From Minisyncoccota bacterium (GTDB taxonomy: Bacteria; Patescibacteriota; Minisyncoccia; Phycocordibacterales; UBA9973): 64,000 bases of DNA. Location: positions 23,446 through 87,445 of the forward strand of contig JBAYHJ010000002.1 of assembly GCA_041666225.1 (NCBI GenBank), read 5' to 3'. The notes under the pieces are model-generated. The model made no database searches. It was given only the letters and a program-made list of their open reading frames with translations, and was not told where the DNA came from. Positions 1 through 64,000 of the stretch are shown piece by piece. Position numbers and translations under genes: made by a program. Positions within the stretch are counted from its first letter, which is position 1; every line of letters starts with the position of its first letter.

Positions 1-360
1 AGAAATAAAGTCAGTAGCTTTTGTATATTCTGTAGCTGGCAAGATATTTAAAGTGTCACGATCTTTATAAAAAACATCAGTATAAAATGTTGTAAATTCT
101 TTTAGACTTTTGCCTTCTTTTTGGGATTCACGAATAGTCTTATCATCAACATCTGTAATATTCATAATATGCTTAACATTGTAACCTGTATGTGTCAGAT
201 AACGTTTAAGCATATCAGAAAAAACATACGCCCTAAAATTACCAATATGTGCATGACTATAGACAGTAGGCCCGCAAGTATACAAGCCTACGTTCATTCC
301 TGATATTGGTTTGAATTCTTCTTTCTCCCTTGATAGTGTGTTATATAATTTTAAGGTCAT
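1..360 (-). CDS. cysS: cysteinyl-tRNA synthetase, N-terminal part; the gene continues past the left window edge
   Basis: Reverse-complement translation from the ATG at 358-360 gives MTLKLYNTLSREKEEFKPISGMNVGLYTCGPTVYSHAHIGNFRAYVFSDMLKRYL, which contains the class I HIGN motif. Not in the ORF track because it is truncated by the window edge. Confidence 0.8.
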   Translation of the reverse strand, partial: MTLKLYNTLSREKEEFKPISGMNVGLYTCGPTVYSHAHIGNFRAYVFSDMLKRYLTHTGYNVKHIMNITDVDDKTIRESQKEGKSLKEFTTFYTDVFYKDRDTLNILPATEYTKATDFIS

Positions 361-692
361 ATACATATTATTATACCTTGTAAGGTTATTTTTACAAAAT
401 TATATTATTTACAACAAAAAAAATAAAGATAAAAAAAATGGTTTTTGTTACAATGATAATACTTTGAAAATAAGTATATTTTTGCTATATTCAAGCCATG
501 ACACTTAGTTTAGGAATGGCGTGAGCACACCTCGACATGCTATTCCGTTCTCCTTCACTATAGAATTACCACCACCACTTAAGAGTGGGGTAAATTATGG
601 GTTTTTGAGTTACAAAAAATAACTATATGCTCTATATACATTTAGATTATAATACTTTTAAAATTGTACATAAAGTATTATAATCTAAATGT

Positions 693-866
693 ATGGACGA
701 TGAACGAAATAAAGGCAAGGAGGATAATAAGACTAAATTAGATTCACTTTTTAGTCTTTTGAGTAAAAAAAACTCTATTATAAAAAAATATCGAAAGAAG
801 TTTGAGGACTTGAAAATCGGTCAAATTAGAAATGGCATAGATGGCAATAATTACAAAAATGAATGA
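693..866 (+). CDS. hypothetical 57-aa Lys-rich protein, possible leaderless first gene of the operon
   Basis: The ATG at 693 lies 8 nt after TATAAT (679-684). The ORF MDDERNKGKEDNKTKLDSLFSLLSKKNSIIKKYRKKFEDLKIGQIRNGIDGNNYKNE ends at TGA 864-866 and overlaps the start of the 1160-aa gene. It is below the track size cutoff. Confidence 0.3.
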   Translation: MDDERNKGKEDNKTKLDSLFSLLSKKNSIIKKYRKKFEDLKIGQIRNGIDGNNYKNE

Positions 867-3800
867 AAAACAGGAACAATTCAAACAATTAAGAGATTCT
901 CGTTTAGATAATGAGCGTTTATTGGAAGATAAAAAATCGCTTGAATTAAAAAAGGGCGAGATGAACAAAGAGGATTGGGAATTAAAAGCCAGGTCAATAG
1001 AAATTGAAATTCTAAAAACAAGAGGCGATATATATAAACTTGAGGAAACTTTGGGGTTAGATAAAAACGATCCCGAAGTTAAAAAAATAGAAGAAGAAGC
1101 TTTTACTGAAATTAATGAACTTGAAAAAGATTTTGAAAAAGTCATTGTAAGTGAAAGTACTGAAGATAAAGAATTTTTTGAAGAGATAGATGAATTAGCA
1201 AGTTGCATAAATAAGATAACAGATAAGGTTTATCAGAGGGGTTATTCTGTTGAGACACTTGAAAATCTAAGAAATTCTGAAAATATTAATGAAAAAGAAT
1301 TTTATAATGAAATAGAGTTAGATTTTGAAAAATTTAATGGGGACTCAAAAATAAAAAATTTAAAAGAGAAAAATTCAAATTTGATGCTTGACCTTCTGAT
1401 TCTAAAAATAAAAGATGAATATTTTAAAAATTATTTTTTAGTGGATTTTTCTGGTGATGAGAATATTCCACATTCTAAAATAGTTGATATTTTTATTCAT
1501 AATATTCCTAAAAATAAGGACACGAGGTCTTATAAAGATTTAGAGGACTCAGTTAATGATAGATTAACTAAGGAAAAAAGAAATGCACTTTTAAATCTTC
1601 CAGCAGAAGAAGTGCTTGATATTGTTTTAGATGATCCAGAAATATTATCTTCAGATTTAGAAAGAAATTTGTCATCAAAAGTATCAGATTTATGCCAATC
1701 ATATTTAAACGCAAATAATTTAAATGGAGTTAAAAGAATATTGGAGAAAATATTAAAAATTAAAGAGAATAAAGATATTAGTATTACTTCATTTTTACCC
1801 AAAATCAACACCTCACTTAATTTTAATGAGGAAGAAACAATTGCAATATTTTCAGGTGAAATGCCTGAATGGATTTTTGACAGATATTGTGATTCTATAA
1901 TTTGCAGTCCTTTCATTAGTTTGGTTCCTGAGAAATACATAAAAGAAAAATATTTTCATGGAGAAATTATTGTTGTATTTCCACTAACAAAAGAATCTAT
2001 AAAACAAGGTTTAGATAAAAATGGTTTAATTTTTTCAGATTTATCACCAGAAGAAAAAATTATTTGTTTAGAAAAAGGGGAAGATAATATGATTGATATT
2101 TTTTCAGTTGATGATTTAAAACAGATATTAAGTTTTGGAAAATATATTGATATAGATAAAATTCCAAAAAAATATCAGACTGAACTTAAGTATGATATAA
2201 TCGACAATTTATTCAATAATAGAAATTTAGACCATCTTGAGATTTTAAAGAAGGTATCTAAGGAATTAAACTTAAATTTTAAAGATTTATCAGATGAAAA
2301 AAACATTTCTATTTTAAATAAAATAAATTACAGCAGTGATATTGTTTCATTATTTGATCCACAAAATCTTAAAAGATTAATATTAAGAGAGGATTCTGAA
2401 TTTGAGAGTTCATATGGTTTAGAAAATTTGTTAAATATTACAGGATTAACTGTATCAGATTTTTCAGAAGCTAAACAAATCAAAATTTTTTATAAAGTTC
2501 GCTGGAGTGTAAATAAAATAAAAAATATATTTTCAATTGATGATTTACGTAAAATTGTAATAAATAAGGACATAAATCTTGATTTTGATAATATACCAAA
2601 TGAATATATTGATGGTCTAAGTAATGAAATAATCGAAATGCTGAGAAGAAAAGGAGACCTTTCTTTTGAAAAAAATAAAGTGACAAGGGAATGGTTTTTT
2701 GAAAAATTAAAAGAAAGAATAGAAAAAGATGATAATTTCGAAATTGAAAAAGATAGATATAAAAATCTTAAACGAATAAATAGAATTCAAGAATCTTTTT
2801 GGCTTTTAGATAGTCAAGAAAAATTGCCACCTCAAATAATTGAAAAATTTAATATTTTCAAAGAAAAATATGGGAAAAAGGGTGAGGGTTTAATTTCTCT
2901 TTCTATTGTGGCTCATGGGCTTGAAAATATTAATCAAACAGTCATAGAAATCGAAAAAATGGAACAAGTTATTGATTTATACGATAAAGAAAACATTCCA
3001 GAAGGGATGAGGGGTACATATGGTTTTGAATATGAAGTTGGTACAGAGCATGGTAAGTTATACGATGAAGAAAGTATATTAGGGTACGCGATTGAAGCAG
3101 AACTAATTGGAAGATCATCAAATATTAAACGAGGGGGTGGTGGTTCAGGTTCTATTTATGAACACTCAACTACTCCTACCGATAATCCATACATCGTCAT
3201 GGTTGAGATGGACTTACTTCAAAAAGCTAGAATGATTGACCCAAATGCAAAAGAATTTCCAGGTAGTTCGAGAGGGTACCATTTAAACCTCGGAGGAGAA
3301 AATGGTTTAACTTTATCTGAAAATATGTATTTTTTTGAAAATACGATGTATCTGACAGGGTTAAATAGTTTAAAAACAGGAATGGAAGTTAGTTCAATTA
3401 AAAATATACACCAAAAATTATTAGATAAAGTTTTTGAAAAAAAACAGGGTGGGGATAGGGTTGAAATAAAAAGCATGGGATTTGATTGTGTGGAACAATT
3501 TAATCGTGCTATTTTATCTGCTCACAATACTGTGATAGCGGTTCAGTTGGCAGAAAAATATCAACTAAATCCTTCTTTTGAAATATTAGAAAAATTACCT
3601 AATAATATTGAGGATTTTGATTCATTTCTTTTGTCTATTAATGACTTTGAGGAAAAAATATTTGATTCAGAACAAGAAAAGCAAATTGTTTATGCTTGGT
3701 TGAAGTTTAAAAAAGAAACATTTTTAGCAATAAAACAACACAATAACTCATTTGTTCAAAGTGAATTTGAAGGATCATTTTTTAATGAAAAAGGAGAATA

Positions 3801-4323
3801 TGTTGAGACTACTGAGAACATTGATTTGAAGGGGAACAATCAAACTATAAAAGATTTGGGTATTAATTTAAATTCAGGTGAATTTAAAAAAATTTATCAA
3901 ATTCCTGAAGATTGCTTAAATAGCGAAACATACACCAAAGAATTATCTAATTCATTAACTCGCGTGAATAATATATTTATATTTAAAGAACCAGTTTTAT
4001 CAGAAGGTAAATTTAGCGTTAACCCAATAACTAAGCAAAGACAATTAAAACCTGAACAGATAGCTAACGCGTATGCTTTCTTGACTGGAATGAGGGGGGA
4101 GGGTTACATAAAAGATATTCCAGGAAGTCCTTTTGATTCAATTATTGATACTGGGGGTAAAATTAGAGATGGATATTATTATGTTCAGAAGGCCTCAGAA
4201 GAAATGATTACTCATAAATCACAAATAATTTTAAATCGATTTAACAAAGAAATGGAGGAATTATTAACAAACTCAGTCGAAGAAGATGCGAATAAACAGA
4301 AACAATATGAAAGAGCAATATAG
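841..4323 (+). CDS. large hypothetical protein (1160 aa); Glu/Lys-rich coiled-coil N-terminus and an uncharacterised C-terminal region
   Basis: Long uninterrupted ORF. The first ~130 aa are E/K-rich heptad-like. The C-terminal part contains TYGFEYEVGTEHG, IKRGGGGSGSIYEHSTTPTDNPYIVMVEMD and RGYHLNLGGENG. I recognise no family with confidence. Confidence 0.7.
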   Translation: MAIITKMNEKQEQFKQLRDSRLDNERLLEDKKSLELKKGEMNKEDWELKARSIEIEILKTRGDIYKLEETLGLDKNDPEVKKIEEEAFTEINELEKDFEKVIVSESTEDKEFFEEIDELASCINKITDKVYQRGYSVETLENLRNSENINEKEFYNEIELDFEKFNGDSKIKNLKEKNSNLMLDLLILKIKDEYFKNYFLVDFSGDENIPHSKIVDIFIHNIPKNKDTRSYKDLEDSVNDRLTKEKRNALLNLPAEEVLDIVLDDPEILSSDLERNLSSKVSDLCQSYLNANNLNGVKRILEKILKIKENKDISITSFLPKINTSLNFNEEETIAIFSGEMPEWIFDRYCDSIICSPFISLVPEKYIKEKYFHGEIIVVFPLTKESIKQGLDKNGLIFSDLSPEEKIICLEKGEDNMIDIFSVDDLKQILSFGKYIDIDKIPKKYQTELKYDIIDNLFNNRNLDHLEILKKVSKELNLNFKDLSDEKNISILNKINYSSDIVSLFDPQNLKRLILREDSEFESSYGLENLLNITGLTVSDFSEAKQIKIFYKVRWSVNKIKNIFSIDDLRKIVINKDINLDFDNIPNEYIDGLSNEIIEMLRRKGDLSFEKNKVTREWFFEKLKERIEKDDNFEIEKDRYKNLKRINRIQESFWLLDSQEKLPPQIIEKFNIFKEKYGKKGEGLISLSIVAHGLENINQTVIEIEKMEQVIDLYDKENIPEGMRGTYGFEYEVGTEHGKLYDEESILGYAIEAELIGRSSNIKRGGGGSGSIYEHSTTPTDNPYIVMVEMDLLQKARMIDPNAKEFPGSSRGYHLNLGGENGLTLSENMYFFENTMYLTGLNSLKTGMEVSSIKNIHQKLLDKVFEKKQGGDRVEIKSMGFDCVEQFNRAILSAHNTVIAVQLAEKYQLNPSFEILEKLPNNIEDFDSFLLSINDFEEKIFDSEQEKQIVYAWLKFKKETFLAIKQHNNSFVQSEFEGSFFNEKGEYVETTENIDLKGNNQTIKDLGINLNSGEFKKIYQIPEDCLNSETYTKELSNSLTRVNNIFIFKEPVLSEGKFSVNPITKQRQLKPEQIANAYAFLTGMRGEGYIKDIPGSPFDSIIDTGGKIRDGYYYVQKASEEMITHKSQIILNRFNKEMEELLTNSVEEDANKQKQYERAI

Positions 4324-4741
4324 TCAATTTCAAAAAAAACTAGAAGAAATTCCTCAATTAAAACCCGAGGCTCATTTTGTTATAAATGATTCCGCACAGA
4401 AAATTTTAAACAACTCTCCTTTGAACAAAATAGAGCAAGACTCAATTGACGCCATATTTATTGAACTTGAAGAACTTGATAAAGATATTGTTAGTTATTT
4501 AATTAATCTTAAATCAAAAGGAATAATAACAAATGATGAATGTAATTTAATTGCTTCATATTTTACTGCTTCAAAGCAAATAGGTCCAGACAGTGGAGTA
4601 ATTCGGGATGCTTTTTATGGAAAAACAGTTAGTCAAGGTGAGTTTGAAGAATTAATGAAAAAAGTATCTATTCCAGAATATTCTAGCTCAATCATTTTAA
4701 ATGTTTACAAAAAAATCATCGAGAAAAATAATAAAATTTAA
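4286..4741 (+). CDS. hypothetical protein (144-151 aa), overlaps the upstream gene and is probably translationally coupled
   Basis: The ORF overlaps the 3' end of 841..4323 by 17-38 nt in another frame; the alternative start MKEQYSQ is at 4307. No recognisable domain. Confidence 0.5.
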   Translation: MRINRNNMKEQYSQFQKKLEEIPQLKPEAHFVINDSAQKILNNSPLNKIEQDSIDAIFIELEELDKDIVSYLINLKSKGIITNDECNLIASYFTASKQIGPDSGVIRDAFYGKTVSQGEFEELMKKVSIPEYSSSIILNVYKKIIEKNNKI

Positions 4742-4788
4742 TAATATTTTATATTGAAAATATTGACTTTTTCTGGTATATTTAGAAA

Positions 4789-5898
4789 ATGCTTAGTATA
4801 GGAATTGTAGGTTTACCAAATGTTGGAAAATCAACTCTGTTTAACGCTCTTACGAAGAAGGGTGTTGCGGCGGAGAATTATCCTTTCTGCACAATTGATC
4901 CATCTGTGGGTATTGTGCCTGTTCCTGACGAGCGTTTATGGAAACTTTCTGATTTTTCAAAATCAGCTAAAACTATTCCGGCGGTTATTGAATTTGTGGA
5001 TATTGCTGGTTTAGTTAAAGGTGCATCAAAAGGGGAAGGACTAGGGAATAAATTTTTAGCCAATATTCGCGAAGTAGATGCAATTTTAGAAATTGTCAGA
5101 ATTTTTCCACTAAAAAATGATAAAGGGAATGAAATTATTCATATCTATGGAGACATTGATCCACTTCGTGATATTGAAGTTATTAATCTTGAGCTTATCC
5201 TTGCGGACTTGGAAACTGTTGCAAAACGTCGGGTAAATATAAATAAAGATATTAAAAAAAATGATAAAGAAGCAATTATTGAAGATGGAGCTTTGGTAAA
5301 ACTAGAAGTTGCTTTTGAAAAAGCAGAACTTGCAAATACTGTAGAACTTAATGAAAAAGAAATGGAAAAAATAAAAATGTTAAATCTTCTTACTCTTAAG
5401 CCTTTCATTTATGGATTAAATAAACAAGGTGGAATGCAAAATTTAGATGAGATGAATCCTGAAATTTTTAAAGAATTAACTGACTATATTGAAAGTATGG
5501 GTTCACGTTTTGTTGTAATTGATGCTAAAATAGAGGAAGAATTGAAGGACTTTGAGGGGGATGAAAAAGAGATGTTTCGTAAAGAAATGGGTGGTGACGA
5601 TGATGGGATAAATCATCTCATTACTGAAGGATACAAGCTCCTTGGCCTCGATACTTATTTTACCACCGGTCTTGATGAAACAAGGGCTTGGACGATAAAA
5701 AGTGGAAGTACTGCTCCTGTGGCAGGAATGGCAATTCATACAGATTTTAAAGATAAATTTATTCGGGCGGAAGTTGTTTTTTGGAAGGATTTACTTGAAG
5801 CTGGAAGTTACCATGAGGCTAAGGCCAAGGGTAAAGTTAGAACCGAAGGAAAAGAATATATTGTGAAAAATGGAGATGTCGTAGAATTTAAAATTTAA
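4789..5898 (+). CDS. ychF: ribosome-binding ATPase YchF (Obg-family GTPase)
   Basis: MLSIGIVGLPNVGKSTLFNALT has the P-loop, followed by FVDIAGLVKGASKGEGLGNKFLANIREVDAI and the TGS-like C-terminus; 369 aa is the typical length. Confidence 0.9.
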   Translation: MLSIGIVGLPNVGKSTLFNALTKKGVAAENYPFCTIDPSVGIVPVPDERLWKLSDFSKSAKTIPAVIEFVDIAGLVKGASKGEGLGNKFLANIREVDAILEIVRIFPLKNDKGNEIIHIYGDIDPLRDIEVINLELILADLETVAKRRVNINKDIKKNDKEAIIEDGALVKLEVAFEKAELANTVELNEKEMEKIKMLNLLTLKPFIYGLNKQGGMQNLDEMNPEIFKELTDYIESMGSRFVVIDAKIEEELKDFEGDEKEMFRKEMGGDDDGINHLITEGYKLLGLDTYFTTGLDETRAWTIKSGSTAPVAGMAIHTDFKDKFIRAEVVFWKDLLEAGSYHEAKAKGKVRTEGKEYIVKNGDVVEFKI

Positions 5899-5929
5899 CA
5901 CATCTTGTAATAAATTAAAATATCTTTTT

Positions 5930-6505
5930 ATGAAAAACAGTTGGCAAAAAGCAGAAGAGATTTTAAATAAAGATGGGGTAGTTGTACTACCCACTGATAC
6001 TTTATATGGAATAATAGCTAGTGCCTTATCTAAAAAAGCTGTTGAAAAATTGTATAAGATTAAGGGTCGAATTGAAAATAAACCCTTTATTGTATTGATA
6101 AATTCTTATAAGGATTTAAATAAGTTTGGGATAAAAATAGACAGAGAACACTCTGTTTTTTTGCAAAAAATTTGGCCTGGAAAAGTTAGTGTTATTTTCC
6201 CTTGCACATTAGACAAATGGCATTATGTTCATCGTGGAGTAGAATCAATAGCACTTAGAATGATTAGTCCTAAAAACAAAAATTTATTTAATTTGATTAA
6301 TAAAGTAGGCCCACTTGTTGCACCAAGTGCAAATAAGGAAGGTGATAGAGCTGCAGAGGATATATTAGAAGCTAAAAAATATTTTGGAAATGAAGTATCT
6401 CTATATATAAATGGAGGCAACAGGAAATTTAAATCATCAACATTGGTTAAGTTTAAAAATAATAGTTGGGTTGTCTTAAGGCAAGGGGAAGTAATAATTA
6501 AGTAA
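5930..6505 (+). CDS. tsaC: L-threonylcarbamoyladenylate synthase TsaC/YrdC family
   Basis: VVLPTDTLYGIIASA followed by KIKGRIENKPFIVLI matches the Sua5/YciO/YrdC fold signature. Confidence 0.8.
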   Translation: MKNSWQKAEEILNKDGVVVLPTDTLYGIIASALSKKAVEKLYKIKGRIENKPFIVLINSYKDLNKFGIKIDREHSVFLQKIWPGKVSVIFPCTLDKWHYVHRGVESIALRMISPKNKNLFNLINKVGPLVAPSANKEGDRAAEDILEAKKYFGNEVSLYINGGNRKFKSSTLVKFKNNSWVVLRQGEVIIK

Positions 6506-6531
6506 AAAGAGTAGCTACTTGCTACTCTTTT
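6506..6531. terminator. bidirectional intrinsic terminator shared by the convergent tsaC and DUF1003 genes
   Basis: Perfect hairpin AAGAGTAGC-TACTT-GCTACTCTT flanked by A/T runs, lying between and overlapping the two stop codons. Confidence 0.6.
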
Positions 6532-7075
6532 TACTTAATTTAGGTATCTTTTTTATTTTATTTTGTTTTTTAAGTTCTATAACTTCTTCTATTAATTTTC
6601 CAAGGGAATCTTCAATTCTTCTCATTATTTCATCGTCTTTTTTTTGTTCTATTTCCTCAATATCTTCTTCTTCATTAATCTCATCAACATCTTTCTGAAT
6701 CTCATCCACATCTTTTTCGATTTCTTCCACGTCTTCTTGAATCTCATCAACATCTTTCTGAATCTCATCCACGTCTTCTTGAATTTCTCCGACATCACGA
6801 GCCACAGCATGCAATTTTCTTGCTTGGCGATTTACACTCATTTGTATGAAGATAGAAAGGTAAATAGCTTCAAGAGAGACAATTGTTGTTAGAACAAGAA
6901 GAATCTTATCCATAGCTATACCATAAAAATAAAGTAAAAATGCAACGATAAATAACGTCGTATGAATAACCAATGAATTAGTAGAGCCAATCCATCTAGT
7001 TGCTCTAATAGCAATTTTATCTAGACCATCTGCTGTTTTTTTTCTTGAAACTTCCATTAGGTGTTTATTATACAC
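6515..7075 (-). CDS. DUF1003-family membrane protein with an acidic heptad-repeat tail
   Basis: The N-terminal part has two TM helices and the RQ(A/E) motif typical of DUF1003. The C-terminal part is DVDEIQK-type repeats. Confidence 0.65.
   Translation of the reverse strand: MYNKHLMEVSRKKTADGLDKIAIRATRWIGSTNSLVIHTTLFIVAFLLYFYGIAMDKILLVLTTIVSLEAIYLSIFIQMSVNRQARKLHAVARDVGEIQEDVDEIQKDVDEIQEDVEEIEKDVDEIQKDVDEINEEEDIEEIEQKKDDEIMRRIEDSLGKLIEEVIELKKQNKIKKIPKLSKKSSK
6626..6799 (-). repeat. in-frame tandem 21-bp repeats encoding heptads (DVGEIQE / DVDEIQK / DVDEIQE / DVEEIEK / DVDEIQK / DVDEINE)
   Basis: Near-identical 21-nt units are visible on the plus strand (aatctcatcaacatctttctg, aatctcatccacatctttttc and so on) across about 6655-6790. 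Confidence 0.8.
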
Positions 7076-7101
7076 TCTAATTCTGATATAATAAAGTTAT
7101 T

Positions 7102-8112
7102 ATGGAAACATCAACACAAACACACTCATTAACACCAAAGTTTTTCTTTATTTCTCTAGGCGTCATTGTGACTCTCATTACTTCTGTGTCATCATTTTTA
7201 GTTTTATTATTTGAAACCCTGAATAAAAAATTTCCTGATGTTTTAAATGGAAATTATCAATATGGCTATAGTTCGTATAGTTATGATAATATCCGTGCAA
7301 CATTAGCGATTCTTATTATATTTTTCCCCATATTTTTAGTTTTGTCATATTTTTGGAAAAAGTTATCAAAATCAGAATTGGGAGCGAAGGATAATATAAT
7401 ATTTAAATGGATGATCTACTTAGTTATTTTTATTGCTAGTCTTGTTATCGCTATTGATTTAGTAACTCTTGTAAAATATTTTGTTTCCGGAGAGATTACG
7501 AATAGATTTGTGTTTAAGGTTTTAGGCACTGCTATTGTTGCTGGTTTGGCGGGGATTAACTATTTTTATGAATTAAAAAATCACGATAAATTAGAAATTA
7601 AAAGTAGGCTTCCTGTTTTATTGGCGATTAGTTCTTTGGTATTATTTTTGGCTTTGGTCATTTGGAGTTTTAATATTATGGGTAGTCCGAAAGAGCAACG
7701 CGCTTGGCGACTTGACGATAAGAGAGTTACAGATTTACAAAACATTCAATACCAAGTTATTAATTATTGGCAACAAAAGGAAAAATTACCAATTTCTTTA
7801 TCTGAATTATCAAATCCTATGACAGGATATTCCTTGCCTGTTGATCCAGAGTTTGAAAAGGGGAATAAATATGAATATATAGCTATAGATAAGATTAATT
7901 TCGAACTTTGTGCGACTTTTACATCTCCAATTCCTAAGGGATGGCAAGAAGATAGTTATAGAGGAATTATGTATGCAACAAAATCAGATATTGCTGTATC
8001 ATCTGCTCCATATCCAAGCGGTGGTGTTAATGATTCTTGGAGTCATGAATCTGGGAGAACTTGTTTTACTCGTAATATAGATAAGGATATATATCCACCG
8101 TTCAAAAATTAA
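7102..8112 (+). CDS. hypothetical integral membrane protein with a C-terminal soluble domain
   Basis: Several hydrophobic segments occupy the first 200 aa; the hydrophilic C-terminus is W/Y-rich. No confident family assignment. Confidence 0.6.
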   Translation: METSTQTHSLTPKFFFISLGVIVTLITSVSSFLVLLFETLNKKFPDVLNGNYQYGYSSYSYDNIRATLAILIIFFPIFLVLSYFWKKLSKSELGAKDNIIFKWMIYLVIFIASLVIAIDLVTLVKYFVSGEITNRFVFKVLGTAIVAGLAGINYFYELKNHDKLEIKSRLPVLLAISSLVLFLALVIWSFNIMGSPKEQRAWRLDDKRVTDLQNIQYQVINYWQQKEKLPISLSELSNPMTGYSLPVDPEFEKGNKYEYIAIDKINFELCATFTSPIPKGWQEDSYRGIMYATKSDIAVSSAPYPSGGVNDSWSHESGRTCFTRNIDKDIYPPFKN

Positions 8113-8118
8113 AGACAT

Positions 8119-10659
8119 ATGCAAAATTACGATCATAAAAAAATAGAAAAAAAATGGCAAAGTGAATGGGAAAAGAAAGAAATTTATAAAACTTTAAATT
8201 CTGGAAAAGGAAAAAAGATGTATGTTCTTGATATGTTTCCATATCCTTCTGGTGTTGGATTGCATGTCGGACATCCTCGTGGCTATATAGGGAGTGATGT
8301 TTATGCTCGAATGAAGCGCATGCAAGGTTATAACGTACTTCACCCTATGGGTTATGATGCTTTTGGATTGCCTGCTGAACAGTATGCATTAGAGCATAAA
8401 ATTCATCCCAAAAAAGCAGTAGAAGAAAATGTAAAAACTTTTGAACGTCAACTTTCTATTATTGGTCTTTCTTATGATTGGTCACGAAAAGTGAATACTA
8501 CCGATCCCAAATATTATAAATGGACACAATGGATCTTTCTTCAGATTTACAACTCTTGGTTTGATGTGATAAAAAACAAAGCAAGAAGTATAAAAGAGCT
8601 CGAATTAATTTTTGATAAAAGTGGAAATGAAAGAGTCAATGCTGTCTGTAGTAACGACACAGAAATTTTTACTGCAAAAAAATGGAAATTATTTTCTAAA
8701 AAAGAAAAGCAAGATATCCTTATGAAATATCGTCTTGCTTACGAAGGATATAGTGAAGTAAATTGGTGTCAAGAAATGGGAACAGTTTTGGCCAATGATG
8801 AAATAGTAAATGATATAAAAGGCAACTCAATTTCTGAGCGCGGAGGATATCCTGTAGAGAAAAAATTAATGCGTCAATGGTTTATGCGAATTACAGCTTA
8901 TGCAGATAGATTATTGTCTGGATTAGATGAATTGGAGTGGAGTGACCATATAAAAGAAATTCAAAGAAATTGGATAGGTAAATCAGAGGGGAGTGAAATT
9001 AGTTTTAAAGTTCGAGTTACCAAAAAGTTTTCCTCAGGTCCTCGGATGAGGGAGGACGAGGAGCCAGACCATTCAGAAAATCTTTTTGGCAACTCTCACT
9101 TGATAAAAGTATTTACAACTCGGGCAGATACTATATTTGGTGCGACTTATGTTGTGCTTGCACCAGAACATAAAATAATTACAAATTATAAATCACAAAT
9201 TACTAATTGGGAAGAAGTGGAAGAATATATTTCTGGAATTAAAAATAAGACAGATGAAGATCGTACAAAGAATGATAAAGAAAAAACAGGTGTTGAATTA
9301 AAAGGAATAAAAGCCATTAATCCCGCAAACGGAGAAGAAATTCCTATTTGGATTGCTGACTATGTTTTGGCTTCGTATGGAACAGGAGCTATAATGGCCG
9401 TGCCAATGCACGATGAGAGAGATAGAAATTTTGCGACCAAATTTAATTTACCGATAATAGATGAGCCTTTAGTTGATGCAAGTGAAATAACAAGAAAAGT
9501 TGGTGGAAAAATTGTTACTAAATACAAAATGCGAGATGCGATTTTTGCTCGTCAGAGATATTGGGGGGAGCCAATACCACTAAAACATGATAAAGATGGT
9601 ATTATTTTCGAATTAAAAAATAAAGATTTACCTTTAGAGTTACCAAAAGTAAAATCATATTCTTTTACTGGAACTGGGGAATCCCCACTTGCTGGAATAA
9701 AATCATGGGTGAAGGAAGGTTATGAGACAAATACAATGCCAGGATGGGCTGGAAGTTCTTGGTACTTCTTGCGATATATGGATCCTGAAAACAAAAAGGA
9801 GTTTGCTTCTAAAAAAGCTATAAATTATTGGAAAAATGTAGATATGTATGTAGGTGGAGCTGAGCATGCGACTGGTCATTTATTATATTCACGTTTCTGG
9901 AATAATTTTCTTTATGATATGGGTTATGTATCATTCGAAGAACCATTTAAAAGAATGAAAAATATAGGAATGGTTTTAGCTACAGATGGACGCAAAATGA
10001 GTAAGAGGTGGGGAAATGTTATTAACCCAGATGATATTGTGAAAAATTATGGAGCAGATACTCTTCGTGTTTATGAAATGTTCATGGGCCCATTTGAACA
10101 AAGTCTTCCTTGGTCCACAGAAAGTATAATAGGATCTAGGCGCTTTATTGATAGAGTTTTTAGGCTACAAGAAAAGATTAGTGATAAAAAAAGTTCTATT
10201 GAAATAGAGAAAATTCTTCATAAAACTATAAAGAAAGTTAGCGAAGATATCGAAAATTTTGCTTTCAACACAGCTATTTCTTCTATGATGATTTTAGTAA
10301 ACGAATTTGAAAAAACTGATTTTATAAATAAAGATGATTTTAAAAAATTTTTACAAATACTTTCACCATTTGCACCACATATTACAGAAGAGATCTGGCA
10401 AAATCTTGGAGAGAAGAAATCAATTCACAAGAGTTCGTGGCCGAAATGGGACAAGAAGAAAATTATAGATGAAATGATAAAAATTGCTATTCAGGTAAAC
10501 GGAAAAGTTCGAACAGAATTAATAATACCCATAGATATGACAGAACAGAAAATAAAGGATTTAGCCTTAAAAAACGAGAAAATCGTTGTATGGACACAGA
10601 ATAAAGAAATTAAAAAAATTATTTATATACCTCATAGAGTTATAAACATAGTTGTCTAG
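8119..10659 (+). CDS. leuS: leucyl-tRNA synthetase
   Basis: PYPSGVGLHVGHPRGYIGSDVYARMKRMQGYNVLHPMGYDAFGLPAEQYA has the HIGH region; KMSKRWGNV is the KMSKS motif; 846 aa. Confidence 0.95.
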   Translation: MQNYDHKKIEKKWQSEWEKKEIYKTLNSGKGKKMYVLDMFPYPSGVGLHVGHPRGYIGSDVYARMKRMQGYNVLHPMGYDAFGLPAEQYALEHKIHPKKAVEENVKTFERQLSIIGLSYDWSRKVNTTDPKYYKWTQWIFLQIYNSWFDVIKNKARSIKELELIFDKSGNERVNAVCSNDTEIFTAKKWKLFSKKEKQDILMKYRLAYEGYSEVNWCQEMGTVLANDEIVNDIKGNSISERGGYPVEKKLMRQWFMRITAYADRLLSGLDELEWSDHIKEIQRNWIGKSEGSEISFKVRVTKKFSSGPRMREDEEPDHSENLFGNSHLIKVFTTRADTIFGATYVVLAPEHKIITNYKSQITNWEEVEEYISGIKNKTDEDRTKNDKEKTGVELKGIKAINPANGEEIPIWIADYVLASYGTGAIMAVPMHDERDRNFATKFNLPIIDEPLVDASEITRKVGGKIVTKYKMRDAIFARQRYWGEPIPLKHDKDGIIFELKNKDLPLELPKVKSYSFTGTGESPLAGIKSWVKEGYETNTMPGWAGSSWYFLRYMDPENKKEFASKKAINYWKNVDMYVGGAEHATGHLLYSRFWNNFLYDMGYVSFEEPFKRMKNIGMVLATDGRKMSKRWGNVINPDDIVKNYGADTLRVYEMFMGPFEQSLPWSTESIIGSRRFIDRVFRLQEKISDKKSSIEIEKILHKTIKKVSEDIENFAFNTAISSMMILVNEFEKTDFINKDDFKKFLQILSPFAPHITEEIWQNLGEKKSIHKSSWPKWDKKKIIDEMIKIAIQVNGKVRTELIIPIDMTEQKIKDLALKNEKIVVWTQNKEIKKIIYIPHRVINIVV

Positions 10660-10729
10660 TCTTATTTTCTTTTATTGTGTATAATTATGTAATCTTATTA
10701 TTTATTATTAACCTAAATTAACCTATAAA

Positions 10730-13090
10730 ATGGAATCAAAAAAAGTAGAATTTTTTAATAAATTGTCGTTTTTAACATTATTAGTTACTATTATTGTGTG
10801 TCTTTTCTTTTTTATTCCTTACACCCCAGTTACACTAGAGGCAAGTAAGGGATTTCTTTTGTCAGTTGGAGCCACGCTCTCATTATTTTTCTGGTTGATT
10901 TCAAGACTTGGTGATGGCAAGTTTGTAATTCCTAAAGATAAATTAATTCTATTTGCGGGAGCAATTCCTGTAGTCTTTCTGGTGGCTTCATTTTTTTCTT
11001 CATCACTATATATTTCTCTTTTTGGAAGTGGTTTTGAAATCGGGACATTTGGGTCAATGCTAGTTTTATTTATTGTTTTCTTCTTGTCTTCAATATATTT
11101 CCAAACAGAAAAACGTTTATGGTTTTTTGTATGGGCAATGTTTATAGGTGGATTAATCTTGGTTATTTTTGAATTTCTCACTTTATTTATTGGTTTTGAT
11201 AGAATTTTACCAGGATTCTTACAGGGAATCTCTTCTGGTAATTTAGTTGGTAGTTGGAATAATTTTGCCTTTTTACTTGGTATTATGGTTTTGTTATCGG
11301 TATTTACAATAGAATTATTAAGAACAAAAAAACTGCTATTTAGAATAGCTCAATATGTATTATTGTTACTTGGAGTATTATTTCTAATAGTTGTAAATGT
11401 TCCACTAGTTTGGATATTAGTTGGATTATTTTCTGTTATTATCTTTGTGTATAGTATTGCGGTGCAACATTCAGGTGCAAATATTATTCAAGAAGAAAAT
11501 GAAAAGAAAAAGTTTCCTTTTGCATCTTTGATTATTATTTTTATTTCACTCTTATCTTTGATTGGAAGTAATCTTGTTGGTAACTTTCTCTCAAATTATG
11601 TAAGTATAAATAATCCAGATATTCGCCCTTCTATTGTTACCACTTCTCAAATTGCCTATAAAGCAATCAGACATAACCCTTTCTTTGGCACAGGTCCAAA
11701 TACTTTTATGATTGATTGGTCTCTATGGCAACCAAAAGAAATTGCCCAGACAATTTTCTGGAATGCTGATTTTTCAAATGGTTTTAGTCTTTTGGCAACT
11801 TTTGCAGTAACTACAGGGTTACTAGGTTTGATATCGATGTTATTTTTCTTGGTTATTTATGTTGCGAGAAGTATACAGTCAATAAGAATAGCATTACAAA
11901 ATAAACTTTCTAATTATTTTATAATGACCACATTGATGATTTCTTTGTATTCATGGATTACTGTAATTTTCTACAATCCAAATATAATAATGTTAATGTT
12001 ATCATTTGCAACTAGTGGTATGTTGATCGGAATATTGGTTTACAAGCAAGCAATACCAGTAAAAGAATTTTCCTTTCTATCTGACCCACGTAATAGTTTC
12101 TTCTCAATATTAGGATTAGTTGTTTTGATGGTGGCTTCAGTTTCTTTGACCTATGTTTATATTGAAAAATTTACTTCATTGATGTATTTCTCTAAGGGTT
12201 TAAGTAGTGAAAACACAATGGAATCGCTTTCTAAATCAGAAGGAATGTTTTTAAGAGCTATTTCTTTAGATAAGAATGATATTTATTATCGTGGATTATC
12301 TCAATTATATATTAGTAAAATTAATCTTCTTTTAAGCAATAAAGATATTTCTCAAGATGCACTTAAATCAGATCTCCAGCAGTTAATTAATCTTGCTCAA
12401 GAAAAAGCAGAATTAGCTGTTGCTCAAAATCCTAAACAATATTTAAACTACATGAATCTAGGTAATATTTACAGTACTTTAGTTCCGTTATCTGTTTCAA
12501 ATAGTTATGAAAGTGCCATTTTTGCTTATGATAAAGCAGCTCTGTTGGCTCCCAATAATCCTTCTGTCCCACTAGCAAAGGCTTCTCTTGAGTTTATAAA
12601 TAAAAATAACAGTGAATCACGAAAATTTATTAAACAAGCTCTGGATCTAAAAGCTAACTATGTAGATGCTATTTTTCTTCTTGTGCAAATTGAAACCAAT
12701 GAAGGTAATTTAGCCGAGGCTATTAAACAAGCTGAATATGCAGGAGAAATGGCTCCAAATGATGCTACGGTGTTCTTTAGATTAGGATTATTAAGATATA
12801 ATAACAATGAATATAGTAGTGCAGTTAGTGCTTTTGAGCAAGCTGTTATTAAAGATAATAGTTATTTAAACGCTCGATATTTCTTAGGTTTATCATATAA
12901 GAAAGTTGGACGTTCTAGTGATGCTCTTATCCAATTTAATATTCTAAATAAAATTGTTCCAGACAATCAAGATATAAAAGATGCTATTAATTCAATTAAT
13001 TTGCCATCTCAAACAAATACGACAAATGATACTAAAATAGATAATATTACAAACAATAAGATAAAACCACCTCTACAGGAAAAACAATAA
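10730..13090 (+). CDS. O-antigen ligase/polymerase-like polytopic membrane protein with C-terminal TPR repeats
   Basis: About 12 hydrophobic helices (Wzy_C/O-antigen-ligase-like topology) are followed by multiple TPR-like units (for example AEAIKQAEYAGEMAPNDATVFFRLGLLRYNNNEYSSAVSAFEQAV). Confidence 0.65.
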   Translation: MESKKVEFFNKLSFLTLLVTIIVCLFFFIPYTPVTLEASKGFLLSVGATLSLFFWLISRLGDGKFVIPKDKLILFAGAIPVVFLVASFFSSSLYISLFGSGFEIGTFGSMLVLFIVFFLSSIYFQTEKRLWFFVWAMFIGGLILVIFEFLTLFIGFDRILPGFLQGISSGNLVGSWNNFAFLLGIMVLLSVFTIELLRTKKLLFRIAQYVLLLLGVLFLIVVNVPLVWILVGLFSVIIFVYSIAVQHSGANIIQEENEKKKFPFASLIIIFISLLSLIGSNLVGNFLSNYVSINNPDIRPSIVTTSQIAYKAIRHNPFFGTGPNTFMIDWSLWQPKEIAQTIFWNADFSNGFSLLATFAVTTGLLGLISMLFFLVIYVARSIQSIRIALQNKLSNYFIMTTLMISLYSWITVIFYNPNIIMLMLSFATSGMLIGILVYKQAIPVKEFSFLSDPRNSFFSILGLVVLMVASVSLTYVYIEKFTSLMYFSKGLSSENTMESLSKSEGMFLRAISLDKNDIYYRGLSQLYISKINLLLSNKDISQDALKSDLQQLINLAQEKAELAVAQNPKQYLNYMNLGNIYSTLVPLSVSNSYESAIFAYDKAALLAPNNPSVPLAKASLEFINKNNSESRKFIKQALDLKANYVDAIFLLVQIETNEGNLAEAIKQAEYAGEMAPNDATVFFRLGLLRYNNNEYSSAVSAFEQAVIKDNSYLNARYFLGLSYKKVGRSSDALIQFNILNKIVPDNQDIKDAINSINLPSQTNTTNDTKIDNITNNKIKPPLQEKQ

Positions 13091-13115
13091 TTATTCTTTA
13101 ATTTAGAAATTCGCA

Positions 13116-14804
13116 ATGGTTAATCGTATTCTTACATTTCTTAATAAAGAATTTCGTGGAGTAAACGAAGCCGCCCTATTACTTGGCGGCTTTGCTTTTC
13201 TGTCTCAAATATTAGGGCTTATTCGAGATAGAACTCTTGCTCATATAGTAGGGGCAGGTCCAATGCTTGATATTTACTATGCCGCATTTAGAATTCCTGA
13301 TTTTTTATATTTATCAATTGCGTCTTTAGCCTCTGTTACTGTATTGATGCCATTTTTAATGGAAAAAATTAATACAAATAATAATAATATAGATAAGGCA
13401 AAGATTTTCATAAATAATATATTTAGTGCCTATATTCTTTTTATGATTATAGCTAGTGGAATAATTGCTATTTTGATGCCTTATATAGTTCGCTATATTG
13501 TTCCTGGTTTTAATGAGTCTCAAATTAGTTTACTAATTACAACTAGTCGCATAATGTTACTTTCCCCAATATTAATTGGATTATCTAATTTAATTGGTAC
13601 TGTTACCCAATTATTTAGAAATTTCCTTATATTTTCATTATCTCCAGTTTTTTATAATATAGGTATTCTTCTGGGTGTTATATTTCTTTATCCCAAATTT
13701 GGTGTTTATGGGTTAAGTATTGGTGTTATTTTAGGAGCATTTATGCATTTTATTATCCAAGTACCGGTAGTTCTAAAGCATAATTTTTTTCCAAAATTTA
13801 CTATTAAAATTAATTGGCGTGAAATATTTCAAGTTATAAAATTATCTGCACCAAGAACTCTAACTTTATCTTGCAATAGTTTGGCTTTTATTTTTCTTAT
13901 TGCGATGGCTTCAACCTTAAAACAAGGTTCAATATCTTTATTTACTTTTGCTTTCAACTTACAATCTGTTCCGGTTGGAATTATTGGTATATCTTATTCT
14001 GTTGCTGCCTTCCCGATTTTAGTTAAATCATTTTCTATGAAGGATATGGATAATTTTATTGGACAGATTATTTTGGCTGCTAGACAAATTATATTTTGGT
14101 CTCTACCAGTTATTGTATTATTGGTTGTTCTCCGTGCTCAGATTGTGCGTGTTGTTTTAGGTTCAAATACTTTTACATGGGCAGATACTAGATTAACTGC
14201 TGCGTCTATTGCTTTGTTTGTTGTATCTCTTGCATCTCAAGGGCTAGTCCTTTTGTTTGTTAGAGGATACTATGCAGCAGGTAATACCAAAAAACCATTA
14301 TTTATAAATGTATTTTCATCTGTAATGGTTATTGTTTTTGCTCAAATATTAATTTTTATCTTCAAAAATTACCCCAATATTCTTATTAACTTAGAATCAA
14401 TTTTAAGAGTTAAAGATGTGCCTGGAACTATAATGTTGGCGTTACCAATGGCTTATGCCATGGGTTCGCTCCTCAATTTTTTCTTGATATGGATAATGTT
14501 CAAAAAAGATTTTCTTCGTGATAAAAAACTTAATCTTTCTACTTGTTTCATCGAGAGTTCTACTAGTGCGATTATAATGGGGTTGGTTGCTTATATTTCC
14601 CTTGGATTTTTTGATGGAGTTTTGAATTTAGAAACAGGACGAGGGATTTTTCTTCAGGGATTTTTCTCAGGTGTATTAGGAATTATATCTGGTATTTTAA
14701 TTTTAATTATGTTTAAAAATAAGGAATTTTTTGACATAATAAATGCTCTAAAGAATAAATTTTGGCGTAATAGAGTTATTGCCCCAGAACAATCTGATCT
14801 CTAA
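13116..14804 (+). CDS. murJ: lipid II flippase MurJ (MviN)
   Basis: LGLIRDRTLAHIVGAGPMLDIYYAAFRIPDFLY is a MurJ N-terminal signature; the protein is polytopic and 562 aa. Confidence 0.85.
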   Translation: MVNRILTFLNKEFRGVNEAALLLGGFAFLSQILGLIRDRTLAHIVGAGPMLDIYYAAFRIPDFLYLSIASLASVTVLMPFLMEKINTNNNNIDKAKIFINNIFSAYILFMIIASGIIAILMPYIVRYIVPGFNESQISLLITTSRIMLLSPILIGLSNLIGTVTQLFRNFLIFSLSPVFYNIGILLGVIFLYPKFGVYGLSIGVILGAFMHFIIQVPVVLKHNFFPKFTIKINWREIFQVIKLSAPRTLTLSCNSLAFIFLIAMASTLKQGSISLFTFAFNLQSVPVGIIGISYSVAAFPILVKSFSMKDMDNFIGQIILAARQIIFWSLPVIVLLVVLRAQIVRVVLGSNTFTWADTRLTAASIALFVVSLASQGLVLLFVRGYYAAGNTKKPLFINVFSSVMVIVFAQILIFIFKNYPNILINLESILRVKDVPGTIMLALPMAYAMGSLLNFFLIWIMFKKDFLRDKKLNLSTCFIESSTSAIIMGLVAYISLGFFDGVLNLETGRGIFLQGFFSGVLGIISGILILIMFKNKEFFDIINALKNKFWRNRVIAPEQSDL

Positions 14805-14807
14805 GTC

Positions 14808-14835
14808 AGCTTTTATTTTAAAGCTTTTTTTGCTA
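14808..14835 (+). terminator. intrinsic terminator after murJ
   Basis: AGCTTT-TATTTT-AAAGCT hairpin followed by TTTTTTT. Confidence 0.5.
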
Positions 14836-14845
14836 GTATAGACCT

Positions 14846-16714
14846 ATGGATATTAAATCAATTAGAAATTTTTCAATTATTGCCCATATTGATCATGGCA
14901 AGAGTACTTTGGCAGATCGAATGATAGAAGTGACTGGGACGATAGAAAAACGTAAAATGAAAGACCAGGTTCTTGATTCTATGGAATTAGAAAGAGAACG
15001 TGGTATAACCATAAAAATGCAACCAGTTCGAATGGAGTATTCTTTAAAAATTAAGAATGAAGAATTAGGAATTAGGAATGAAGATACAAAAATAGAAAAA
15101 TACATTTTAAATTTAATTGATACCCCTGGACATATTGATTTCTCATATGAAGTATCTCGTGCTCTAAAGGCCGTGGAAGGCTCTATATTGCTCGTAGATG
15201 CGACTCAGGGGGTTCAAGCTCAGACACTTACAACACTACAGATGGCTCGCGATTCTGGGCTCGTAATAATTCCAGTACTTTCCAAGATAGATTCACCCCT
15301 TGCTCGGGTAGATGAAATAAAGATGGAGGTCGCATTACTTTTAGATATTGACCCAGATACTATTTTACTTGTTTCTGGTAAGACAGGTGAGGGGGTAGAA
15401 TTACTCCTTGAAGAAATAGTTAGAAAAATTCCTTGTCCTCATGTTTCTGAAAATAATACACCTTTACAAAATAATAGCGGAAGAGCTTTGGTCTTTGATT
15501 TCAAATATGACAATCATAGGGGGGTTATAGTTTATATTCGTGTAATTGATGGAAAATTTAAAAAAGGTGAATCATTGTTATTTGCTGTTTCAGCCGAGAA
15601 ATTTATTTCACTTGAAGTTGGAACATTTTCTCCAGAAGAAGAGCCTCAAGAGTTTATTGGTAAAGGTGAAATAGGTTACATTGTGACTGGTATTAAAAAG
15701 CCTGGAATTGCATCAGTTGGTGATACTATTACTTTTTTAAAAAATCCAATGCTTGCATTACCTGGATATAAAAATCCAAGACCAGTGGTTTGGGCATCAA
15801 TTTATCCAGAAAGTCAGGATGATTTTCCAAATCTTAAACAGGCTTTAGGGCGACTAAGATTATCGGATTCTTCTTTTTCATATGAAGAAGAAAATTCAGG
15901 ATCATTGGGGCGTGGTTATCGTTGTGGATTTTTAGGTATGCTTCACTTGGAGATAATTACAGAAAGATTAAATCGTGAGTTTGATTTGCAATTAATAGTA
16001 ACAATGCCTTCTATTACTTATAAAGTATTACTTCGAAATGGTAAAGAAGAAATAATATATTCCCCCCACCTTTTTCCTGATGATGGGAATATTGTAAAAG
16101 TGTTTGAACCGTGGGTAAATGTGAAAATTATTACTCCATCTAAATATTTAAGTTCACTTATGCCATTTTTATATGATCATGAAGGTCAAGTAAAAGGAAC
16201 AGATAATTTTGGAGATAATAGATCTTCTATTGATTTAGAAATGCCACTTCGTGAACTTATGCGTAATTTCTTTGACGATATGAAAAGTATTACCTCAGGG
16301 TATTCTTCTATTTCTTATGAAATAGGTGAATACAAAGAGGCTGATGTTGTGAGGTTAGATATAATCGTGGCCGATGAACCTATGGCTGCCTTTTGTAGAG
16401 TTGTCTCACGGAGGAAAGTGGAAGATGAAGCAAAATCACAAGTAGAGAAACTAAAAGATATTATTCCACGACAGCAATTTAATTTTAAGATTCAGGGAAA
16501 AGCTTTGGGTCGGATTATTTCTTCTGAGTCAGTTTCAGCTTTTCGTAAAGATGTCCTTATGCATGGAAGTAAAGTTGTTGGAGGAGGGGATGTGAGTCGA
16601 AAAAAGAAATTACTTGAGAAGCAGAAAAAGGGTAAAAAGAGAATGCAGGCTAACGCAAAAATAAACATCTCTCATGATGTCTTCTTGAAAATGATGCGGG
16701 GTACAAATAATTAA
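14846..16714 (+). CDS. lepA: elongation factor 4 (LepA)
   Basis: IRNFSIIAHIDHGKSTLADRM G1 motif, DTPGHIDF, a GTP-binding EF-G-like fold and the LepA C-terminal domain; 622 aa. Confidence 0.95.
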   Translation: MDIKSIRNFSIIAHIDHGKSTLADRMIEVTGTIEKRKMKDQVLDSMELERERGITIKMQPVRMEYSLKIKNEELGIRNEDTKIEKYILNLIDTPGHIDFSYEVSRALKAVEGSILLVDATQGVQAQTLTTLQMARDSGLVIIPVLSKIDSPLARVDEIKMEVALLLDIDPDTILLVSGKTGEGVELLLEEIVRKIPCPHVSENNTPLQNNSGRALVFDFKYDNHRGVIVYIRVIDGKFKKGESLLFAVSAEKFISLEVGTFSPEEEPQEFIGKGEIGYIVTGIKKPGIASVGDTITFLKNPMLALPGYKNPRPVVWASIYPESQDDFPNLKQALGRLRLSDSSFSYEEENSGSLGRGYRCGFLGMLHLEIITERLNREFDLQLIVTMPSITYKVLLRNGKEEIIYSPHLFPDDGNIVKVFEPWVNVKIITPSKYLSSLMPFLYDHEGQVKGTDNFGDNRSSIDLEMPLRELMRNFFDDMKSITSGYSSISYEIGEYKEADVVRLDIIVADEPMAAFCRVVSRRKVEDEAKSQVEKLKDIIPRQQFNFKIQGKALGRIISSESVSAFRKDVLMHGSKVVGGGDVSRKKKLLEKQKKGKKRMQANAKINISHDVFLKMMRGTNN

Positions 16715-16860
16715 TAAATTAAAAGTACTTATTTAATAAGCCCAGGAATGTAAAGCAAAATCATACTTACAATAACAAGTATTGATATTATAGTGAAAGC
16801 TTTCTCCATCCTTTTCTTGTTTTTTGAATTAAAATCCATGGTATAATATTACCATTAAAT

Positions 16861-17241
16861 ATGACGAAAGGAAAGAAAGATAATTATATATTTTGGCACT
16901 CACCATTGGCATTAATTTTGCTTTTTTTAGTTTTAATATTTTTTGGATATAGAATTATTGATTTGATTCAAAAGGAAAGAGAAACTTCTCAAAAAAAAGA
17001 GTTAATTTTGGATCAAATAGATAGTTTAAAACAGAGACAAAATTCTCTATCCAAAGATATTTCAAAGATAAATACGGAAGAGGGTAAAGAAGAGATAATT
17101 AGAGAAAAATATCAAGTTGCAAAAGATGGAGAAAAAATGGTAATAATAGTTGATGAAGTAGTTAAGGATGATTCAGTAGAAGGGAGGGGTAATGAAGGTC
17201 ATGGTTTTTGGAATTGGATAAAAAGAATTTTTAAAAATTAA
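16861..17241 (+). CDS. ftsB: septum formation initiator family protein (FtsB/DivIC-like)
   Basis: N-terminal TM helix, a coiled coil and the C-terminal motif IIREKYQVAKDGEKMVIIVDE, which resembles the FtsB/DivIC signature. An extended -10 TGGTATAAT lies at 16839-16847. Confidence 0.6.
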   Translation: MTKGKKDNYIFWHSPLALILLFLVLIFFGYRIIDLIQKERETSQKKELILDQIDSLKQRQNSLSKDISKINTEEGKEEIIREKYQVAKDGEKMVIIVDEVVKDDSVEGRGNEGHGFWNWIKRIFKN

Positions 17242-17244
17242 ATT

Positions 17245-17315
17245 GCGGGTATAATATAGTGGTAATATGTTTGCTTCCCAAGCAAAAAACGTGGGTTCGA
17301 TTCCCACTATCCGCA
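17245..17315 (+). tRNA. tRNA-Gly (anticodon CCC)
   Basis: Cloverleaf: acceptor GCGGGTA/TATCCGC, D-arm, anticodon stem TTTGC/GCAAA with loop TTCCCAA, and T-arm GTGGG-TTCGATT-CCCAC. No encoded CCA. Confidence 0.85.
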
Positions 17316-17335
17316 CAAAATTATTTTATAAACTT

Positions 17336-17353
17336 GACAGGCTTGTCAAGAGT
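17336..17353. promoter_or_regulatory. palindrome CTTGACA-GGCT-TGTCAAG between tRNA-Gly and the glutaredoxin gene (terminator or operator)
   Basis: 7-bp perfect inverted repeat built from -35-like TTGACA hexamers; a third TTGACG follows 12 nt downstream. Confidence 0.3.
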
Positions 17354-17419
17354 GTTATTCTTGACGGCTGTGATATACTAGAAATAGGTAAGAAATTATT
17401 AATTAATATATAAAGCATC

Positions 17420-17659
17420 ATGAATAAAATAACAATTTACAGTACACCAACTTGTCATTTTTGCCACATGGCCAAAGATTTTTTTACTTCAAAAGGTTTC
17501 CCTTTTGTGGATTACAACGTTTCGACCGACTTAGAAAAAAGAAAAGAAATGGTAGATAAAAGTGGACAAATGGGTGTTCCAGTTATAGAAATAGGTGACA
17601 AGCTTATTGTTGGTTTTGATAAACCAAAAATAATGGCTTTACTTGGAATTACAGAGTAG
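17420..17659 (+). CDS. glutaredoxin-like protein (NrdH/Grx family)
   Basis: 79 aa; CHFC active site in IYSTPTCHFCHMAKDFF, and the thioredoxin-fold motif GVPVIEIGDK. Confidence 0.8.
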   Translation: MNKITIYSTPTCHFCHMAKDFFTSKGFPFVDYNVSTDLEKRKEMVDKSGQMGVPVIEIGDKLIVGFDKPKIMALLGITE

Positions 17660-17689
17660 TAATTTTTAAAGTAATATCGTATTATAAAG

Positions 17690-17714
17690 GCACCAGAAAT
17701 GGTGTCTTTATTTT
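17690..17714 (+). terminator. intrinsic terminator after the glutaredoxin gene
   Basis: GGCACC-AGAAAT-GGTGTC hairpin followed by TTTATTTT. Confidence 0.5.
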
Positions 17715-17786
17715 GCCCCCGTAGTTCAATGGACAGAACAGTCCCGTCCTAAGGGATAGATGTCAGTTCGATTCTGGCCAGGGGCA
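17715..17786 (+). tRNA. tRNA-Arg (anticodon CCT)
   Basis: Acceptor GCCCCCG, D-arm GTTC-AATGGACA-GAAC, anticodon stem GTCCC/GGGAT with loop GTCCTAA, T-arm GTCAG-TTCGATT-CTGGC, 3' CAGGGGC-A (one C-A mismatch in the acceptor stem). Confidence 0.75.
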
Positions 17787-17824
17787 CCTTTTAATTTATA
17801 TTAAAATATGATAATATCCTTTGT

Positions 17825-18121
17825 ATGGATCCTGAAGTAAAACAATTATTAGAAGAAAATCTTAGAATTTCTAAGGAGAATAATTTGTTACTTATTAAGG
17901 TTCGTAATGTTCAACGCTGGGCTCAAATAACTAGGATTTTATATTGGGTTGTTATAATTGGAATTTCTTTTGGGGCTTTGTATTACATAAAACCATATTT
18001 AGGAAATTTAATAAATGTATATTCTGGTGGGGCATCTGGGGTTGAAAACATTAGTGATATTTCAAGTAAGCTGAAAGACCAGCAACAAATTCAAGATTTA
18101 ATAAAATCATTAAACGAATAA
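17825..18121 (+). CDS. hypothetical small membrane protein (98 aa)
   Basis: One central TM helix (ILYWVVIIGISFGALYYI); sits between two tRNA genes. Confidence 0.5.
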   Translation: MDPEVKQLLEENLRISKENNLLLIKVRNVQRWAQITRILYWVVIIGISFGALYYIKPYLGNLINVYSGGASGVENISDISSKLKDQQQIQDLIKSLNE

Positions 18122-18145
18122 TTTTTTTATTTTAAAATATAATAT

Positions 18146-18221
18146 GCCTAGATAGCTCAGTTGGTAGAGCATTCCCCTGAAGAGGGAAGGGTCCCCAGTT
18201 CAAATCTGGGTCTAGGCACCA
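18146..18221 (+). tRNA. tRNA-Phe (anticodon GAA), CCA encoded
   Basis: GCCTAGATAGCTCAGTTGGTAGAGC...TTCCC-CTGAAGA-GGGAA...CCCAG-TTCAAAT-CTGGG-TCTAGGC-ACCA. Confidence 0.9.
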
Positions 18222-18421
18222 GAATGGAACAAATGAGTTCGAGCAGAGTTATATGCCTATACATACGTATAGATGTTAAATTGGAATATATCCCTTTGAA
18301 TTGGTGCGAAGCTATTGAACCTATACGGTTTATTTGACTTTTATGTATTTTGATTGTAATATATATAAAATTTTCATGTTATTTAATAACATAAATTCCC
18401 CACAAATAAAAACATAAATAA

Positions 18422-19633
18422 ATGAAATTACATGAATTAGATTTTAAAAATCCATTTTATTCGTCTATTTATTGTGAGCGACACGTGAATGATTCAAAAG
18501 GTCGCTTTAATGAGTATTCAGAAGTGAACCCTATCTATGATCCTCAAGGATCTATACCCCAACTACAAGTACCATTTACTTGGATTCAAGAAGAAAATCT
18601 TGAAGTTTACAAAAGTAATCCATCATTAGGACTTTTATTGGATGTTTATAAAAATGGTGGATATAAATTCTTTTGGCACCCTGACACTATTCGTGCAACG
18701 TTTGTTATTAATGGTTATGCATCTATGCAACCAACAAGTTCTACTAGAACTATGCTTGAGATGAACACCATGGAGTATTATGTAAAAACTGATCTAGATA
18801 AAAAACATTTTCGTTTTGTTCGAAGATTAAAAAAAAGTTCAGTAATACATAGTATAGAAATTTGTAATGAACTACATACCTTAGTCTCAAAACTGTCAGC
18901 CGATTCAACGTACAGTTTTTTACCAGAATCTCTTGGTCTTGTGATCATGTACGGTCCTTATAAGGAATCTGGGGTTCTCTTTAGAGAAACAAAACCAGCT
19001 ATTATTTCTAAGGATAACAGAATGATTTTACCTTATCATGCATTATATGCTCTAGATTCAAATGATTTGGAATCAAAACCTTTATTGATTCAATTGTGTG
19101 AAAAAAATTCACCATTAGATCCATTAGGTTTCTTTCTAGAGTATATTGTTGGATATATTCAAGATGCATGGGTATTACTCGTTACTAAACGGGGATTATT
19201 ACCAGAATTACATGGTCAGAACTCTCTAATTGAAATTGATGAAAATTTCTTTCCTAAGAGAATTATTCATCGAGATTTCCAAGGTACTTACAGTGATTCC
19301 GAAATTCGTAAATCTCTTAATTTAAGTGTTTTTAAAAAACATGTTGCAGGAGAAGAAGATGGAACATCTAAAGCATCACAATACAGTCATGTTTATGACG
19401 GGATGATTGGACGATATTTGTTTTCAAGACTCACTAAAACATTTTGTGCTCATTATGAGAAATTTGACTACAAAACTGTTTCCAGTGAAATAGCACGTCG
19501 TTTTAATTTAATCCCTAATAACATAACTGATATGTTTCCGTTAACAACCTATAAATTTGGTAATTCTGCGAAAGAACAAGAGAATAATAATGTGTTTTTA
19601 GTAGATACAAAAGAATTACCAAACTTTCGTTGA
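18422..19633 (+). CDS. hypothetical protein with IucA/IucC-like (NRPS-independent siderophore synthetase-like) motifs; truncated relative to typical members
   Basis: 403 aa. SSTRTM and ELHGQN lie about 158 aa apart, with a Lys 12 residues after the TRT and a HRDFQG ~20 aa after HGQN. This spacing matches the S-x-R-T ... K ... H-x-Q-N ... D catalytic residues I recall for AcsD/IucA-family enzymes. Family assignment is from memory, not a search. Confidence 0.45.
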   Translation: MKLHELDFKNPFYSSIYCERHVNDSKGRFNEYSEVNPIYDPQGSIPQLQVPFTWIQEENLEVYKSNPSLGLLLDVYKNGGYKFFWHPDTIRATFVINGYASMQPTSSTRTMLEMNTMEYYVKTDLDKKHFRFVRRLKKSSVIHSIEICNELHTLVSKLSADSTYSFLPESLGLVIMYGPYKESGVLFRETKPAIISKDNRMILPYHALYALDSNDLESKPLLIQLCEKNSPLDPLGFFLEYIVGYIQDAWVLLVTKRGLLPELHGQNSLIEIDENFFPKRIIHRDFQGTYSDSEIRKSLNLSVFKKHVAGEEDGTSKASQYSHVYDGMIGRYLFSRLTKTFCAHYEKFDYKTVSSEIARRFNLIPNNITDMFPLTTYKFGNSAKEQENNNVFLVDTKELPNFR

Positions 19634-19666
19634 ATTTATTTGTTTTTAAATGTAAAATAAGAACAT

Positions 19667-20446
19667 ATGAAAGAAATATTAAAAACATCTGATTTCGGAA
19701 CAGGGTTAACAGAATTGTATATCTATGAGTCTACAAGTAAGACAGAAAGGGTTATTTTACTTCTAAAAGGTATATATGGTTACCATTTCCAATTAGATGA
19801 TTTTCAAACTAGCCTATTTGGTCTTAAATGGGATCAATCATTTATTCGCTACTTTCTTCCTCATGCTCATGTAATTTGTGTAAATACTTCTAGGCTTGAT
19901 GACTATAACCAAAATGTTTTCTCTCAAAGACGAGATGCATTTGAAGGGAAAAATTATCATCAAGAAGTGAATGATGTTGAAATTGCTTTTAATAGAGCTC
20001 TTCAATTACTTTCTGAAAGAGGTTTTAAAAATCTCCAGATTCATTTAATAGGAAAATCCTTTGGTGGAACAGTTTTTTTGGGGATGCCGGAAATAGTTCA
20101 AAAGTCTATTTCAATTTCTATGTTTGGTAGTGGTTGTGGTAAAAGAGAAGACTCAAAAAGTTCACTATTAAGAACATTACCAAACGAAGAGATTTTACTT
20201 AAAACCATAAATGACTATCGAGGATTGTTTTCTTTTTATCATGGAGAGCTTGATGAAATTGTACCTATTGAATCACAAGAAAAGATTGTGAAAGCAAGTG
20301 GTGCGAAATTAACAAGTTACATTACAATGAAAGGAGTTGATCATGAGTTTGAAAAAATGTATGGTGAAGAAAACTTAGAACCTGGAACCTTGTTAAGAAA
20401 AATGTTACTAAATAATATTTTGTTTAGTGATAATATAAAATTATAA
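19667..20446 (+). CDS. alpha/beta-fold hydrolase (dienelactone-hydrolase/esterase-like)
   Basis: Nucleophile elbow IHLIGKSFGGTVF (GxSxG) and later GELDEIVP and GVDHEF, consistent with a Ser-Asp-His triad order. Confidence 0.65.
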   Translation: MKEILKTSDFGTGLTELYIYESTSKTERVILLLKGIYGYHFQLDDFQTSLFGLKWDQSFIRYFLPHAHVICVNTSRLDDYNQNVFSQRRDAFEGKNYHQEVNDVEIAFNRALQLLSERGFKNLQIHLIGKSFGGTVFLGMPEIVQKSISISMFGSGCGKREDSKSSLLRTLPNEEILLKTINDYRGLFSFYHGELDEIVPIESQEKIVKASGAKLTSYITMKGVDHEFEKMYGEENLEPGTLLRKMLLNNILFSDNIKL

Positions 20447-20449
20447 ATA

Positions 20450-20483
20450 CCTAGTATAAATTAGAATGCTAGGTATTTTTTAA
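20450..20483. terminator. bidirectional terminator between the hydrolase (+) and hsp20 (-)
   Basis: ACCTAGTA-taaattagaatg-CTAGGT followed by TTTTTT. Confidence 0.5.
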
Positions 20484-20488
20484 TGGTT

Positions 20489-20989
20489 TTAAATTGATTT
20501 AATTTTTAACTTTGTCTCTCGGTTTTTATCTAATTTAGGAAGTTTAATGATCAATAATCCATGTCTCTCTACTGCTTCTGCTTCTTCTGGGTCAACTTCT
20601 TCGGGGAGAGAGATAGTTCTAGAAAATGACCCCCAATAAAGTTCTTGAACAAAATAGTTACCCTTATCAATCGATTGATTTTCTTCACGTTTACCTTTTA
20701 TGGTAATCATATCGCGAGTTATTGTTATAGAAAGATTGTCAGGTTGAACTCCTGCTACCATGGTTTGTACAACTATATCAGAAGGTGTTTGGTATACATC
20801 AACTGTTAATTCTGCGTCGATTTCTTCTTCCCACTTAGGTTCTTTGGGTAGATTTATTTCTCTTTGTTCAGAAACGTCTTTTGTTTTTAAATTGTTTAAA
20901 GAATTGTTTCCTTCTTCATTATTTTCCTCACTGTCTTCAAATCGAATACTTCCAGTAAGGCGCTCTAAAAATGATTTCTTTTTTGGCAT
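20489..20989 (-). CDS. Hsp20/alpha-crystallin family small heat-shock protein
   Basis: ACD-like core TVDVYQTPSDIVVQTMVAGVQPDNLSITITRDMITIKGKR...GSFSRTISLPEEVDPEEAEAVERHGLLIIKLPK; 166 aa. Confidence 0.85.
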   Translation of the reverse strand: MPKKKSFLERLTGSIRFEDSEENNEEGNNSLNNLKTKDVSEQREINLPKEPKWEEEIDAELTVDVYQTPSDIVVQTMVAGVQPDNLSITITRDMITIKGKREENQSIDKGNYFVQELYWGSFSRTISLPEEVDPEEAEAVERHGLLIIKLPKLDKNRETKLKIKSI

Positions 20990-20999
20990 AATTTTTTAT

Positions 21000-21713
21000 T
21001 TAATTTGATATAGGAATATTATTTCCCATACGTTTTAATTTCTCAAATATAAGAATATTAATAATCGTGACGACCCACAAAAATCCGAAAACAGAAAGGA
21101 AATTCTCGCCACTTCCTTTCATTATAAAAAAATTAAAGACACTATGCAATAGAATAGCACACAAAATACCAGCAATAAGATATATTACTCTATATTGTCT
21201 TAGATAAAAAGATAATCCAAGAGCGCTACCTATCATTGCACTTGATATGGCGTGCAGTAAGGTAGATCCTAAAAACCTTAAATTTCCCGTGAGCATTCCA
21301 ACGACAGTTCCACTTATGCTAATTGGGTTTAATAAATATAGAAAATTTTCTAAAGCCGCAAAACCAAGAGCTGTAGCTATGAAATACATTGGGTAATCTA
21401 TTGGTCTATCTACATTTTGATTTCCAGTAATTATTATCATTACGCCAATAAATTTTAATAACTCTTCGATTGAAGCCCAGAGTATAATTTGGATTTGATT
21501 GTCTTTTATAAAATTCAGAGAATATTTTTCAAGCGCAATCGCCAGGAAAACAATCAAACCCCCTAATATAAAAGATATTATAATAAGACCAATTGGTTCA
21601 CGTTCATCATTATCTTCTTCTCGAAGCCAAAACCAAAGCCAAAATATGGCAGGGATTACTCCACCTAAAACTGCGAATAAAAATATTTTTGGTTCTTTTA
21701 AAAAATCAATCAT
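21000..21713 (-). CDS. prsW: PrsW-family intramembrane metalloprotease
   Basis: Polytopic protein with EEDNDER/EELLK-type acidic motifs, the FIATALGFAALENFLYL (FxxxALGFAAxEN) motif and the HAISSAMIGSALG (HxxxxxxxG) motif characteristic of PrsW. Confidence 0.65.
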   Translation of the reverse strand: MIDFLKEPKIFLFAVLGGVIPAIFWLWFWLREEDNDEREPIGLIIISFILGGLIVFLAIALEKYSLNFIKDNQIQIILWASIEELLKFIGVMIIITGNQNVDRPIDYPMYFIATALGFAALENFLYLLNPISISGTVVGMLTGNLRFLGSTLLHAISSAMIGSALGLSFYLRQYRVIYLIAGILCAILLHSVFNFFIMKGSGENFLSVFGFLWVVTIINILIFEKLKRMGNNIPISN

Positions 21714-21750
21714 TTATTTTTAATTAGTACTTCGTCTTCTGACTCAGCAC

Positions 21751-23985
21751 CTACGGCCTCTCGGACTTCGGCCATTCTTCAACCATTAATAATTTTTTGT
21801 TATCTATTGGCATCATACTCCAAATCTCTTCGGTGACGAATGGCATAAAAGGATGAAGTACTTTAAGAATTTTAACTAAAGTGTCAAATAAAAATTGTTC
21901 GCGGGATTCTTTCGCAATTTTGTCATTCCCAGAAAGTATTATTTTACTTTCTTCGATTATTACATCAGCGAATCGTGACCAAGTGTATTGATATATTTTT
22001 TCTCCAACTAAGTAGAATTTGTATTCATCCATTTCTTTAGTAATTTCTTTAATAAATTCATCTCGTTCTTTTATTAATTCTAGATCAACATTGGAGTAAT
22101 TATTAAAATTAGCATCATATTTTATGTTTGGTGTACTACTTAAAACAAAACGTGTTATATTCCAGAGTTTATTTGCATAATTCTTATAAGCTCTTATTTT
22201 ATCTTCAGACATTCTACTGTCATTTCCAGGGCCTGTACCTATAATGAGAGACATTCGTACTGCATCTGCTCCATATTTTTCACTTACTTCAAGTGGGTCA
22301 AGTGCGTTACCTAGAGATTTACTCATTTTTCGTCCCTGTCCATCACGAACTAATCCATGTAAGTATACATTTTTAAATGGAATTTCACCAAGTATGTAAG
22401 TACTCATCAATATCATTCTTGCAACCCAGAAGAAAAGTATATCGTACCCAGTTTCAAGTACGTCTGTTGGGTGATATGTTTTTAAATCTTTAGCTTCTAT
22501 ATTTGGCCAACCAAGAGTAGAAAATGTCCAAAGGCCTGAAGAAAACCAAGTATCAAGGGTATCAGGATCTTGTTCCCAATTTTCAATATCTTCAGGTGGA
22601 TTTATATTACAATATATTTCTGTATTATTTTCATTCGTAATTCCTAATTCGTAATTATTAATTGTTTTTCGATACCAAACTGGAATTCTATGCCCATACC
22701 ATATTTGACGAGAAATACACCAATCGTGAAGATTTTCTATCCAATTATAATAAACCCTTTCAAAATTATTTGGTATTATTTTTATTTCACCATTTTTAAC
22801 TGGCTCGAGCATTAATTCTTTAAGAGTTTTGTTATCACGGTCTTTTATTTGTTTATTAACATTTATAAACCACTGTAATTTTGGTAATGGTTCAATTATT
22901 CCTCCTGTTCGCTCTGCGGTGGAAACATTTTGAGATATTTCTTCTTCATTTTCTAAAAGATTTTCATTTTTTAACCACTCAACGATAGCTTCACGAGCGA
23001 TGGTTGTTTTTTTATCTAAAATTCTTTCATCACCAACAGTCATTTTTGCAAATTCATTTATTACTTGTTTGGTTGGAAGATTATGTCTTTGTGCAATCTC
23101 TGCATCTATTTGAGAATGAGCTGGTGTTACCCCTAGAGCACCAGTTCCGAAATCTTTTTCAACACTTTGATCCGCAATAATTTTTATTTCCAATTTAACT
23201 CCACAAAAATCATTAATTGTAAATGTTTTACCTATATAATCGCTGTAACGAGAATCTTCTGGGTGAACAGCGACTGCTGTATCTCCAACTTTTGTTTCTG
23301 GTCTTGTTGTTGATATTGAGATAGGGAAGTCTTTTGAGTATTTAAAAGTATACATTTTAGCTTTTCTTTCTTCGTAAACTATTTCATCATCAGAAATAAC
23401 TGTTTGACCTTTTGGATCCCAGTTTACAATACGGTGACCGCGATAAATAATTTCATCATCGTACATTTTTTTAAAAGCTGTACGGACAGCAAGATTTCTA
23501 TCTGCATCTAGTGTATAGGCTTCTCGTGACCAGTCTAAAGAAGAACCCATTTTTTTTGATTGATTGATTATTGTGTCGTGAGAATCTTGTGCGAACTTCT
23601 CAACTCTTTTCAAAAATTCTTCGCGACCAAGATCACTTTTTTTAATTCCTTCTTTTTCGAGATTTTTTTCAACTCTAGATTGAGTTGCAATTGCCGCATG
23701 GTCAGTACCAGGAAGCCAAAGAGTACGTTTGCCTTGCATGCGAGCATAGCGGATCATAATATCTTCTATTGTGAGCATAGCAGCGTGACCAATATGTAGA
23801 GTTCCAGTAACATTTGGGGGAGGAAGGACCATACAAAATGGTTCGGCATTTTTATCTGTAACTCCTTTTTCTATACAAACATCGGGATTAAAAAATCCAC
23901 TTTCTTCCCATATTTTATATATTTTATCTTCTGTTTCTTTTGGGTCGTAGGGTTTTAAAAATTTAGAGTTGATATCATTTTCCAT
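21751..23985 (-). CDS. valS: valyl-tRNA synthetase (short form, 744 aa, lacking the C-terminal coiled coil)
   Basis: PPPNVTGTLHIGHAAMLTIEDIMIRYARMQG (HIGH), KMSKSLGN, and the C-terminal EEWP motif followed shortly by a stop. Confidence 0.95.
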   Translation of the reverse strand: MENDINSKFLKPYDPKETEDKIYKIWEESGFFNPDVCIEKGVTDKNAEPFCMVLPPPNVTGTLHIGHAAMLTIEDIMIRYARMQGKRTLWLPGTDHAAIATQSRVEKNLEKEGIKKSDLGREEFLKRVEKFAQDSHDTIINQSKKMGSSLDWSREAYTLDADRNLAVRTAFKKMYDDEIIYRGHRIVNWDPKGQTVISDDEIVYEERKAKMYTFKYSKDFPISISTTRPETKVGDTAVAVHPEDSRYSDYIGKTFTINDFCGVKLEIKIIADQSVEKDFGTGALGVTPAHSQIDAEIAQRHNLPTKQVINEFAKMTVGDERILDKKTTIAREAIVEWLKNENLLENEEEISQNVSTAERTGGIIEPLPKLQWFINVNKQIKDRDNKTLKELMLEPVKNGEIKIIPNNFERVYYNWIENLHDWCISRQIWYGHRIPVWYRKTINNYELGITNENNTEIYCNINPPEDIENWEQDPDTLDTWFSSGLWTFSTLGWPNIEAKDLKTYHPTDVLETGYDILFFWVARMILMSTYILGEIPFKNVYLHGLVRDGQGRKMSKSLGNALDPLEVSEKYGADAVRMSLIIGTGPGNDSRMSEDKIRAYKNYANKLWNITRFVLSSTPNIKYDANFNNYSNVDLELIKERDEFIKEITKEMDEYKFYLVGEKIYQYTWSRFADVIIEESKIILSGNDKIAKESREQFLFDTLVKILKVLHPFMPFVTEEIWSMMPIDNKKLLMVEEWPKSERP

Positions 23986-24022
23986 ATATAGAATATAGCA
24001 TTTTAAGGCTATATTGGGAAGT

Positions 24023-25225
24023 TTATAAGGATAAGTTTCCTTTAGCTTTAATAGATTTTATATTTTTAACTATTTTTCTGTTTTTATACTGAAAATATCC
24101 CACAATTGCTATCATAAGAGCATTGTCTCCAGTTAGGTTTTTAGAAGGGAAGTATATTTTTGTTCTTAGTTTATTTTTTTTAACATCGTTCGTCATTACT
24201 TCTTGTAAGTATTTATTTGCTGAGACTCCTCCGCCAACTATAAGGGTTTTAATTTTGTATTGCTTAATTGCTTTAATTGTTTTATAAGTTAATGTTTCAA
24301 CGACTGCATTTTCGAATTCTTTAGCAATTTCTTGTTTTATTTTAATATTATCGAGAACATTAGGATTTTTTTCTGTTAAATCTCTTATCAAATACAAGAC
24401 TGCAGTTTTTAGTCCAGAAAAAGAAAAATCATAATCCTTTGAGTATATCATTGGGCGGGGAAGTATTATTGGGTTTTTTGAATTTTTATTAGAACGGCCT
24501 ATGGCTGCTAGTTTTGATATTTCAGGACCTCCTGGGTACGGAAGACCGAGCATACGAGCAACTTTATCGAATGCTTCTCCCGCTGCATCATCTCTTGTTT
24601 GTCCTATTTTTTTATATTTCATCCAATCTTTAACAAGTATTAGTTCAGTATGTCCACCTGAAACCAAAAGAGAAAGCATTGGGAATATTTTTTTATCAGA
24701 ATCAATAATAAAAGTTTTATTCTTTTTAGGAAATATTGAAAAAATATGTCCTTCCATGTGGTTAACTTCCACTATGGGGATATTCCAATAAGTACTAAGT
24801 GCTTTTGCAAAACTTATTCCAACCCAAAGGGCAGGTTCAAGTCCTGGTCCAGTGGTAACTGCGATCGCATCAATTTTCGGTTTTACTATGAATGGCATTA
24901 TTGTGGGCCATAATTCATTTAATTCATTTTCTCTACTTAAAAGAATATTAATTTTTTCATCCAGTTTTTTATCTATCTTAGGATTTTTATTTATTTTATG
25001 AATTTTTGCTTTTTTTAAAACATTTTCTAAAACACTTAAAATATTTTTTCCATGCTCACGTTTTGCCATCATCGGGAAAACACCTCCATATTGAGTGTGA
25101 AGTGCTATTTGGGAAGATATGTCATTACCAAGAATTTTAAATTTAGTTTTTGAATTCACTTTTTGAGCTTCTATAATAGCTATAGCTGTCTCATCGCAAG
25201 ATGTTTCAATGGCTAACAATTTCAT
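24023..25225 (-). CDS. tsaD: tRNA N6-adenosine threonylcarbamoyltransferase TsaD (Kae1/YgjD family)
   Basis: MKLLAIETSCDETAIAII, the metal-binding HMEGHI motif, VSGGHTEL and GGVSANKYL; 400 aa, so it carries an insertion relative to the ~340-aa norm. Confidence 0.9.
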   Translation of the reverse strand: MKLLAIETSCDETAIAIIEAQKVNSKTKFKILGNDISSQIALHTQYGGVFPMMAKREHGKNILSVLENVLKKAKIHKINKNPKIDKKLDEKINILLSRENELNELWPTIMPFIVKPKIDAIAVTTGPGLEPALWVGISFAKALSTYWNIPIVEVNHMEGHIFSIFPKKNKTFIIDSDKKIFPMLSLLVSGGHTELILVKDWMKYKKIGQTRDDAAGEAFDKVARMLGLPYPGGPEISKLAAIGRSNKNSKNPIILPRPMIYSKDYDFSFSGLKTAVLYLIRDLTEKNPNVLDNIKIKQEIAKEFENAVVETLTYKTIKAIKQYKIKTLIVGGGVSANKYLQEVMTNDVKKNKLRTKIYFPSKNLTGDNALMIAIVGYFQYKNRKIVKNIKSIKAKGNLSL

Positions 25226-25281
25226 AAAATTACTATACCATAAGGGTTTTTATTTGACTATTTTTATGATAAACTTGATTT

Positions 25282-25860
25282 ATGGATAAAAAACATATTA
25301 TTACCATTGCTGGTAAACTCGGAAGTGGTAAATCTTCAACCGCAAAAATGGTTGCTGAAATTTTAAACTATAAACATTTCTCTACTGGTGATTTTATGAG
25401 GTCTATTGCAGATAAAAGAGGAATTTCATTAGGTGACTTAAGTCAAATTGCAGAAACTGATCCATCTATAGATAAGGAGTTGGATGATCATAATATTGAA
25501 ATAGGTAATATGAATAACATAGTACTAGATTCAAGATTGGGTTTCTATTTTATTCCAGATTCTTTTAAGGTTTTTCTTGAGTTAGATCCAGAAACTGCAT
25601 CAGAAAGAATTTTAGAAGATAAAAAAAATAATTTAAATAGAAGCAAAGAGGCAACAGGGGCTTTTGATACAAAAGAGAATATTTTGGAAAAAATAAACCA
25701 CCGTCTTCTAAGTGAAAGAAAAAGATATAAAGAATTATATGGAATTGAAGATCAAACCTCTCATGATAATTTTGACTTAGTTATAGATACAAAAGAAATA
25801 AATCTAAAAGATGTATCAAATAAAATAATAGAAGAATATAGTAATTGGTTAAATAAATAA
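25282..25860 (+). CDS. cmk: cytidylate kinase-like nucleoside monophosphate kinase
   Basis: P-loop IAGKLGSGKSSTAKMVAEILNYKHFSTGDFMR plus an NMP-kinase-like layout; 192 aa. Confidence 0.6.
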   Translation: MDKKHIITIAGKLGSGKSSTAKMVAEILNYKHFSTGDFMRSIADKRGISLGDLSQIAETDPSIDKELDDHNIEIGNMNNIVLDSRLGFYFIPDSFKVFLELDPETASERILEDKKNNLNRSKEATGAFDTKENILEKINHRLLSERKRYKELYGIEDQTSHDNFDLVIDTKEINLKDVSNKIIEEYSNWLNK

Positions 25861-25862
25861 TT

Positions 25863-27281
25863 ATGAAAATATTAAGTGAAATATTAGAAGATGTGCAAAT
25901 ATTAGAGAGCCATGGTAACTTAGAGGCTCACGTTTCTTCTATTTCACTTTCCTCAAAAAATATTGAGTTGCATTCCGTTTATATTGCCATTGTTGGTAAT
26001 GTGGTAGATGGTCATATTTTCATAGATGAAGTTATTAAAAGTGGAGCAACTACAATAATTTACGAGCGTGATCCTTCTGATTTTAAAAATGGAGTTACTT
26101 ATATTAAAGTGATGGATACTCACAGTGCTTTAGGTATTATTTCCGATAATTTTTACGGAAATCCATCTTCTAAACTGAAACTTATTGGAGTGACTGGAAC
26201 AAATGGGAAAACCACCACTGCTACATTATTACATAAACTTTTCCTTAATTTAGGATATAAGGCTGGAATGATAGGAACAGTAGTTAATAAAATAAATGAT
26301 AAATCATATGAGGCTATCCGAACAACTCCAGATTCTATTAGTTTGAATAAACTACTTGCCGAAATGGTAGATAGTGGTTGTGAGTATTGTTTTATGGAAG
26401 TCTCATCTCATTCTGTTTGTGAGAAACGTATTGAGGGACTCACTTTTTTGGGTGGAATATTTACAAATCTTACATTAGACCATTTGGATTACCATAAGAC
26501 AATTGAAAATTATTGTGATGCTAAAAAAAGTTTTTTTGATATTTTACCTGCCAATGGTTTTGCGATTGCAAACATTGATGATGATAAAGGGGAATATATG
26601 CTAAGTTCGACTAAGGCACGTAAATATACATTAAGTTTAAAAAAAGAAGCAGATTTTAATGAAAGGTTTACTACAAAACTTATTGGAGAATTCAATGCTT
26701 ATAACATTTTGGGTATTTATGCTGTAGCAGTATTGCTTGGAGAAAATAAAGAAAAAGTAAAAGAAATTATAAAAAATCTTGATTCAGTTCCTGGGAGGTT
26801 TCAATCAATTAAAAGTGCTAACAATATTACGGGAATTGTAGATTATGCTCATACCCCCGATGCGCTCGAGAATGTTTTAAAAACTATCAACAAAATGAAA
26901 CATGTACCAGTCGGACTGGTACATGGGAAAGTTATTACAGTTATTGGTTGTGGAGGAGATCGAGATAAAAGTAAACGTCCAATAATGGCCAAAATTGGTT
27001 ATGAAATGAGTGATATTTTAATACTTACTTCTGATAATCCTCGAACTGAAAAACCAGAAGATATTTTAAATGATATGCAAAAGGGATTGCCGATGGATTA
27101 TGAAGGTAAAACATTTATTATTATTGATCGACATTTTGCAATTGAAAAAGCATATGAGCTTGCAAAATCTGGTGATTATATTTTAGTTGCAGGAAAGGGA
27201 CACGAAAATTATCAAGAAATAAATGGACTCAAAACTCATTTTGATGATGTGGAAGAATTAGAAAAATACCTTAATCAGTAA
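25863..27281 (+). CDS. murE: UDP-N-acetylmuramoyl-L-alanyl-D-glutamate--2,6-diaminopimelate ligase (MurE)
   Basis: GVTGTNGKTTTATLL Mur ligase P-loop and the DNPR motif (TSDNPRTE) indicative of meso-DAP specificity. Confidence 0.9.
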   Translation: MKILSEILEDVQILESHGNLEAHVSSISLSSKNIELHSVYIAIVGNVVDGHIFIDEVIKSGATTIIYERDPSDFKNGVTYIKVMDTHSALGIISDNFYGNPSSKLKLIGVTGTNGKTTTATLLHKLFLNLGYKAGMIGTVVNKINDKSYEAIRTTPDSISLNKLLAEMVDSGCEYCFMEVSSHSVCEKRIEGLTFLGGIFTNLTLDHLDYHKTIENYCDAKKSFFDILPANGFAIANIDDDKGEYMLSSTKARKYTLSLKKEADFNERFTTKLIGEFNAYNILGIYAVAVLLGENKEKVKEIIKNLDSVPGRFQSIKSANNITGIVDYAHTPDALENVLKTINKMKHVPVGLVHGKVITVIGCGGDRDKSKRPIMAKIGYEMSDILILTSDNPRTEKPEDILNDMQKGLPMDYEGKTFIIIDRHFAIEKAYELAKSGDYILVAGKGHENYQEINGLKTHFDDVEELEKYLNQ

Positions 27282-27358
27282 GTAGTCATGTCCAAGCCTT
27301 GCCTGGACATATGATCAAGTTAAGGGAAAAATTAAGGTTAATTAACTAAAATAATTTT

Positions 27359-27562
27359 ATGGCAAAAGAAATAGAGAAAAAATATACAAAAAAACAGACA
27401 TTGAAAATACTTAAAAGATTGGTTGATTCTTTGGAAAAAGAAAAAGCATTTAAAATGCAGATAAAAGGTAAAAAAGTCTATCTTTCTAAAGAATCAGAAA
27501 TTGAGATTGAATATGAAAGAAATAAAAAAGAAGAAAAAATAGAAATTGAAATTAAATGGTAG
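27359..27562 (+). CDS. hypothetical small Lys/Glu-rich protein (67 aa)
   Basis: Charged, helix-prone sequence ending ...IEIEIKW; overlaps the murC start by 17 nt. Confidence 0.4.
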   Translation: MAKEIEKKYTKKQTLKILKRLVDSLEKEKAFKMQIKGKKVYLSKESEIEIEYERNKKEEKIEIEIKW

Positions 27563-28892
27563 TATTAAAAATATGGATTTAGATTTATTAAAAATTAAAA
27601 ATGTGCATTTTATTGGAATCGGAGGGATCGGTATTTCGGCTATTGCGCGAATGATGTTTTTTGAAGGAAAGAATGTAACTGGTCAAGATATGCAAGAAGG
27701 TGAAATAGTCACAGAATTAAAAAAAAATGGGATAAATATTAAAATAGGTCAAACGTATGAGAATATTCCAGAAGATACTGATTTGATAATTTATACTATT
27801 GCGATTGAGTATTATGATCCTGAGCTTTTTAAAAAAATAAAAAATCAAACACAGATTCAAGTAAGGTCATACCCAGAAATGCTTGGGGTGATAAGTAAAG
27901 ATAAATATACAATCGCTATTTGTGGCACACACGGCAAGACAACAACAACAGGTATGATTTCACAAATTTTAGTTGATAATAAAAAAGACCCAACGGTTAT
28001 TGTAGGGAGTTTACTAAAGGGGCGGACAAATTTTATTAAAGGGGAAAGTGATTTATTTGTTGTTGAAGCTTGCGAATACCGAAGGTCATTTTTAAATATT
28101 TACCCCAATATTTTAGTTATTACAAATATTGATGAAGATCATTTGGATTATTATAAAGATATAGAAGATATAAAAGAGGCCTTTCATGCGATGGCAAATA
28201 AGGTTCCCAAAGACGGGTTTATTATTTGTAATCCTAATGATAAAAATATATTTGATGTGATAAAAGATGTCAAAGCTAAGGTTATTGATTGGCAAGATTA
28301 TTTTAGTCCAGAACTAAAATTAAAAATTCCAGGAATACACAACAAGAAAGATGCGGCGGCGGCTAAAGCCGCCGCCGTCATCCTCGGAATCTCAGAAGAG
28401 TATGCTGATATTGCATTAGCTCAATTTCCTGGAACTTGGAAACGTTTTGAATTTAGGGGTGAATTACAAAACGGGGCACTTCTTTATGACGACTACGCAC
28501 ATCATCCCACAGAAATAAAAGCAACACTTGAGGGTTTCCGAGAACTTTATAAAAAAGAAGATGGATGGAAAATTACAGTCGTATTTCAGCCTCACTTATT
28601 TAGTCGTACCAAATTACTTCTGAATGATTTTGCGCAAAGTTTTAAAGATACTGATGAAGTTATTCTACTACCAATATATTATGCTCGTGAAGTTAATGAT
28701 GGAAGTATAAGTTCTAAGAATTTAGAAAATGAAATAAATAAAAATACAGATAATGCAAAATCATTTATTAATTTTGAATCTTTAGAAAAATTGTTGGAAG
28801 TCCGACTTCCAACAATGGGGGAGAAAAATATAATTGTTACGATGGGAGCAGGTGAAGCTTCAAAGATCGGAGATTTTCTATTAAAAAATTAA
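27546..28892 (+). CDS. murC: UDP-N-acetylmuramate--L-alanine ligase (MurC)
   Basis: VHFIGIGGIGISAIARMM Rossmann N-domain and ICGTHGKTTTTGMISQIL. An alternative start lies at 27573. Confidence 0.9.
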   Translation: MKLNGSIKNMDLDLLKIKNVHFIGIGGIGISAIARMMFFEGKNVTGQDMQEGEIVTELKKNGINIKIGQTYENIPEDTDLIIYTIAIEYYDPELFKKIKNQTQIQVRSYPEMLGVISKDKYTIAICGTHGKTTTTGMISQILVDNKKDPTVIVGSLLKGRTNFIKGESDLFVVEACEYRRSFLNIYPNILVITNIDEDHLDYYKDIEDIKEAFHAMANKVPKDGFIICNPNDKNIFDVIKDVKAKVIDWQDYFSPELKLKIPGIHNKKDAAAAKAAAVILGISEEYADIALAQFPGTWKRFEFRGELQNGALLYDDYAHHPTEIKATLEGFRELYKKEDGWKITVVFQPHLFSRTKLLLNDFAQSFKDTDEVILLPIYYAREVNDGSISSKNLENEINKNTDNAKSFINFESLEKLLEVRLPTMGEKNIIVTMGAGEASKIGDFLLKN

Positions 28893-28917
28893 ATTATGAT
28901 ATACTTATAAAGTTAAT

Positions 28918-29781
28918 TTGTTTTTATTTTTAATTATTTATTTTAAAATGAAAAGATATTTTTTCCCTACATTAATTATAATTTTTACTATTTTATCACT
29001 TCCAGCTTATGCTGAAACAGAAGTTAATTCTGGTTTTATTCCGGGCCAGATTTGGTATTCAAAATTAACTTTGATAGAGGGGGAAACAGTAAATATTCAT
29101 ACGGCAGTCTGGAATGGGGAAAAGGATTTATTGTCAGCTAAGATTGAATTTTATGATAAAAATGTAATTTTAGGGAGTCGAGATGTAACCTTAAAACCAC
29201 TTGAATTAAAAGATATTTATATTCCTTGGAAAATAACATCTGGAGATCATGTCATTTCTGCGAAAATTATTTCTTCTATATCAACTATTTCTGGTAAAAA
29301 AGAAAAGGTAGTTCCCGATAGGAGTGTGACTTCTCTCGATAGGCAATTTGTTTCTGTTATAGCAAAAGATAGTGAGGGAGCTGCAGTTGGTAGTTCTGAT
29401 TCTTTATTAAAAGATCAAATAGACAAAACGACATCTGAAATAAATAAAATTATTCCAGAAAAAGTAAGCACTTCAGTTTCTAAAAGTTTTACTTCTTTAG
29501 ATGACTTGCGGGATAAAACTTTTACACAAGTGGATGCGATAAAAAAAGAAACCAAAGAAGAAATAGCTTCAATAATAAATAAAGAAAAAGCAATTAGTCA
29601 ATCTTTAGATAAAAAAGCAAGTACCGGAGATGGGACAGAGAAGCCAATTGCGTATATAAAATTGTTTTTGTTTGGGGTTTTATCTTTTGTCTTTGGAAAT
29701 AAAATAATTTTTTATGGACTACTTTTATTTATTGTTTTTTATATTATCCGTGCAATATATCGCAAAATAAGAAACAGATAA
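28918..29781 (+). CDS. hypothetical secreted/membrane-anchored protein
   Basis: Signal-peptide-like N-terminus (the MKRYFFPTLIIIFTILSLPAYA start is probably 28948), a Ser/Thr/Lys-rich middle and a C-terminal TM helix. Confidence 0.5.
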   Translation: MFLFLIIYFKMKRYFFPTLIIIFTILSLPAYAETEVNSGFIPGQIWYSKLTLIEGETVNIHTAVWNGEKDLLSAKIEFYDKNVILGSRDVTLKPLELKDIYIPWKITSGDHVISAKIISSISTISGKKEKVVPDRSVTSLDRQFVSVIAKDSEGAAVGSSDSLLKDQIDKTTSEINKIIPEKVSTSVSKSFTSLDDLRDKTFTQVDAIKKETKEEIASIINKEKAISQSLDKKASTGDGTEKPIAYIKLFLFGVLSFVFGNKIIFYGLLLFIVFYIIRAIYRKIRNR

Positions 29782-29786
29782 TATAT

Positions 29787-30095
29787 TTGTCAAATAACCA
29801 TATTTGTTGTTATAATAACTTGATAATGAAAAGGGTTATTTTTGATATAGTATTGTTTCTTTCCGCCTTTATATTTCCTTGGTATTTTGTTGTTTTACTA
29901 CTACTAGTGGGTATTTTTGTCTTTGTTAGTTTTTACGAATTTATTTTTGTGAGTGTAATTATTTATAGTTTATATTCTGTTCCCAGTGATAAAATAATTT
30001 CTTCTCCTATTTTTTTCTCTTTAATGATTATTTTCTCATATACTTTAATTCAAATTATTCGAAATAATATAATTTTATATAAAAATGAGATTTAA
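29787..30095 (+). CDS. hypothetical small polytopic membrane protein
   Basis: Three hydrophobic helices in 102 aa; the stop overlaps the mrdA start. Confidence 0.4.
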   Translation: MSNNHICCYNNLIMKRVIFDIVLFLSAFIFPWYFVVLLLLVGIFVFVSFYEFIFVSVIIYSLYSVPSDKIISSPIFFSLMIIFSYTLIQIIRNNIILYKNEI

Positions 30096-31782
30096 TATTA
30101 AACATAAAAGAATAAAAAGAGACATTGATCCAGATGAGATTTTTCTTGATTCAAAAAATTTACCAAATTTTAATACACAACAATTCGAAGGCAGGTTAGA
30201 AAAAGCAATACCAAAACATTCCATATTTATTATTGGACTTTTTTTCATATTTGTAGCGGTTATTTTTATTTGGCAAGCTATCAATCTTCAAATAATAAAA
30301 GGAGAAGCATATTTCAAAAAAAGTGAAAATAATACATTACAAAAACAACCTATTTTTGCAGATAGAGGTCTTATATATGATAGGAATGGAGTATTACTTT
30401 CTTGGAATACTTGGACGAAAGAAGATATAAATAAATTATCTTCACCTATAAGGTCCTACTATGAAGCTTCAGGATTTGGACTTCTTCTTGGTTATGTTAG
30501 TACTCCTGCAAAAGATTCAAGTGGTTTTTATTGGCAAGAAAATTTTATTGGCAAGGATGGAGTTGAAAAATATTTCAATGATAGTCTGACTGGAGAAAAT
30601 GGAGTTCGTATAACTGAGACAGATGTTAGTGGAATCATTCAATCTGAAAATATTATTTTACCACCAAAAGCCGGTGAGGATATAACTCTTTCTATTGATT
30701 CAAGAATTCAAAAAAAGATGTATGAATCAATTTCAAATATGGCAAAGAATTCTAGTTTTCAAGGTGGATCAGGAGTACTTATGGATATAAAGACAGGGGA
30801 GTTGTTGGCTATAACAAGTTTTCCTGAATATAATGGAAATATTTTATCAAAAGGTGATGATAGTAAAATTATAAGTGGATATTTTTCTGATAAAAGAAAG
30901 GTCTTCTTAAATCGTGCTGTTTCCGGGCTTTATAGTCCAGGATCTATAATTAAACCATTTTTAGGATATGGTGCTTTGGTTGAAAATATTATATCTCCGC
31001 TTAAGGTAATTTTTGCTAATGGGTCAATCTCAATTCCGAATCCATATTTTCCTGAGAAAAAATCAATTTTTAAAGACCACGGAACTTTCGGTTATGTTGA
31101 TATGAGAAAAGCTATAGCTATTTCTTCTGATGTATATTTCTATGAAATAGGTGGCGGATTTGAAAGTCAGAAAGGTTTAGGAATTGCAAATATTGATAAA
31201 TATTCAAAATTGTTTGGTATCGGAGACAAGACGGGAATTAATTTAAATGGTGAAAAAGATGGAAATGTTCCAACTCCAGATTGGAAGACAAAAACTTTTA
31301 AAGGGGATCCGTGGAGAATTGGAGATACTTACAATACTTCTATTGGTCAATATGGTTTTCAGGTTACACCAATTCAGATGACTCGAGCTGCTGCTGGAAT
31401 TGCAAATATGGGGACAATAAATACTCCACATATCACGCATGCCGATAATTTTTTTGAATCACAAAAAATAATTATTCCAGTTGATGAAAGTAAAATGAAA
31501 GTTATTTATGAAGGAATGCGAATGGCTGTAACAGAAGGAACTTGTACGGCTTTGAATATTCCAAATGTTAAAGTTGCAGCGAAGTCTGGTACGGCTCAAG
31601 TTGGACTTGGTAATACAAATACAAACTCGTGGATTATAGGATTTTTCCCTTACGAAAATCCTCGCTATTCATTTGCCTTAGTTATGGAGCGTGGACCGAA
31701 AGCTGCTTCAGGTAATGCCACACGCGTTATGAGTGAAGTTATAGATTATATGAGTGTATATACTCCAGAATATTTGCAGTAA
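30085..31782 (+). CDS. mrdA: class B penicillin-binding protein (PBP2-like transpeptidase)
   Basis: N-terminal TM helix, SxxK (LYSPGSIIKPF), SxN (SSDVYF) and KTG-like (KSGTAQV) motifs; 565 aa. It lies outside the dcw cluster, which has its own ftsI. Confidence 0.8.
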   Translation: MRFNIKHKRIKRDIDPDEIFLDSKNLPNFNTQQFEGRLEKAIPKHSIFIIGLFFIFVAVIFIWQAINLQIIKGEAYFKKSENNTLQKQPIFADRGLIYDRNGVLLSWNTWTKEDINKLSSPIRSYYEASGFGLLLGYVSTPAKDSSGFYWQENFIGKDGVEKYFNDSLTGENGVRITETDVSGIIQSENIILPPKAGEDITLSIDSRIQKKMYESISNMAKNSSFQGGSGVLMDIKTGELLAITSFPEYNGNILSKGDDSKIISGYFSDKRKVFLNRAVSGLYSPGSIIKPFLGYGALVENIISPLKVIFANGSISIPNPYFPEKKSIFKDHGTFGYVDMRKAIAISSDVYFYEIGGGFESQKGLGIANIDKYSKLFGIGDKTGINLNGEKDGNVPTPDWKTKTFKGDPWRIGDTYNTSIGQYGFQVTPIQMTRAAAGIANMGTINTPHITHADNFFESQKIIIPVDESKMKVIYEGMRMAVTEGTCTALNIPNVKVAAKSGTAQVGLGNTNTNSWIIGFFPYENPRYSFALVMERGPKAASGNATRVMSEVIDYMSVYTPEYLQ

Positions 31783-31838
31783 AATTGTATCTATTTTTCC
31801 TTTACTTATTACTAAAAACCATGTAATATACACCTATC

Positions 31839-32303
31839 ATGGATGAAATAAATTATATAACTGAAGAAAAAAAGAAAGCCTTACAAGAGGAATTACTCAA
31901 TTTAAAGACCATAAAACGTAAAGAAATACTTGAGTCATTGGAAGCTGCCCGTGCTCTTGGCGATTTATCAGAAAATGCAGAGTACCATCAAGCTCGCGAA
32001 GACCAGGGTAAAACAGAAGATCGTATTACTCAGATAGATCACATGCTAAAGTCTGCTGTAGTTGTTAAGAAGCACTCGAGTTCAAATGTTGAAATAGGAA
32101 CAACTGTTACTGTTAAAAAAGAAAATTCAAAAGAAGGGATTATTTACAGTATTGTTGGTGCAGAAGAAGCTGATATGGCAAGTAACAAAATATCAAATAA
32201 ATCTCCACTTGGAGAAGCCCTTTTTGGAAAAACAAAAGGGGATGTAGTTTCTATTAAAACTCCCAAGGGGCTAGTCAAATACACTCTACTTGATATACAA
32301 TAG
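31839..32303 (+). CDS. greA: transcription elongation factor GreA
   Basis: N-terminal coiled coil with LSENAEYHQAREDQG and a C-terminal FKBP-like domain; 154 aa. Confidence 0.9.
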   Translation: MDEINYITEEKKKALQEELLNLKTIKRKEILESLEAARALGDLSENAEYHQAREDQGKTEDRITQIDHMLKSAVVVKKHSSSNVEIGTTVTVKKENSKEGIIYSIVGAEEADMASNKISNKSPLGEALFGKTKGDVVSIKTPKGLVKYTLLDIQ

Positions 32304-33795
32304 AGCTATGGCCTCAATAGATGAATTACGCGATACGCGTATTAAAAAAATAGAATTATTAAAAGAAGCGGGGATGAATCCTTATCCTTCTTCTGTCTTG
32401 CGTGATTTTTCAATAAAAGAAGTAAAAGATTCTTTTGAAAAACTAACTTCAGTTTCTGAAGAAAAACATATATCTATTGCAGGTAGAGTTATTGTTGTAC
32501 GTGGACAAGGAGCAATTCTTTTTGTTGTTTTACAAGATGCTAGTGAAAGATTTCAAGCAGTCTTGAAAAAGGATTCGATAGATGAAAAGTTATTTAATTT
32601 ATTTATCAATACTATTGATAATGGAGATTTTATTTCTGTCACTGGAACTTTATTTGTCACTGCAAGGGGAGAGCAAAGTATTTTGATAAAAAATTGGTGT
32701 ATAGCAACAAAAGCTCTTCTCCCACTTCCTGACAAATGGCACGGGCTACAAGACGTGGAGGAAACATATCGAAAAAGATATCTTGATATTTTGATGGATA
32801 AAGAAGTTTATGATCGTTTTATCTATAGATCAAAAATAATTAAAGCTATTAGAGAATTTTTTGATAATAAAAACTTTTTAGAAATAGAAACTCCTATTTT
32901 GCAAAACCAAGCGGGAGGTGCAATGGCTAAAGTTTTTGAAACACATCACAATGACTACGACATGCCCATGGTTCTCCGAATTGCTCTTGAATTAGAACAT
33001 AAAATGCTTATAGCGGGAGGGTATGAGAGAGTTTATGAAATTGGTAAAAATTTTAGAAATGAAGGATCAGACCCAACTCATTTACAAGAATTTACAATGA
33101 TAGAGTGGTATGCAGCATATGAGACCCTAGAGACAAATATGGCTTGGACAGAAGAGCTTATAAGGTCTATAGCAAATAATCTATTCAAAAAGACTATTTT
33201 TAAGGTTTATGACAATGATGGAACTAATGTAGATGTGGATCTGGGGGGAGAATGGTCATGTGTTTCCTTTGGCTCACTTTTGAAAAAAGATGCCAATATT
33301 GATATCGAAACTATTACACTAGAAGAAGCTCGCACGGAAGCTTTAAAGTGGGGAGTAAAAGAAGACGAAGTTAAAAAACTTGGTCTTGGAAATTTACTTG
33401 ATAAAATTTACAAAAAGTCTTCAAGAAGTAAAATTATAAATCCAACTTTTGTCACAGATTTTCCAGGAGATTTGAAACCCCTAGCTCAACAAAATAAAAA
33501 TAAAACAGCCAAGGTTTGCCAGCTTATTATTGCTGGAGCAGAAATTACAAATCAATATGCTGAATTGGTTGATCCTCAGATTCAAAGAGAACTTTTAGTT
33601 TCTCAATCAAAAGCCAAAGAAAACGGCGATGAAGAAGCGATGGATGTAAACGAAGGTTTTATCACAGCCATGGAGCATGGTATGCCACCAATGACAGGTT
33701 TTGGAATGGGAATCGATAGACTAGTTGCAATATTTACTGAACAAAAAAATCTACGAGATGTTATTTTCTTTCCAATAATGAAACCGAAAGAATAA
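32290..33795 (+). CDS. lysS: lysyl-tRNA synthetase (class II)
   Basis: OB-fold N-domain, class II motif 2 FRNEGSDPTHLQEFTMIEWY and motif 3 GFGMGIDRLV; 501 aa. The start may be MASIDEL at 32308. Confidence 0.95.
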   Translation: MIYNRAMASIDELRDTRIKKIELLKEAGMNPYPSSVLRDFSIKEVKDSFEKLTSVSEEKHISIAGRVIVVRGQGAILFVVLQDASERFQAVLKKDSIDEKLFNLFINTIDNGDFISVTGTLFVTARGEQSILIKNWCIATKALLPLPDKWHGLQDVEETYRKRYLDILMDKEVYDRFIYRSKIIKAIREFFDNKNFLEIETPILQNQAGGAMAKVFETHHNDYDMPMVLRIALELEHKMLIAGGYERVYEIGKNFRNEGSDPTHLQEFTMIEWYAAYETLETNMAWTEELIRSIANNLFKKTIFKVYDNDGTNVDVDLGGEWSCVSFGSLLKKDANIDIETITLEEARTEALKWGVKEDEVKKLGLGNLLDKIYKKSSRSKIINPTFVTDFPGDLKPLAQQNKNKTAKVCQLIIAGAEITNQYAELVDPQIQRELLVSQSKAKENGDEEAMDVNEGFITAMEHGMPPMTGFGMGIDRLVAIFTEQKNLRDVIFFPIMKPKE

Positions 33796-33799
33796 AAGA

Positions 33800-33828
33800 A
33801 AAACCTGCTATATGGCAGGTTTTTTATT
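33800..33828. terminator. intrinsic terminator after lysS
   Basis: AAAACCTGC-TATATG-GCAGGTTTTTT. Confidence 0.6.
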
Positions 33829-33847
33829 GCGTGGTCGAGGTTAAAAT

Positions 33848-34150
33848 TTACCCAAAAAAAATATTTTCCCCACCACCAGGATTGGGAGTACTTTCTGTGT
33901 ATCCATTTTGAAAAATTTCAGGATAGCCAAAATTTATTGGGCTAAGTTTAACGTTAATGCTACTTTCAGATTGATTAACCTCTATGAGATACGGTCTTTC
34001 AGAGAGAGCAATTTGGGTTTTTCCTTTGGTTGGCTCCGGGGTTTTTTGAGTTTCCATATTTATTTTTTTGAAAATTTGTACTATTTTATTGTTTATAATA
34101 ATAAAATATATATGACCAAATGTCAAATCTAATTCTTTTCGGTTATCCAC
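33848..34150 (-). CDS. hypothetical protein (69-100 aa), doubtful
   Basis: ORF with an internal METQKTPEP start and the C-terminal motif NPGGGENIFFG. Its 5' part overlaps the mraZ promoter region. No support other than ORF length. Confidence 0.25.
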   Translation of the reverse strand: MDNRKELDLTFGHIYFIIINNKIVQIFKKINMETQKTPEPTKGKTQIALSERPYLIEVNQSESSINVKLSPINFGYPEIFQNGYTESTPNPGGGENIFFG

Positions 34151-34158
34151 AGTTTAAA

Positions 34159-34226
34159 GTGGGAGGACTTGTTTGTTTTGTGGGATGAAGTGGTGTATAA
34201 TATAATCAAGTGGGATACAGTGGGAA
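34159..34226 (+). promoter_or_regulatory. MraZ operator: five direct GTGG(G/T) repeats phased at ~10/20 bp, overlapping an extended -10 promoter (TGGTGTATAAT) of the dcw cluster
   Basis: GTGGGAG at 34159, GTGGGAT at 34180, GTGGTGT at 34190, GTGGGAT at 34210 and GTGGGAA at 34220; the spacings (21, 10, 20, 10 bp) keep them on one helical face. TATAAT lies at 34195-34200, about 60 nt upstream of mraZ. Confidence 0.7.
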
Positions 34227-34259
34227 AATAATTTTTTCGCAATAATAATTATATTTCAC

Positions 34260-34703
34260 TTGATTATTATGCTCATAGGAGAATATACACACACATTAGA
34301 TGACAAGAATAGAATGTCACTACCCGTAAAGTTCCGAAAGGAGATGGGTAAGAGTGTTGTTGTTGCACCTGGGCTAGATAATTGTCTTGCAATTTATACT
34401 TCGCGAGAGTGGCAAAAGATTTCAGAAAAATTATCTGACTCCTCGATGCTAGCATCTGATAATAGAAGTTTCTCGAGATTTATGTTTGGTCAGGCTGTGA
34501 TTGTAGATGTAGATACAAATGGCCGAATACTAATCCCGGAAAATTTAAAAAATCGTTCAGGCCTCACTTCAAAGGTTGTTGTTATTGGAGTGCAAAACCG
34601 TGCAGAAATTTGGAATGAAAAAGCATGGAACGATTACAAGAAAGTAGTTGAAAAACAGGCAGACGCCCTCGCAGATAAATTGGGGCAGATAGGTGTTCTT
34701 TAA
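34260..34703 (+). CDS. mraZ: transcriptional regulator MraZ
   Basis: MLIGEYTHTLDDKNRMSLPVKFRKEMG ... second DxxxR repeat GRILIPENLKN; 147 aa. Confidence 0.9.
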   Translation: MIIMLIGEYTHTLDDKNRMSLPVKFRKEMGKSVVVAPGLDNCLAIYTSREWQKISEKLSDSSMLASDNRSFSRFMFGQAVIVDVDTNGRILIPENLKNRSGLTSKVVVIGVQNRAEIWNEKAWNDYKKVVEKQADALADKLGQIGVL

Positions 34704-35598
34704 TATGAAACATATTCCCGTATTACTAAACGAATCCATTGATGGTCTTTGTATAAAACCAGGCTATGTGATTGTTGATGGAACTCTGGGTGCAGGTGGT
34801 CACACATTAGAAATAATTCGTCGCTTTGGTAAAACTGTAAAAATTATTTGTTTAGATTTAGATTCCGATGCAGTAGCAAGAGCAAAAAAACTTATTGAAG
34901 AGACAGATGGAGATGTAATTTACAAGACAGAAGGTTTCCAAAATATTGATAAAATTCTCAACGAATTAAAGATAGAAAAAGTAAATGGCATATTGCTTGA
35001 TTTGGGGATTAGCTCGTTTCAATTAGAAGAAGGAGAAAGGGGATTCACGTTTACAAAAGATGAACCATTGCTCATGACACTAAAGCGAAATCCAGGTGGT
35101 AATGATATTACAGCTTACTCAATCGTAAATACATGGAGCGAAGAAACGATAGCAGATATAATTTATGGTTTTGGAGAAGAAAGATATTCACGCAAGATCG
35201 CAAAAGCTATCGTCGAAGCAAGGTTAGAAAAAGAGATAAAGACAACTCTTGAACTGGTTGCAATTATAGATAAAACTGTTGGTAAATTCTATAAAGGTAA
35301 AAAAATAAATCCTGCCACAAAAACTTTCCAAGCTCTGCGGATTGCGACCAATAGTGAATTGTCAAATTTAGAAGAAGTAATACAAAAAGGTTTTAAAAGG
35401 TTATCAGTTGGAGGACATATGGCAATCATTAGTTTTCATAGTTTAGAAGATCGAATCGTAAAAAAAGCATTTGTAGATTTAAAAGAAAAAAGATTAGGAG
35501 ATGTTATAACCAAAAAACCAATAGTTCCAAGTATAAATGAGATAAAATCAAATCCACGTTCACGAAGTTCAAAATTAAGATTATTAAAAAAATTATAA
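34693..35598 (+). CDS. rsmH: 16S rRNA (cytosine1402-N4)-methyltransferase RsmH (MraW)
   Basis: HIPVLLNESIDGL...VDGTLGAGGHT and the SAM-MTase fold; the start is probably MKHIPV at 34705. Confidence 0.9.
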   Translation: MFFNMKHIPVLLNESIDGLCIKPGYVIVDGTLGAGGHTLEIIRRFGKTVKIICLDLDSDAVARAKKLIEETDGDVIYKTEGFQNIDKILNELKIEKVNGILLDLGISSFQLEEGERGFTFTKDEPLLMTLKRNPGGNDITAYSIVNTWSEETIADIIYGFGEERYSRKIAKAIVEARLEKEIKTTLELVAIIDKTVGKFYKGKKINPATKTFQALRIATNSELSNLEEVIQKGFKRLSVGGHMAIISFHSLEDRIVKKAFVDLKEKRLGDVITKKPIVPSINEIKSNPRSRSSKLRLLKKL

Positions 35599-35615
35599 AT
35601 TAACTAAAAAAATAT

Positions 35616-35939
35616 ATGACAAGAGCAAAACAAATTACAAACGATATATCAGAAAATATTGATACTCAAAAAATGATATTTCGTATTTTATGTACAGGTT
35701 CAATATTGTTATTTGCTGTATATATTTATTTAGTTGGTTCTATTACTTTCAATGTCATTGCTCGAAAATCACTAGAGAATACTGTTATTAGTTTAAATAG
35801 TGAAGTAAATAATCTTGAATTAACTTATTTAAATAATATAAATGAAATAAATAAAGAATATGCCTTTTCTAAGGGTTTTGTAGAAGTGCGTCAAAATATT
35901 TTTGCTTCACGTGATATTAACCATGTCGCAATTCGCTAA
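35616..35939 (+). CDS. ftsL: cell division protein FtsL-like (assigned by position and topology)
   Basis: 107 aa with a single TM helix and a coiled coil, sitting between rsmH and ftsI as in the canonical dcw order. Confidence 0.55.
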   Translation: MTRAKQITNDISENIDTQKMIFRILCTGSILLFAVYIYLVGSITFNVIARKSLENTVISLNSEVNNLELTYLNNINEINKEYAFSKGFVEVRQNIFASRDINHVAIR

Positions 35940-37645
35940 TGAAATTATCATCGTTTCAATTCAGAATAAGAATCGTAATAGCTTGTATTTTTTTTGTGGC
36001 TATTGTTCTTATCAGTAGACTTTTTTTTGTTCAAATCATACATAAAAATTTTTATACCGAGAGGGCAGACAAACAATATGTAACTCCATCTAGTAATATT
36101 TTTAATAGAGGCTCAATATTTTTTTCAAAAAAAGATAATTCTCTAGTAACAGCTGCCACTGTTTCTTCTGGTTTTAAAATAGCTATAAACCCCAAGGAAA
36201 TAATTGATGGTCAATCTGTCTATTCTCAATTATCTCAATATTTAAAAATGGATCAAGAAACTTTTTTATCTAAAGTATCAAAAAAAGATGACCCTTATGA
36301 AGAAGTTGCTACAGGTTTAACAAAAGAACAAGCAGATTATGTTTCTGGATTAAAAATAAAAGGCATTTCTATATTTAAAGACAATTGGCGTTTTTATCCA
36401 AGTTCCAATCTTTCTTCTCATACTTTGGGATTTCTGGCATATAAAGACAATTCTTTGATTGGTCAATATGGTTTGGAACGTTTTTATAATAGTACTCTTT
36501 CAAAACCTCAAGATGAAGCTTATGTTAATTTTTTTGCTGAAGTATTTTCCAATATAAGAGATACGATTTCAAGTTCAAATAAAGGAGATATTATAACTAC
36601 GATAGAACCTACTGTAGAATTTACTTTGGAGCAAGAATTATTGGATATTGTAAATAAATGGGATGCAGATCAAGCTGGAGGAATAATAATGAATCCTCAA
36701 ACGGGTGAGATTTATGCTATGGCGGGAATACCAGATTTTGATTTAAATAATTTTAAAACAGTATCGAATACAAGCGTATATCGTAATCCACTTGTAGAAA
36801 ATGTTTTTGAATTTGGATCAGTTATAAAGCCTTTAGTTATGGCAGGGGCGATTGACCAAGGAGTAGTAACTCCACTTACTAAATATAACGATGCAGGGTT
36901 TGTGATTGTTGATAAAAAAACCATTAACAATTTCGATAAAAAAGGTCGTGGAATAGCTACAATGCAAGATGTTTTAGATCAATCTTTAAACACAGGAATG
37001 GTTTTTGTTGAAAATAAAATGGGTCATGATAAATTTCGTTCATATATGAAATCATATGCAATAGGTGAGAAAACTGGGATTGATCTTCCAAATGAGACTT
37101 CAGGACTAATAAAGAATTTAGATAGCCCGAGAAATATTGAGTATGCCAATGCAGCTTTTGGACAAGGTATCGCCCTTACTCCCATAGAAGCCATAAGAGC
37201 TTTTTCTATTATTGCAAATGGTGGCAGATTGATAACTCCGCATTTAGCAAAAGAAATAAAATATGATAATGGTTTATCAAAAGTAATTGATTATCCTATT
37301 GTAAGGGAAAATATTTTAAAAAAAGAATCTACAGATACCGTAACTCGCATGCTTATTCATGTTTTTGAAACTTATGATAGTGGTGCCCATAAATTCAACA
37401 ATCATAGTGTTGCAACAAAAACAGGGACAGCACAAGTAGCCCAAGAAGACGGTAAGGGGTATTATACAGATCGTCATATGCACTCGTTCTTTGGATATTT
37501 CCCCGCTTATGATCCCAAGTTTATTGTCTTTTTGTTTGTAAAGAATCCAAAGGGTATAAAATATGCTTCTCAAACCCTAATTCCACCATTTGTAAATATC
37601 ACTAAATTTATTATAAACTATTATAATGTTCCTCCAGATAGATAA
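35939..37645 (+). CDS. ftsI: peptidoglycan D,D-transpeptidase FtsI (class B PBP)
   Basis: N-terminal TM helix, SxxK (FEFGSVIKPLV), SxN-like region and KTGTAQV; 568 aa. Confidence 0.85.
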   Translation: MKLSSFQFRIRIVIACIFFVAIVLISRLFFVQIIHKNFYTERADKQYVTPSSNIFNRGSIFFSKKDNSLVTAATVSSGFKIAINPKEIIDGQSVYSQLSQYLKMDQETFLSKVSKKDDPYEEVATGLTKEQADYVSGLKIKGISIFKDNWRFYPSSNLSSHTLGFLAYKDNSLIGQYGLERFYNSTLSKPQDEAYVNFFAEVFSNIRDTISSSNKGDIITTIEPTVEFTLEQELLDIVNKWDADQAGGIIMNPQTGEIYAMAGIPDFDLNNFKTVSNTSVYRNPLVENVFEFGSVIKPLVMAGAIDQGVVTPLTKYNDAGFVIVDKKTINNFDKKGRGIATMQDVLDQSLNTGMVFVENKMGHDKFRSYMKSYAIGEKTGIDLPNETSGLIKNLDSPRNIEYANAAFGQGIALTPIEAIRAFSIIANGGRLITPHLAKEIKYDNGLSKVIDYPIVRENILKKESTDTVTRMLIHVFETYDSGAHKFNNHSVATKTGTAQVAQEDGKGYYTDRHMHSFFGYFPAYDPKFIVFLFVKNPKGIKYASQTLIPPFVNITKFIINYYNVPPDR

Positions 37646-37647
37646 TT

Positions 37648-38949
37648 ATGAAAAAAATTTTTAAAAAAATTATAGTAAAAATAATAACTTGGCAAGCCAA
37701 GCTGATAATTTCTAAATATCACCCCAAGATTATAGCCATCACTGGTTCTGTTGGTAAAACTTCTACAAAGGATGCTATTTTTACTGTGCTTTCAAAATTT
37801 AAAATAGTTAGAAAAAGTGAAAAAAGTTTTAATAGTGAAGTTGGTTTACCTCTCACTATACTAGGTTCACCAAATGGCTGGAATGATCCATTTATTTGGC
37901 TTGAAAATGTTATTCATGGATTTTATCTTATTCTCTGGAGACAATCTTATCCTGAATATTTAATTCTTGAAGTTGGAGTAGGGAAGCCAGGAGATATTGT
38001 AAAAAATGTTATTCCTTGGCTTCGTCCAGATATTGTTATTATTACTCGATTCCCCGATAAACCTGTTCATATAGAATTTTTTGGATCAGTAGAAAAGATA
38101 ATAGAGGAAAAAAGTGCCCTTGTTTCTTCTTTGAAAAAAGATGGTTTGCTGATATTAAATCATGATGATGAAAAAGTTTATTCTTTACATCAAAAATTTA
38201 ATTATAAAACCGTATCTTTTGGTATGCATGAAAATGCAACATATCATTCTATTTATCCTAGTTATACATACATAACTCGAGATAAAATAAAAATTCCAGA
38301 TGGAATAAATTTTAAATTAGAACATGAAGGTCATACTTTCCCGGTTATGTTGCCAAATGTTTTAGGAATACACAACATAGGCCAAGCTCTCGCGGCTATT
38401 GCTTGTGCTCATGAGTTGGGGTGTGATTTACTCGACTCCATAAAAGCTGTGAGTGGGTATATTACTCCACCCGGTAGACTTTCTCTATTAGAAGGTATAA
38501 ATAATTCTGTAATTATTGATGATACTTACAATTCTTCTCCTGTTGCGATGGATGCGGCTCTTTTGGTATTAAAAGAATTAGAAGGGAAAAGAAAAATTGC
38601 TGTACTAGGAGATATGCTTGAATTAGGAAAATTTACACAGGAAGAACATTATTTAATTGGTGAAAAAATAGTAGGAGTCGCAGATATTTTAATAGCTGTC
38701 GGACCAAGGGCTAAATCGATAGTAGAAGGTGCTCTTGAAAAAGGATTTCCACAAAAAGAAATCTATAGTTTTGATTCATCTAAAACTGCAGCTAAATTCC
38801 TCGAAGGAGTGGTGGAAAAAGGGGATATAATCTTGGTTAAGGGTTCTCAGGGAGTACGCTTAGAACGCACGGTAGAGGCCATTATGGAGCATAAAGAGCT
38901 CAAAAAGAGCCTTTTATGCCGTCAGGATAAAGAGTGGAAGAATAGGTAA
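37648..38949 (+). CDS. murF: UDP-N-acetylmuramoyl-tripeptide--D-alanyl-D-alanine ligase (MurF)
   Basis: IIAITGSVGKTSTKDAI Mur-ligase P-loop with the MurF domain order; 433 aa. Confidence 0.9.
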   Translation: MKKIFKKIIVKIITWQAKLIISKYHPKIIAITGSVGKTSTKDAIFTVLSKFKIVRKSEKSFNSEVGLPLTILGSPNGWNDPFIWLENVIHGFYLILWRQSYPEYLILEVGVGKPGDIVKNVIPWLRPDIVIITRFPDKPVHIEFFGSVEKIIEEKSALVSSLKKDGLLILNHDDEKVYSLHQKFNYKTVSFGMHENATYHSIYPSYTYITRDKIKIPDGINFKLEHEGHTFPVMLPNVLGIHNIGQALAAIACAHELGCDLLDSIKAVSGYITPPGRLSLLEGINNSVIIDDTYNSSPVAMDAALLVLKELEGKRKIAVLGDMLELGKFTQEEHYLIGEKIVGVADILIAVGPRAKSIVEGALEKGFPQKEIYSFDSSKTAAKFLEGVVEKGDIILVKGSQGVRLERTVEAIMEHKELKKSLLCRQDKEWKNR

Positions 38950-38952
38950 AAT

Positions 38953-38981
38953 TAAAACCCGTCTTATGGCGGGTTTTTTCT
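38953..38981 (+). terminator. intrinsic terminator after murF
   Basis: AAAACCCGTC-TTAT-GGCGGGTTTTTTC. Confidence 0.6.
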
Positions 38982-39275
38982 ATAATATTAATATATTTTT
39001 TTGACATGAGATCTCCATTGTTTCTGGATTCTCTTGTTTCTGATTTTGTATCTTATATTCGCTATTTTAATAGCGAAATATTTGTGCTGAATTCTCAGCC
39101 AATTAAAAAAATTTTTCTTTTTCCTCATATTCTTAATTTTTCCCATAATTTTATTTTTTTTTTAAATAACTAATTTGGTTGATTGCTTTATAATATAATA
39201 TGTTTTAAGCTTTTTGTCAAATTAAAAAATGTTGATTAAAAATACTAAGAGATTATTATTTTCCCCAATTTTTGA

Positions 39276-39304
39276 TTGACAATAATTTTATTCATCTATA
39301 AAAT
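39276..39304 (+). promoter_or_regulatory. sigma70-like promoter (TTGACA-17-TAAAAT) for the cupredoxin gene
   Basis: TTGACA at 39276-39281, a 17-nt spacer, and TAAAAT at 39299-39304. Confidence 0.4.
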
Positions 39305-39440
39305 ATAACTTAGATAACTTCTATTTGTTTTATTGTGTTAAATATGGGATCTCCTCTTATCAAATTATTATTAATTATTTATAAATTAGTAGGTGAAGAC
39401 ACAGAGTAATTCTAGTCAGTCATCTACTTGATCAAAATAT

Positions 39441-39902
39441 ATGAAAAAAATATTTATTACCATTGTGCCGATAGTTTTAGTCATTGTCATAATCATTATT
39501 ATTGCCAATAAAAATCCTAAAATAGAAGTAACAAAAGAAATAGAAAATACTAATTCGTTACAATCTACAACATCTGCTGTTTCCCCAGAACCACAAATGC
39601 CAGACACCTCAGTAAGTGCTACTTCTAAAGAAGTTTCTTTTACTGTGAACGGTGGGAATTTTTATTTTAAGCCAAATATTATAAAAGCAAAATTGGGTGA
39701 TGTAGTTAGTTTAAAATTTAAAAATGATGAAGGTTTTCACAATCTTATAATTGATGAATTTAAAGTTGCTACTCAAAATATAAAAAGTGGTGCAGAAGAA
39801 ACTATTACTTTCACTGCCAGTAAAAAGGGAAGTTTTGAGTATTATTGTTCTGTTGGTACTCATCGCCAAATGGGCATGAAGGGGACTCTGATTGTGGAAT
39901 AA
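39441..39902 (+). CDS. cupredoxin-fold (plastocyanin/amicyanin-like) blue copper protein, membrane-anchored
   Basis: N-terminal TM/signal anchor, and type-1 Cu ligands in GFHNL ... YYCSVGTHRQMGMKG (His ... Cys-x4-His-x4-Met). Confidence 0.75.
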   Translation: MKKIFITIVPIVLVIVIIIIIANKNPKIEVTKEIENTNSLQSTTSAVSPEPQMPDTSVSATSKEVSFTVNGGNFYFKPNIIKAKLGDVVSLKFKNDEGFHNLIIDEFKVATQNIKSGAEETITFTASKKGSFEYYCSVGTHRQMGMKGTLIVE

Positions 39903-40057
39903 AAAAATTCTTGACTTTATTTTTTAAAAATGTAAATATAAAAATATGGCACAAATTATCAAAAATCAAAATAAAAACTTCTGGAAGATTTTTATTTATA
40001 CCTCAATTTTGAAGGTTGATTTTTGATAATAAATGTAAACTCTAAAAAATTTATTTT

Positions 40058-40096
40058 TAAAAACCAGCTTTCAAACGAAGCTGGTTTTGTTCTTTA
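40058..40096 (+). terminator. intrinsic terminator after the cupredoxin gene
   Basis: AAAACCAGCTT-TCAAACG-AAGCTGGTTTTGTTCTTT. Confidence 0.6.
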
Positions 40097-40138
40097 AATA
40101 AATCAATAATTAATAACCATTTTAAAAAAGGAGGCCTT

Positions 40139-40549
40139 ATGTTGAATTATTTTGTGAAAACCCGTTATGATGGTGATTCTCATGAATCGTCAAAAATTAA
40201 CTTATCAGAAAAAAAAGAAAAATTTACGGAAAAAGAACCCACATTTTCAATAGATGGGGCAAATAACGACGGAGAGTTTGAACTCGATGTTAAAAGTTTT
40301 TTTGGACTCTCAGGTTATCCTAAAAAAGTAATTGTACTTTGTGTAGTAACTAAAGGTAAGGTTACTGATGAGAATAATATTACTTTAAATTTTAAAAACG
40401 GAGAATCAGTTGAAGAGCAAATCAAACGAATTGAGGTTTGGAAAAAAGGAGTTAATTTTGCTATCACAGGACAACATGTCGGACTTTGTTTATCTAAGCT
40501 TTCTCTCCGTCAATTGAGGCGACTCAATGAAAAGGAAAAAGGGAGTTAA
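40139..40549 (+). CDS. hypothetical protein (136 aa)
   Basis: Strong SD AAAGGAGG 8 nt upstream and its own terminator downstream; no recognisable domain. Confidence 0.6.
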   Translation: MLNYFVKTRYDGDSHESSKINLSEKKEKFTEKEPTFSIDGANNDGEFELDVKSFFGLSGYPKKVIVLCVVTKGKVTDENNITLNFKNGESVEEQIKRIEVWKKGVNFAITGQHVGLCLSKLSLRQLRRLNEKEKGS

Positions 40550-40570
40550 TTATTGAGGAATGATTTAAAT

Positions 40571-40598
40571 AGCCACCCAAAAGGTGGCTTTTTTATAT
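40571..40598 (+). terminator. intrinsic terminator
   Basis: AGCCACC-CAAAA-GGTGGCTTTTTT. Confidence 0.6.
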
Positions 40599-40626
40599 AT
40601 TAATAAATTAGTGGTATGATAAATAC

Positions 40627-41058
40627 ATGTTAAAAGAAGGAACAAAAATAATAGATTTTAATCTTGTTGATCAAAATGGTGTAGCACATAAATTATCAGA
40701 TTACTCTGGTCGTGTACTTTTGTATTTCTACCCCAAAGATGATACTCCAGGATGCACAAAGGAAGCTTGTATGATTACCGAAGTATATGATGATTTTAAA
40801 AAAGCTGGTATCACAGTTTTGGGAGTGTCATCTGATTCTCCAGAGAGTCATAAAAAGTTTGCAGAAAAATACAATTTACCGTTTACTCTTTTGTCTGATC
40901 CAAGCAAGATTGCCATTAAGGCGTATGGAGCCTCTTCAATGCTTTTCACCAAACGAATTTCTTATCTTATAGACAAAGGAATAATAATAAAAGTTTACCC
41001 CAAAGTAGACCCAGCCAGTCACGCAAGGGAGATATTGAAGGAAATAAGTAAGAAATAA
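40627..41058 (+). CDS. bcp: thiol peroxidase Bcp (peroxiredoxin)
   Basis: LLYFYPKDDTPGCTKEAC peroxidatic-Cys motif within a thioredoxin fold; 143 aa. Confidence 0.85.
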   Translation: MLKEGTKIIDFNLVDQNGVAHKLSDYSGRVLLYFYPKDDTPGCTKEACMITEVYDDFKKAGITVLGVSSDSPESHKKFAEKYNLPFTLLSDPSKIAIKAYGASSMLFTKRISYLIDKGIIIKVYPKVDPASHAREILKEISKK

Positions 41059-41144
41059 AAAGTTATGTAAGGAAAAGTCTTTCGATTCTATGACACAAGT
41101 AAACCCAGTAGGTCATTTTACTAAATAAGCAGTTTATTTGCTTA

Positions 41145-41195
41145 GGGTCACAACGAAAATAACCTTATTTTATAAGGCTTTTTTCGTTGTGACCC
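41145..41195. terminator. long inverted repeat that includes the tRNA-Glu 3' acceptor strand; probably a bidirectional terminator
   Basis: GGGTCACAACGAAAA (41145-41159) pairs with TTTTCGTTGTGACCC (41181-41195); an inner AACCTTAT-TT-TATAAGG stem-loop is followed by CTTTTTT. Confidence 0.5.
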
Positions 41196-41261
41196 TACAG
41201 AGAATCGAACTCTGATTACCGCCTTGAGAAGGCGATGTCCTAACCGTTAGACGATAGGGCC
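41190..41261 (-). tRNA. tRNA-Glu (anticodon CTC)
   Basis: The reverse complement is GGCCCTATCGTCTAACGGTTAGGACATCGCCTTCTCAAGGCGGTAATCAGAGTTCGATTCTCTGTAGGGTCA. Anticodon stem TCGCC/GGCGG with loop TTCTCAA; T-arm CAGAG-TTCGATT-CTCTG. Confidence 0.85.
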
Positions 41262-41421
41262 AAGGATAATTACTAATTAATAATTAGAAATTAAAAATTT
41301 AAAAGACAATACTAATACAAAAGCATACTCTAAAAATAACAGAATATTGGCTATTTTACAAGGGCTTTTAATAATAAAGATAAGAATATATTCAAATATT
41401 AATATATGTTATAATCATCTT

Positions 41422-42114
41422 ATGACAGAAGAAATTGGAACTTTGTATATAGTAGCGACTCCAATAGGGAATTTGGAAGATATTACTTTCCGGGCTATTC
41501 GTATACTTAAGGAAGTTGATTATATTTTATGTGAAGATACGAGAACAACACAAGTTCTATTAAATAAATATGAAATTAAAACCAAGACGATGAGTTATCA
41601 TGCTCATAGTACTGAGGGAAGGGAAACATCTATAATAAATTTACTTAAGGGTGGTAAAAATTTAGCTCTAGTTTCTGATGCGGGGACTCCTTGTATTTCT
41701 GACCCCGGGGTTATGCTTGTTTCTAATGTTAGAAAAGAATTTGGTCTTGATGCAAAAGTTTCTCCAATTCCTGGGCCTAGTGCTCTGATTTCCGCACTTT
41801 CAGCGAGTGGTATATCTTCAGCAGAATTTATTTTCTTGGGATTCTTGCCACACAAAAAAGGAAGAGAAACGATTTTTAAAGAAATTGCTTCATCAGACAA
41901 AGTGATAGTATTTTATGAATCAACTCACAGAATTTTGAAAACTCTCACATCTCTCGATAAATATTCACCAAAATGTAAGATCATGATTGCTCGCGAAATA
42001 ACAAAGCAGTTTGAGGAATTTGTAGATGGGACGCCAAGTGAATTATTAAAATATTTGAGCGATAATAAAGTAAAACAAAAAGGGGAATTTGTCGTAATTG
42101 TTTCTCCGTTATAA
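41422..42114 (+). CDS. rsmI: 16S rRNA (cytidine1402-2'-O)-methyltransferase RsmI
   Basis: GTLYIVATPIGNLEDITFRAIRILKEVDYILCEDTRTT (tetrapyrrole-methylase fold). TATAAT at 41409-41414 lies 7 nt before the ATG, so the gene is probably leaderless; the upstream in-frame ORF from 41347 is unlikely. Confidence 0.8.
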   Translation: MTEEIGTLYIVATPIGNLEDITFRAIRILKEVDYILCEDTRTTQVLLNKYEIKTKTMSYHAHSTEGRETSIINLLKGGKNLALVSDAGTPCISDPGVMLVSNVRKEFGLDAKVSPIPGPSALISALSASGISSAEFIFLGFLPHKKGRETIFKEIASSDKVIVFYESTHRILKTLTSLDKYSPKCKIMIAREITKQFEEFVDGTPSELLKYLSDNKVKQKGEFVVIVSPL

Positions 42115-42348
42115 ATGTTATATAATACGTATATGAGAAAAGAAAAAACGTTGTTTATCATAGGTTTGTGGGTATCAGCACTGTCTTTTTTAGGTTTTCC
42201 TAAGATGTGGCGTGATATATTGTTTTTGATTACAGGATTTGCAATTATTTATCTCGCTTATCTTTTTTATATTGAAGTTAAAGCTCGTTTATCAAAAGAT
42301 ATAAATCACAGCAAAACATTTGTTGATAATATTGGAGCTGGTGAATAA
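42115..42348 (+). CDS. hypothetical small membrane protein (77 aa)
   Basis: Two hydrophobic helices; the stop of rsmI overlaps its start (TAAATG). Confidence 0.4.
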   Translation: MLYNTYMRKEKTLFIIGLWVSALSFLGFPKMWRDILFLITGFAIIYLAYLFYIEVKARLSKDINHSKTFVDNIGAGE

Positions 42349-43576
42349 TATGTCATTTAAAAACAATAAAAAAAGATTTATCTTAATCTGCCTCGCAATA
42401 TTATTATGCGGGGTTGTTGTTTATTTTACCTTACCCTATGTGTATAGTGATGATATTGAATATAATATAAATAATGAAATATCTAGTGATAAAAATAATA
42501 AATTAAATAATTTAACAGAAAAACAAAAAGAAGAAAATATAATTAAAACGAGTGTGGAGACAATTATTCCAGTTACTCACATAGCGACACCAGAACATGT
42601 CAGAGCACTTTATATGTCAGGTTGGGTAGCTGGTTCAAAAGATTTTCGTGATTCACTTATAAAAATAATCGACCAAACAGAATTAAATTCTGTTGTAATA
42701 GATATAAAAGATTCTACTGGACGATTAAGTTTTGAAATAAATGATCCTGAGATAAAAAAAATTGGAAGTGCAGAAGGGCGAATAAAGAATATAAATGAAC
42801 TTATTACATTACTCCATTCAAAAAATATTTATATAATAGGACGTATCTCAACATTTCAAGATCCATATTTAACCAAATTAAAACCAGAGTGGGCAATAAA
42901 AAGACTTAGCGATGGGGGAGTTTGGAAAGATAGAAAAGGTTTATCATTTTTAGATCCGACAAATAAAAATGTACATGGATATATTTTATCAATTGCTAAA
43001 AATTCATATGAAATAGGTTTTGATGAATTAAATTTTGATTATATCAGATATCCCTCTGATGGAAATATGAAAGATATAAATTATAATCTTGCTACCGGTA
43101 AAACTCGAGCAGACAATATAGAAACATTTTTTAAATATCTATCAGAAGAATTAAAAAAAGATGAAAACATTCCTATCTCTGGTGATTTATTTGGTTTAAC
43201 AACAGAGGTTAATAATGATATGGGAATAGGTCAGGTCTGGGAGAAAGCATTACCTTATTTTGATTATCTTTGTCCAATGGTGTATCCATCTCATTATCCA
43301 TCAAATCATGCTGGATACAAGAATCCAGCTTTATATCCTTATGAAGTAGTAAATAGGGCGTTACTTGGAGCAATTGCTAAAACTAAAGCGATTAATCAAC
43401 CTGTAGCTAAAATCCGACCATGGATACAAGATTTTGATATGGGAGCAACTTACACTAAAGAAATGGTCAAAGCACAAATCAAGGCAACTTATGATAATGG
43501 ATTAAATTCTTGGTTACTTTGGGATCCAAGCAATAAATATACTCCATCAGCATTAAAACTTGAAACATTAAATTAA
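42320..43576 (+). CDS. putative glycoside-hydrolase-like TIM-barrel protein (GHL/DUF4015-like), membrane-anchored
   Basis: N-terminal TM helix (the MSFKNNKKRF start is probably 42350); motifs HVRALYMSGW, VVIDIKD, FDELNFDYIRYP and LCPMVYPSHY, which I recall from the hypothetical glycosyl hydrolase family. Family assignment is from memory. Confidence 0.45.
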   Translation: MLIILELVNNMSFKNNKKRFILICLAILLCGVVVYFTLPYVYSDDIEYNINNEISSDKNNKLNNLTEKQKEENIIKTSVETIIPVTHIATPEHVRALYMSGWVAGSKDFRDSLIKIIDQTELNSVVIDIKDSTGRLSFEINDPEIKKIGSAEGRIKNINELITLLHSKNIYIIGRISTFQDPYLTKLKPEWAIKRLSDGGVWKDRKGLSFLDPTNKNVHGYILSIAKNSYEIGFDELNFDYIRYPSDGNMKDINYNLATGKTRADNIETFFKYLSEELKKDENIPISGDLFGLTTEVNNDMGIGQVWEKALPYFDYLCPMVYPSHYPSNHAGYKNPALYPYEVVNRALLGAIAKTKAINQPVAKIRPWIQDFDMGATYTKEMVKAQIKATYDNGLNSWLLWDPSNKYTPSALKLETLN

Positions 43577-43613
43577 TTTTGTAATAATGAAATAGTGTTA
43601 AACAAAAAATAAA

Positions 43614-44843
43614 ATGAATAATAAAAAAATAATTTTTAAAAAAATAGGTTACATTATAATTTCATTGATATTTACCGTTGGTATTTTGGGGCTTGGTGTT
43701 TATATTGGGTATTCTCATAGGCCAGAAATTGAAAAAATTTCCGGAGTTATAAATAAAACCCCACAAACAGAAACTAGTGCAGATTTTAGTTCATTTTGGA
43801 AGACATGGAATCTTTTGAATGAAAAATCTATCTATGCTAAAAAAGTAACAGATCAAGACCGTGTTTGGGGTGCTATATCAGGGCTTGCTTCATCCCTTGG
43901 GGATCCTTACACAGTATTTTTTCCACCCAAAGAAAATAAATCTTTTAATGAAGAAATAATGGGTTCGTTTGAAGGTATAGGTGCCGAAATTGGAATCAAA
44001 GATCAAGTTCTGACAGTTATTGCTCCATTAAAAGATACCCCAGCTTGGAGATCTGGAGTTAAAGCAGGAGATAAAATAATAAAGATCAATAAACTTAGTA
44101 CAAATGATATGACCGTAGATGGAGCGATAGATCTTATCCGTGGACCTGAAGGAACAGATGTTACTCTTACCGTTATTCGTCTTGGGGAAAATGAAACTCG
44201 TGATATTGTAGTAAAGAGGGAAAGGATACAAGTTCCTACTTTAGACGCAGAATTACGTGACGACGGGATTTTTGTTATTAGACTTTATAGCTTTTCTGAA
44301 AACTCCGATAATTTATTTAAAGACGCTATTGTTCAATTCTTGAATTCAGGTTCCAGTAAATTAATTTTAGATTTAAGAGGTAATCCAGGTGGGTACTTAA
44401 GTTCTGCAGTAAATATTGGTTCTTGGTTTATAGACGAAGGTAAAACAATTCTTAGTGAAGATTCTGAAGATGGAAGTAAACCTAAAATCTATAGAAGTCA
44501 TGGCCCTAAACTATTTGACGAGAAACTTTCTTTTGTTGTGCTTGTTGATGGTGGCTCTGCCTCTGCTTCTGAGATTTTAGCAGGTGCACTTCGTGAGCAT
44601 AAGGTTGCAACACTAGTTGGAGAAAAGACTTTTGGAAAAGGTTCTGTCCAAGAATTGGTCAAAATCACAGATGATACATCATTGAAGGTTACAGTTGCTC
44701 ACTGGTTTACTCCAAATGGCGTCTCGATTTCTCTAAAAGGAATTGATCCAGATATAAAAGTTTCTATCACGGCAAAAGATTTTGAAAATAAAAAAGATCC
44801 TCAAATGGATAAGGCGGTTGAAATATTAAATAATAAAAAATAA
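43614..44843 (+). CDS. ctpA: carboxy-terminal processing peptidase (S41 family, Ctp/Prc) with a PDZ domain
   Basis: N-terminal TM helix, PDZ region GVKAGDKIIKIN, and the catalytic region LDLRGNPGGYL ... LVDGGSASASEILAGAL ... GEKTFGKGSVQ (Ser/Lys dyad context). Confidence 0.85.
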   Translation: MNNKKIIFKKIGYIIISLIFTVGILGLGVYIGYSHRPEIEKISGVINKTPQTETSADFSSFWKTWNLLNEKSIYAKKVTDQDRVWGAISGLASSLGDPYTVFFPPKENKSFNEEIMGSFEGIGAEIGIKDQVLTVIAPLKDTPAWRSGVKAGDKIIKINKLSTNDMTVDGAIDLIRGPEGTDVTLTVIRLGENETRDIVVKRERIQVPTLDAELRDDGIFVIRLYSFSENSDNLFKDAIVQFLNSGSSKLILDLRGNPGGYLSSAVNIGSWFIDEGKTILSEDSEDGSKPKIYRSHGPKLFDEKLSFVVLVDGGSASASEILAGALREHKVATLVGEKTFGKGSVQELVKITDDTSLKVTVAHWFTPNGVSISLKGIDPDIKVSITAKDFENKKDPQMDKAVEILNNKK

Positions 44844-44849
44844 AATTAT

Positions 44850-45293
44850 ATGAAAGTTATTTTACTCACAGATATACCAAAGGTTGGAAATAAATACGAT
44901 GTAAAAGAATTTAAAGAAGGTTATGCTCAAAATGTTCTTTTGTCAAAAGGTCTTGCTTGTCTTGCAACCAAAGCTGAACTTGCCAAGTTAGAAGATAGAA
45001 AAAAACAAATGCAAAAGAAAAAAGAAGAAGAGATGGAATCCTTCAATAATTTAATTGCTTCAGTAGATAATAAAGTTATTACAATAAAAGTCAAGGCCAA
45101 TGAAAAAGGGCATTTATTTAAAGCTGTTGGACCACATGATGTTGTTTTGGCTATTAAAGATATAACTGGGATAGATTTAGATGAAAAATCTTTAACTATG
45201 GAACATATCAAAGTTTTAGGAATACATAAAGTTTTAATTAAAAAAGGAGACAAAAAAGGGGAGTGTGAAATAGAAGTAATTAATGAAAGATAA
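44850..45293 (+). CDS. rplI: 50S ribosomal protein L9
   Basis: MKVILLTDIPKVGNKYDVKEFKEGYAQNVLLSKGLA is the N-domain signature; 147 aa. Confidence 0.9.
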   Translation: MKVILLTDIPKVGNKYDVKEFKEGYAQNVLLSKGLACLATKAELAKLEDRKKQMQKKKEEEMESFNNLIASVDNKVITIKVKANEKGHLFKAVGPHDVVLAIKDITGIDLDEKSLTMEHIKVLGIHKVLIKKGDKKGECEIEVINER

Positions 45294-45316
45294 AGTAGAA
45301 AAAAGAGATATGTTAA

Positions 45317-45347
45317 CCCCAGATAGCTGCTTAGCAGCTATCTGGGG
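45317..45347. other. perfect 14-bp stem-loop CCCCAGATAGCTGC-TTA-GCAGCTATCTGGGG without an adjacent T-run
   Basis: Directly visible GC-rich palindrome located between rplI and the downstream terminator. Confidence 0.6.
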
Positions 45348-45356
45348 GAGAGAATT

Positions 45357-45386
45357 AAAAAATCCTCATTAATGAGGATTTTTTAA
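45357..45386. terminator. bidirectional intrinsic terminator between rplI (+) and rpmA (-)
   Basis: AAAATCCTCATT-AATGAGGATTTTTT is a perfect palindrome flanked by A and T runs. Confidence 0.65.
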
Positions 45387-45399
45387 TTTTAATTTAAAT

Positions 45400-45672
45400 T
45401 TATATTACGTGAACTACTTTCTTAACTGAGGATGTTCTGTTGAAATTTATTTTTCTTTTTGTTCCAAATTTTATAGTACCAGGTTTTAAAGCAAACAAAG
45501 TGTGGTCTTTACCCATACTAACATTATTACCAGGAAGGATTTTTGTTCCTCGTTGACGGATGATAATACTTCCTGCTTTAGCTTTTTCACCAGCATAAAG
45601 CTTAGTACCTAGATACTTTGGATTTGAGTCTTTTAAGTTTTTCGCCGAACCTCCGGCTTTCCTATGTGCCAT
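45400..45672 (-). CDS. rpmA: 50S ribosomal protein L27
   Basis: [61 protein letters not shown] is the bL27 signature. Confidence 0.9.
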
Positions 45673-45722
45673 ATATTATTATGCTAGCCAATAGCCAATT
45701 TATTATTTATAATCAAGTAAGT

Positions 45723-46121
45723 ATGAGTATACCTAATATATTCGATAAAATCAAGGGGAAGATAGGTGTTGACAAGATTACTATTTTGTATTTATTTATA
45801 ATAGTTGGGGTAGGGGTGGGGTCCTTTGGTTTAGGTCGATTTTCGGCCAATAATAGTTTAAATGATAGTGAACCTATATCAATAATTGATAATAGTAGTA
45901 TTGATACTTCCTTGGATAAAAATATTGATAATAATAAAATTTCAAATTTACAATCAGATCAACCACAAGAGCGTAGGTATGTGGCATCAAAAAATGGTAA
46001 AATGTATTATAGTTTAGGTTGTAGTGGAGCTAAACGTATCAAGAAAGAGAATGAAGTCTGGTTTAGCACTTCTCTAGATGCAGAAAAATCAGGATATACA
46101 CGTTCGTCCACTTGTAAATAA
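45723..46121 (+). CDS. membrane-anchored protein with a C-terminal Ada-type metal-binding domain
   Basis: The MSIPNIF start at 45723 is chosen because the track's 45618 start overlaps rpmA. TM helix ILYLFIIVGVGVGSFGLG; the C-terminus YYSLGCSGAKRIKKENEVWFSTSLDAEKSGYTRSSTC resembles the Ada Zn-binding domain. Confidence 0.5.
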   Translation: MSIPNIFDKIKGKIGVDKITILYLFIIVGVGVGSFGLGRFSANNSLNDSEPISIIDNSSIDTSLDKNIDNNKISNLQSDQPQERRYVASKNGKMYYSLGCSGAKRIKKENEVWFSTSLDAEKSGYTRSSTCK

Positions 46122-46124
46122 TAT

Positions 46125-47021
46125 ATGAAAATAATTTATCAATTTTTTATAGTTCTTTTTATTTTGGGGTCTCTTTATATTATGAGAGATGATCTTGGTT
46201 CTGTTGCTCAAAATATTTATTCCAAAATTAATGTGAGTAAAAATAATAGTCAATTTATTACTTTAGATAAGAAAGAAGAAAATTCAATACTAAATAAAAT
46301 AGAAACTCCAGGAGCTCTTCGTGTTACTGAAAATTACTTCAATATTAACAATGTAAAATTATCACAGAATAAAGTTATTGAGATTACTAATATCTATAGA
46401 AATAATAATAATTTATCATCTTTGAAAGAAAATCAAAAACTAAACTTATCAGCAGAAAAGAAATTACAAGATATGTTTGATAAGCAGTATTTTGAACATG
46501 TGTCTCCGTCTGGGGTTGGAGTAGGAGATTTGGGTGGTCAAGTTGGTTATGAATATATTATTATAGGAGAAAATTTGGCTATGGGTAATTTTAAAGATGA
46601 TCAAGCATTAGTTGATGCTTGGATGGCAAGTGAGGGTCATAGAGCAAATATTTTAAATAAAAATTATACAGAAATAGGAGTCGCCGTTGGTCAAGGTAAT
46701 TTTGAAGGTAAAAGTATATGGATGTCAGTTCAACACTTTGGAACTCCAAGAAATATTTGTCCGTCGGTTGATAAAATTCTTTATGGTGTAATAGATATTA
46801 ATCAAAAGAAAATAAAGGAAATGGAAGTAGAATTGATTATTCGTAAGGAATACATTGATAAAGGAATTTTATACGAGGGGAGTACTTATTCTGAGCAAGT
46901 TGAATATTATAATAATTTAGTAAATGAATATAATAATTTAATAATTGATACAAAACAAAAAATTGATAATTATAATAATCAAATTAAAACACTCAATTTT
47001 TGTTTAATTGGCAACCAATAA
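46125..47021 (+). CDS. CAP/SCP/PR1-like (YkwD-type) secreted protein
   Basis: N-terminal TM/signal helix; CAP core NYTEIGVAVGQGNFEGKSIWMSVQHFG with GHRANILN upstream. Confidence 0.65.
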   Translation: MKIIYQFFIVLFILGSLYIMRDDLGSVAQNIYSKINVSKNNSQFITLDKKEENSILNKIETPGALRVTENYFNINNVKLSQNKVIEITNIYRNNNNLSSLKENQKLNLSAEKKLQDMFDKQYFEHVSPSGVGVGDLGGQVGYEYIIIGENLAMGNFKDDQALVDAWMASEGHRANILNKNYTEIGVAVGQGNFEGKSIWMSVQHFGTPRNICPSVDKILYGVIDINQKKIKEMEVELIIRKEYIDKGILYEGSTYSEQVEYYNNLVNEYNNLIIDTKQKIDNYNNQIKTLNFCLIGNQ

Positions 47022-47164
47022 TTTTACCGATCAATGTCAATAGGGCAGTACTTTATTGTGGATTTAGACTTATATATAAAACATAGTATAGTGTCGCACA
47101 ATATATCTTTTGCGACACTGAAATAAAGAAAAAAGCTATATTATATTTAGTTTAATAATTAAAT

Positions 47165-48334
47165 CTAATTTTTATTCTTTCTATTCTCTCTTTGAATCAA
47201 GTATTTTTTATTTTTTAATTTATCAGGCATTAAATCTTTATTTGTGTACTTCTCATACCCTTTTCCATATCCTAGATCCTTCATAAGCTCTGTTGACGGA
47301 TTTCTTAGTTCTAGAGGTATTGGAAGATTCCCATATTTAGAGACGTCTCCTTGAGCCATTTTAAACGCCTCATAAGCACTTCTATCTTTTTTGGCTTGTG
47401 ATAAATAAACCACCCCATGAGATAAATTTATTCCACACTCAGGATAACCAATTGTTTCTACAGCTCTAAATACTGCATTTGCTACAACTAATGCAGTTGG
47501 TTGTGCGATTCCAATATCTTCTGAAGCAAAAATTACCATTCGACGTGCAATAAATTTAGGATCTTCACCAGCTTCAATCATCCTTGACAAATAATATAAA
47601 GCGGGGTCTGGTTGTGAGGCTCTCATACTCTTAATAAATGCACTTATAAGATTGTAGTGCTCATCACCTTTTTTATCATAACGAAGAAATTTTGACTGAA
47701 GAGTATTTTTAAAATTTTCAATACTTATTTCTTTATAAAGCGACATGGTGTTTTCAATCATTGCAATAGCTTGGCGAGCATCACCGCCTGACATTCCGAT
47801 TAGCCAATCGATTGCATCTTTTTTTATTTTACATCCAGTTCTTTTGATAATCTTTTTCATGTCATCATTTGAAAATTCTTCTAAGACAAAAACGCGACAA
47901 CGTGAAAGTAGCGCTGGAATAACTTCAAAGCTTGGATTCTCGGTTGTAGCTCCAATGAGAATCAATCTTCCACTTTCTACATATGGTAAAAGAAAATCTT
48001 GCTGGGCTTTATTAAAGCGGTGTATTTCATCAAGAAAAAGAATTTTAGGACCTAAAAGTTCTCCAGTTCCTTTAATTCCAGTATCCACGATCTGCCTTAT
48101 ATCATCTTTGCCAGCAGAAACTGCAGATAATTCATGATAATCAGCGTTTAAGGATTTAGCATATATTCTTGCCAGTGTTGTTTTTCCAACTCCCGGAGGA
48201 CCCCAAAGAATAAAAGAAAAGATGTGTTTCTGGTTAATTGCCATAAAAAGAGGCTTATTGGGGCCTACGAGGTGCTCTTGGCCTATAAATTGGGATAGAT
48301 TCTCGGGTCTGATTTTAGATGCTAATGGTTCCAT
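47165..48334 (-). CDS. rarA: replication-associated recombination protein A (RarA/MgsA AAA+ ATPase)
   Basis: [24 protein letters not shown] ... [18 protein letters not shown] (Walker A) ... [23 protein letters not shown]; 389 aa. Confidence 0.9.
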
Positions 48335-48341
48335 TTGTTTA

Positions 48342-49862
48342 TTATAAACTTATAGAATTTAAAATTCCATCTATGTATTCTCGTCCATTTGATACGCGTT
48401 GAACTTTAAATTGTCCACCAAGTCGGTCATTTTTTTTCATCCAATTATAGAAAGTTCCTTTTTTTACTGAGTGTACGATTGGTAATCTAAGAACGCAGTC
48501 ATTTACCCTCCTTGACGCATAATCATTATTTTCTTCTATTAATTTTTTGTCTAAAATTTTTATAAATTTATTTAAATCATCTGGCTCTTTATCAAATTCT
48601 ATTACCCACTCATGACTCCCTCTTCCCTCTTTGTCTGGCAATGTAGCGGACATTGTAAAATTTTCTACCTGAGAATTTGTTTCTTTACAAGTTTTTTCAA
48701 TTGCATTCTCTACATTATCGACTGTAATTTCTTCATCATATGTATTTAAATATTGTTTAGTTCTTCCTGTTATTTTGATTCGATATGGTGAGAGTGATGT
48801 AAACATAATAGTGTCACCAATAATGTAGCGCCATAAGCCACTATTTGTTGTGATCACTAGTACATAATTTATATTAAGTTTTATTTCAGAAATTGTGAGT
48901 GCTGTATAATCATTTTTCTCGTAATTTACTAATGGAATAAATTCATAAAATACTCCATAGTCAAAGATAAGTCGCATTTCATTTTCTTTTCTCATATCAT
49001 CTTGAATAGCAAAATATCCTTCTGAAGCATTGTAGCTTTCTATATATTTAATGTTCCTACCCTCAAATAATTCATTAAAAATTTTACGATAAGGTTTAAA
49101 TGAAATTCCACCATGCATAAATACTTCTAGGTTCGGCCAAACTTCAAAGATTGATTTTTTGCCTGATTTTTCTAATACTTTTTTTATAAAAACTATAGTC
49201 CACATTGGTACTCCAACAATAGCTGTAATATTTTGTTTAATAGCAAGTTCTGATATTTTTTCAATTTTGCTTTCCCATCCATCACGAAGCGCCAATTCTG
49301 GTCCAGGAAAACGAAATAATTGTGCCGATAATGGTAAATTTTTTGTTATAATCGCTGAAATATCTCCTGTTTCAACTTCAGGATTTTTCTCATATGGATA
49401 AAATGTTCCACAAAGAGAAAGGACTTTACCAGTAAAAATTTTGGTCTCAGGATTATTTTTTAAATAAAAAGCCACCATATCTTTTCCTCCTTTAAAATGA
49501 CATCGATAAAGAGCGTTTTTAGTGACAGGAATATATTTACTTAAAGATGTTGTGGCCGATGATTTTGCAAAAAAATGTGTTTTACCTGGCCATAGGATAT
49601 TACTTTTACCAGCAAGCATGTCTATGATATCATTCTCTAAATTAACATAATGAGATATGGGGACATTTTTTTGAAAATCTTTTATTGACCGTATCTTTAA
49701 AAATTTGTGTTGTTTTCCAAAGCGAGTATTTTGGGCATTAAGAATAAGCCAGAAAAGTATAGATTTTTGGACCAAATTTGCCCTTTGGTCGTTACTGTCT
49801 AGCTGTTTTGTTCGTAGAATTATAAACTCACGAAATATATATGACAGGGTATCTCTAAACAT
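48342..49862 (-). CDS. GH3-family acyl-acid amido synthetase-like adenylating enzyme
   Basis: 506 aa. Motifs recalled from plant/bacterial GH3 (JAR1-like) proteins are present: SSATTSLSKYIPVT (first adenylation box), YIESYNASEGYFAIQ, YRIKITGRTKQ. Confidence 0.6.
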   Translation of the reverse strand: MFRDTLSYIFREFIILRTKQLDSNDQRANLVQKSILFWLILNAQNTRFGKQHKFLKIRSIKDFQKNVPISHYVNLENDIIDMLAGKSNILWPGKTHFFAKSSATTSLSKYIPVTKNALYRCHFKGGKDMVAFYLKNNPETKIFTGKVLSLCGTFYPYEKNPEVETGDISAIITKNLPLSAQLFRFPGPELALRDGWESKIEKISELAIKQNITAIVGVPMWTIVFIKKVLEKSGKKSIFEVWPNLEVFMHGGISFKPYRKIFNELFEGRNIKYIESYNASEGYFAIQDDMRKENEMRLIFDYGVFYEFIPLVNYEKNDYTALTISEIKLNINYVLVITTNSGLWRYIIGDTIMFTSLSPYRIKITGRTKQYLNTYDEEITVDNVENAIEKTCKETNSQVENFTMSATLPDKEGRGSHEWVIEFDKEPDDLNKFIKILDKKLIEENNDYASRRVNDCVLRLPIVHSVKKGTFYNWMKKNDRLGGQFKVQRVSNGREYIDGILNSISL

Positions 49863-49895
49863 AGTTATAATTATATTATATTAAAATAATATTTT

Positions 49896-49938
49896 AAACA
49901 AATAAATCCCTCCATTGGATGGAGGGATTTATTTGTTT
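49896..49938. terminator. perfect 19-bp palindromic terminator
   Basis: AAACAAATAAATCCCTCCA-ttgg-ATGGAGGGATTTATTTGTTT. Confidence 0.6.
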
Positions 49939-49942
49939 AAAA

Positions 49943-50197
49943 CTAAAGATTTTGCAATTCTTTATCCACAGTTTTTAATTCATCATTCCCCGTTGTGTCA
50001 TTAACTTCTATACTATTTAAATTTTCATTTATAGATACAGTTGTATCTGACTCAACAGCTTTATTAAGTTCTATCTCTGATTGAGTTAGTGGGACTACTT
50101 CGTTTTTTTGATTTCTACTTTTTAAAGCCACTATTGCAACTATTGCAAGGATTATAATCACAACCACTGCAATTATTGTATTATTTTTTGAATTCAT
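49943..50197 (-). CDS. hypothetical small membrane-anchored protein (84 aa)
   Basis: N-terminal TM helix IIAVVVIIILAIVAIVAL; ends immediately before the palindromic terminator. Confidence 0.45.
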   Translation of the reverse strand: MNSKNNTIIAVVVIIILAIVAIVALKSRNQKNEVVPLTQSEIELNKAVESDTTVSINENLNSIEVNDTTGNDELKTVDKELQNL

Positions 50198-50253
50198 ATA
50201 TTTAATATAGTAGGATTACCTACTTTTATAAATTATTATTATATAATTTATAA

Positions 50254-51327
50254 TTAGTTATTAACTGTAGTATTTACGGTTGTACTACTTTCGACTTTTA
50301 TAGTTTTATCTTCTGTTTTAGTTTCGTTTTCAACTTCAACACTACTTTCTACTTCATCAACCTTGGGAATTTGTATTAATACGGTTGTTGCTTCTTTTAC
50401 GGCAATGTGAGCTTTTTTAACTTGTTCGCGTAAAGCTTTTATATCTTTTGTGAAAGAGTCACGAAGATTTTTCATTGCAATCTTAAGAGTTACTTCATCT
50501 GTAATAGTTCCTATCTCGTAAGTCTTTTTGGATTGTATGTCTATTGCTTCTCTTGTGGATGCTATAACTGTCTTAGCGGCTTCTATTTTTAGTTTAATAG
50601 CAGTTACATCTAAACCTTTAGCTTCTGCTTTTGTTGTTCGAGATTCTATACTAACAAGGACATTTTCAATTTGATCTGTTTTAACAGAAAGACTTTCTGT
50701 TATTTTTAAATTTAATCCCAATATAATATCAACAATTTTTTCTGCTGAGATTTTTTTATTCTCATCTTTTATTTTATTAAGATTTTCTTTAAAAGTAACT
50801 TTTGTTTCTTCTATTTTTTGTTTAGCTTGTTCTCTGTTTAATTCAATTTTAGCTTTAAATTCTTCGCGTTTAATTTTTACTAATTCAACCATTTGTTCAA
50901 GTTGGTTTTTATATACCTCTTTTTCATTTTCTAATTCATCTTTTAGAGTTTTGACTTCACCCTTGAATTCATCACGTTTAATCTTAATATCTTCTCTATT
51001 ACCTTTTAAATCACCTCTTATTTCTTTAAATTTATTTTTAATTTCTTCACCCTTTGAATCATCATCATCATCTTCTTTTAAATCTGAATCATCTTTCTCG
51101 TCATCAGGACAGACAAATTCACAATCAGGACCTGTTCTTCCAACTGAGGTACCATCTGAGCACAATTTTGCATCCATTGTGCAAGCAACAACTGACGCAT
51201 CTTCTTCTATTTCTATGCCATCTTTAGCATAAGCAACAAAACCAAACATTAATGATAAAACTAAAACAATTGATGACACGCTAATTTTTATTTTTTTACT
51301 CATTTTTTGAAGATAGACCATAGCCAT
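50254..51327 (-). CDS. hypothetical secreted coiled-coil protein with a Cys-rich N-terminal segment and an acidic linker
   Basis: Signal-like start (MSKKIKISVSSIVLVLSLMFGFVAYA, probably at 51303), a four-Cys segment, a DDDDD run, then long K/E heptad-rich sequence. Confidence 0.55.
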   Translation of the reverse strand: MAMVYLQKMSKKIKISVSSIVLVLSLMFGFVAYAKDGIEIEEDASVVACTMDAKLCSDGTSVGRTGPDCEFVCPDDEKDDSDLKEDDDDDSKGEEIKNKFKEIRGDLKGNREDIKIKRDEFKGEVKTLKDELENEKEVYKNQLEQMVELVKIKREEFKAKIELNREQAKQKIEETKVTFKENLNKIKDENKKISAEKIVDIILGLNLKITESLSVKTDQIENVLVSIESRTTKAEAKGLDVTAIKLKIEAAKTVIASTREAIDIQSKKTYEIGTITDEVTLKIAMKNLRDSFTKDIKALREQVKKAHIAVKEATTVLIQIPKVDEVESSVEVENETKTEDKTIKVESSTTVNTTVNN

Positions 51328-51489
51328 TTTTTAAATAAGCTAAATCTACATAAATTAATTTATAAAACAAACATTACACTTAAACTGCTCATTATTAACT
51401 TTTAATGAGACTCATTAATTATAATATTATTATAATTTTCATGCAAACAAGAAAAACCTGTAATTTATGGTTATTTATTAAGGTGTTTT

Positions 51490-52461
51490 TTATTTTATAA
51501 CATTGTTAATAACTTTTCCTGTTTCAAGGGCAGAAATTATATTTCGGGCGACAAGCTCAGCCATCATATCACGTGCTGATTGACGAGCTGACGCAATATG
51601 AGGAGTTAAAATAATATCTGGCAATTTAGTAAGACCTTTTGTTAATTTAGGTTCAAATTCAAAAACATCGAGTGCTGCACCACGAATAATATTATTTTTT
51701 AGGGCGTACACCAATGCTTTTTCATCGATAACTGGACCTCTTGAAGTATTTACAAGAAAAGCAGTTTTCCTCATACTTTCTAATGATTTTTTATTTATTA
51801 AATGATGTGTGCTAGGTAAAAGTGGTACATGAAGAGAAACAATATCAGCTTCACAAAGAACTTCCTCTGTCGTTTTTCTTATTGTTTCATTAATATTATC
51901 TAATTCAACAGATTCTTTAATATCGCTATAAATAATTTTTGATCCAAAACCATAGTGAAGAATTTTGGCTACTTCTGTCCCTATTTGGCCAGCTCCAATT
52001 AAGCCGATTACCTTCCCTTTCATGTCAGTTCCAACAAATAAATCTGGATCCCAACCTTTATATTTACCACGACGAATAAATTCATCTCCTTCAACTAATC
52101 GAGTAGTTAAAGCAAGCATGAGGGCTACTGTATGTTCTGCTACAGCTGTCGCTGAGGTTCCTGGAGTATTTGAAATACAGATATTTCTTTTTTGAGCTTC
52201 TTCTAAATCAATATTATTATAACCAACAGAAAAGTTTGCACAGACTTTTGATGTTGGACAAGAATCAAAAATTTCTTTATCTATTGGGTCTGTTAGAAAA
52301 GAAATAACACCATCGTAAGGTTTCTTTTTTAATTCTTTCATCAATTCTTTTTTTGTTGGTGGCTTTTTAAATTTACCAATGTCAAAAGTTATTCCTTTCT
52401 CTCTTAATAATCTAAGCCCAGCTTCTGGAATTTTTCTTGTAATGTAAATATGTTTAGTCAT
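51490..52461 (-). CDS. D-isomer-specific 2-hydroxyacid dehydrogenase (GyaR/HprA/SerA-like)
   Basis: NAD-binding GLIGAGQIGTEVAKIL and the catalytic R/E/H context (TSRGPVIDEKAL ... TPHIAS). Confidence 0.8.
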   Translation of the reverse strand: MTKHIYITRKIPEAGLRLLREKGITFDIGKFKKPPTKKELMKELKKKPYDGVISFLTDPIDKEIFDSCPTSKVCANFSVGYNNIDLEEAQKRNICISNTPGTSATAVAEHTVALMLALTTRLVEGDEFIRRGKYKGWDPDLFVGTDMKGKVIGLIGAGQIGTEVAKILHYGFGSKIIYSDIKESVELDNINETIRKTTEEVLCEADIVSLHVPLLPSTHHLINKKSLESMRKTAFLVNTSRGPVIDEKALVYALKNNIIRGAALDVFEFEPKLTKGLTKLPDIILTPHIASARQSARDMMAELVARNIISALETGKVINNVIK

Positions 52462-52470
52462 ATATTATAT

Positions 52471-53265
52471 TTAACCAATTTTAGTTGTATTAATATGTTG
52501 CTCAGCGACCAAAGAAATTTTTTCCATCATCGAAATTGCTTCTACTGGATATTTTCCTTTTGCCGATTCTTCTGAAAGCATAACTCCATCGGCGCCATCT
52601 AGTATTGCATATGCAACATCCGATACTTCTGCTCGAGTAGGAATTGGATTATCAACCATTGAGAGTAACATTTGAGTAGCAACAATAACCATTTTACCAG
52701 CTTTTTTGCATTCTTCTATTATATAGTGTTGAACAAAAGGAATTTTTTCAAGTGGGAATTCATTGCCCAAGTCGCCACGTGCAACCATTATTGCATCAGT
52801 TTCTTTTATAATTTCATCAAGGTTTTCTACTGCTAATTGACGTTCAATTTTTGCAATTACTTTTTGATTACCCCCTTTTTCTTTTATAAGTTTTTTTAAT
52901 TGGATAATATCTGAAGCTTTTCCAACAAAAGACAATGCGATATAATCAACATTTTGTTTAATTCCAAAATCTAAATTCTCAATATCTTTTTCTGTTATTA
53001 CGTCTTGTTCTTCTTCTCCGCCATAATGATGCCCATCATCATCTTGGACTCGTGGCCCAGATAAATCTTGGATTATCTCTATATTTTTATTTTGCTCTTT
53101 AGCAGAATCTCTTATATTTTTAATAACTTCTGTAAACCATTCATAATTGCCCCAAGAGAAATTTAAACGAGCAATATCCATATGGTGTTCTATCATTTTT
53201 GAAATAATTTCTTTACCCTCACTTGCTGGTCCTATCGTTGCGATAATTTTTGTTTCAGATTCCAT
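52471..53265 (-). CDS. pyk: pyruvate kinase, barrel domain only (264 aa; C-terminal regulatory domain absent)
   Basis: [11 protein letters not shown], the [11 protein letters not shown] region, ARGDLG and [12 protein letters not shown] are all PK signatures. Confidence 0.75.
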
Positions 53266-53295
53266 ACAATTAATTTTCTTTGGCTCGCCGAAGTT

Positions 53296-54525
53296 TTAAC
53301 TTAGGTGGCTTGTTATTTTAATAATTCTTTCATACTTAACATCTCTTTCTTTTGGGCCAAGTGCTCCAGCTTTAATTCCAAAACATCCATATGCACAGAC
53401 CAAATCAGCAATAAAGTCATCCATAGTTTCTCCACTTCTGTGACTTACAACACAATCAATGTTATTATCTCGCGCCATTTTCATTGTAGAAAGAGTTTCT
53501 GTAAGTGTCCCAATTTGGTTTGGTTTTATGAGTATACATTTAATACTTTTCTTATCAATTGCTATTTGTAATCTTTCAATATTTGTGACAGTTAAATCAT
53601 CTCCGATTACTTTAATATCCCCAATTTTTTCTTGTAGTTTAGTAAAGCCATCGAAATCTTCTTCGTCCAGCGGGTCTTCTATTGAAAGCATTGGGAATTC
53701 ATTACAGATTTTTTCATATAGCTCTATCATTTCATCTGTTGACCAAGTCTTATTCATAAATTTATAAATTCCTAAATCATGATCATAAAATGAACTAGCG
53801 GCAACATCGAGAGCAAATTTTATTTTATCAAAATAACCCAATTCTTCCACTGCTTTTTTCATTAAATTAAGTGGTGTCATAATATCATCTACATCAAGAG
53901 CAACCCCACCTTCATCACCTTTTATAACAGCCCCAAATTCACTTTCTAACATCTCATCTAATCTTTTTTGAATGTTGCGACTTATTTCTACACTTTCAAC
54001 AGATGTTTCAACTTGAGGAACAATATGAAATTCTTGAAAAGCTAAACGTGTAGCAGCGTGTTTCCCTCCATTGATTAAATTAAAATATAAAAATGGTTGA
54101 TTTCTAGATGGTTTTATTTCTGCTAATGTTCTTAAATATTCATAAACTTCCATATTTAATACCTTAGCTGCAGTTTTAGCACAAGCAATACTGACCCCAA
54201 TTAAACTATTACCTCCAAGATTTGTCTTTTGATGAGTTCCATCTAGTTTAATCATTATCTCATCAATTTGTTTTTGCTTATCGACTTCGATTCCAATTAA
54301 GGCATTTTTGATTTCAGTATTAATTTTATTAACTGCGTTTAAAACTCCGCTTTTTCCACCTAAAGCATCACGAAGTTCGCAGGCCTCATATTTTCCAGTA
54401 CTTGCTCCTGATGGAACGTCAAAACTTCCTACTATATCACCAACATAAACAGAAACCCTGAGAGTCGGATTTTTACGTGAATCTAATATTTGCTCGGCTT
54501 GTATGTTTGTGATCTTTTTATCCAT
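53296..54525 (-). CDS. eno: enolase
   Basis: ITNIQAEQILDSRKNPTLRVSV ... SGASTGKYEA, with metal/substrate ligands in the ILIKPNQIGTLTET and SHRSGET motifs. Confidence 0.95.
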   Translation of the reverse strand: MDKKITNIQAEQILDSRKNPTLRVSVYVGDIVGSFDVPSGASTGKYEACELRDALGGKSGVLNAVNKINTEIKNALIGIEVDKQKQIDEIMIKLDGTHQKTNLGGNSLIGVSIACAKTAAKVLNMEVYEYLRTLAEIKPSRNQPFLYFNLINGGKHAATRLAFQEFHIVPQVETSVESVEISRNIQKRLDEMLESEFGAVIKGDEGGVALDVDDIMTPLNLMKKAVEELGYFDKIKFALDVAASSFYDHDLGIYKFMNKTWSTDEMIELYEKICNEFPMLSIEDPLDEEDFDGFTKLQEKIGDIKVIGDDLTVTNIERLQIAIDKKSIKCILIKPNQIGTLTETLSTMKMARDNNIDCVVSHRSGETMDDFIADLVCAYGCFGIKAGALGPKERDVKYERIIKITSHLS

Positions 54526-54593
54526 GTATTTATATTCTAATGATAATTATGCTTGTATTATATAATAAATATAGTTATTTTCCAATAATTAAA

Positions 54594-54623
54594 AATACCT
54601 CACACAAATGAGGTATTTTTAAT
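54594..54623. terminator. intrinsic terminator, minus-strand sense, for the 22-aa ORF
   Basis: AAAAATACCTCA-CACAAA-TGAGGTATTTTT. Confidence 0.55.
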
Positions 54624-54627
54624 AGAT

Positions 54628-54696
54628 TTATTTCTTGGGTGCTTTAACTTTCTTTGGTTTTTTTACTTCTTTTCTGTGCCCATCTCCTTTTGCCAT
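54628..54696 (-). CDS. putative 22-aa ultra-basic peptide (MAKGDGHRKEVKKPKKVKAPKK); possibly a bTHX-like small ribosomal protein
   Basis: ATG..TAA ORF immediately followed by a dedicated terminator hairpin. MAKGD-basic resembles the MGKGD start of Thx that I recall. Below the ORF-track cutoff. Confidence 0.3.
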   Translation of the reverse strand: MAKGDGHRKEVKKPKKVKAPKK

Positions 54697-54873
54697 ATAG
54701 TTTTTAACGCGAAACAAATTATTTTATAAAAAAATGTCTTCCTTTTCCCTCATACAGTTTTTTTAGAATATAATTTGTGAAGCTTCTTATTAATAATATT
54801 TTATATTATAACATAATTAAAATATTTTTAAAAATATTTGCCTATATTATTATCTCTTTGATATAATAGATGG

Positions 54874-55038
54874 ATGGATGATGAAAATGAAAAAATTGAA
54901 GAAACATCAAAAGATCCCGTTTGCCCTCGTTGTGGACTACGTTCTTATGATAGCGTCTGCCAAGCTTGCGGTACCCCAATCGTTGATAAAAAAGACGATG
55001 AAGAGGAAGACTATGATTGGCGAGAAAAACACCGATAA
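54874..55038 (+). CDS. 54-aa zinc-ribbon protein (double CxxC)
   Basis: MDDENEKIEETSKDPVCPRCGLRSYDSVCQACGTPIVDKKDDEEEDYDWREKHR. TATAAT at 54862-54867 lies 6 nt before the ATG (leaderless-like). A terminator hairpin overlaps the stop. The two track ORFs in this interval are alternative frames of the same DNA. Confidence 0.5.
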   Translation: MDDENEKIEETSKDPVCPRCGLRSYDSVCQACGTPIVDKKDDEEEDYDWREKHR

Positions 55039-55057
55039 AAGTTTTGTCGGTGTTTTT
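55027..55057. terminator. bidirectional terminator between the zinc-ribbon gene (+) and the 55062..55853 gene (-)
   Basis: ACACCGA-TAAAAGTTTTG-TCGGTGTTTTT. Confidence 0.6.
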
Positions 55058-55061
55058 AAAT

Positions 55062-55853
55062 TTATTTAACCACTTCAAATTTTGTGACTTTAACACTTTG
55101 CGGATTTTTGGTGTATGTATAAATTATGTTAGCTTTACTTTGAATATGTCCGTCTTCATATGTGGCTTCTGCTGTATGAGTAGCAGGATTTACTGATACA
55201 GATATTACATACCACTCACCTCCTAGTACTGGCTTGTTTATGGCGAGAGTTTTTATATTGTCGCGGATATATTTTTCTGTAAATAATTTTTCATCAAGTG
55301 TATCACAATCCATTTGGCTCATTGCTTTAATATAATAAAGATTTGTTTTGTCTTTATAAACGTAAACTCCATCCCCTCTATCTACCATTTCTCCAAAACC
55401 AACTGTGGCACTACCATCTCCAAATTGAATCGCAAGTTCTTCTTTTACTTCCATTCCTTCAGCCCTTGAATCCCACCAAACACTTGCCTTCCTTGCCATA
55501 ATTTTTTGATCAAGTGGTCCAACTGTTCCCTCAAATTTTCCAACTTTTGAATCGGATTCAGCTGGGAGGTTTTGGAATTCTCCTGTTACTTTATCATTTA
55601 CACTTCCGTTAGTATTTATTTTAAGCCAAGCTACCTCATAGAAACCACTTGTCATTTTTTCTCCCCTATAGTAACAAAGACTGATTGGTTTTTGATCTTC
55701 TTCTTTTGGTTTATCGATTGTATCTATTTGTTCATCTGGAATTAGAACCACAGGAGTTTCTTTTTTATAATAAATACTAAAAACTACTCCACCAACGATT
55801 AGTATAATAAGCGCTATTAAAATTATTTGTTTGATTTTATATTTATTTTCCAT
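55062..55853 (-). CDS. hypothetical membrane-anchored extracytoplasmic protein (263 aa)
   Basis: N-terminal TM helix followed by a beta-rich soluble domain; last gene of the lexA-helicase transcription unit. Confidence 0.55.
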   Translation of the reverse strand: MENKYKIKQIILIALIILIVGGVVFSIYYKKETPVVLIPDEQIDTIDKPKEEDQKPISLCYYRGEKMTSGFYEVAWLKINTNGSVNDKVTGEFQNLPAESDSKVGKFEGTVGPLDQKIMARKASVWWDSRAEGMEVKEELAIQFGDGSATVGFGEMVDRGDGVYVYKDKTNLYYIKAMSQMDCDTLDEKLFTEKYIRDNIKTLAINKPVLGGEWYVISVSVNPATHTAEATYEDGHIQSKANIIYTYTKNPQSVKVTKFEVVK

Positions 55854-55886
55854 AGTTTAATTATAGCACTTTATGAAAGACGCTAC

Positions 55887-57608
55887 TCATATAAATAATT
55901 TTGCAATCCTAATCTCTTCAAAAGAGAGATTAGCCCCTTCTTTATCTAGAATAGTTTTAAGAGGGCTTAGTTTACCCTTATCATCCCCTTTCAATTGATT
56001 ATTTGCTTTTCTAACTAATTCTAAATTTTTCTTTGTTGGTTGCTCTATGTGCTTGAGATTGATATTTTTATCTATTTCTTTTAATTCTTCTATATGACTG
56101 ACTATCGTTCCAAATACTAAACCTCTCTCTTTGGCGATAGTCTTAATATTTTTACCGCTATCCAATAATTCTTTTGTAATTTGGATTGAAGGAATTTTTG
56201 TGTCTTTTATCTTTGTTTTAATATTTTTTTTAGTACCAATTTTAATATTACCCCCCATTTTATTAATAAAATCTTCTTCTAGCTTATTTTGCTCAGTATC
56301 ACTTAATTTTTTAAATAATAATTCATTATTAAAACTCTGGTTTTTTAGGTCTTGATCAAACTCTAAAATAGCAGGGTCAACCATAAGTGAGTCATTGTTA
56401 AAACCTACCAAACTAATCCCCTCTAGCGTTCTAACTCGTGATAATGCCACATAACCCATTCCGTACGAAAAAGTCCTCGACAGGTCGATTAGAGCGTTAT
56501 CTAGAGACATTCCTTGGCTCTTGTGGATGGTTATCGCCCATGCAAGACGAAGTGGAATTTGGGAAAGTGAAGCCTTGATTTTACCATCTTCTTCTATTGC
56601 CCATATCTCAGGTTTCAGGTCTATTTTCTTACCATTGTAAAGCTCAACTATTGGGTTGCCATTTTCTTTAATAAAACCAATAACCTTACCGCGTGAACCA
56701 TTTACATACCCTTCTTCAAAATTATTTTTAATACACATCACTTCTGCTCCGATTTTTAATTTTAATTTTTCATGAGCAAGGCAACTTTTTTTTAAAATAT
56801 CAACCAACATCTCTGGACCTTGTGTTGTCATTTGGCATACTCTCTCATCTTCATTGATTAATGAAAGTTCAATATTATTTATATCATCTACGTTTATATT
56901 GTGAGTATAGAGTTTTGTGGCTTTTACTCCGTCTTTCAATTTAGCTCCCACTCTACTTCGTAATAATTCGAAATGTTTTTCCTCAATGGAGTTTGTACGA
57001 ATTGTATTTAAAATCTCAGTTAGATCATTATCATCTTGACGATGCTGTTCTTCCAAATAACAAATAGCAGGATTTAGTATTTGCCAAGAGGTACTATTAA
57101 AAATCATTGGTGAGCCATAAGTCGGACTTAGGGCTGGATCATTTGCCCTAAGTCCGACATAGGGCGCTTTTTCTATTGGTGGTAATTGAAAAAAGTCCCC
57201 GGAAAGGATTACTTGCAATCCCCCGAAGGGTTTATTGTTCCTTTTGAATCTTTGGCAGACTTTTTCGATCATATCGAGTTGTGAAGCGTGAAGCATTGAG
57301 ACTTCATCAATTATCAAAACACGTGCCTTCTCGAATCTTTTCCAAAGATATTTTTTTTCTTCCAATTGCTCTAAACCTTTTTCGTCTAAAAAATTACGAA
57401 TACCGATTCCTGACCAAGAGTGAATTGTCATACCGTTCATGTGAGTTGCGGCAATTCCTGTTGAAGCAGTGACTGCACAAGCGATATCATGCTCGTCTAG
57501 ATATGAAATATATTTGTTTAATAAAAAAGTCTTTCCACTACCAGCACTACCGGTTAGATATATATTTACCCCGGTTTTCATTATTTTCAAAGCCTGTTCT
57601 TGAGTCAT
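55887..57608 (-). CDS. Pif1/RecD-family ATP-dependent DNA helicase with a C-terminal HTH
   Basis: Walker A LTGSAGSGKTF, Walker B LIIDEVSM, QLPPI motif III-like segment and ITIHKSQGMS; the C-terminal GKNIKTIAKERGLVFGTIVSHIEEL is HTH-like. Confidence 0.8.
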   Translation of the reverse strand: MTQEQALKIMKTGVNIYLTGSAGSGKTFLLNKYISYLDEHDIACAVTASTGIAATHMNGMTIHSWSGIGIRNFLDEKGLEQLEEKKYLWKRFEKARVLIIDEVSMLHASQLDMIEKVCQRFKRNNKPFGGLQVILSGDFFQLPPIEKAPYVGLRANDPALSPTYGSPMIFNSTSWQILNPAICYLEEQHRQDDNDLTEILNTIRTNSIEEKHFELLRSRVGAKLKDGVKATKLYTHNINVDDINNIELSLINEDERVCQMTTQGPEMLVDILKKSCLAHEKLKLKIGAEVMCIKNNFEEGYVNGSRGKVIGFIKENGNPIVELYNGKKIDLKPEIWAIEEDGKIKASLSQIPLRLAWAITIHKSQGMSLDNALIDLSRTFSYGMGYVALSRVRTLEGISLVGFNNDSLMVDPAILEFDQDLKNQSFNNELLFKKLSDTEQNKLEEDFINKMGGNIKIGTKKNIKTKIKDTKIPSIQITKELLDSGKNIKTIAKERGLVFGTIVSHIEELKEIDKNINLKHIEQPTKKNLELVRKANNQLKGDDKGKLSPLKTILDKEGANLSFEEIRIAKLFI

Positions 57609-57625
57609 AGAAACTTATTATACCA

Positions 57626-58192
57626 TTAGTATTTTCTAATGACAGCTTTTACAACAGCGATAATATTTAAATATATTTTAGGGTGTATGGGTTTGAAGTC
57701 TTTATTGGCAGGTATGAGCCAAACTTTGTCACCATCTTTTTTAAAATATTTCATTGTAAACTCTCCATCAACATTGGCGATAACTATTTGCCCATCTTTT
57801 GCTTGATTTGTTTTCTCTACTAGTATCATATCTCCATCCGCAATATGAGCATCGATCATAGAGTCACCATCTACAGTGAGCATATATGAGTTCTCTTTTT
57901 TATTAATTAAATATTCATCGATATTTATAGTATCAGTTAATTCTTCTGTTACATCAGCAGGAAAACCGGCTTTCACAGAGCCAAGCATTGGGATAGAAGA
58001 CAATGATATATCAGCAACAAGCCGACCAAGATGATCTTTGGCGACTATTCCTTCTTCTATGAATTTATCAACAAGTCGAGCTACTGCATTTTTGGATTTG
58101 AAACCAAATAAGCTCATCATCTCTCTGTATGTCGGCATGCGATTATCTTTGTTGTAAAATCGAATGAGTTTTTCTTTGTAATTATTATACAT
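57626..58192 (-). CDS. lexA: LexA repressor (S24 peptidase)
   Basis: N-terminal winged HTH, Ala-Gly cleavage site in LGSVKAGFP, and Ser/Lys dyad context VDGDSMIDA ... TMKYFKK; 188 aa. Confidence 0.85.
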   Translation of the reverse strand: MYNNYKEKLIRFYNKDNRMPTYREMMSLFGFKSKNAVARLVDKFIEEGIVAKDHLGRLVADISLSSIPMLGSVKAGFPADVTEELTDTINIDEYLINKKENSYMLTVDGDSMIDAHIADGDMILVEKTNQAKDGQIVIANVDGEFTMKYFKKDGDKVWLIPANKDFKPIHPKIYLNIIAVVKAVIRKY

Positions 58193-58210
58193 ATAACTTA
58201 CTTTATTATA

Positions 58211-58423
58211 TTAGATATTAGAAAATTGTGGAAATCTATTTAGTGAATTAAGAAAGTGTCCCCAGAAACCCTTTCTTTTGTGTTGACGAATTTTATGAAG
58301 AAGTTGTTTGTGCTCACGAGCTTCTTTTGAATAATCAATCCCTTTGATTATTTTGTCATCAATTTTTTTATTGATGTTGTGAATCTCACGTTCTATAATT
58401 TTTAAATATTGTTCTCTACTCAT
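58211..58423 (-). CDS. hypothetical small basic protein (70 aa), first gene of the lexA operon
   Basis: Only 18 nt separate it from lexA on the same strand; a Cheo-type box/promoter lies ~40 nt upstream of its start. Confidence 0.5.
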   Translation of the reverse strand: MSREQYLKIIEREIHNINKKIDDKIIKGIDYSKEAREHKQLLHKIRQHKRKGFWGHFLNSLNRFPQFSNI

Positions 58424-58459
58424 AAATATATATAATTACTATTAATTAACTACATTTAT

Positions 58460-58489
58460 AGTATATGTGAACGCTCGTTCACTGTCAAG
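58460..58489 (-). promoter_or_regulatory. promoter TTGACA-17-TATACT whose spacer is a Cheo-type SOS box GTGAACGAGCGTTCAC (GAAC-N4-GTTC)
   Basis: The minus strand reads TTGACA GTGAACGAGCGTTCACA TATACT. The 16-bp palindrome at 58467-58482 fits the Gram-positive-type LexA operator consensus CGAAC-N4-GTTCG. Confidence 0.6.
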
Positions 58490-58549
58490 AAAATACCTGT
58501 GGATAACCACCACATCCAAAAGAGAAATTAGAGATTTGTTTTCTTTAAT

Positions 58550-59578
58550 TTAATTCTGTACCCAACCTGTAAATTTGAAAGTTTTAATTAGGTTTTCAAG
58601 TCCAACCGTATTTGTTCCACCAAACTCATATCCTACATTACCTTTTTTAAACCAATAAAAAGTAGCTCCGCTGTATGTATAAACTTTAAAAGTAGTCTCT
58701 CCAATTTTTTGGTCTTTTACATATGTATAACTAGAAATAGTAGATTTCTCCCAAAAAGAAGAATCTGTTACATAACCAAGACTTCCGACGGGCATAGAAA
58801 TTCTTATAATCGGTCCAGTTGTTAGTTGTTCTTCTTTCGGAATAAATCCTTTTGGTAATTCAATAGTGAATCCATGATTTTGATAAGTAATTGAATTAGA
58901 ATTTAACTCTGATTGATCAGTGTTATATTTTGTATCCCCTACTGGAATTTGTTTTTCTTTTATTAAATTATTTTCTTCAAAACAAAAAGTGTCCGCGTTA
59001 ACAATTGATTGGTATCTTGAAGTTGTTATTGATTCTGTGCTTCCCGCTGAGTCTACACAAAAATAATCATAACCATAATAACGATCATCTTTTTTAGGTT
59101 TTTTCTTTAACTCTGCAGCTAAAACAAAACTATCATTATCACTAAAGCATTTAGTTTTAACTTCTATTTCATTAATTTTATTTAACAATTCCGCAACAAT
59201 TTTATCTTCGCATGCATTTGAATATGAATTATTAGAATCAAAATTATATTGAATTTGTGCACGCGCATTTGCTAAATTGGCTTTTATCATTCGATTTACT
59301 GATGGATTGAAATCATTTCCATGTGTATACATCCAAACTGCTAAAATCAAAGTTGGCAAACTCAATATTATTAATATCAGAGCAATTGATTTTTGTTTAT
59401 TAATTTTAGTAAATCCTACTATAAGAGATACTATATTTATTATAATAAATAATAATATATAACCACCACCTCCCGTATCATTAGCAATAAAACCACCGGA
59501 GATAAAAGCATTAATATAAACAAAATCTGAAATGATTAAAAAAAATATTAATATACCATAAATTATTTTATTTTTCAT
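58550..59578 (-). CDS. hypothetical membrane protein with an extracytoplasmic C-terminal domain (342 aa)
   Basis: Three N-terminal TM helices with a GGGG segment, then a Cys-containing soluble domain. Promoter GTGACT-17-TATAAT at 59585-59613 with the ATG 6 nt after the -10 (leaderless). Confidence 0.55.
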   Translation of the reverse strand: MKNKIIYGILIFFLIISDFVYINAFISGGFIANDTGGGGYILLFIIINIVSLIVGFTKINKQKSIALILIILSLPTLILAVWMYTHGNDFNPSVNRMIKANLANARAQIQYNFDSNNSYSNACEDKIVAELLNKINEIEVKTKCFSDNDSFVLAAELKKKPKKDDRYYGYDYFCVDSAGSTESITTSRYQSIVNADTFCFEENNLIKEKQIPVGDTKYNTDQSELNSNSITYQNHGFTIELPKGFIPKEEQLTTGPIIRISMPVGSLGYVTDSSFWEKSTISSYTYVKDQKIGETTFKVYTYSGATFYWFKKGNVGYEFGGTNTVGLENLIKTFKFTGWVQN

Positions 59579-59637
59579 AGTTAAATTATATTACGAATAA
59601 AGCTAAAAGTCACCTTAATATATAAGGTGACTCTATT

Positions 59638-59680
59638 GGCTCCGAACTTGGGATGATGTTCGAATGGAAATTATAAAAGG
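59638..59680. repeat. intergenic repeat copy A (GCTCCGAACTT ... GATGTTCGAATGGAAATTATAAAA)
   Basis: Shares >80% identity over its two arms with copies at 60404-60478 and 61268-61300; lies ~50-100 nt upstream of the promoter of the 58550..59578 gene. Confidence 0.6.
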
Positions 59681-59697
59681 ATAATTAATGGATATAT

Positions 59698-59742
59698 AAA
59701 TAGAAACCGCTAGTAGATAGAGTCTCTATCAAACTAGCGGTT
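59698..59742. terminator. intrinsic terminator (minus sense) after the 59747..60199 gene
   Basis: AACCGCTAGT-AGATAGAGTCTCTATCAA-ACTAGCGGTT, with a T-run on the minus strand. Confidence 0.55.
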
Positions 59743-59746
59743 CATT

Positions 59747-60199
59747 TTAATTAGCACAAAATAGTTGTTTCTTGGACTGTAATACAAAGAATATTGAATC
59801 CTCCAGTAAACGCTTGCGGTCAAAATCATTTCTCCATGGTTCGATAAAGAAATTTACATTTTGATGTTCACATATACAGTAAGTTCCCTCTTCCCATACG
59901 GTCACATGAACCCAATGATATGTACCACACACACCACATTTTCTTAAGAAGAAAATATTCTTACTGGCCAATAATTTATCTTCCAGAAAGAACTTATTCT
60001 TTGTCATGAGTTCTTCAAATACATCATAAAAAGAAAGTGATTCAAGGGTTACACCATTAAATAAAGGGAGGTCATCCATGATGTCGCTATACTTAGGAGG
60101 CACGGCCCCTTTAACAAGCTTGTAGCCCTTCACTGCGATAAGAAGTGATGCTTCATGTAATTCAACATGGAAGCCAATTGTTGGTTCTAAATATTTCAT
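59747..60199 (-). CDS. hypothetical Cys-cluster protein (150 aa)
   Basis: Contains CGVCGTYHWVHVTVWEEGTYCICEH (CxxC ... CxC); no recognised family. Confidence 0.5.
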   Translation of the reverse strand: MKYLEPTIGFHVELHEASLLIAVKGYKLVKGAVPPKYSDIMDDLPLFNGVTLESLSFYDVFEELMTKNKFFLEDKLLASKNIFFLRKCGVCGTYHWVHVTVWEEGTYCICEHQNVNFFIEPWRNDFDRKRLLEDSIFFVLQSKKQLFCAN

Positions 60200-60265
60200 A
60201 GTATTAATTTTTAGAGATTTAACATTTTTTTTTCACATTACTTCTAACTATGTGTAAAGTCAATA

Positions 60266-60330
60266 GGTTCGAACTTCTACTAACCCCTGCCAGCCCTCCT
60301 GTAGTCGGGAGCAGGCTGGTTCAAAAAATA
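60266..60330. repeat. partial repeat copy D (GGTTCGAACTTC) fused to a GC-rich stem-loop CCAGCC-CTCC-TGTAGTCG-GGAG-CAGGCTGG
   Basis: CGAACTTC is identical to the core of copy B. The adjacent 44-nt segment is >65% GC in a ~30% GC genome and folds into a nested hairpin. Confidence 0.5.
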
Positions 60331-60403
60331 ACCATTATAAAATATGGCTGAAAATTGCACATTCGGTCTACTGACCTCAGTATCTTCCTCATTCCCATTC
60401 GTC

Positions 60404-60478
60404 GAGCTCCGAACTTCATTTCCCTAAATGACCTACTAATTACTGAAAGGGAGAATGTTCGAATGGAAATAATAAAAA
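60404..60478. repeat. intergenic repeat copy B (the same two arms separated by a ~40-nt insert)
   Basis: GAGCTCCGAACTT (60404-60416) ... GAATGTTCGAATGGAAATAATAAAAAA (60453-60478). Confidence 0.6.
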
Positions 60479-60479
60479 A

Positions 60480-60510
60480 TAGTGGTATGAAATTTAATCC
60501 ATACCACCAT
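60480..60510. terminator. intrinsic terminator (minus sense) after the 60519..61139 gene
   Basis: GTGGTATG-AAATTTAATC-CATACCAC, with a T-run on the minus strand. Confidence 0.5.
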
Positions 60511-60518
60511 TTCGATGA

Positions 60519-61139
60519 TTAAAATTGAAGCACAAAGTCATTTCTTACAAATGTATTCCATGAAGAATACCATCCTATCCTGAGACTTCTGTTTTTTGAT
60601 ACATCAACTGATACACAAGGAAAGTAAATGTCATCATTTATAACAAAAGCACTTCTGAGGGCATATATAACTCCTTGGAAATATTGCAAAAAGAAATCAT
60701 AACCCCTCAAATAAATTGCCCACAATTGAAACATATCTAACTGTCTTTCAATTATTTTTTCTCTTTCAATAAAAGCTAGTAGATTGTGGGGGTTAGAAAG
60801 ATGCCCAAACATGTCCTTTACCTCAATAGTATTTACATCTCTGACATCAAAAATATAACCCCTCTCTAATAGATCAGTGTTATCTTTAAAATAAAAAGAT
60901 CCATCAAGATTTTCATTGTGGGGCAACTTAAATGGAATTGGTCTACGCACTCTTATTTTTGGATCATTAACATTTTCCAAAAAATAAAAAGCGTCCTTTA
61001 GTACTATTTGCAATATGTCAGGATGACAATTCTCCCAATATGTAAGCACTTCTGTGGGTATAACACCACGAGGAAATTGAAGTTGAATCTTTTGTGTTAA
61101 CTCCAATTCCTGATTTGAAATAAAAGTCTTTTTACTCAT
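60519..61139 (-). CDS. hypothetical protein (206 aa)
   Basis: Strong SD (AAAAAAGGAGG on the minus strand) and promoter TTGACA-17-TAATCT at ~61190-61218; no recognisable domain. Confidence 0.55.
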   Translation of the reverse strand: MSKKTFISNQELELTQKIQLQFPRGVIPTEVLTYWENCHPDILQIVLKDAFYFLENVNDPKIRVRRPIPFKLPHNENLDGSFYFKDNTDLLERGYIFDVRDVNTIEVKDMFGHLSNPHNLLAFIEREKIIERQLDMFQLWAIYLRGYDFFLQYFQGVIYALRSAFVINDDIYFPCVSVDVSKNRSLRIGWYSSWNTFVRNDFVLQF

Positions 61140-61267
61140 GGTAAACCTCCTTTTTTAAATTGTTTAGAACTATGTTTATTATCCATTTTAGATTAATCCT
61201 AAATAGATATATTGTCAAACACATAATAATTCTCTATATAAGGTTCACAATATTCACAAAGTTCGCA

Positions 61268-61300
61268 GAGCTCCGAATTTAGGATGATGTTGGAGATTTA
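61268..61300. repeat. intergenic repeat copy C (GAGCTCCGAATTT-AGGATGATGTTGGAGATTTATTGAATAAAG)
   Basis: Left arm identical to copy B (GTTCG-N6-TCCGAA context); right arm diverged. Lies upstream of the promoter of the 60519..61139 gene. Confidence 0.5.
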
Positions 61301-61320
61301 TTGAATAAAGTAGATAAATA

Positions 61321-61361
61321 GAAAAACCCGCCCAAGAAGAACGGATCTTCCTAAACGGGTT
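61321..61361. terminator. intrinsic terminator (minus sense) after the 61368..61799 gene
   Basis: AACCCG-[GAAGAACGGATCTTC inner stem]-CGGGTT, then TTTTC on the minus strand. Confidence 0.55.
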
Positions 61362-61367
61362 AATTGT

Positions 61368-61799
61368 TTAAATCTCTTCTTTACTTATTCTGTTCATTAA
61401 AAAACAGTGACCAATAGCATCTTTTACGGCATCTCCCAAACTGTTACCTTTACCTGCTTTTGAAGAACTCCATCCTGGTATTTCTATCCAGATTTCATAC
61501 CGACCAGAAACATGATCTAAAACATGATCTTTACCTCTGAATAATTTTGTTACTTTAAAGCCAATCCCATCGGCAATGCGACAAAGATCTACAAATTGAT
61601 CAACACCACTAGGATAATCAGATAATTGTTTGCATAATTTTTCACGCATTTCTTTGACGTGAGTTTCCTTAATTTCCAATTTTTCGTCAGCTTCTTTCTT
61701 AATTAAAAGATCAGCTAATTCTTGTCCAGTTGGGATAAATGATCCAGGGTTCATTTCCCTTATAACATCTATCGGCTTTTTGTTTTCAGAATTTTCCAT
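61368..61799 (-). CDS. hypothetical protein (143 aa)
   Basis: No recognisable family; charged N-terminus; C-terminal motif LGDAVKDAIGHCFLMN. Confidence 0.5.
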   Translation of the reverse strand: MENSENKKPIDVIREMNPGSFIPTGQELADLLIKKEADEKLEIKETHVKEMREKLCKQLSDYPSGVDQFVDLCRIADGIGFKVTKLFRGKDHVLDHVSGRYEIWIEIPGWSSSKAGKGNSLGDAVKDAIGHCFLMNRISKEEI

Positions 61800-61837
61800 A
61801 ATTACAAAATGTTAAGTTAGACAATTTTTTAGGAATT

Positions 61838-62116
61838 TTACCAGCCTCCGGTGCCAGTGATGAATTGTTTTACCCTATTCTCAAACCTAGAGGGTATTTT
61901 TTTCTGCTTTTTAAAGAATGAATTTGGATTCTTTCCAATACCAAGTAGAACTTTACCTTTCTCAGTAATGAATCCATCCCAATATCCTTTTTCTTCTAGC
62001 TTACCAACTTGATAGCTGGGAACAAATCCTAGTCCTCCACCACTGTAAAGCTTCTTAAGTATCTTAATCAATCCAGTTGAAATTTTCGGTTTTCTGACAT
62101 TTTTTTTCTTTTTCAT
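61838..62116 (-). CDS. hypothetical Gly/Lys-rich small protein (92 aa)
   Basis: Basic N-terminus with GGGLGF and GTGGW Gly-rich segments; no family assignment. Confidence 0.4.
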   Translation of the reverse strand: MKKKKNVRKPKISTGLIKILKKLYSGGGLGFVPSYQVGKLEEKGYWDGFITEKGKVLLGIGKNPNSFFKKQKKIPSRFENRVKQFITGTGGW

Positions 62117-62235
62117 ATAGATGGTTTTTAATTGGTCCTCATAAAAGACAAAAATTTCTCTTCTCTGAGGGCCAATAAAACGATATGTCGAAAAACTATT
62201 ATTATTTGTACAATAACATATAAATATTAATTTGT

Positions 62236-63126
62236 CTACAGAAAAAATTCTTCGATTTTTTTAGGATGAATATCGGGGAATAGTTCTAAAGCGCGGTTAT
62301 TTGTCACTATCATTTCGTTTTTAAAACTACTTAGCATACATCTACCTACGTTTGTTTGTTCTTTGGAAGTAAAAAGATTTAAAAATAATCCAGCTATTTT
62401 TTCAGGGAGTATCGGTATTCTAAAAATTATCATTTTTTTATTTTTAAACTTAGCATATTTTTTTACAAATTCTAGATAAGACATTGTCTCGCTTCCACCT
62501 ATTTCAATAATTTCATGGCTATCAATTTCAACATCAATAGAGTTTTCTAAATACAAAAGAGCGTCAGTTATTCCGATCGGTTGAGTTTTGGTTTTAGACC
62601 ATTTAGGAAGTGTTATGATTGGAGATTTCTCAACCAAATTTTTTACTATTTCGAAAGAGATACTTCCCTTCCCTATGATCATAGAAGCTCGAAATTCAAT
62701 AACTTCTTTTACATATTTACGTAAAATATTCCCAGTGTTATGCCTACTTAAAAGATGTTTTGAGAGTTTCTCATCATCATTTCCTAGTCCGCTCATATAA
62801 ATAAGCCTTCTAATATTTTTGGATTTTAGTGCACGGCCTGTTGTCTTGGCTGCTCGTGTTTCTTTGTCATAGAAATCATTTTTATCGCTTGCCATCATAT
62901 GAATAAAATAATATGCAATATCAATATCATAAAGAGCATTTTCTATTTCATCATAGTTTAAAACATTAGCTTTTATTATCTTTACGCGGTCTTTATATTT
63001 TTCATCAATATGGATATCATGTGGATTAATCGAAATAGCTGATATTTGGTGGTCAGTATTTAAAAGTAAATACCTCGTTAGATTTATTCCAACAAAACCC
63101 GATGCTCCAATAATAGCTATTTTCAT
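62236..63126 (-). CDS. NAD(P)-binding SDR-family epimerase/dehydratase-like protein (NmrA-like)
   Basis: MKIAIIGASGFVGINLTRYLL Rossmann GxxGxxG; 296 aa. Confidence 0.7.
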   Translation of the reverse strand: MKIAIIGASGFVGINLTRYLLLNTDHQISAISINPHDIHIDEKYKDRVKIIKANVLNYDEIENALYDIDIAYYFIHMMASDKNDFYDKETRAAKTTGRALKSKNIRRLIYMSGLGNDDEKLSKHLLSRHNTGNILRKYVKEVIEFRASMIIGKGSISFEIVKNLVEKSPIITLPKWSKTKTQPIGITDALLYLENSIDVEIDSHEIIEIGGSETMSYLEFVKKYAKFKNKKMIIFRIPILPEKIAGLFLNLFTSKEQTNVGRCMLSSFKNEMIVTNNRALELFPDIHPKKIEEFFL

Positions 63127-63128
63127 AT

Positions 63129-63662
63129 TTATTTAAAAAATATAGAAACTAAATCCCAAGGTAAATTCATAGTGAAAATGACAGTATATAAAACGATGAA
63201 AATTATTGGAATTTTCTTTTCGATAGATGACAATTTACGATATTTTGATGTATCTATTCCTTTCCCTAGTAATTCCCATTCAGTTTTAAAAAGAGATAAT
63301 GGTAATTTTTCTTCAATGGTGTGTATTACTCTAAATTTTGCTCTGTTAATATTTTTGTATGAAATAATTATTTCATACCAACAATAACAAATGGCAATCC
63401 CGACAAATGGGGCAAATAAAAATATTACAGAATTATTGTCAGTTAGATTTTTTGTTTCTAAATAACCAAGGACTCCGATGATAGCTGTATTTAAACCAAG
63501 AAAAAAATCGTTGGATTTATTTCCCCTGTCATTGGTGCTGTTATAAATGTGAAGATACATTCGGTATTGTTCCAAGTAATGATTTTCATAATTTAAATCT
63601 TCCCCATCATTATAATTTTTAACCCTAGAATACAAGAGACTGTCTAATTTATCTTTGTCCAT
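63129..63662 (-). CDS. hypothetical membrane protein (177 aa; soluble N-terminus, TM hairpin, C-terminal TM)
   Basis: Hydrophobic segments FFLGLNTAIIGVLGYL, VIFLFAPFVGIAICYCWYEIIISY and IPIIFIVLYTVIFTM; the overall layout resembles 2TM SLATT-like effectors. This is an impression only. Confidence 0.45.
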   Translation of the reverse strand: MDKDKLDSLLYSRVKNYNDGEDLNYENHYLEQYRMYLHIYNSTNDRGNKSNDFFLGLNTAIIGVLGYLETKNLTDNNSVIFLFAPFVGIAICYCWYEIIISYKNINRAKFRVIHTIEEKLPLSLFKTEWELLGKGIDTSKYRKLSSIEKKIPIIFIVLYTVIFTMNLPWDLVSIFFK

Positions 63663-63759
63663 AGTTTTATGTTTTTAATATTATATCTATATTTTAACAA
63701 ATATTTATTTAAATGTCAGGTACAAGGAAAGACCCAAAGCAATTGGGTGCCAAAATCAT

Positions 63760-64000
63760 TTATTTTTTATTTTTTGAGAGATAATTTTTTATTACTAAAA
63801 AGACTAAGAAAAGTAGAACTACGATAAGAATCCAAAAAGAAACATTTGATATACCTAAAATATTTCCTGCTGATGCTCCTAAAATGTTACCACCAGTATT
63901 ATTTAAATCTTCTGAATTTTGATCACTGTCTTGTTTTGTTGTTTCTGGTATTGATTCTTCTCTAGATGCTCCTAACACTTGTCCTTTATTATTTAAAGCC
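63760..64000 (-). CDS. hypothetical small membrane protein, N-terminus possibly beyond the right window edge
   Basis: The open frame continues to the window edge; the track start is a GTG. Gly/Asn-rich N-terminus followed by a C-terminal TM helix. Confidence 0.3.
   Translation of the reverse strand, partial: ALNNKGQVLGASREESIPETTKQDSDQNSEDLNNTGGNILGASAGNILGISNVSFWILIVVLLFLVFLVIKNYLSKNKK

Follow-up and report, generated by a model that had tools for sequence, protein, structure and literature searches.

A three-gene operon in CPR bacteria encodes a large protein whose C-terminal module is a predicted relative of glutamine synthetases and Pup ligases

The window, a 64,000-nt stretch of a Paceibacterota (CPR) genome (GCA_041666225.1 JBAYHJ010000002.1:23446-87445), contains a three-gene operon on the plus strand that sits among housekeeping genes and includes the only copy of what we call the ligase gene. 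The three ORFs of the original prediction were all recovered at the positions given there: a leader gene for a 57-aa basic protein (693..866; pI 9.6), supported as an ORF and by homologues, the ligase gene (859..4323) and a partner gene for an acidic protein of pI 5.1 (4307..4741), annotated with 144 aa (P0152). The longest ORF of the ligase gene starts at 841 and indeed has the predicted 1160 aa. However, the NCBI model (P0001) and both full-length homologues begin at M7 of this ORF, which makes 859 the most likely start of the gene and 1154 aa the likely length of its product.

Neighbouring genes of the operon overlap. The ligase start at 859 overlaps the leader TGA (864-866) by 8 nt in a ATGAATGA arrangement, and the partner start at 4307 lies within the ligase gene, giving a 17-nt overlap with its 3′ end that is identical in the homologous loci L001 and L002. 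No Shine-Dalgarno sequence was found at the internal starts of the operon. Together, the 8-nt and 17-nt overlaps and the missing internal Shine-Dalgarno sequences therefore support the predicted translational coupling. Gene order and overlaps were repeated in homologous loci with entirely different flanking genes, which differed in every locus compared. The small-gene overlaps, that of the 3′ partner and, in the clade of the window, that of the 5′ leader, are thus retained even where the gene neighbourhood is a wholly different one.

The spacer between cysS and the operon measures 332 bp (361-692) and not 480 bp as originally given. The GC-rich island expected within it is present, with 44% GC at 497-600 versus 17% in the flanks, and its plus-strand fold reached z = -2.6. 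Closer to the operon, a perfect 23-bp inverted repeat (636..694, unstranded; arms 636-658 and 672-694, 13-nt spacer, 100% complementary) carries TATAAT in each arm, and its right arm extends into the leader ATG. It occurs once in the window and was absent from all 10 homologous loci in which it was sought; it is a possible lineage-specific operator, or a hairpin that could sequester the start codon. A promoter-like site, TTTAAA-16 nt-TATAAT (657..684, plus strand), matches at 10 of 12 positions, with a match count for the region equal to shuffle expectation. The TATAAT at 679-684 ends 8 nt upstream of the leader ATG, and similar -10-like boxes lie 6-12 nt 5′ of the leader ATG in ~6 of 11 loci. 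With this box position, a leader mRNA that is leaderless, as originally proposed, or has a very short leader is plausible, though not proven.

In the leader protein, an amphipathic core of the form ...KK(Y/F)R-x-K(F/L/I)E-x-x-K(I/V)... is conserved, and the C-terminal tail is variable. Members of 51-65 aa were found in 12 distinct loci, directly 5′ of the ligase gene in 11 of them and as an uncalled ORF in L029 (E 3.5e-4); judged from these homologues, the leader is a real protein family. Searches against Pfam, NCBIfam, PADLOC and PHROGs gave no match. The leader was not detectable in 5 of ~16 near-branch loci nor in most distant loci, and is present in only about two-thirds of loci. Its ends vary in length and sequence (…NE, …HE, …IK, …ES, …PQ, …NH, …KT, …MM, …LE, …YK); because the C-terminus is not conserved, the leader does not resemble Pup.

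The partner protein shows the conserved motifs KPEaHF-x-ND, G-x-IT-x-EE, FL-x-A-x-Q-x-GPds and siPE, and had no family match in Pfam, NCBIfam, PADLOC or PHROGs. Homologues were located immediately 3′ of the ligase gene in 24 of 24 near-branch locus entries (E 1e-38 to 1e-69) and additionally in one distant locus (L026, E 7e-12), while code-25 lineages (UGA=Gly) had none. The operon prediction is thus supported, with the qualifications that the leader is not universal and that the code-25 lineages have no partner.

The 1154-aa protein itself is predicted to be cytoplasmic, as neither a signal peptide nor a TM segment was found in it. It opens with a highly charged helical segment (859..1233, plus strand), recognised by composition and conserved in the homologues P0002 and P0003. 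In line with the original description, the first 130 aa are rich in E and K (20% E, 14% K and 10% L), and the middle of the protein is rich in I, L, K, E, N and D. The coiled coil proposed for the N-terminus is possible and weakly supported by a weak heptad periodicity over residues 1-125 (p~0.03). Further downstream, three copies of a ~63-aa repeat (2020..2637, plus strand; nt 2020-2205, 2266-2415 and 2440-2637) share the consensus TGLTFSDLSPEQK...LFSLEDFKQIL...IDPDKIPEEY.... Pairwise comparison of the copies against shuffles gave z = 7.3 and 4.9, and iterated HMM domain E-values were 1e-22, 5e-8 and 9e-20. The repeat has four copies in P0002 and two in P0003, was found in only 14 of 151 family proteins, and belongs to a clade-specific N-terminal arm. 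Across the family such arms span 200-1350 aa and fall into at least five unrelated clusters that differ between clades.

Constant in the family is the conserved C-terminal module of ~520 aa (2758..4320, plus strand), consisting of three long helices, a β-sheet cradle of glutamine-synthetase fold and a region of helices and loops, specific to the family, that ends R-[DE]-G-Y-Y-x-x-Q-G-A-S-E-x-M-I-x-H-x-x-Q. An exhaustive search returned the module in 177 clusters (50% identity). In nearly all of them the protein is 700-1850 aa long and the module forms its extreme C-terminal end, and the sources with a named lineage are almost all CPR; by their sequences, the module proteins form a CPR-wide family. 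One family member (1 of 151 proteins) is fused to an ART-PolyVal ADP-ribosyltransferase domain, and an IS200 element interrupts one of the family copies.

Motif conservation was counted over 126 homologues in module numbering, with the strand-by-strand signature of Iyer, Burroughs & Aravind 2008 (PMC2588565) as superfamily reference. The superfamily strand motifs GhExE, E135, H175-x-N/T/S and E236-x-[RK] occur in the correct order, with their residues placed at i/i+2 spacing on predicted strands, and although family members are only ~25% identical to each other, GhExE, E135, H175 and E236-x-[RK] are invariant. Within the family, conservation is highest in the three motifs quoted in the original prediction.

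Core strand 1 (predicted strand 86-95) bears G-F-E-Y-E, the GhExE signature (3022..3036, plus strand), with E91 and E93 in 126 of 126 homologues as predicted Mg2+/ATP ligands; position 89 holds 112 G and 13 W, the latter a mistranslated UGA-Gly codon, which brings glycine to 125 of 126. The invariant Glu (module E135 = ORF E774; 3160..3162, plus strand; 126/126) falls on a core strand at 132-137 in the model. It is followed by T-x-P-x-x-N-P-Y (N143 and P144 98%) and a helix with E150 (123/126, 98%); we infer the mapping of E135 and E150 onto canonical superfamily strands. In 104 of 126 homologues (83%) the residue at -4 of E135 is an Asp, reminiscent of Dop, where the catalytic Asp stands 5 residues before the metal-binding Glu (D94/E99; PMC8599861); in the window protein and 21 relatives the loop is instead rich in Gly and Ser. 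Core strand 4 carries H-L-N (H175-L-N177; 3280..3288, plus strand), equivalent to the superfamily [HD]x[NH]; H175 is found in 126 of 126, but position 177 is mostly T or S (T71/S41/N14) instead of the N/H of the superfamily, so that the motif relaxes to H-x-[T/S/N]. The superfamily has an Arg on core strand 5 and another in the loop that precedes it. In the family the strand 5 region is basic (R65/K55 at position 220, i.e. R/K 95%; R72/H24 at 218; R56/K36 at 215) and, unlike in most of the family, has no Arg in the window protein (K215, H218, K220). Core strand 6 reads E-I-K-S-M-G-F-D (E-x-[RK]-x4-D; 3463..3486, plus strand), with E236 in 126/126, R81/K45 at position 238 (R/K 100%), D243 in 123/126 and a helix at 245-267 after D243. 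The Asp spacing is x4 in the family versus x2 in the superfamily form E-x-[RK]-x2-D, which likewise has a helix after it.

Two AF2 models, independent of each other, and two methods of structure comparison assigned the module to the superfamily of GS type, and with the invariant motifs this bears out the earlier hint, drawn from G-x-E-x-E and H-x-N, at a ligase or GS-like active site. The second model was of high confidence (pLDDT 86.7, pTM 0.89). Foldseek independently ranked PafA first (prob 0.97, longest alignment), then Bacillus subtilis GS (0.99), YbdK and Dop. As the superfamily definition demands, the modelled module has a saddle-shaped sheet built from six antiparallel core strands, and helices pack against its convex face. 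The modelling thus shows the curved antiparallel β-sheet cradle of GS, GCL, YbdK, PafA and Dop, and its predicted strands carry, in superfamily order, the metal-, ATP- and phosphate-binding signature: GhExE, Glu, H-x-N, a basic residue and E-x-K...D. Sequence statistics gave no comparable signal. Gln-synt_C, GCS2, GCS, Pup_ligase and Amidoligase_2 were not matched by the window protein in Pfam and NCBIfam at E<=1, nor did the member-family profiles of these databases match 11 other family members at E<=0.01; an 18-sequence module profile had 0 matches among all PDB sequences at E<=10, and hhalign of the module against Escherichia coli YbdK returned a probability of 0.2. The link to the ligase superfamily is accordingly one of predicted fold and motifs, by which the last ~500 residues appear to be an unclassified relative of the glutamine-synthetase/Pup-ligase class.

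Taken together, we consider it somewhat better than an even chance that the operon represents a new family of ATP-dependent carboxylate-amine ligases that work in complex with one or more small partners, probably on a macromolecular substrate. ATP-Mg2+ would be bound on the concave face of the module sheet, the ligase would phosphorylate the substrate carboxylate, and the resulting acyl-phosphate would be resolved with an amine to an amide or isopeptide bond. As judged from gene overlap alone, the small proteins would be made in fixed proportion to the ligase and complexed with it, the partner being the obligatory subunit, whether as adaptor, as regulator or as substrate. The helical arm, long and variable between clades, may recruit or position a macromolecular substrate, and such a role would make a protein or peptide more likely than a free metabolite. 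Hints of a macromolecular substrate come from the arms of 200-1350 aa, the PafA/Dop matches and the single ART-PolyVal fusion.

Biosynthesis is strongly reduced in CPR genomes, which speaks against a ligase for small molecules. In that rather unlikely case the module would make a γ-glutamyl-type or other amide metabolite (a glutathione-like thiol, a glutamine/amide derivative or a cofactor precursor), and the arm and small proteins would serve only oligomerisation or regulation. Most characterised members (GS, GCL, YbdK, GmaS) do use free amino acids and as structural matches equal PafA/Dop, the leader has no conserved C-terminal acceptor or donor residue, and Iyer et al. (PMC2588565) argue for a superfamily devoted to metabolite synthesis with pupylation as the exception. 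However, arms of this length and an obligatory coupled partner would be unusual for a metabolite ligase, and no metabolic genes were consistently linked to the ligase gene in the loci compared, the neighbours being different at each.

A Pup-like conjugation, with the 57-aa leader (or else the partner of 144 aa) as a modifier attached to lysines of target proteins in PafA style, appears improbable. It would fit the place of PafA and Dop among the best structural matches, with PafA leading in Foldseek, and the Asp that most of the family has in a loop which may correspond to that of the catalytic Asp in PafA (D64) and Dop (D94). It would also fit the leader ORF, short at 51-65 aa and probably helical, that directly adjoins the ligase gene, as Pup always adjoins PafA (PMC2588565). 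On the other hand, Pup has a conserved C-terminal G[EQ], which is missing from the variable leader tails, and the leader itself is not universal. Furthermore, strand 6 is E-x-[RK]…D in the family where PafA/Dop have [QH]x4D, Pup_ligase is not matched, and the proteasome or Mpa/ARC genes linked to PafA/Dop were not found in any retrieved locus with a gene table, to which this negative refers, the 14 genome-scan loci having been scanned with the HMMs of the operon only.

Still less probable is that the GS-fold site, with nucleotide or phosphate bound, hydrolyses an amide or isopeptide bond like Dop, or merely phosphorylates its substrate. GhExE, or Ex[EH], on the first core strand is stated to be diagnostic of the ligase superfamily versus the guanidino-kinase superfamily (PMC2588565). 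The sequence data here do not separate ligase from amidase. The layout of long arm, C-terminal enzymatic domain and small overlapping 3′ gene also recalls polymorphic toxin-immunity pairs, with the large protein as toxin-like macromolecule modifier and the acidic downstream ORF as immunity or antidote protein, and the ART-PolyVal domain, the non-syntenic contexts and the IS200-disrupted copy would agree with such a conflict-system effector. We regard this as very improbable, since polymorphic toxins have a conserved N-terminus and a variable C-terminal toxin, the opposite of the constant module and variable arms seen here, a secretion signal or TM segment and PADLOC/PHROGs matches are missing, and the window has one copy, in an operon among housekeeping genes. 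A scaffold protein with a degenerate GS-like domain (pseudoenzyme) or an adhesin/S-layer-type protein would suit the long, charged, repeat-containing N-terminal part and the lack of sequence-level similarity to active enzymes, but is hardly credible, with catalytic residues invariant and no structural, adhesin or S-layer family matched.

The preferred ligase family differs from each of its structural neighbours. Glutamine synthetases of types I-III (PDB 2ojw, 8oow, 8pvg, 4lnn), whose Gln-synt_C profile the family does not match, complete their active site with an N-terminal β-grasp domain and a ring oligomer; the family gives no evidence for either, its inter-motif distances are shorter and its accessory regions entirely different. 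YbdK/GCS2 (PDB 1tt4, 1r8g) and the glutamate-cysteine ligases (2gwc, 3ig5, 1v4g), likewise without a GCS2 or GCS Pfam match to the family, include in YbdK a ~370-aa stand-alone enzyme for free amino acids with a different strand-6 Asp spacing. PafA/Dop (Pup_ligase; PDB 4bjr, 9cku) are among the top structural matches, without sequence-profile similarity (PF03136). They are free-standing enzymes of ~480 aa, whereas the family module forms the C-terminus of proteins of 700-1850 aa. The family also goes beyond PafA/Dop in two features: an extra C-terminal region with R-G-Y-Y-x-x-Q-G-A-S-E-x-M is conserved, and an acidic protein comes in as second partner.

Scans with Pfam, NCBIfam, PADLOC and PHROGs gave nothing significant for the 1154-aa big protein or for the small proteins encoded on either side of it, the 57-aa leader and the 144-aa partner, and 11 further members of the big-protein family showed no ligase-related Pfam match. 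PDB sequence searches with the C-terminal module (~520 aa), either as a single sequence or as an 18-sequence profile, returned no relatives, and aligning the family profile with E. coli YbdK (hhalign) gave a probability of 0.2, with the alignment limited to the GhExE strand. An AlphaFold2 model of the module reached a pLDDT of 69.5 with 6 sequences and a pLDDT of 86.7 (pTM 0.89) with 18 diverse sequences. When the C-terminal region was compared with known structures by Foldseek, as the original prediction had proposed, PafA came first (prob 0.97), followed by Bacillus subtilis glutamine synthetase (GS; 0.99), YbdK and Dop. Because no sequence-profile method ties the module to any solved ligase, it appears to form a very divergent branch, and its proposed homology to these ligases rests on the modelled fold and motif order.

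Iyer et al. 2008 (PMC2588565) characterise the ligase superfamily by six core strands, each with motifs of its own; of these, GhExE is given as diagnostic versus the kinase superfamily. Motifs were compared using a 126-member alignment and the secondary structure of the model; adding 639 to the module numbering gives the numbering of the 1160-aa ORF. Strand 1 carries the canonical GhExE as G89-h-E91-x-E93, with E91 and E93 both at 100%, and the canonical acidic residues of strands 2 and 3 probably correspond to E135 (100%) and E150 (98%). Strand 4, canonically [HD]x[NH], has H175 (100%) followed by x-[T/S/N], with N in the window. Where strand 5 and its preceding loop canonically each have an Arg, the family has basic residues at positions 220 (95%) and 215 (73%), with K in the window. 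For strand 6, canonically Ex[RK]x2D, the family shows the wider spacing E236 (100%)-x-[R/K]238 (100%)-x4-D243 (98%), followed by a helix. The faint resemblance to carboxylate-amine ligase or glutamine-synthetase-like sites that had been noticed originally is thereby borne out, as E91, E93 and H175 are present in all 126 sequences and the structure matches have the GS fold. The predicted active site, E730/E732/E774/H814/E875 in ORF numbering, is testable.

At position −4 of E135, 104/126 members (83%) have an Asp, which the window clade lacks. The surrounding loop (module residues 126-135, window 3133-3162) has the family form G-x-D-[AG]-[VI]-H-E, and in the window protein and 21 relatives a Gly/Ser-rich insertion (GGGGSGSIYE) takes its place. 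If the loop Asp is the catalytic base, as in PafA and Dop, the window clade must use another residue or mechanism. A family-specific, nearly invariant block (H328-N329, F332, E336, N405, K410 and N437, ending in R470-x-G-Y-Y-x-x-Q-G-A-S-E-x-M-I-x-H-x-x-Q) probably completes the substrate or nucleotide site.

Searched exhaustively by HMMER, the C-terminal 520-aa profile retrieved 177 representative clusters (50% identity), of which 135 scored E<1e-30. Almost all representatives are 700-1850 aa long, and in 122/126 full matches no more than 5 residues separate the module from the protein C-terminus. The family spans several CPR lineages, including groups with UGA=Gly. The N-terminal arms sort into five or more clusters with no relationship to one another; the arm is clade-specific and the ligase module constant. 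The big protein begins with a highly charged stretch of ~125 aa in which heptad periodicity is weak, and within residues 394-599 a ~63-aa repeat, not seen by self-BLAST, occurs three times. This repeat was rejected as a general unit behind the size variation of the family (14/151 proteins only). Neither the leader, the partner nor the big protein has a transmembrane segment or signal peptide, which excludes an adhesin or S-layer protein and agrees with an ATP-dependent enzyme of the cytoplasm.

Some members deviate from this pattern. P0133 from Candidatus Absconditabacterales (locus L032) has an ART-PolyVal ADP-ribosyltransferase domain (PF18760, E 3.5e-15) at residues 60-268, N-terminal to the ligase module; being found in 1/151 proteins, it is not a common fusion. 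In three loci the ligase gene is broken within the predicted catalytic core (L007:1-230, L008:1-346, L009:1-230), and just upstream of an in-frame '...SRGYHLNIGGESGL' stands the 3' end of a Y1 transposase of the IS200 type (Pfam Y1_Tnp, E 4e-11). This makes the 299-aa P0006 a fragment of the gene. About 13 representatives contain 2-5% Trp and 0.4-2% Gly, versus medians of 0.6% and 5.3% (P0111, P0116, P0120, P0121, P0123, P0127 and P0129, and P0139, P0140, P0144, P0148, P0150 and P0151; loci L027, L028 and L031). The Trp excess, together with W in columns of otherwise invariant Gly, indicates that these are UGA=Gly (code 25) genes translated with UGA=Trp. The family C-termini (P0001-P0151) end in 'AA' in 26/136 and in 'A' in 51/136 cases, far more commonly than by chance; the frequent ...LAA endings resemble the ssrA degradation tag. 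In the window protein the final residues are ...ERAI.

The three plus-strand ORFs of the operon were recovered from the ORF listing exactly as first described: leader (693-866, 57 aa), big protein (841-4323, 1160 aa) and partner (4286-4741, 151 aa). The database entry for the identical big protein, a hypothetical protein of 1154 aa, comes from a Candidatus Paceibacterota MAG (P0001). Since M7 of the ORF is the first residue of P0001 and of both full-length homologues, the ligase gene most likely starts at 859, overlapping the leader stop in the arrangement ATGAATGA. The deposited partner is 144 aa long and starts at 4307, 17 nt within the big gene, and the same 17-nt overlap is repeated in L001 and L002. 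Stops and starts within the operon overlap or are at most 5 nt apart, and no Shine-Dalgarno sequence was found at the internal starts; such spacing would look like the pattern expected of termination-reinitiation coupling.

Homologous loci were sampled as five loci from word-indexed searches and 14 from a scan of GTDB species genomes, one of the latter (L011) being on the same contig as L003. Nearly all scan loci are labelled Paceibacterota, Moraniibacteriota, Patescibacteria or 'Saccharibacteria'; the exceptions are one labelled only 'uncultured bacterium' and one short contig labelled Gammaproteobacteria. The suggested check, whether big gene, partner and leader are conserved together across CPR genomes, showed the partner directly 3' of the big gene in 24/24 entries of the near branch (partner HMM, E 1e-38 to 1e-69), and the leader in a part of the loci. 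The latter is a genuine family in 11 distinct loci, basic (pI 9-11.6) and with a conserved amphipathic core, and its HMM did not detect it in five loci. The distant half of the family is more mixed. In L026 a partner is clearly recognised (E 7e-12) and a leader is absent; both small genes are missing from two lineages with UGA=Gly (L027/L028 and L031). L029 contains an uncalled leader-like ORF (E 3.5e-4), and in L029, L030 and L032 a 129-145-aa ORF occupies the partner position. Homology of these ORFs to the partner was not demonstrable (HMM E 0.1-0.7, hhalign P 0.004-0.03); every alignment is co-linear.

Neighbouring genes change in every locus (e.g. secE-nusG-rplK, lgt, GAF, glycosyltransferases). 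In the window, ychF (4789-5898) and a Sua5/YrdC gene (5930-6505) follow the operon, and a Sua5/YrdC gene also lies shortly 3' in L029 (6569-7222). The upstream minus-strand gene (1-360) encodes the N-terminus of a class-I tRNA synthetase with a HIGN motif, consistent with cysS; cysS adjoins the ligase gene divergently here and convergently in L027/L028 (L027:8153-9706). The recurrence of translation-related neighbours may simply reflect CPR gene content. Further downstream, a 186-aa minus-strand ORF (6515-7075) encodes hydrophobic segments that may span the membrane and, after them, an acidic tandem heptad repeat (DVDEIQK / DVEEIEK ...).

The spacer between cysS and the operon measures 332 bp, not the 480 bp originally given, and the GC-rich island reported in it is present (44% GC at 497-600 vs 17% on either side). 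Within 464-605, a promoter-like TTGAAA-16-(TG)TATATT (464-491) directly precedes the island, whose plus strand, but not its minus strand, folds better than shuffled sequences (z −2.6), and a U-run follows. The island matched no Rfam family, tRNA or tmRNA; a small RNA or 5' UTR element is possible. A perfect 23-bp inverted repeat (636-694; arms 636-658 and 672-694, 13-nt spacer) occurs once in the window, contains TATAAT in each arm and reaches with its right arm two bases into the leader ATG. The repeat may act as an operator, or may form a hairpin hiding the start codon of a long-leader transcript; as a conserved operator it was rejected, since it is not kept in 10 homologous loci. No terminator-like site was seen between partner and ychF. 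The promoter-like TTGAAA-17-(TG)TATATT of ychF itself (4754-4790) ends 6 nt 5' of its ATG at 4789, and this proximity suggests that many mRNAs of this genome may have a very short leader or none.

Altogether, the evidence best supports an ATP-Mg2+-dependent carboxylate-amine ligase, which would act through an acyl-phosphate intermediate, in a complex with the translationally coupled partner and, in the window clade, the leader. A macromolecular substrate is favoured on three grounds: the arms are long, a small subunit is obligatory, and the structure is close to PafA and Dop. Should the substrate be a protein or peptide, the family would join pupylation as only the second branch of the GS fold to act on proteins. 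A small-molecule ligase is possible at lower probability, and a metabolite substrate would imply an unrecognised amide compound from organisms thought to have almost no biosynthesis. A Dop-like amidase and a toxin-immunity pair are further, less probable possibilities. A bolder form of the ligase reading, to which we give little credence, is a CPR-specific protein- or peptide-conjugation system of origin independent of pupylation, in which the GS-fold ligase on its long helical arm would link leader or partner covalently to another protein, or modify either of them; if true, it would constitute a new post-translational tagging or maturation pathway in ultra-small, host-dependent bacteria. A true Pup analogue is unlikely: the leader C-terminus, through which such a role had been considered, varies, many lineages do without a leader, strand 6 is unlike that of PafA, and none of the loci with gene tables shows linkage to proteasome genes. 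Fusion of leader or partner to a family protein occurs in 0/151 cases, and a fusion of the leader to the big-protein N-terminus in leader-less loci ('EKYRTEILPLIEILK' vs 'KKYRKKFEELKI') was rejected (HMM E>1, hhalign probability <1%). A pseudoenzyme is very unlikely because the predicted catalytic residues are invariant.

CPR/Patescibacteria account for much of bacterial diversity and combine tiny genomes with many conserved genes of unknown function. Literature searches on these bacteria with PafA, pupylation, carboxylate-amine ligase or giant proteins brought up no relevant work and no publication on the ligase family, all of whose members are named 'hypothetical protein' in the databases. 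The family is new, with a new architecture and new partners, within a known enzyme superfamily. A hitherto unannotated group of giant proteins can be assigned, from its modelled fold and its motifs, to a putative biochemical class, the ATP-dependent carboxylate-amine ligases, and two small proteins are identified for study alongside it. Its interest lies in its breadth across CPR, the testable active site and the possibility of a protein-directed ligase. The Mg2+ ligands listed for Dop (E8, E10, Y92, E99, H155 and H241, with D94 and R227; PMC8599861) are paralleled by the predicted ligand set of the ligase family.

Follow-up and report, generated by a model that had tools for sequence, protein, structure and literature searches.

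To our knowledge, NIS synthetases are known almost solely as siderophore enzymes of ~600 aa, and genome-mining tools equate an IucA/IucC match with "siderophore". FhuF-type proteins have a 2Fe-2S Cys motif at the C terminus and no ATP-binding half. The described synthetases most relevant here are AcsD (achromobactin, type A; PDB 2W02/3FFE), SbnC (staphyloferrin B, type B) and AsbB (petrobactin, type C). Canonical enzymes follow a three-domain thumb-finger-palm plan of ~550-650 aa, and their dimer interface is formed by the thumb and finger domains (PMC9356276). The universal ATP- and Mg2+-binding residues are, in DesD, Ser275, Arg277, Lys291, Arg303, Arg370, His440, Glu442 (Gln in AcsD), Asn443 and Asp460 (PMC9356276), and E442 of AcsD acts as the general base for the acyl-transfer step (PMC3323832).

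A first-pass annotation of the window (the whole 64,000-nucleotide stretch analysed here) had singled out a 403-aa ORF with NIS-like motifs, a GxSxG ORF 33 nt downstream and a tRNA-Phe gene upstream, all of which agree with the sequence and its coordinates (Table 1). It had also taken the host for a CPR organism, and an identical protein is indeed on record under Candidatus Paceibacterota. The GH3 gene that it placed near 48.3 kb was borne out by matches to all three GH3 domains (N, M and C; E = 1.6e-46, 1.9e-17 and 5.2e-23). Here we compare the ligase/hydrolase pair with the described systems and weigh what it is likely to do.

Results

The locus

The pair lies among housekeeping genes (LepA, DivIC, Grx, Hsp20, PrsW and ValRS), and the lack of a terminator in the short spacer between the two ORFs fits a bicistronic unit. 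A promoter scan of the upstream leader returned one weak sigma70-like match (TTGACT-17-TAATAT), in a scan where shuffled sequences gave more matches. The idea of a riboswitch or structured leader was dropped: Rfam found tRNAs alone in its search, with no riboswitch or cis-regulatory RNA in the leader, and the fold z-score of -0.78 is that of an unstructured sequence.

Table 1. Positions of the ligase/hydrolase pair, its functional residues and nearby features in the window
Feature	Coordinates	Strand	Description
tRNA-Phe (GAA)	18146..18221	+	ARAGORN; Rfam tRNA 71 bits
AT-rich leader	18222..18421	+	200 nt between tRNA-Phe and ligase ORF
sigma70-like promoter match	18334-18362		In leader; weak
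Mini-NIS ligase ORF	18422..19633	+	403 aa; thumb-less NIS-synthetase-family ligase
S107-T-R109-T110	18740..18751	+	Gamma/beta-phosphate-binding motif; = DesD Ser275/Arg277/Thr278; invariant in A1
K122 to R134	18785..18823	+	Phosphate-binding Lys and ATP-binding-loop Arg; = DesD Lys291/Arg303, AcsD K293/R305
R188	18983..18985	+	Gamma-phosphate Arg; = DesD Arg370; invariant in A1 and A6
E262-L-H264-G-Q266-N267	19205..19222	+	General-base Glu, adenine/alpha-phosphate His, Mg2+ ligands; aligns to AcsD 'MEPHLQN'
R284-D285	19271..19276	+	Mg2+-binding Asp; = DesD Asp460, AcsD Asp464; invariant; aligns to AcsD 'LLRDF'
S322-x-x-Y325-D326	19385..19399	+	Long palm helix; family-specific motif, >=90% conserved in all clades
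C-terminal Arg403 (...P-x-[FWY]-R-COOH)	19628..19630	+	Invariant in A1; 20/23 A6 sequences
Intergenic spacer, ligase/hydrolase	19634..19666	+	33 nt; terminator absent
Alpha/beta-hydrolase-fold serine hydrolase ORF	19667..20446	+	259 aa; conserved ligase partner
Nucleophile elbow G129-K-S131-F-G133	20051-20065	+	Catalytic triad
D196	20252-20254	+	Catalytic triad
H226	20342-20344	+	Catalytic triad
GH3 gene	48342..49862	-	506 aa

A thumb-less relative of the NIS synthetases

The window ligase is a relative of the NIS synthetases. It matches Pfam IucA_IucC (PF04183) at 27.8 bits (gathering cut-off 25; E = 2.4e-6) over positions 127-238 of the 239-position profile, and its relatives reach 41.6 bits. 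Pfam FhuF (PF06276), which points to an FhuF-like palm subdomain, falls short of its cut-off of 25.2 for the window protein (23.0 bits) and is passed by other family members (39.1 bits for P0249 and 36.8 for L030). A profile of the family finds AsbB best (E = 1.7e-14; query residues 109-291 against AsbB 282-461), then AcsD (E = 4.6e-9 over AcsD 239-470) and also SbnC, IucA, DfoC, DesD, AlcC and NcdF; the NIS structures were reached by this profile alone, a phmmer search of the PDB with the single ligase sequence giving no match. In NCBIfam the same core gave no more than weak matches, to SbnF and SbnC. The protein has the three-dimensional fold of NIS synthetases, in a compact and confident predicted structure. 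The IucA/IucC-like identity proposed in the first pass thus withstands scrutiny, with the motif residues conserved among homologues as well. Since all three types score alike, however, the family belongs clearly to none of types A, B or C.

What sets the ligase apart from these enzymes is its length. By hhalign, residues 28-291 match residues 204-511 of a canonical enzyme of 647 aa in which the IucA_IucC domain begins at position 184. The thumb domain, ~180-200 aa at the N terminus, is thus missing, and no separate thumb-like ORF lies upstream of the ligase. Calling the protein "truncated" was therefore apt as regards the thumb, but it is not a degraded gene: the ORF is intact and belongs to a ~400-aa family on which purifying selection acts (dN/dS 0.12), as it does on the hydrolase (dN/dS 0.09). 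Because the thumb and finger domains make the canonical dimer interface, a thumb-less enzyme can be taken as active only provisionally.

The active site is complete with respect to the published residue set. We compared a 39-sequence family alignment with identities down to 23% (A1) and a 23-sequence cross-phylum alignment (A6). K122 lies 12 residues after T110, the ELHGQN motif begins 155 residues after S107, and H283-R284-D285 follows 21 residues further on. S107, R109, T110, K122, H264, Q266, N267, R284 and D285 are all invariant in A1, and the same set minus T110 is invariant in A6; this degree of invariance means that the motifs are not a chance pattern. Each of the nine universal NIS residues has its match (S107, R109, K122, R134, R188, H264, Q266, N267 and D285), invariant in A1 and invariant or at least 90% conserved in A6, where R134 is of the latter kind and K122 of the former. 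E262, aligned with the general base E442 of AcsD, is conserved in at least 90% of sequences. The first reading of the STRT, Lys, ELHGQN and HRD motifs as the ATP-binding and catalytic set of NIS enzymes is thus upheld by their mapping onto the published AcsD and DesD sites. Residue 28 is the first that the profile alignment covers, and the adenine-sandwiching His153 of the DesD finger domain has no confidently aligned counterpart; an unaligned family motif, E19-R20-[Y/H/F]21-V-N23, may substitute for the canonical GHPxHP.

Set beside AcsD in particular, the ligase has equivalents of the ATP-site residues S279/R281/T282, K293, R305, H444, Q446, N447 and D464, yet it is only 12% identical and is 403 rather than 620 aa long, with the thumb region missing. 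The acceptor-recognition residues R501 and K563 of AcsD have no demonstrably conserved equivalents in the ligase, whose family has features of its own in an invariant or nearly invariant S322/Y325/D326 and a C-terminal Arg. The S322-x-x-Y325-D326 motif falls within helix 317-344 of the predicted model and is a candidate substrate-recognition site, possibly equivalent to AcsD R501 / DesD D497.

The hydrolase

The neighbouring GxSxG gene encodes an alpha/beta hydrolase, as had been supposed: it has the fold, and an alignment of 14 homologues (A3) shows no variation at S131, D196 or H226, which are also conserved in distant partners from loci L064 and L059. Nothing in Pfam exceeds its gathering threshold for the window protein (best PGAP1 at 15.4 bits, cut-off 24.3, and Hydrolase_4 at 15.0, cut-off 27), although a relative (L016) passes Hydrolase_4 at 31.9 bits, and NCBIfam gives no match. 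It differs from the generic esterases and acyl-peptidases with which it may be compared (the dienelactone-hydrolase-like 7QJN, PET46, monoacylglycerol lipases, feruloyl esterases and acylaminoacyl peptidases) in that no family of either database scores above threshold, and its family has invariant motifs of its own (NTSR, F-x-GK-x-[FY]-x-QE and GSGCG...TKPLLSTLP).

Partners across clades

In the window's clade, all 14 loci have a hydrolase of the same cluster (c1) next to the ligase, and the linkage extends to clades at 47% and 40% identity. The ligase was also found fused to Peptidase_S66 and to a beta-lactamase fold, each fusion on one short contig only, so that an assembly or frameshift artefact is possible. 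A 232-aa gene following the S66 fusion (L057) was considered as a c1 hydrolase and rejected. Not every clade has the hydrolase partner. In its stead others have a P-loop kinase, NUDIX, HD, Peptidase_U32 or a retron-type reverse transcriptase, the last (PADLOC RT_VI, 2.2e-22) in an operon with distant family members, or chrBA-DUF1259-MFS genes: Methylocystis plasmids and Gluconacetobacter carry chrB-chrA-DUF1259-miniNIS-MFS operons beside genes for heavy-metal RND efflux, MerR and MerT. Restriction-modification and Mrr genes flank one locus (L003). An extra gene of ~300 aa in the sister clade (c8) had no match in Pfam, PADLOC, PHROG or PDB sequences. Identity as a known defence-system or phage protein was rejected for both ligase and hydrolase, neither of which matches any PADLOC or PHROG family.

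A widespread family

At least 536 representative clusters (50% identity) match the ligase family at E<=1e-30, nearly all of them ~400 aa long and matched end to end, and the taxa that carry it include Patescibacteria, DPANN archaea, Chlamydiae and Alphaproteobacteria. The thumb-less ligases are a distinct, old and widespread family rather than fragments. Their distribution is patchy: a pattern-limited scan covering 185,579 species genomes gave 49 loci. The proteobacterial homologues, among them WP_165050719.1 of Methylocystis, are ~28% identical to the window ligase. NCBI titles some relatives 'IucA/IucC family C-terminal-domain containing protein'. In a search for phage carriage, the matches amounted to two partial ones to canonical staphylococcal NIS genes in phage-labelled records. 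Literature searches found no published work on short NIS-like enzymes in CPR bacteria or on a chr-DUF1259-IucA operon.

Discussion

We are moderately confident that the pair is best explained as a vertically inherited, cytoplasmic bicistronic module made up of a competent thumb-less NIS ligase and a hydrolase of the same pathway. The module is neither a canonical siderophore cluster nor a tRNA-linked island, and it probably makes and turns over a small amide- or ester-linked metabolite that is no classical iron chelator. Judging from residue conservation and from the mechanisms published for AcsD and DesD, the ligase would bind ATP-Mg2+ through S107/R109/T110, K122, R134, R188, H264, Q266/N267 and D285, and would adenylate a carboxylate substrate to give acyl-AMP and PPi. 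The acyl group would then be passed, E262 serving as general base, to an amine or hydroxyl nucleophile to yield an amide or ester. The Ser131-Asp196-His226 hydrolase may free one of the ligase substrates from a scavenged precursor. Alternatively, it may cleave the ligase product in the manner of a synthetase/amidase couple. Glutathionylspermidine synthetase/amidase and cyanophycin synthetase/cyanophycinase offer an analogy, in that an enzyme making amides at the expense of ATP is linked genetically, at times by fusion, to a hydrolase that could break the same kind of bond; the likeness would be one of logic only, since ATP-grasp and Mur-ligase folds are unrelated to that of NIS enzymes. That the substrate shared by ligase and hydrolase resembles a peptide, derived for instance from amino acids or muropeptides, is a speculative and rather unlikely guess prompted by the alternative fused partners, which are peptidase-type serine hydrolases.

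Membership of the NIS superfamily naturally raises the possibility of a minimal metallophore or siderophore module, in which a polycarboxylate such as citrate would be joined to an amine to give a small chelator while the hydrolase, like a siderophore esterase, released the metal or recycled the ligand. The alphaproteobacterial metal-resistance operons, with their MFS transporter, favour this explanation for that clade, and the sharing of catalytic and candidate substrate-pocket residues across clades suggests a common chemistry. A single NIS synthetase is, moreover, enough for rhizoferrin to be made (PMC7857480). Nevertheless, we regard a metallophore as unlikely for the window pair. Among 118 neighbour genes at 37 loci, a Pfam census turned up no gene for a receptor, an importer, an exporter or a precursor enzyme, and neither these loci nor the window has a transporter or Fur-type regulation beside the pair. 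There is no achromobactin-type cluster, or other siderophore gene context, at the window locus; the exception within the family is the distant alphaproteobacterial clade, whose chromate-resistance operon includes an MFS transporter, and those homologues share little identity with the window ligase. In Patescibacteria the partner is a cytoplasmic hydrolase rather than an exporter, and the TCA cycle, which would supply citrate, is generally missing from CPR bacteria. The NUDIX, P-loop kinase and HD phosphohydrolase genes that recur as neighbours in other clades, together with the retron-type reverse transcriptase and the restriction-modification and Mrr genes at L003, could instead point to a kinase-like or AMPylating nucleotidyltransferase, or to an effector in defence or toxicity, with a nucleotide or macromolecule as its target and the hydrolase as its antagonist. 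This we consider very unlikely, given that neither protein matches PADLOC or PHROG, that the complete NIS-specific residue set is kept, including the general base for acyl transfer, and that the window locus is a housekeeping one, syntenic across a long evolutionary distance.

We give next to no credence to the idea that the ligase is a decayed or non-catalytic remnant, such as an FhuF-like ferric-siderophore reductase or binding protein. Its being ~200 aa shorter than canonical enzymes, the near-threshold FhuF match and the C-terminal-domain title that NCBI gives to some relatives would all fit, but the ATP/Mg2+ and general-base residues vary little or not at all across five phylum-level groups, the low dN/dS speaks of constraint, and the predicted model is compact and confident. 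Unlike FhuF proteins, the ligase retains the full ATP site, and none of its four cysteines (C18, C148, C226 and C342) is conserved or belongs to an FhuF-type C-terminal 2Fe-2S cluster. The remaining alternative concerns the origin of the pair: the first-pass annotation had seen in tRNA-Phe an insertion hotspot, which would make the pair an islet recently acquired by insertion at the 3' end of this gene. The pair does start 200 nt downstream of tRNA-Phe, the family is patchy, and a sister-lineage cassette (L059) lies between diverged duplicate copies of gmk and of the lepA 3' end, which shows that lateral acquisition of the cassette can occur. Even so, the islet account is effectively refuted. 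GC content is flat at ~0.30 over the region, with none of the deviation from the flanks for which a check had been advised, and the window locus has neither an att-like repeat of the tRNA-Phe 3' end nor an integrase or mobility gene. Moreover, the order lepA...NIS-ABH...Hsp20-PrsW-ValRS is common to the window and a Lloydbacteria MAG (L011) at 52% protein identity, where tRNA-Phe lies on the other, downstream side of the pair, and the lepA linkage recurs in the 40%-identity clade. A look for the pair beside tRNA-Phe in relatives, also advised, found most loci without this gene nearby: no tRNA lies within 6 kb at 12 of 19 related loci, and tRNA-Phe does so at one. The tRNA-Phe gene is an upstream neighbour with no functional tie to the pair.

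Returning to the ligase/hydrolase module, a broader reading that seems plausible to us, and that we put forward tentatively, is that thumb-less NIS proteins may be a previously unrecognised, ancient group of stand-alone ATP-dependent amide or ester ligases outside siderophore biosynthesis, enriched in the host-dependent, genome-reduced CPR, DPANN and Chlamydiae. In Patescibacteria they would be tied to a dedicated serine hydrolase as a make-and-break or trim-and-religate couple working on a peptide-like or scavenged metabolite, and elsewhere the scaffold would have been recruited to chromate/metal-resistance and retron-type reverse-transcriptase operons. Annotation of thumb-less IucA/IucC matches as siderophore biosynthesis is unwarranted, and one RefSeq record already bears that GO term. 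The existence of a minimal NIS scaffold may be of use in enzymology and amide-bond biocatalysis, and the strongly selected pair provides a concrete, testable piece of CPR "dark" metabolism. Homologues with the same active-site residues are carried by cultured Methylocystis, Gluconacetobacter and Microvirga, which makes genetics and metabolomics feasible.

Results

The ligase and the hydrolase are encoded in tandem (see table), with no terminator found between the two genes; upstream of the operon we found a single weak promoter-like match and neither a riboswitch nor a structured leader. Genes for tRNA-Gly(CCC) and tRNA-Arg(CCT) precede that for tRNA-Phe(GAA), with small ORFs interleaved, and the neighbors of the pair in the window encode LepA, DivIC, glutaredoxin, Hsp20, PrsW and ValRS. 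The motifs read by eye in the first-pass annotation are all present at the spacing it gave (S107-T-R-T110, K122, E262-LHGQN267 and H283-R-D285), and the GxSxG motif expected of the downstream ORF is found as G-K-S131-F-G.

The proposed kinship of the ligase with IucA/IucC, canonical NRPS-independent siderophore (NIS) synthetases, is borne out. Pfam IucA_IucC scores 27.8 bits against a cut-off of 25, over the second half of the profile only, and FhuF falls just below its cut-off at 23.0 bits. A PDB search with the single sequence gave no matches; a family profile built from 39 members matched AsbB (1.7e-14), AcsD (4.6e-9), SbnC, IucA, DfoC, DesD, AlcC and NcdF, and the AlphaFold2 model based on the 39-sequence alignment is very confident (pLDDT 95.4, pTM 0.93). 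The assignment therefore survives both outcomes that had been named as fatal to it, an unrelated fold without a profile hit and motif residues that vary among homologues. Automated annotation already captures the superfamily membership. A word-indexed search returned 116 homologues about 400 aa in length, most of them patescibacterial; one, an NCBI protein identical to the ligase, already carries a name.

Nine residues of DesD that contact the ATP phosphates and Mg2+ (Ser275, Arg277, Lys291, Arg303, Arg370, His440, Glu442, Asn443 and Asp460) are conserved in all NIS types (PMC9356276). By spacing and HMMER alignments to AcsD and AsbB, their counterparts in the ligase are S107, R109, K122, R134, R188, H264, Q266, N267 and D285. 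None of the nine varies among the 39 sequences, and they are invariant or at least 90% conserved, down to 19% identity, in a 23-sequence alignment covering Patescibacteria, DPANN archaea, Chlamydiae, Alphaproteobacteria, Bdellovibrionota and others. In AcsD, the acyl-transfer step uses E442 as its general base (PMC3323832). Because the counterpart of that residue, E262, is also at least 90% conserved, we infer that the conserved chemistry covers the second, condensation step as well as nucleotide binding.

The description of the ligase as truncated holds in one sense only. In hhalign, its residues 28-291 align with residues 204-511 of a 647-aa canonical NIS synthetase from locus L056 (IucA_IucC domain 184-424, FhuF domain 458-618), so the N-terminal "thumb" of ~180-200 residues is absent and the finger and palm domains are compacted. 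Canonical enzymes dimerize through thumb and finger domains. The segment E19-R20-[Y/H/F]21-V-N23 seems to be a candidate replacement for the canonical finger motif with its adenine-stacking His. Two features are peculiar to this mini-NIS family: the motif S322-x-x-Y325-D326, carried by the long helix of the palm, and the C terminus P-x-[FWY]-R-COOH, which is invariant. We suspect that both are candidates for substrate recognition. Bdellovibrionota-type homologues lack the terminal [FWY]-R and carry a signal-peptide-like N-terminal extension, odd for an ATP-dependent enzyme barring delivery into prey.

The protein is not a remnant. An HMM run exhaustively against 1.84 billion representatives yielded 2,022 matches at E<=1e-3, of which 1,178 reach E<=1e-10 and 536 reach E<=1e-30; nearly all of the best 150 are ~400 aa and align end to end. 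In comparison with L008, a Ca. Nomurabacteria genome and the closest one (84% amino acid identity), the ligase has a dN/dS of 0.12 and the hydrolase one of 0.09. We found no published account of NIS enzymes lacking the thumb, of how large and how widely distributed the family is, of an obligate hydrolase partner in Patescibacteria or of non-siderophore contexts of mini-NIS proteins.

The hydrolase falls below threshold in all sequence profiles, fits no named subfamily and is "hypothetical" in public records, and its S131, D196 and H226 are invariant among homologues. When every ORF of 57 loci was clustered, the window's clade (14 loci, 48-100% identity) showed the hydrolase as the immediate neighbor of the ligase without exception. 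In a Minisyncoccota clade at 47% identity the hydrolase immediately precedes the ligase (hhalign 3.7e-25), and in an abundant clade at 40% identity, where the ligase directly follows LepA, the order is ligase, c8, hydrolase. Many residues of the c8 protein are invariant, a G-x-N-C-x-G motif among them, but no His is; searches of Pfam, PADLOC, PHROGs and PDB sequences gave no match. Two rare long proteins, each on a single short contig, fuse a mini-NIS to a Peptidase_S66 LD-carboxypeptidase and to a beta-lactamase/DD-peptidase-fold domain, respectively. Counting these, mini-NIS proteins are coupled to serine hydrolases of three unrelated folds. Two loci of the clade to which the window belongs have a 4HBT-family thioesterase immediately after the hydrolase, a hint that in some lineages the pathway may be fed by an acyl-thioester step.

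Partners are swapped in distant clades. One type pairs TrmB with a P-loop kinase, HD or DUF3307 protein. DPANN archaea have a co-directional cluster, and in other loci a mini-NIS of ~35% identity adjoins or overlaps a reverse transcriptase of the retron type (PADLOC RT_VI 2.2e-22; Pfam RVT_1). Cultured Alphaproteobacteria (Methylocystis plasmids, Gluconacetobacter) place the gene in a chromate-efflux operon flanked by CusA/CzcA RND efflux or MerR/MerT genes. A second recurrent context of the ligase is a two-component system (c49-HisK; L008, L010, L017).

Features of the window and of loci with ligase homologues
Locus	Feature	Position	Strand	Remark
Window	tRNA-Gly(CCC), tRNA-Arg(CCT), tRNA-Phe(GAA) trio	17245-18221
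Window	tRNA-Phe(GAA)	18146-18221		ends 200 nt upstream of ligase ORF
Window	ligase, 403 aa	18422-19633	+	ORF call
Window	hydrolase, 259 aa	19667-20446	+	ORF call; 33 nt past ligase ORF
Window	MgsA/RarA-type AAA+ ATPase	47165-48334
Window	GH3-family acyl-acid amido synthetase, 506 aa	48342-49862	-	GH3 N 1.6e-46, M 1.9e-17, C 5.2e-23
Window	357-aa ORF without annotation	50254-51327
L011	same tRNA trio	4150-8958
L004; L019; L020/L021; L059	c8, ~300 aa	7236-8189; 7243-8190; 7212-8117; 6233-7138		between ligase and hydrolase
L059	region of the ligase-c8-hydrolase cassette with its lepA and gmk flanks	2251-10805		P0086, an abundant sister lineage of 335 member sequences
L003; L013	4HBT thioesterase, 131-134 aa	6715-7110; 7999-8403
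L037, L040, L042	xylose-isomerase-like TIM barrel fused to methyltransferase (417 aa), P-loop kinase, NUDIX, mini-NIS, Peptidase_U32 (368 aa)	~3700-8350		kinase AAA_17, PADLOC VakA-like; NUDIX PADLOC PDC-S07, 3e-21
L035/L036; L032	reverse transcriptase and mini-NIS	5088-7146; 6001-8084		both gene orders; DPANN- and Patescibacteria-labelled MAGs
L066 (NZ_CP107559.1); L067 (NZ_CP143317.1); L038	chrB-like, chrA, DUF1259, mini-NIS, MFS transporter	3838-9406; 3840-9415; 3600-8112
L052; L054	Bdellovibrionota-type homologues, 478-481 aa	5848-7293; 5761-7197

Discussion

We think it probable that the pair comprises an active, thumb-less NIS-type adenylating ligase and a dedicated serine hydrolase working on a small cytoplasmic metabolite. 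Since three unrelated serine-hydrolase folds are coupled to mini-NIS proteins, we propose that one amide- or ester-linked compound, possibly peptide-like, is the target of both enzymes. A metallophore as the product is a less likely alternative: pocket residues are identical across clades and the alphaproteobacterial genes sit in chromate/metal operons with an MFS transporter, but the Patescibacteria context offers no support. A siderophore cluster around the pair is not supported by its neighbors in the window or by a Pfam census of 118 neighbors from 37 loci, which returned NUDIX (5), AAA_17 (4), HisKA (3), 4HBT thioesterase (2) and others, and no receptor, importer, exporter or precursor-enzyme genes for siderophores. 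The siderophore-biosynthesis GO term on one alphaproteobacterial record is probably unwarranted.

Reverse transcriptase and mini-NIS may form a retron-like system with a NIS-like effector; for the ligase itself, a role as nucleotidyltransferase or defense effector is unlikely. We consider it very improbable that the ligase is inactive or FhuF-like, given the conservation of the ATP/Mg2+ and general-base residues and the dN/dS value. The suggested insertion hotspot at tRNA-Phe is just as hard to sustain: GC content is flat at ~0.30 throughout the region, no flanking repeat of the tRNA-Phe 3' end was found around the pair, and a Lloydbacteria MAG (L011, 52% identity) keeps the window's order (c51-LepA-DivIC-Grx...ligase-hydrolase...Hsp20-PrsW-ValRS) with tRNA-Arg and tRNA-Phe on the opposite side of the pair.

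The tRNA trio shared by the window and L011 is interleaved with glutaredoxin and a conserved 98-aa membrane-like ORF, and is rearranged around the pair between the two. The L059 cassette sits between a diverged second copy of the lepA 3' end (300 nt; 80% nucleotide, 90% amino acid identity) and a partial gmk copy (73-77%), an arrangement that looks like the scar of lateral acquisition through recombination in flanking housekeeping genes; in addition, a DUF6994 gene divides lepA there into two ORFs. Finally, the GH3 gene noted near 48.3 kb, which adjoins the AAA+ ATPase gene and the 357-aa ORF of the table, is confirmed by matches to all three GH3 domains, and such an enzyme is in itself unusual for a CPR genome.

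Follow-up and report, generated by a model that had tools for sequence, protein, structure and literature searches.

Introduction

In Bacillus subtilis and other Gram-positive bacteria, lexA (dinR) carries the Cheo box CGAAC-N4-GTTCG, and the GAAC/GTTC half-site is the core of the Gram-positive LexA box. Genes placed behind lexA have been described as well: in E. coli, lexA is followed by dinF, a membrane-protein gene that is damage-inducible without an operator of its own, and lexA-dinB arrangements have been reported in Geobacter. In model organisms, a lone DnaA box makes a weak target for DnaA. The SOS network of the Patescibacteria was reportedly the subject of a comparative genomics study by Sanchez-Osuna, Barbe and Erill in Environ Microbiol in 2017. 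A passage of one paper cites that study among examples of LexA evolving direct-repeat motifs (PMC7739468), and it is also cited in a passage of another (PMC8565304). At the E. coli SOS promoters uvrB, recN, and dinJ, co-regulation by DnaA and LexA has been described (PMC6015884).

Here we describe a lexA locus (Table 1) of an uncultivated Candidatus Paceibacterota (Patescibacteria) bacterium, found in a 64-kb window, by which we mean the whole stretch of DNA that was analysed, and compare it with about 120 related Paceibacterota loci. We consider it probable that the locus is an ordinary self-repressing SOS switch to which pif1 and a membrane-protein gene are loosely attached as passengers with promoters of their own. 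What was unexpected is that lexA is always accompanied by a tiny conserved gene and by a site that resembles a DnaA box.

Table 1. Coordinates of the features of the lexA locus, counted from the first letter of the window.
Feature	Position	Strand	Basis or remark
Consensus DnaA box sequence TTATCCACA	58498..58506	-	Exact match, 9 nt upstream of the -35 hexamer
-35 hexamer TTGACA	58483..58488	-	Promoter scan
Putative LexA operator GTGAACGAGCGTTCAC	58467..58482	-	GAAC-N4-GTTC core, 6-nt arms; fills the promoter spacer
-10 hexamer TATACT	58460..58465	-	Promoter scan
Small ORF, 70 aa, first gene of the unit	58211..58423	-	Conserved upstream of lexA
lexA, 188 aa, putative N-terminal winged-helix domain and S24 autopeptidase domain	57626..58192	-	TIGR00498, Peptidase_S24, alignment to solved LexA
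Extended -10 TGGTATAAT, probable own leaderless-type pif1 promoter (predicted)	57617..57625	-	In the lexA-pif1 gap, 8 nt before the ATG
Pif1-family SF1B helicase, 573 aa, 2B and C-terminal HTH_40 domains	55887..57608	-	Pfam, PDB relatives, motifs
GC-rich 21-nt inverted repeat within pif1	57114..57165		In-frame, VGLRANDPALSPTYG, just past helicase motif III
Extended -10 TGCTATAAT, probable own promoter of the membrane gene (predicted)	55860..55868	-	6 nt before the ATG
Membrane-anchored protein, 263 aa, N-terminal TM helix, beta-rich outer part	55062..55853	-	TM prediction, AF2
Bidirectional intrinsic terminator	55025..55057		15-pair stem, T-runs on both sides; terminator scan and inverted repeat I5

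Results

The promoter of the lexA unit, TTGACA-17-TATACT, matches the consensus at 11 of 12 positions and was the top sigma70-like site in a promoter scan of positions 54700-58800. A Cheo-type SOS box, GAACGAGCGTTC, lies on the minus strand in the 17-nt spacer of this promoter, where the initial annotation had placed it, and is kept in ~50 loci. The palindrome to which it belongs has 6-nt arms and is longer than the GAAC-N4-GTTC core. The core alone is not significant in the window (one observed against 0.48 expected, with at least one in 39 of 100 shuffles); for the 6+6 palindrome, base composition gives an expectation of about 0.0015 per window. Among relatives, the operator was found between the -35 and -10 elements at all readable lexA promoters of 34 genome loci (31 with an exact GAAC-N4-GTTC and two with one mismatch; one contig is cut, and its lexA promoter is unreadable), in 17 metagenome loci with the lexA promoter on the contig, and in three more distant loci, one of which has one mismatch. 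The family consensus is GTGAACGNNCGTTCAC. The -35 element of relatives reads TTGACA, TTGACT, or TTGCAT at the same position, and the -10 element, immediately 3' of the operator, reads TATACT or TATAAT. In 1.06 Mb of related DNA there are 49 copies of the canonical operator, and every copy checked lies at a lexA-operon promoter; the 12 remaining GAAC-N4-GTTC matches are no more than chance would give (5-15 in shuffles). Together, these observations support a lexA promoter that is predicted to be autoregulated through a Cheo-type operator in its spacer, in agreement with the classic arrangement proposed initially.

A PSSM scan of the window returned no further operator at >=8 bits, and none appeared in 20 shuffles either; the window held no further operator even at >=0 bits. 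A second operator was thus absent from the 64-kb window, and there was none beyond chance in the 1.06 Mb of related DNA. Further boxes in front of DNA-repair genes, which the initial annotation had named as a check, do not occur in the 64-kb window. We also did not find recA in any DNA examined. With only a single operator visible, a wider SOS regulon is at most putative. The lack of a second site to define a regulon, together with a core that by itself is no rarer in the window than expected by chance, could mean that the palindrome is a chance occurrence or the site of another regulator, such as the small protein encoded in the same unit, which is very basic and could bind DNA. However, the 16-bp palindrome, with its central NN free, is kept at the same promoter position in ~50 loci while the flanks diverge, it always precedes a complete LexA gene, and its half-site is GAAC/GTTC, as in the core of Gram-positive LexA boxes. 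We consider it very improbable that the palindrome is not a LexA site.

The lexA product scores above the cutoff of the LexA equivalog TIGR00498 (136.2 bits against 110.95, with residues 14-187 covered), matches Peptidase_S24 in Pfam at 5e-32, and aligns over its full length with the solved LexA of 3K2Z, 1JHH, and 7B5G. Its VKAG-FP, GDSM, and FTMK pair with VAAG-EP, GMSM, and VTVK of E. coli LexA, and all of the 18 relatives compared keep A75-G76, S111, and K148 unchanged. The initial annotation had named the S24 catalytic Ser and Lys as the residues to look for, and the alignment places both (Ser111/Lys148) along with the Ala-Gly cleavage site. Residues 10-65, a putative winged helix, can be aligned with the N-terminal domains of 3K2Z and 1JHH; Pfam at E<=0.01 returned no LexA_DNA_bind and just a weak HTH_28 match. 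With the cleavage site and both catalytic residues present, the gene is a true lexA.

The conserved module consists of the TTATCCACA box, the promoter and operator, the small ORF, and lexA, and the genes downstream of lexA are variable. In every one of the 34 genome loci, the small ORF lies immediately 5' of lexA, with 36-87% identity. It belongs to a family of 318 representatives at E<=1e-3; in the four distant members of this family that are informative, a Peptidase_S24 gene always follows it. The protein has a pI of 9.8-11.4 and a net charge of about +8, with no TM segment, and gave no above-noise match in Pfam, NCBIfam, PHROG, PADLOC, or PDB folds. Its AF2 model has two helices (pLDDT 83), which depicts the product as a very basic helical hairpin. 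No operator lies in the gap between the small ORF and lexA, even in loci where this gap is 214-221 nt, and autoregulation of lexA therefore requires co-transcription of both genes.

Of the 33 related loci that could be read, 25 carry an exact TTATCCACA 5' of the lexA promoter and seven more a copy with one or two mismatches; the box is also present in three distant loci (L121, L124, and L125). Elsewhere in ~425 kb, there are only seven further exact copies. The distance between box and operator varies (7-8, 14-16, or 25-26 nt) and does not form a clean helical repeat. From this site near the -35 element, DnaA or another factor probably modulates the lexA promoter; because the site stands at lexA's own promoter, such an input would set the level of the repressor. 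In our view, the leads to follow are the small, basic, helical protein and the site resembling a DnaA box. As constant companions of lexA, both had been missed in the initial annotation.

Downstream of lexA, the helicase matches PIF1 (1.9e-33), Pif1_2B_dom (1.2e-10), and HTH_40 (1.7e-12) in Pfam. Its top PDB matches are all Pif1, the best being eukaryotic and Bacteroides enzymes (7OTJ at 7.7e-69, 6HPT, 5O6B, and 5FHD), and against solved Pif1 chains the E-values lie between 1e-33 and 8e-69. The motifs GSAGSGKT, DEVSM, PFGGLQVILSGDFFQLPP, HKSQG, and YVALSR (Walker A/B, SF1), as well as GDFFQLPP, are invariant in 16 orthologues, and the Pif1 signature region between motifs II and III aligns with solved Pif1. 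The protein thus has the sequence of a true Pif1-family SF1B enzyme with a C-terminal HTH, as had been proposed, and is predicted to unwind DNA in the 5'-to-3' direction. The inverted repeat within the gene is missing from the nearest orthologues, and similar peptides occur at the equivalent spot in scattered others. In our literature search, no account of a bacterial Pif1 linked to LexA came up.

The last gene encodes a protein with one N-terminal TM segment (residues 10-28, Kyte-Doolittle 3.0), which agrees with the membrane anchor assigned to it initially. The AF2 model has a pLDDT of 39 overall and is confident only for a helix at residues 2-29, and family-profile, PHROG, PADLOC, and PDB comparisons gave no family or structural match. 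In some relatives this gene also comes after pif1, with or without lexA. The bidirectional terminator is common to the membrane gene and a convergent zinc-ribbon gene (54874-55038, + strand).

The four genes are tightly spaced, with gaps of 18 nt between the small ORF and lexA, 17 nt between lexA and pif1 (the spacing reported in the initial annotation), and 33 nt between pif1 and the membrane gene. Terminator and inverted-repeat scans found no terminator between them, so read-through from the SOS promoter is expected. Both features would suit a strict four-gene operon repressed by LexA, in which Pif1, together with the membrane protein, serves as a dedicated damage-induced effector that has no meaningful expression of its own. 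The adjacency of lexA and pif1 also recurs (9 genome and 24 metagenome loci), and in two loci (L005 and L084) pif1 sits between lexA and repair genes (ATL, DinB) with gaps of 4-5 nt, an order in which a damage-inducible dinB would need transcription through pif1.

However, adjacency is found in a minority of cases, in 9 of 34 species-level genome loci and 24 of 65 metagenome loci with a Pif1 orthologue. For the other 41 orthologues, lexA is missing upstream, and an operator occurs neither within 300 nt nor anywhere else in the locus (up to 5 kb to either side); among them are orthologues that are 74-78% identical. In L031, pif1 lies 4.4 kb from lexA on the opposite strand and has no box. On the Pif1 tree, cases with pif1 next to lexA are mixed with those in which it is not. 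LexA control of Pif1, as put forward in the initial annotation, is therefore not a conserved regulatory link among the orthologues. What follows lexA varies between relatives and may be Pif1, DinB, an alkyltransferase-like protein, UDG, or nothing relevant: IMS/DinB begins 6-19 nt after lexA in two loci (L017 and L021), an S51 peptidase and then DinB follow in another (L012), UDG follows in L123, and the order in L005 is lexA, pif1, an MGMT-type DNA-binding protein, and DinB, with gaps of 5 nt (pif1-MGMT) and 4 nt (MGMT-DinB).

Promoter-like elements in front of the two downstream genes also argue against a strict operon. Both in the presence and in the absence of an upstream lexA, a TGnTATAAT is conserved 5-9 nt ahead of the pif1 ATG, and the membrane gene has another in front of it. 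The looser pattern TGnTAnnnT, ending 3-12 nt before the ATG, is present in 63% of 73 pif1 orthologues and 20% of 244 control gene starts, and its frequency in pif1 holds with or without lexA upstream. TAnnnT is common in this 31% GC genome, and 60% of the controls have it at 3-12 nt, so composition could account for part of the internal "-10" signal; the TG-extended form is far rarer among the controls. If these promoters are strong, the SOS share of pif1 expression may be negligible. Given the unlinked pif1 genes that lack an operator and the promoter-like elements of pif1 itself, LexA control of pif1 is at most read-through superimposed on independent expression. We judge the strict operon unlikely.

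It had also been suggested that the helicase could serve in defence or against plasmids. The helicase and membrane protein would then form a defence, anti-plasmid, or mobile module that lies beside lexA or answers to a phage-type CI/LexA-like repressor. SF1 helicases are found in several defence systems, and the helicase here has partial PADLOC matches (PDC-S68, RecD_like, and typeIV_RecD) and matches a Dda-like helicase family in PHROG, in which the S24 domain also matches phage repressor families. The PADLOC matches, however, are confined to the generic helicase core, in models of much longer proteins, and the other genes have none except for one marginal, sub-threshold match of the lexA winged-helix region. 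The repressor lies above the LexA equivalog cutoff, and viral contigs carry only distant Pif1 cores (36-51% identity), with close orthologues absent. The neighbouring genes are housekeeping ones (enolase, MraZ/RsmH, Mur ligases, PBPs, tRNA synthetases, LepA, and MgsA), GC content is flat across the region, and the locus is vertically inherited across many species-level genomes. A defence module is extremely improbable in our view; these comparisons gave no support to the suggestion and no sign of a defence system or mobile element.

Discussion

We favor the self-repressing switch with loosely attached passengers. A LexA dimer would bind the 16-bp GTGAACGAGCGTTCAC in the promoter spacer, blocking RNA polymerase and repressing its own unit. 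When DNA is damaged, this repression would be relieved as LexA, stimulated by RecA, cleaves itself between Ala75 and Gly76 through Ser111/Lys148. Behind lexA, pif1 and the membrane gene are probably lineage-specific cargo, each expressed independently of LexA from its own TGnTATAAT at a leaderless distance, and read-through from the SOS promoter should add a damage-inducible component. More broadly, the repair genes of this clade (Pif1, DinB, alkyltransferase-like, and UDG) appear to enter the SOS response through placement behind lexA and not through operators of their own. Any parts that the small protein, the helicase, and the membrane protein play in this scheme are putative.

The switch closely resembles that of lexA (dinR) in B. 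subtilis and other Gram-positive bacteria, with a GAAC-N4-GTTC over the lexA promoter, self-repression (predicted here), a winged-helix domain (putative here), an S24 domain, an Ala-Gly site, and a Ser/Lys dyad. In contrast to the Bacillus consensus, the operator has T/A flanks (GTGAAC...GTTCAC) instead of C/G and a G-NN-C center that is not AT-rich. It also sits exactly in the -35/-10 spacer, lexA comes second after a conserved small ORF, and a TTATCCACA box stands at the promoter. As in E. coli lexA-dinF and Geobacter lexA-dinB, cargo lies behind lexA without its own operator, and in E. coli this is likewise a membrane protein (DinF). Here, however, the cargo is Pif1 and a membrane-anchored protein, each with a promoter-like element, and it differs among close relatives (Pif1, DinB, ATL, and UDG). 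With yeast and human PIF1 and Bacteroides Pif1 (5FHD/5FTB), the helicase shares the core, the signature region (PFGGLQ..GDFFQLPP), and the 2B/SH3 domain, but it has an extra C-terminal HTH_40 and an in-frame palindromic insertion after motif III. The pairing of a consensus DnaA box with a LexA box at an SOS promoter is known from E. coli uvrB, recN, and dinJ (PMC6015884), whereas here a single putative box stands at the lexA promoter itself, 5' of the -35 element and without overlapping the LexA box. Finally, the Patescibacteria study concerns the same superphylum and the same regulator; PMC7739468 cites it among examples of direct-repeat LexA motifs, whereas the motif at this locus is a palindrome.

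The lexA operon and its operator

The initial annotation had described an SOS-type operon, and reading the sequence confirmed all of its named features on the minus strand (table below). Its view of the arrangement as a classic autoregulated lexA was also right; the operator lies in the spacer of the lexA-operon promoter. The 188-aa LexA passed the LexA equivalog model (136 bits, against a cutoff of 111) and could be aligned from end to end with LexA proteins of solved structure. VKAG-FP aligns with the VAAG-EP cleavage site of the E. coli protein, GDSM with the catalytic-serine motif, and FTMK with the catalytic lysine, and residues A75, G76, S111, and K148 do not vary across 18 relatives. 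A search of the window and related loci with an approximate E. coli RecA query found no recA.

Coordinates of the features of the lexA operon in the window
Feature	Position	Strand	Remarks
DnaA-type box TTATCCACA	58498-58506	-	9 nt upstream of -35; identical to the consensus DnaA box
-35 TTGACA	58488-58483	-	promoter scan
Operator GTGAACGAGCGTTCAC	58467-58482	-	spacer palindrome, 6-nt arms, 4-nt centre
-10 TATACT	58465-58460	-	promoter scan; 17-nt spacer after -35
Small ORF, 70 aa	58211-58423	-	18-nt gap to lexA
lexA, 188 aa	57626-58192	-	17-nt gap to helicase gene
pif1 extended -10 TGGTATAAT	57617-57625	-	most of the 17-nt gap; ends 8 nt before ATG
pif1 helicase, 573 aa	55887-57608	-	33-nt gap to membrane-protein gene
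Membrane-gene extended -10 TGCTATAAT	55860-55868	-	6 nt before ATG
Membrane protein, 263 aa	55062-55853	-	last gene before terminator
Bidirectional terminator	55025-55057	both	common to operon and convergent zinc-ribbon gene

The promoter (TTGACA-17-TATACT) matches the consensus at 11 of 12 positions and is the best sigma70-like promoter within 54700-58800. A single GAAC-N4-GTTC core in 64 kb, against 0.48 expected, is unsurprising alone. At the 34 species-level genome loci that we gathered with a LexA alignment, the core is exact in 31 and carries one mismatch in two, the last being cut by the contig end. Every readable promoter among them has the operator between a -35 (TTGACA, TTGACT, or TTGCAT) and a -10 (TATACT or TATAAT), and the family consensus from related lexA loci is GTGAACGNNCGTTCAC. 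A PSSM built from 34 related sites found no second operator of at least 8 bits in the window or in 20 shuffles, and no other site in the window reached even 0 bits with this matrix; degenerate operator patterns there were at or below chance (24 found, 33 expected). We also surveyed 1.06 Mb, comprising the window and 114 related loci, in which the full palindrome occurs 49 times, and all copies that were checked for position are at lexA-operon promoters. The remaining GAAC-N4-GTTC matches number 12, within the 5-15 expected from shuffles. Between the small ORF and lexA there is no operator in the genome loci, even where the gap is 214-221 nt, and autoregulation of lexA therefore needs co-transcription with the small ORF. 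No RNA family matched 54500-59000 in Rfam (E≤0.1).

Several relatives (L001 at about 7715-7745, L004 at about 7715-7750, L019 at about 7700-7760, L025, and L033) carry GC-rich palindromic insertions between the -10 and the small ORF, in an otherwise AT-rich leader. Examples are CCCTAG...CTAGGG-like or GGGGAGG/CCTCCCC sequences, and with the insertions the promoter lies about 65-95 nt from the ATG instead of about 35 nt. At the other end, the gene converging on the operon encodes a 54-aa zinc-ribbon protein (54874-55038, plus strand; start TGATATAAT-6 nt-ATG), and it is kept near the locus in L001, L003, L004, and L006.

A small basic protein precedes lexA

In 34 of 34 genome loci, the small ORF is the gene immediately before lexA; its identity is 36-87%, and it is annotated as hypothetical only. 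A profile search recovered a family of 318 cluster representatives (42-136 aa). Among five distant members, a Peptidase_S24 gene directly follows four, while the fifth contig is too short, and the combination of box, operator, and -10 is seen again at the promoters of three distant members. The protein is strongly basic, with a pI of 9.8-11.4 and a net charge near +8, and has an amphipathic aromatic tail; no transmembrane segment was found by sequence analysis. It is predicted to form a two-helix hairpin (pLDDT 83), for which Foldseek against the PDB returned generic helical hairpins only (best E 2.2). The ORF had no match in PADLOC or PHROGs, and the DUF496/TmaR similarity (E about 1e-3, far below cutoffs) was dismissed as coiled-coil noise. 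On the short contig L122 (1-330), a family member stands after the 3' end of a lexA (...AVVKAVIRKY*) rather than before one, which may represent a tandem duplication of the small ORF-lexA pair.

A DnaA-type box at the lexA promoter

TTATCCACA is exact at 25 of 33 related promoters and has one or two mismatches in seven more, always in the same orientation; it also occurs upstream of the lexA-operon promoter in the distant loci L121, L124, and L125. Elsewhere it is rare, with only seven other exact copies in the remaining sequence of about 425 kb. The genes on its upstream side change from locus to locus, and we therefore assign the site to the lexA promoter. Our analysis suggests that DnaA could bind there, and joint control by DnaA and LexA has been documented at the E. 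coli SOS promoters of uvrB, recN, and dinJ (PMC6015884). The spacing between box and operator takes values of 7-8, 14-16, or 25-26 nt; as these three classes do not follow a regular 10.5-nt periodicity, helical phasing was rejected. The hairpin TGTGGTGGTTATCCACA had been flagged as terminator-like, but only its TTATCCACA part is conserved in relatives, and we do not consider it a terminator.

The window has three exact copies of the box against 0.9 expected, and two of the three are at promoters, namely those of the lexA operon and mraZ. The latter copy (34143) is followed after about 45 nt by an extended -10 before mraZ-rsmH-ftsI-mur, and the third, inside a small ORF, is probably there by chance. 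At the mraZ copy, a 12-mer (GGTTATCCACAG, 34141-34152) is the same as at the lexA promoter, the extended -10 is TGTATAAT, and GTGGGA repeats between the two look like MraZ sites. The genes behind it, mraZ (34260-34703) and rsmH (34693-35598), belong to a division and cell-wall cluster.

The helicase is only partly tied to LexA

The helicase matches the PIF1, Pif1 2B, and C-terminal HTH_40 domains of Pfam, and among solved proteins it is nearest to those of eukaryotic and Bacteroides Pif1 (E 8e-69 to 1e-33). The protein retains all SF1 motifs intact, as well as the Pif1 signature region (PFGGLQVILSGDFFQLPP), without variation among orthologues, and is a true Pif1-family enzyme. Within the gene, right after helicase motif III, is a GC-rich 21-nt inverted repeat (57114-57165) that is translated in frame as VGLRANDPALSPTYG. 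It is absent from the closest orthologues, and scattered others have similar peptides (VGLxxx...SPTxG) at the same position; the pattern is like that of a small palindromic element with in-frame insertion, here of 15 aa.

Control of Pif1 by LexA, as the initial annotation proposed, found partial support: the juxtaposition exists in the clade, but it is often lost, and pif1 has an independent promoter-like element. Of the 34 genomes, the nine in which the helicase gene is behind lexA are those whose LexA is the most similar. A Pif1 alignment gave us 80 metagenome loci, of which 65 had at least 700 nt upstream and were counted; lexA is directly upstream of pif1 in 24 (gaps of 4-82 nt) but not in the other 41, which include orthologues 74-78% identical to the Pif1 of the window. 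These 41 loci have no operator-like site within 300 nt upstream of pif1, where the best match had at least 4 mismatches in 12, and none in the rest of the locus, which reached up to 5 kb to either side. In the genome locus L031, the helicase gene has no box and is encoded on the opposite strand at a distance of 4.4 kb. A neighbour-joining tree of Pif1 intermingles adjacent and non-adjacent cases, with the deepest branches non-adjacent; this suggests one gain of adjacency and many losses, for which such a tree is only indicative.

The motif TGnTAnnnT ends 3-12 nt before the pif1 ATG in 63% of 73 orthologues, with or without lexA upstream, compared to 20% of 244 control gene starts. The membrane gene follows pif1 in several relatives where lexA is missing from that place. 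Its product has one N-terminal transmembrane helix; it matched no family and nothing in PADLOC or PHROGs, a PDB sequence search gave nothing meaningful, and its single-sequence AF2 model was unusable (pLDDT 39). At the control starts (n=244), the extended -10 has a sharp maximum at a distance of 6 nt, and a Shine-Dalgarno-like motif is present at hardly any (3.7%), which together point to leaderless-type promoters and mRNAs as a widespread feature of this lineage. TGnTAnAAT is found 6-9 nt before start codons at 57617-57625, 55860-55868, 54859-54867, 7084-7092, and 41407-41415 of the window, and also in the metagenome loci (L035-L114). We found no relevant literature on leaderless mRNAs in Patescibacteria/CPR or on Pif1 in Patescibacteria, and none linking bacterial Pif1 to LexA.

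A role of the helicase in defence or against plasmids had also been suggested, and we rejected this together with any mobile-element reading. PADLOC, run on the operon's four genes plus three ORFs upstream, gave partial helicase-core matches only and nothing for the partner genes, and PHROGs gave only generic helicase and S24 matches for the same set. On viral contigs we found only six distant Pif1 cores (36-51% identity). The window is ordinary chromosome, with genes for Leu/Ile-Val/Lys-type tRNA synthetases, MurJ, LepA, TsaD, Mur ligases, two PBPs, MraZ-RsmH, MgsA, and enolase; GC content is even throughout (about 31%), and we saw no prophage or island signs. Exact copies of the LexA and helicase sequences belong to a Candidatus Paceibacterota MAG, and relatives are named Nomurabacteria, Paceibacteria, or Minisyncoccia. 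Elsewhere in the window, a 1160-aa ORF (841-4323, plus strand) had no Pfam match at E≤1e-5, and an ORF beside enolase (52471-53265, minus strand), with homologues of 261-266 aa in L004 and L006, has a sequence reminiscent of the pyruvate kinase N-terminal barrel but a length of only 264 aa.

Repair genes as cargo behind lexA

Other genes occupy the position behind lexA in the relatives. A Y-family polymerase (IMS/DinB) follows it in L017 (19 nt) and L021 (6 nt), an S51 peptidase and then DinB in L012, and a uracil-DNA glycosylase in the distant locus L123. In L005 the order is lexA, pif1, an MGMT-type DNA-binding protein, and DinB, with gaps of 5 nt between pif1 and MGMT and 4 nt between MGMT and DinB. 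Several loci have unrelated or convergent genes there. The repeated filling of this slot with DNA-damage genes supports functional read-through from the SOS promoter. Most likely the operon consists of three nested units: one that is LexA-repressed, with read-through, and two from the own promoters of pif1 and the membrane gene. The pairing of lexA and pif1 is a clade-restricted juxtaposition, frequently lost and with probable independent promoters.

Implications for the SOS response of the clade

The link between Pif1 and LexA is weaker than it first appeared, and the more novel leads are the small basic companion of lexA, the DnaA-type box at the repressor promoter, and the swapping of cargo. 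It is possible, if rather unlikely, that these combine into a three-part SOS switch of small protein, DnaA box, and cargo stacking that is undescribed in model bacteria. The basic hairpin protein, always before lexA, would then be a working SOS component, either a partner that adjusts the binding or cleavage of LexA or a damage-induced effector such as a brake on division or replication. The conserved box, present also before the mraZ cluster, would couple the level of LexA to replication-initiation status, and the regulon would grow by the stacking of repair genes behind lexA rather than by the spread of operators. If cargo stacking is true, Pif1 would be a true damage-inducible helicase in the lineages with pif1 behind lexA. 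If the small protein and the box are real parts of the system, they would tie DNA damage to replication status, and possibly to cell division, in a minimal cell.

Patescibacteria make up a large share of bacterial diversity and have tiny genomes, and because almost all of them are uncultivated, their stress responses are known from sequence only. For this clade, GTGAACGNNCGTTCAC provides a clean and strongly conserved LexA operator that can be used for whole-genome scans, and its SOS response may amount to little more than one self-contained operon in which the repair cargo can be exchanged. Since pif1 shares its neighbourhood with lexA, DinB, and an alkyltransferase-like protein, its locus is also one of few contextual hints to the roles of bacterial Pif1 in vivo. 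We found nothing relevant in the literature on LexA in Parcubacteria; PMC8565304 and PMC7739468 cite an analysis of the Patescibacteria SOS network by Sanchez-Osuna et al. (2017). The operon described here resembles the autoregulated lexA of Gram-positive bacteria, in which a Cheo-type box likewise overlaps the promoter. It also resembles lexA-dinF of E. coli, likewise a lexA operon with cargo behind lexA.
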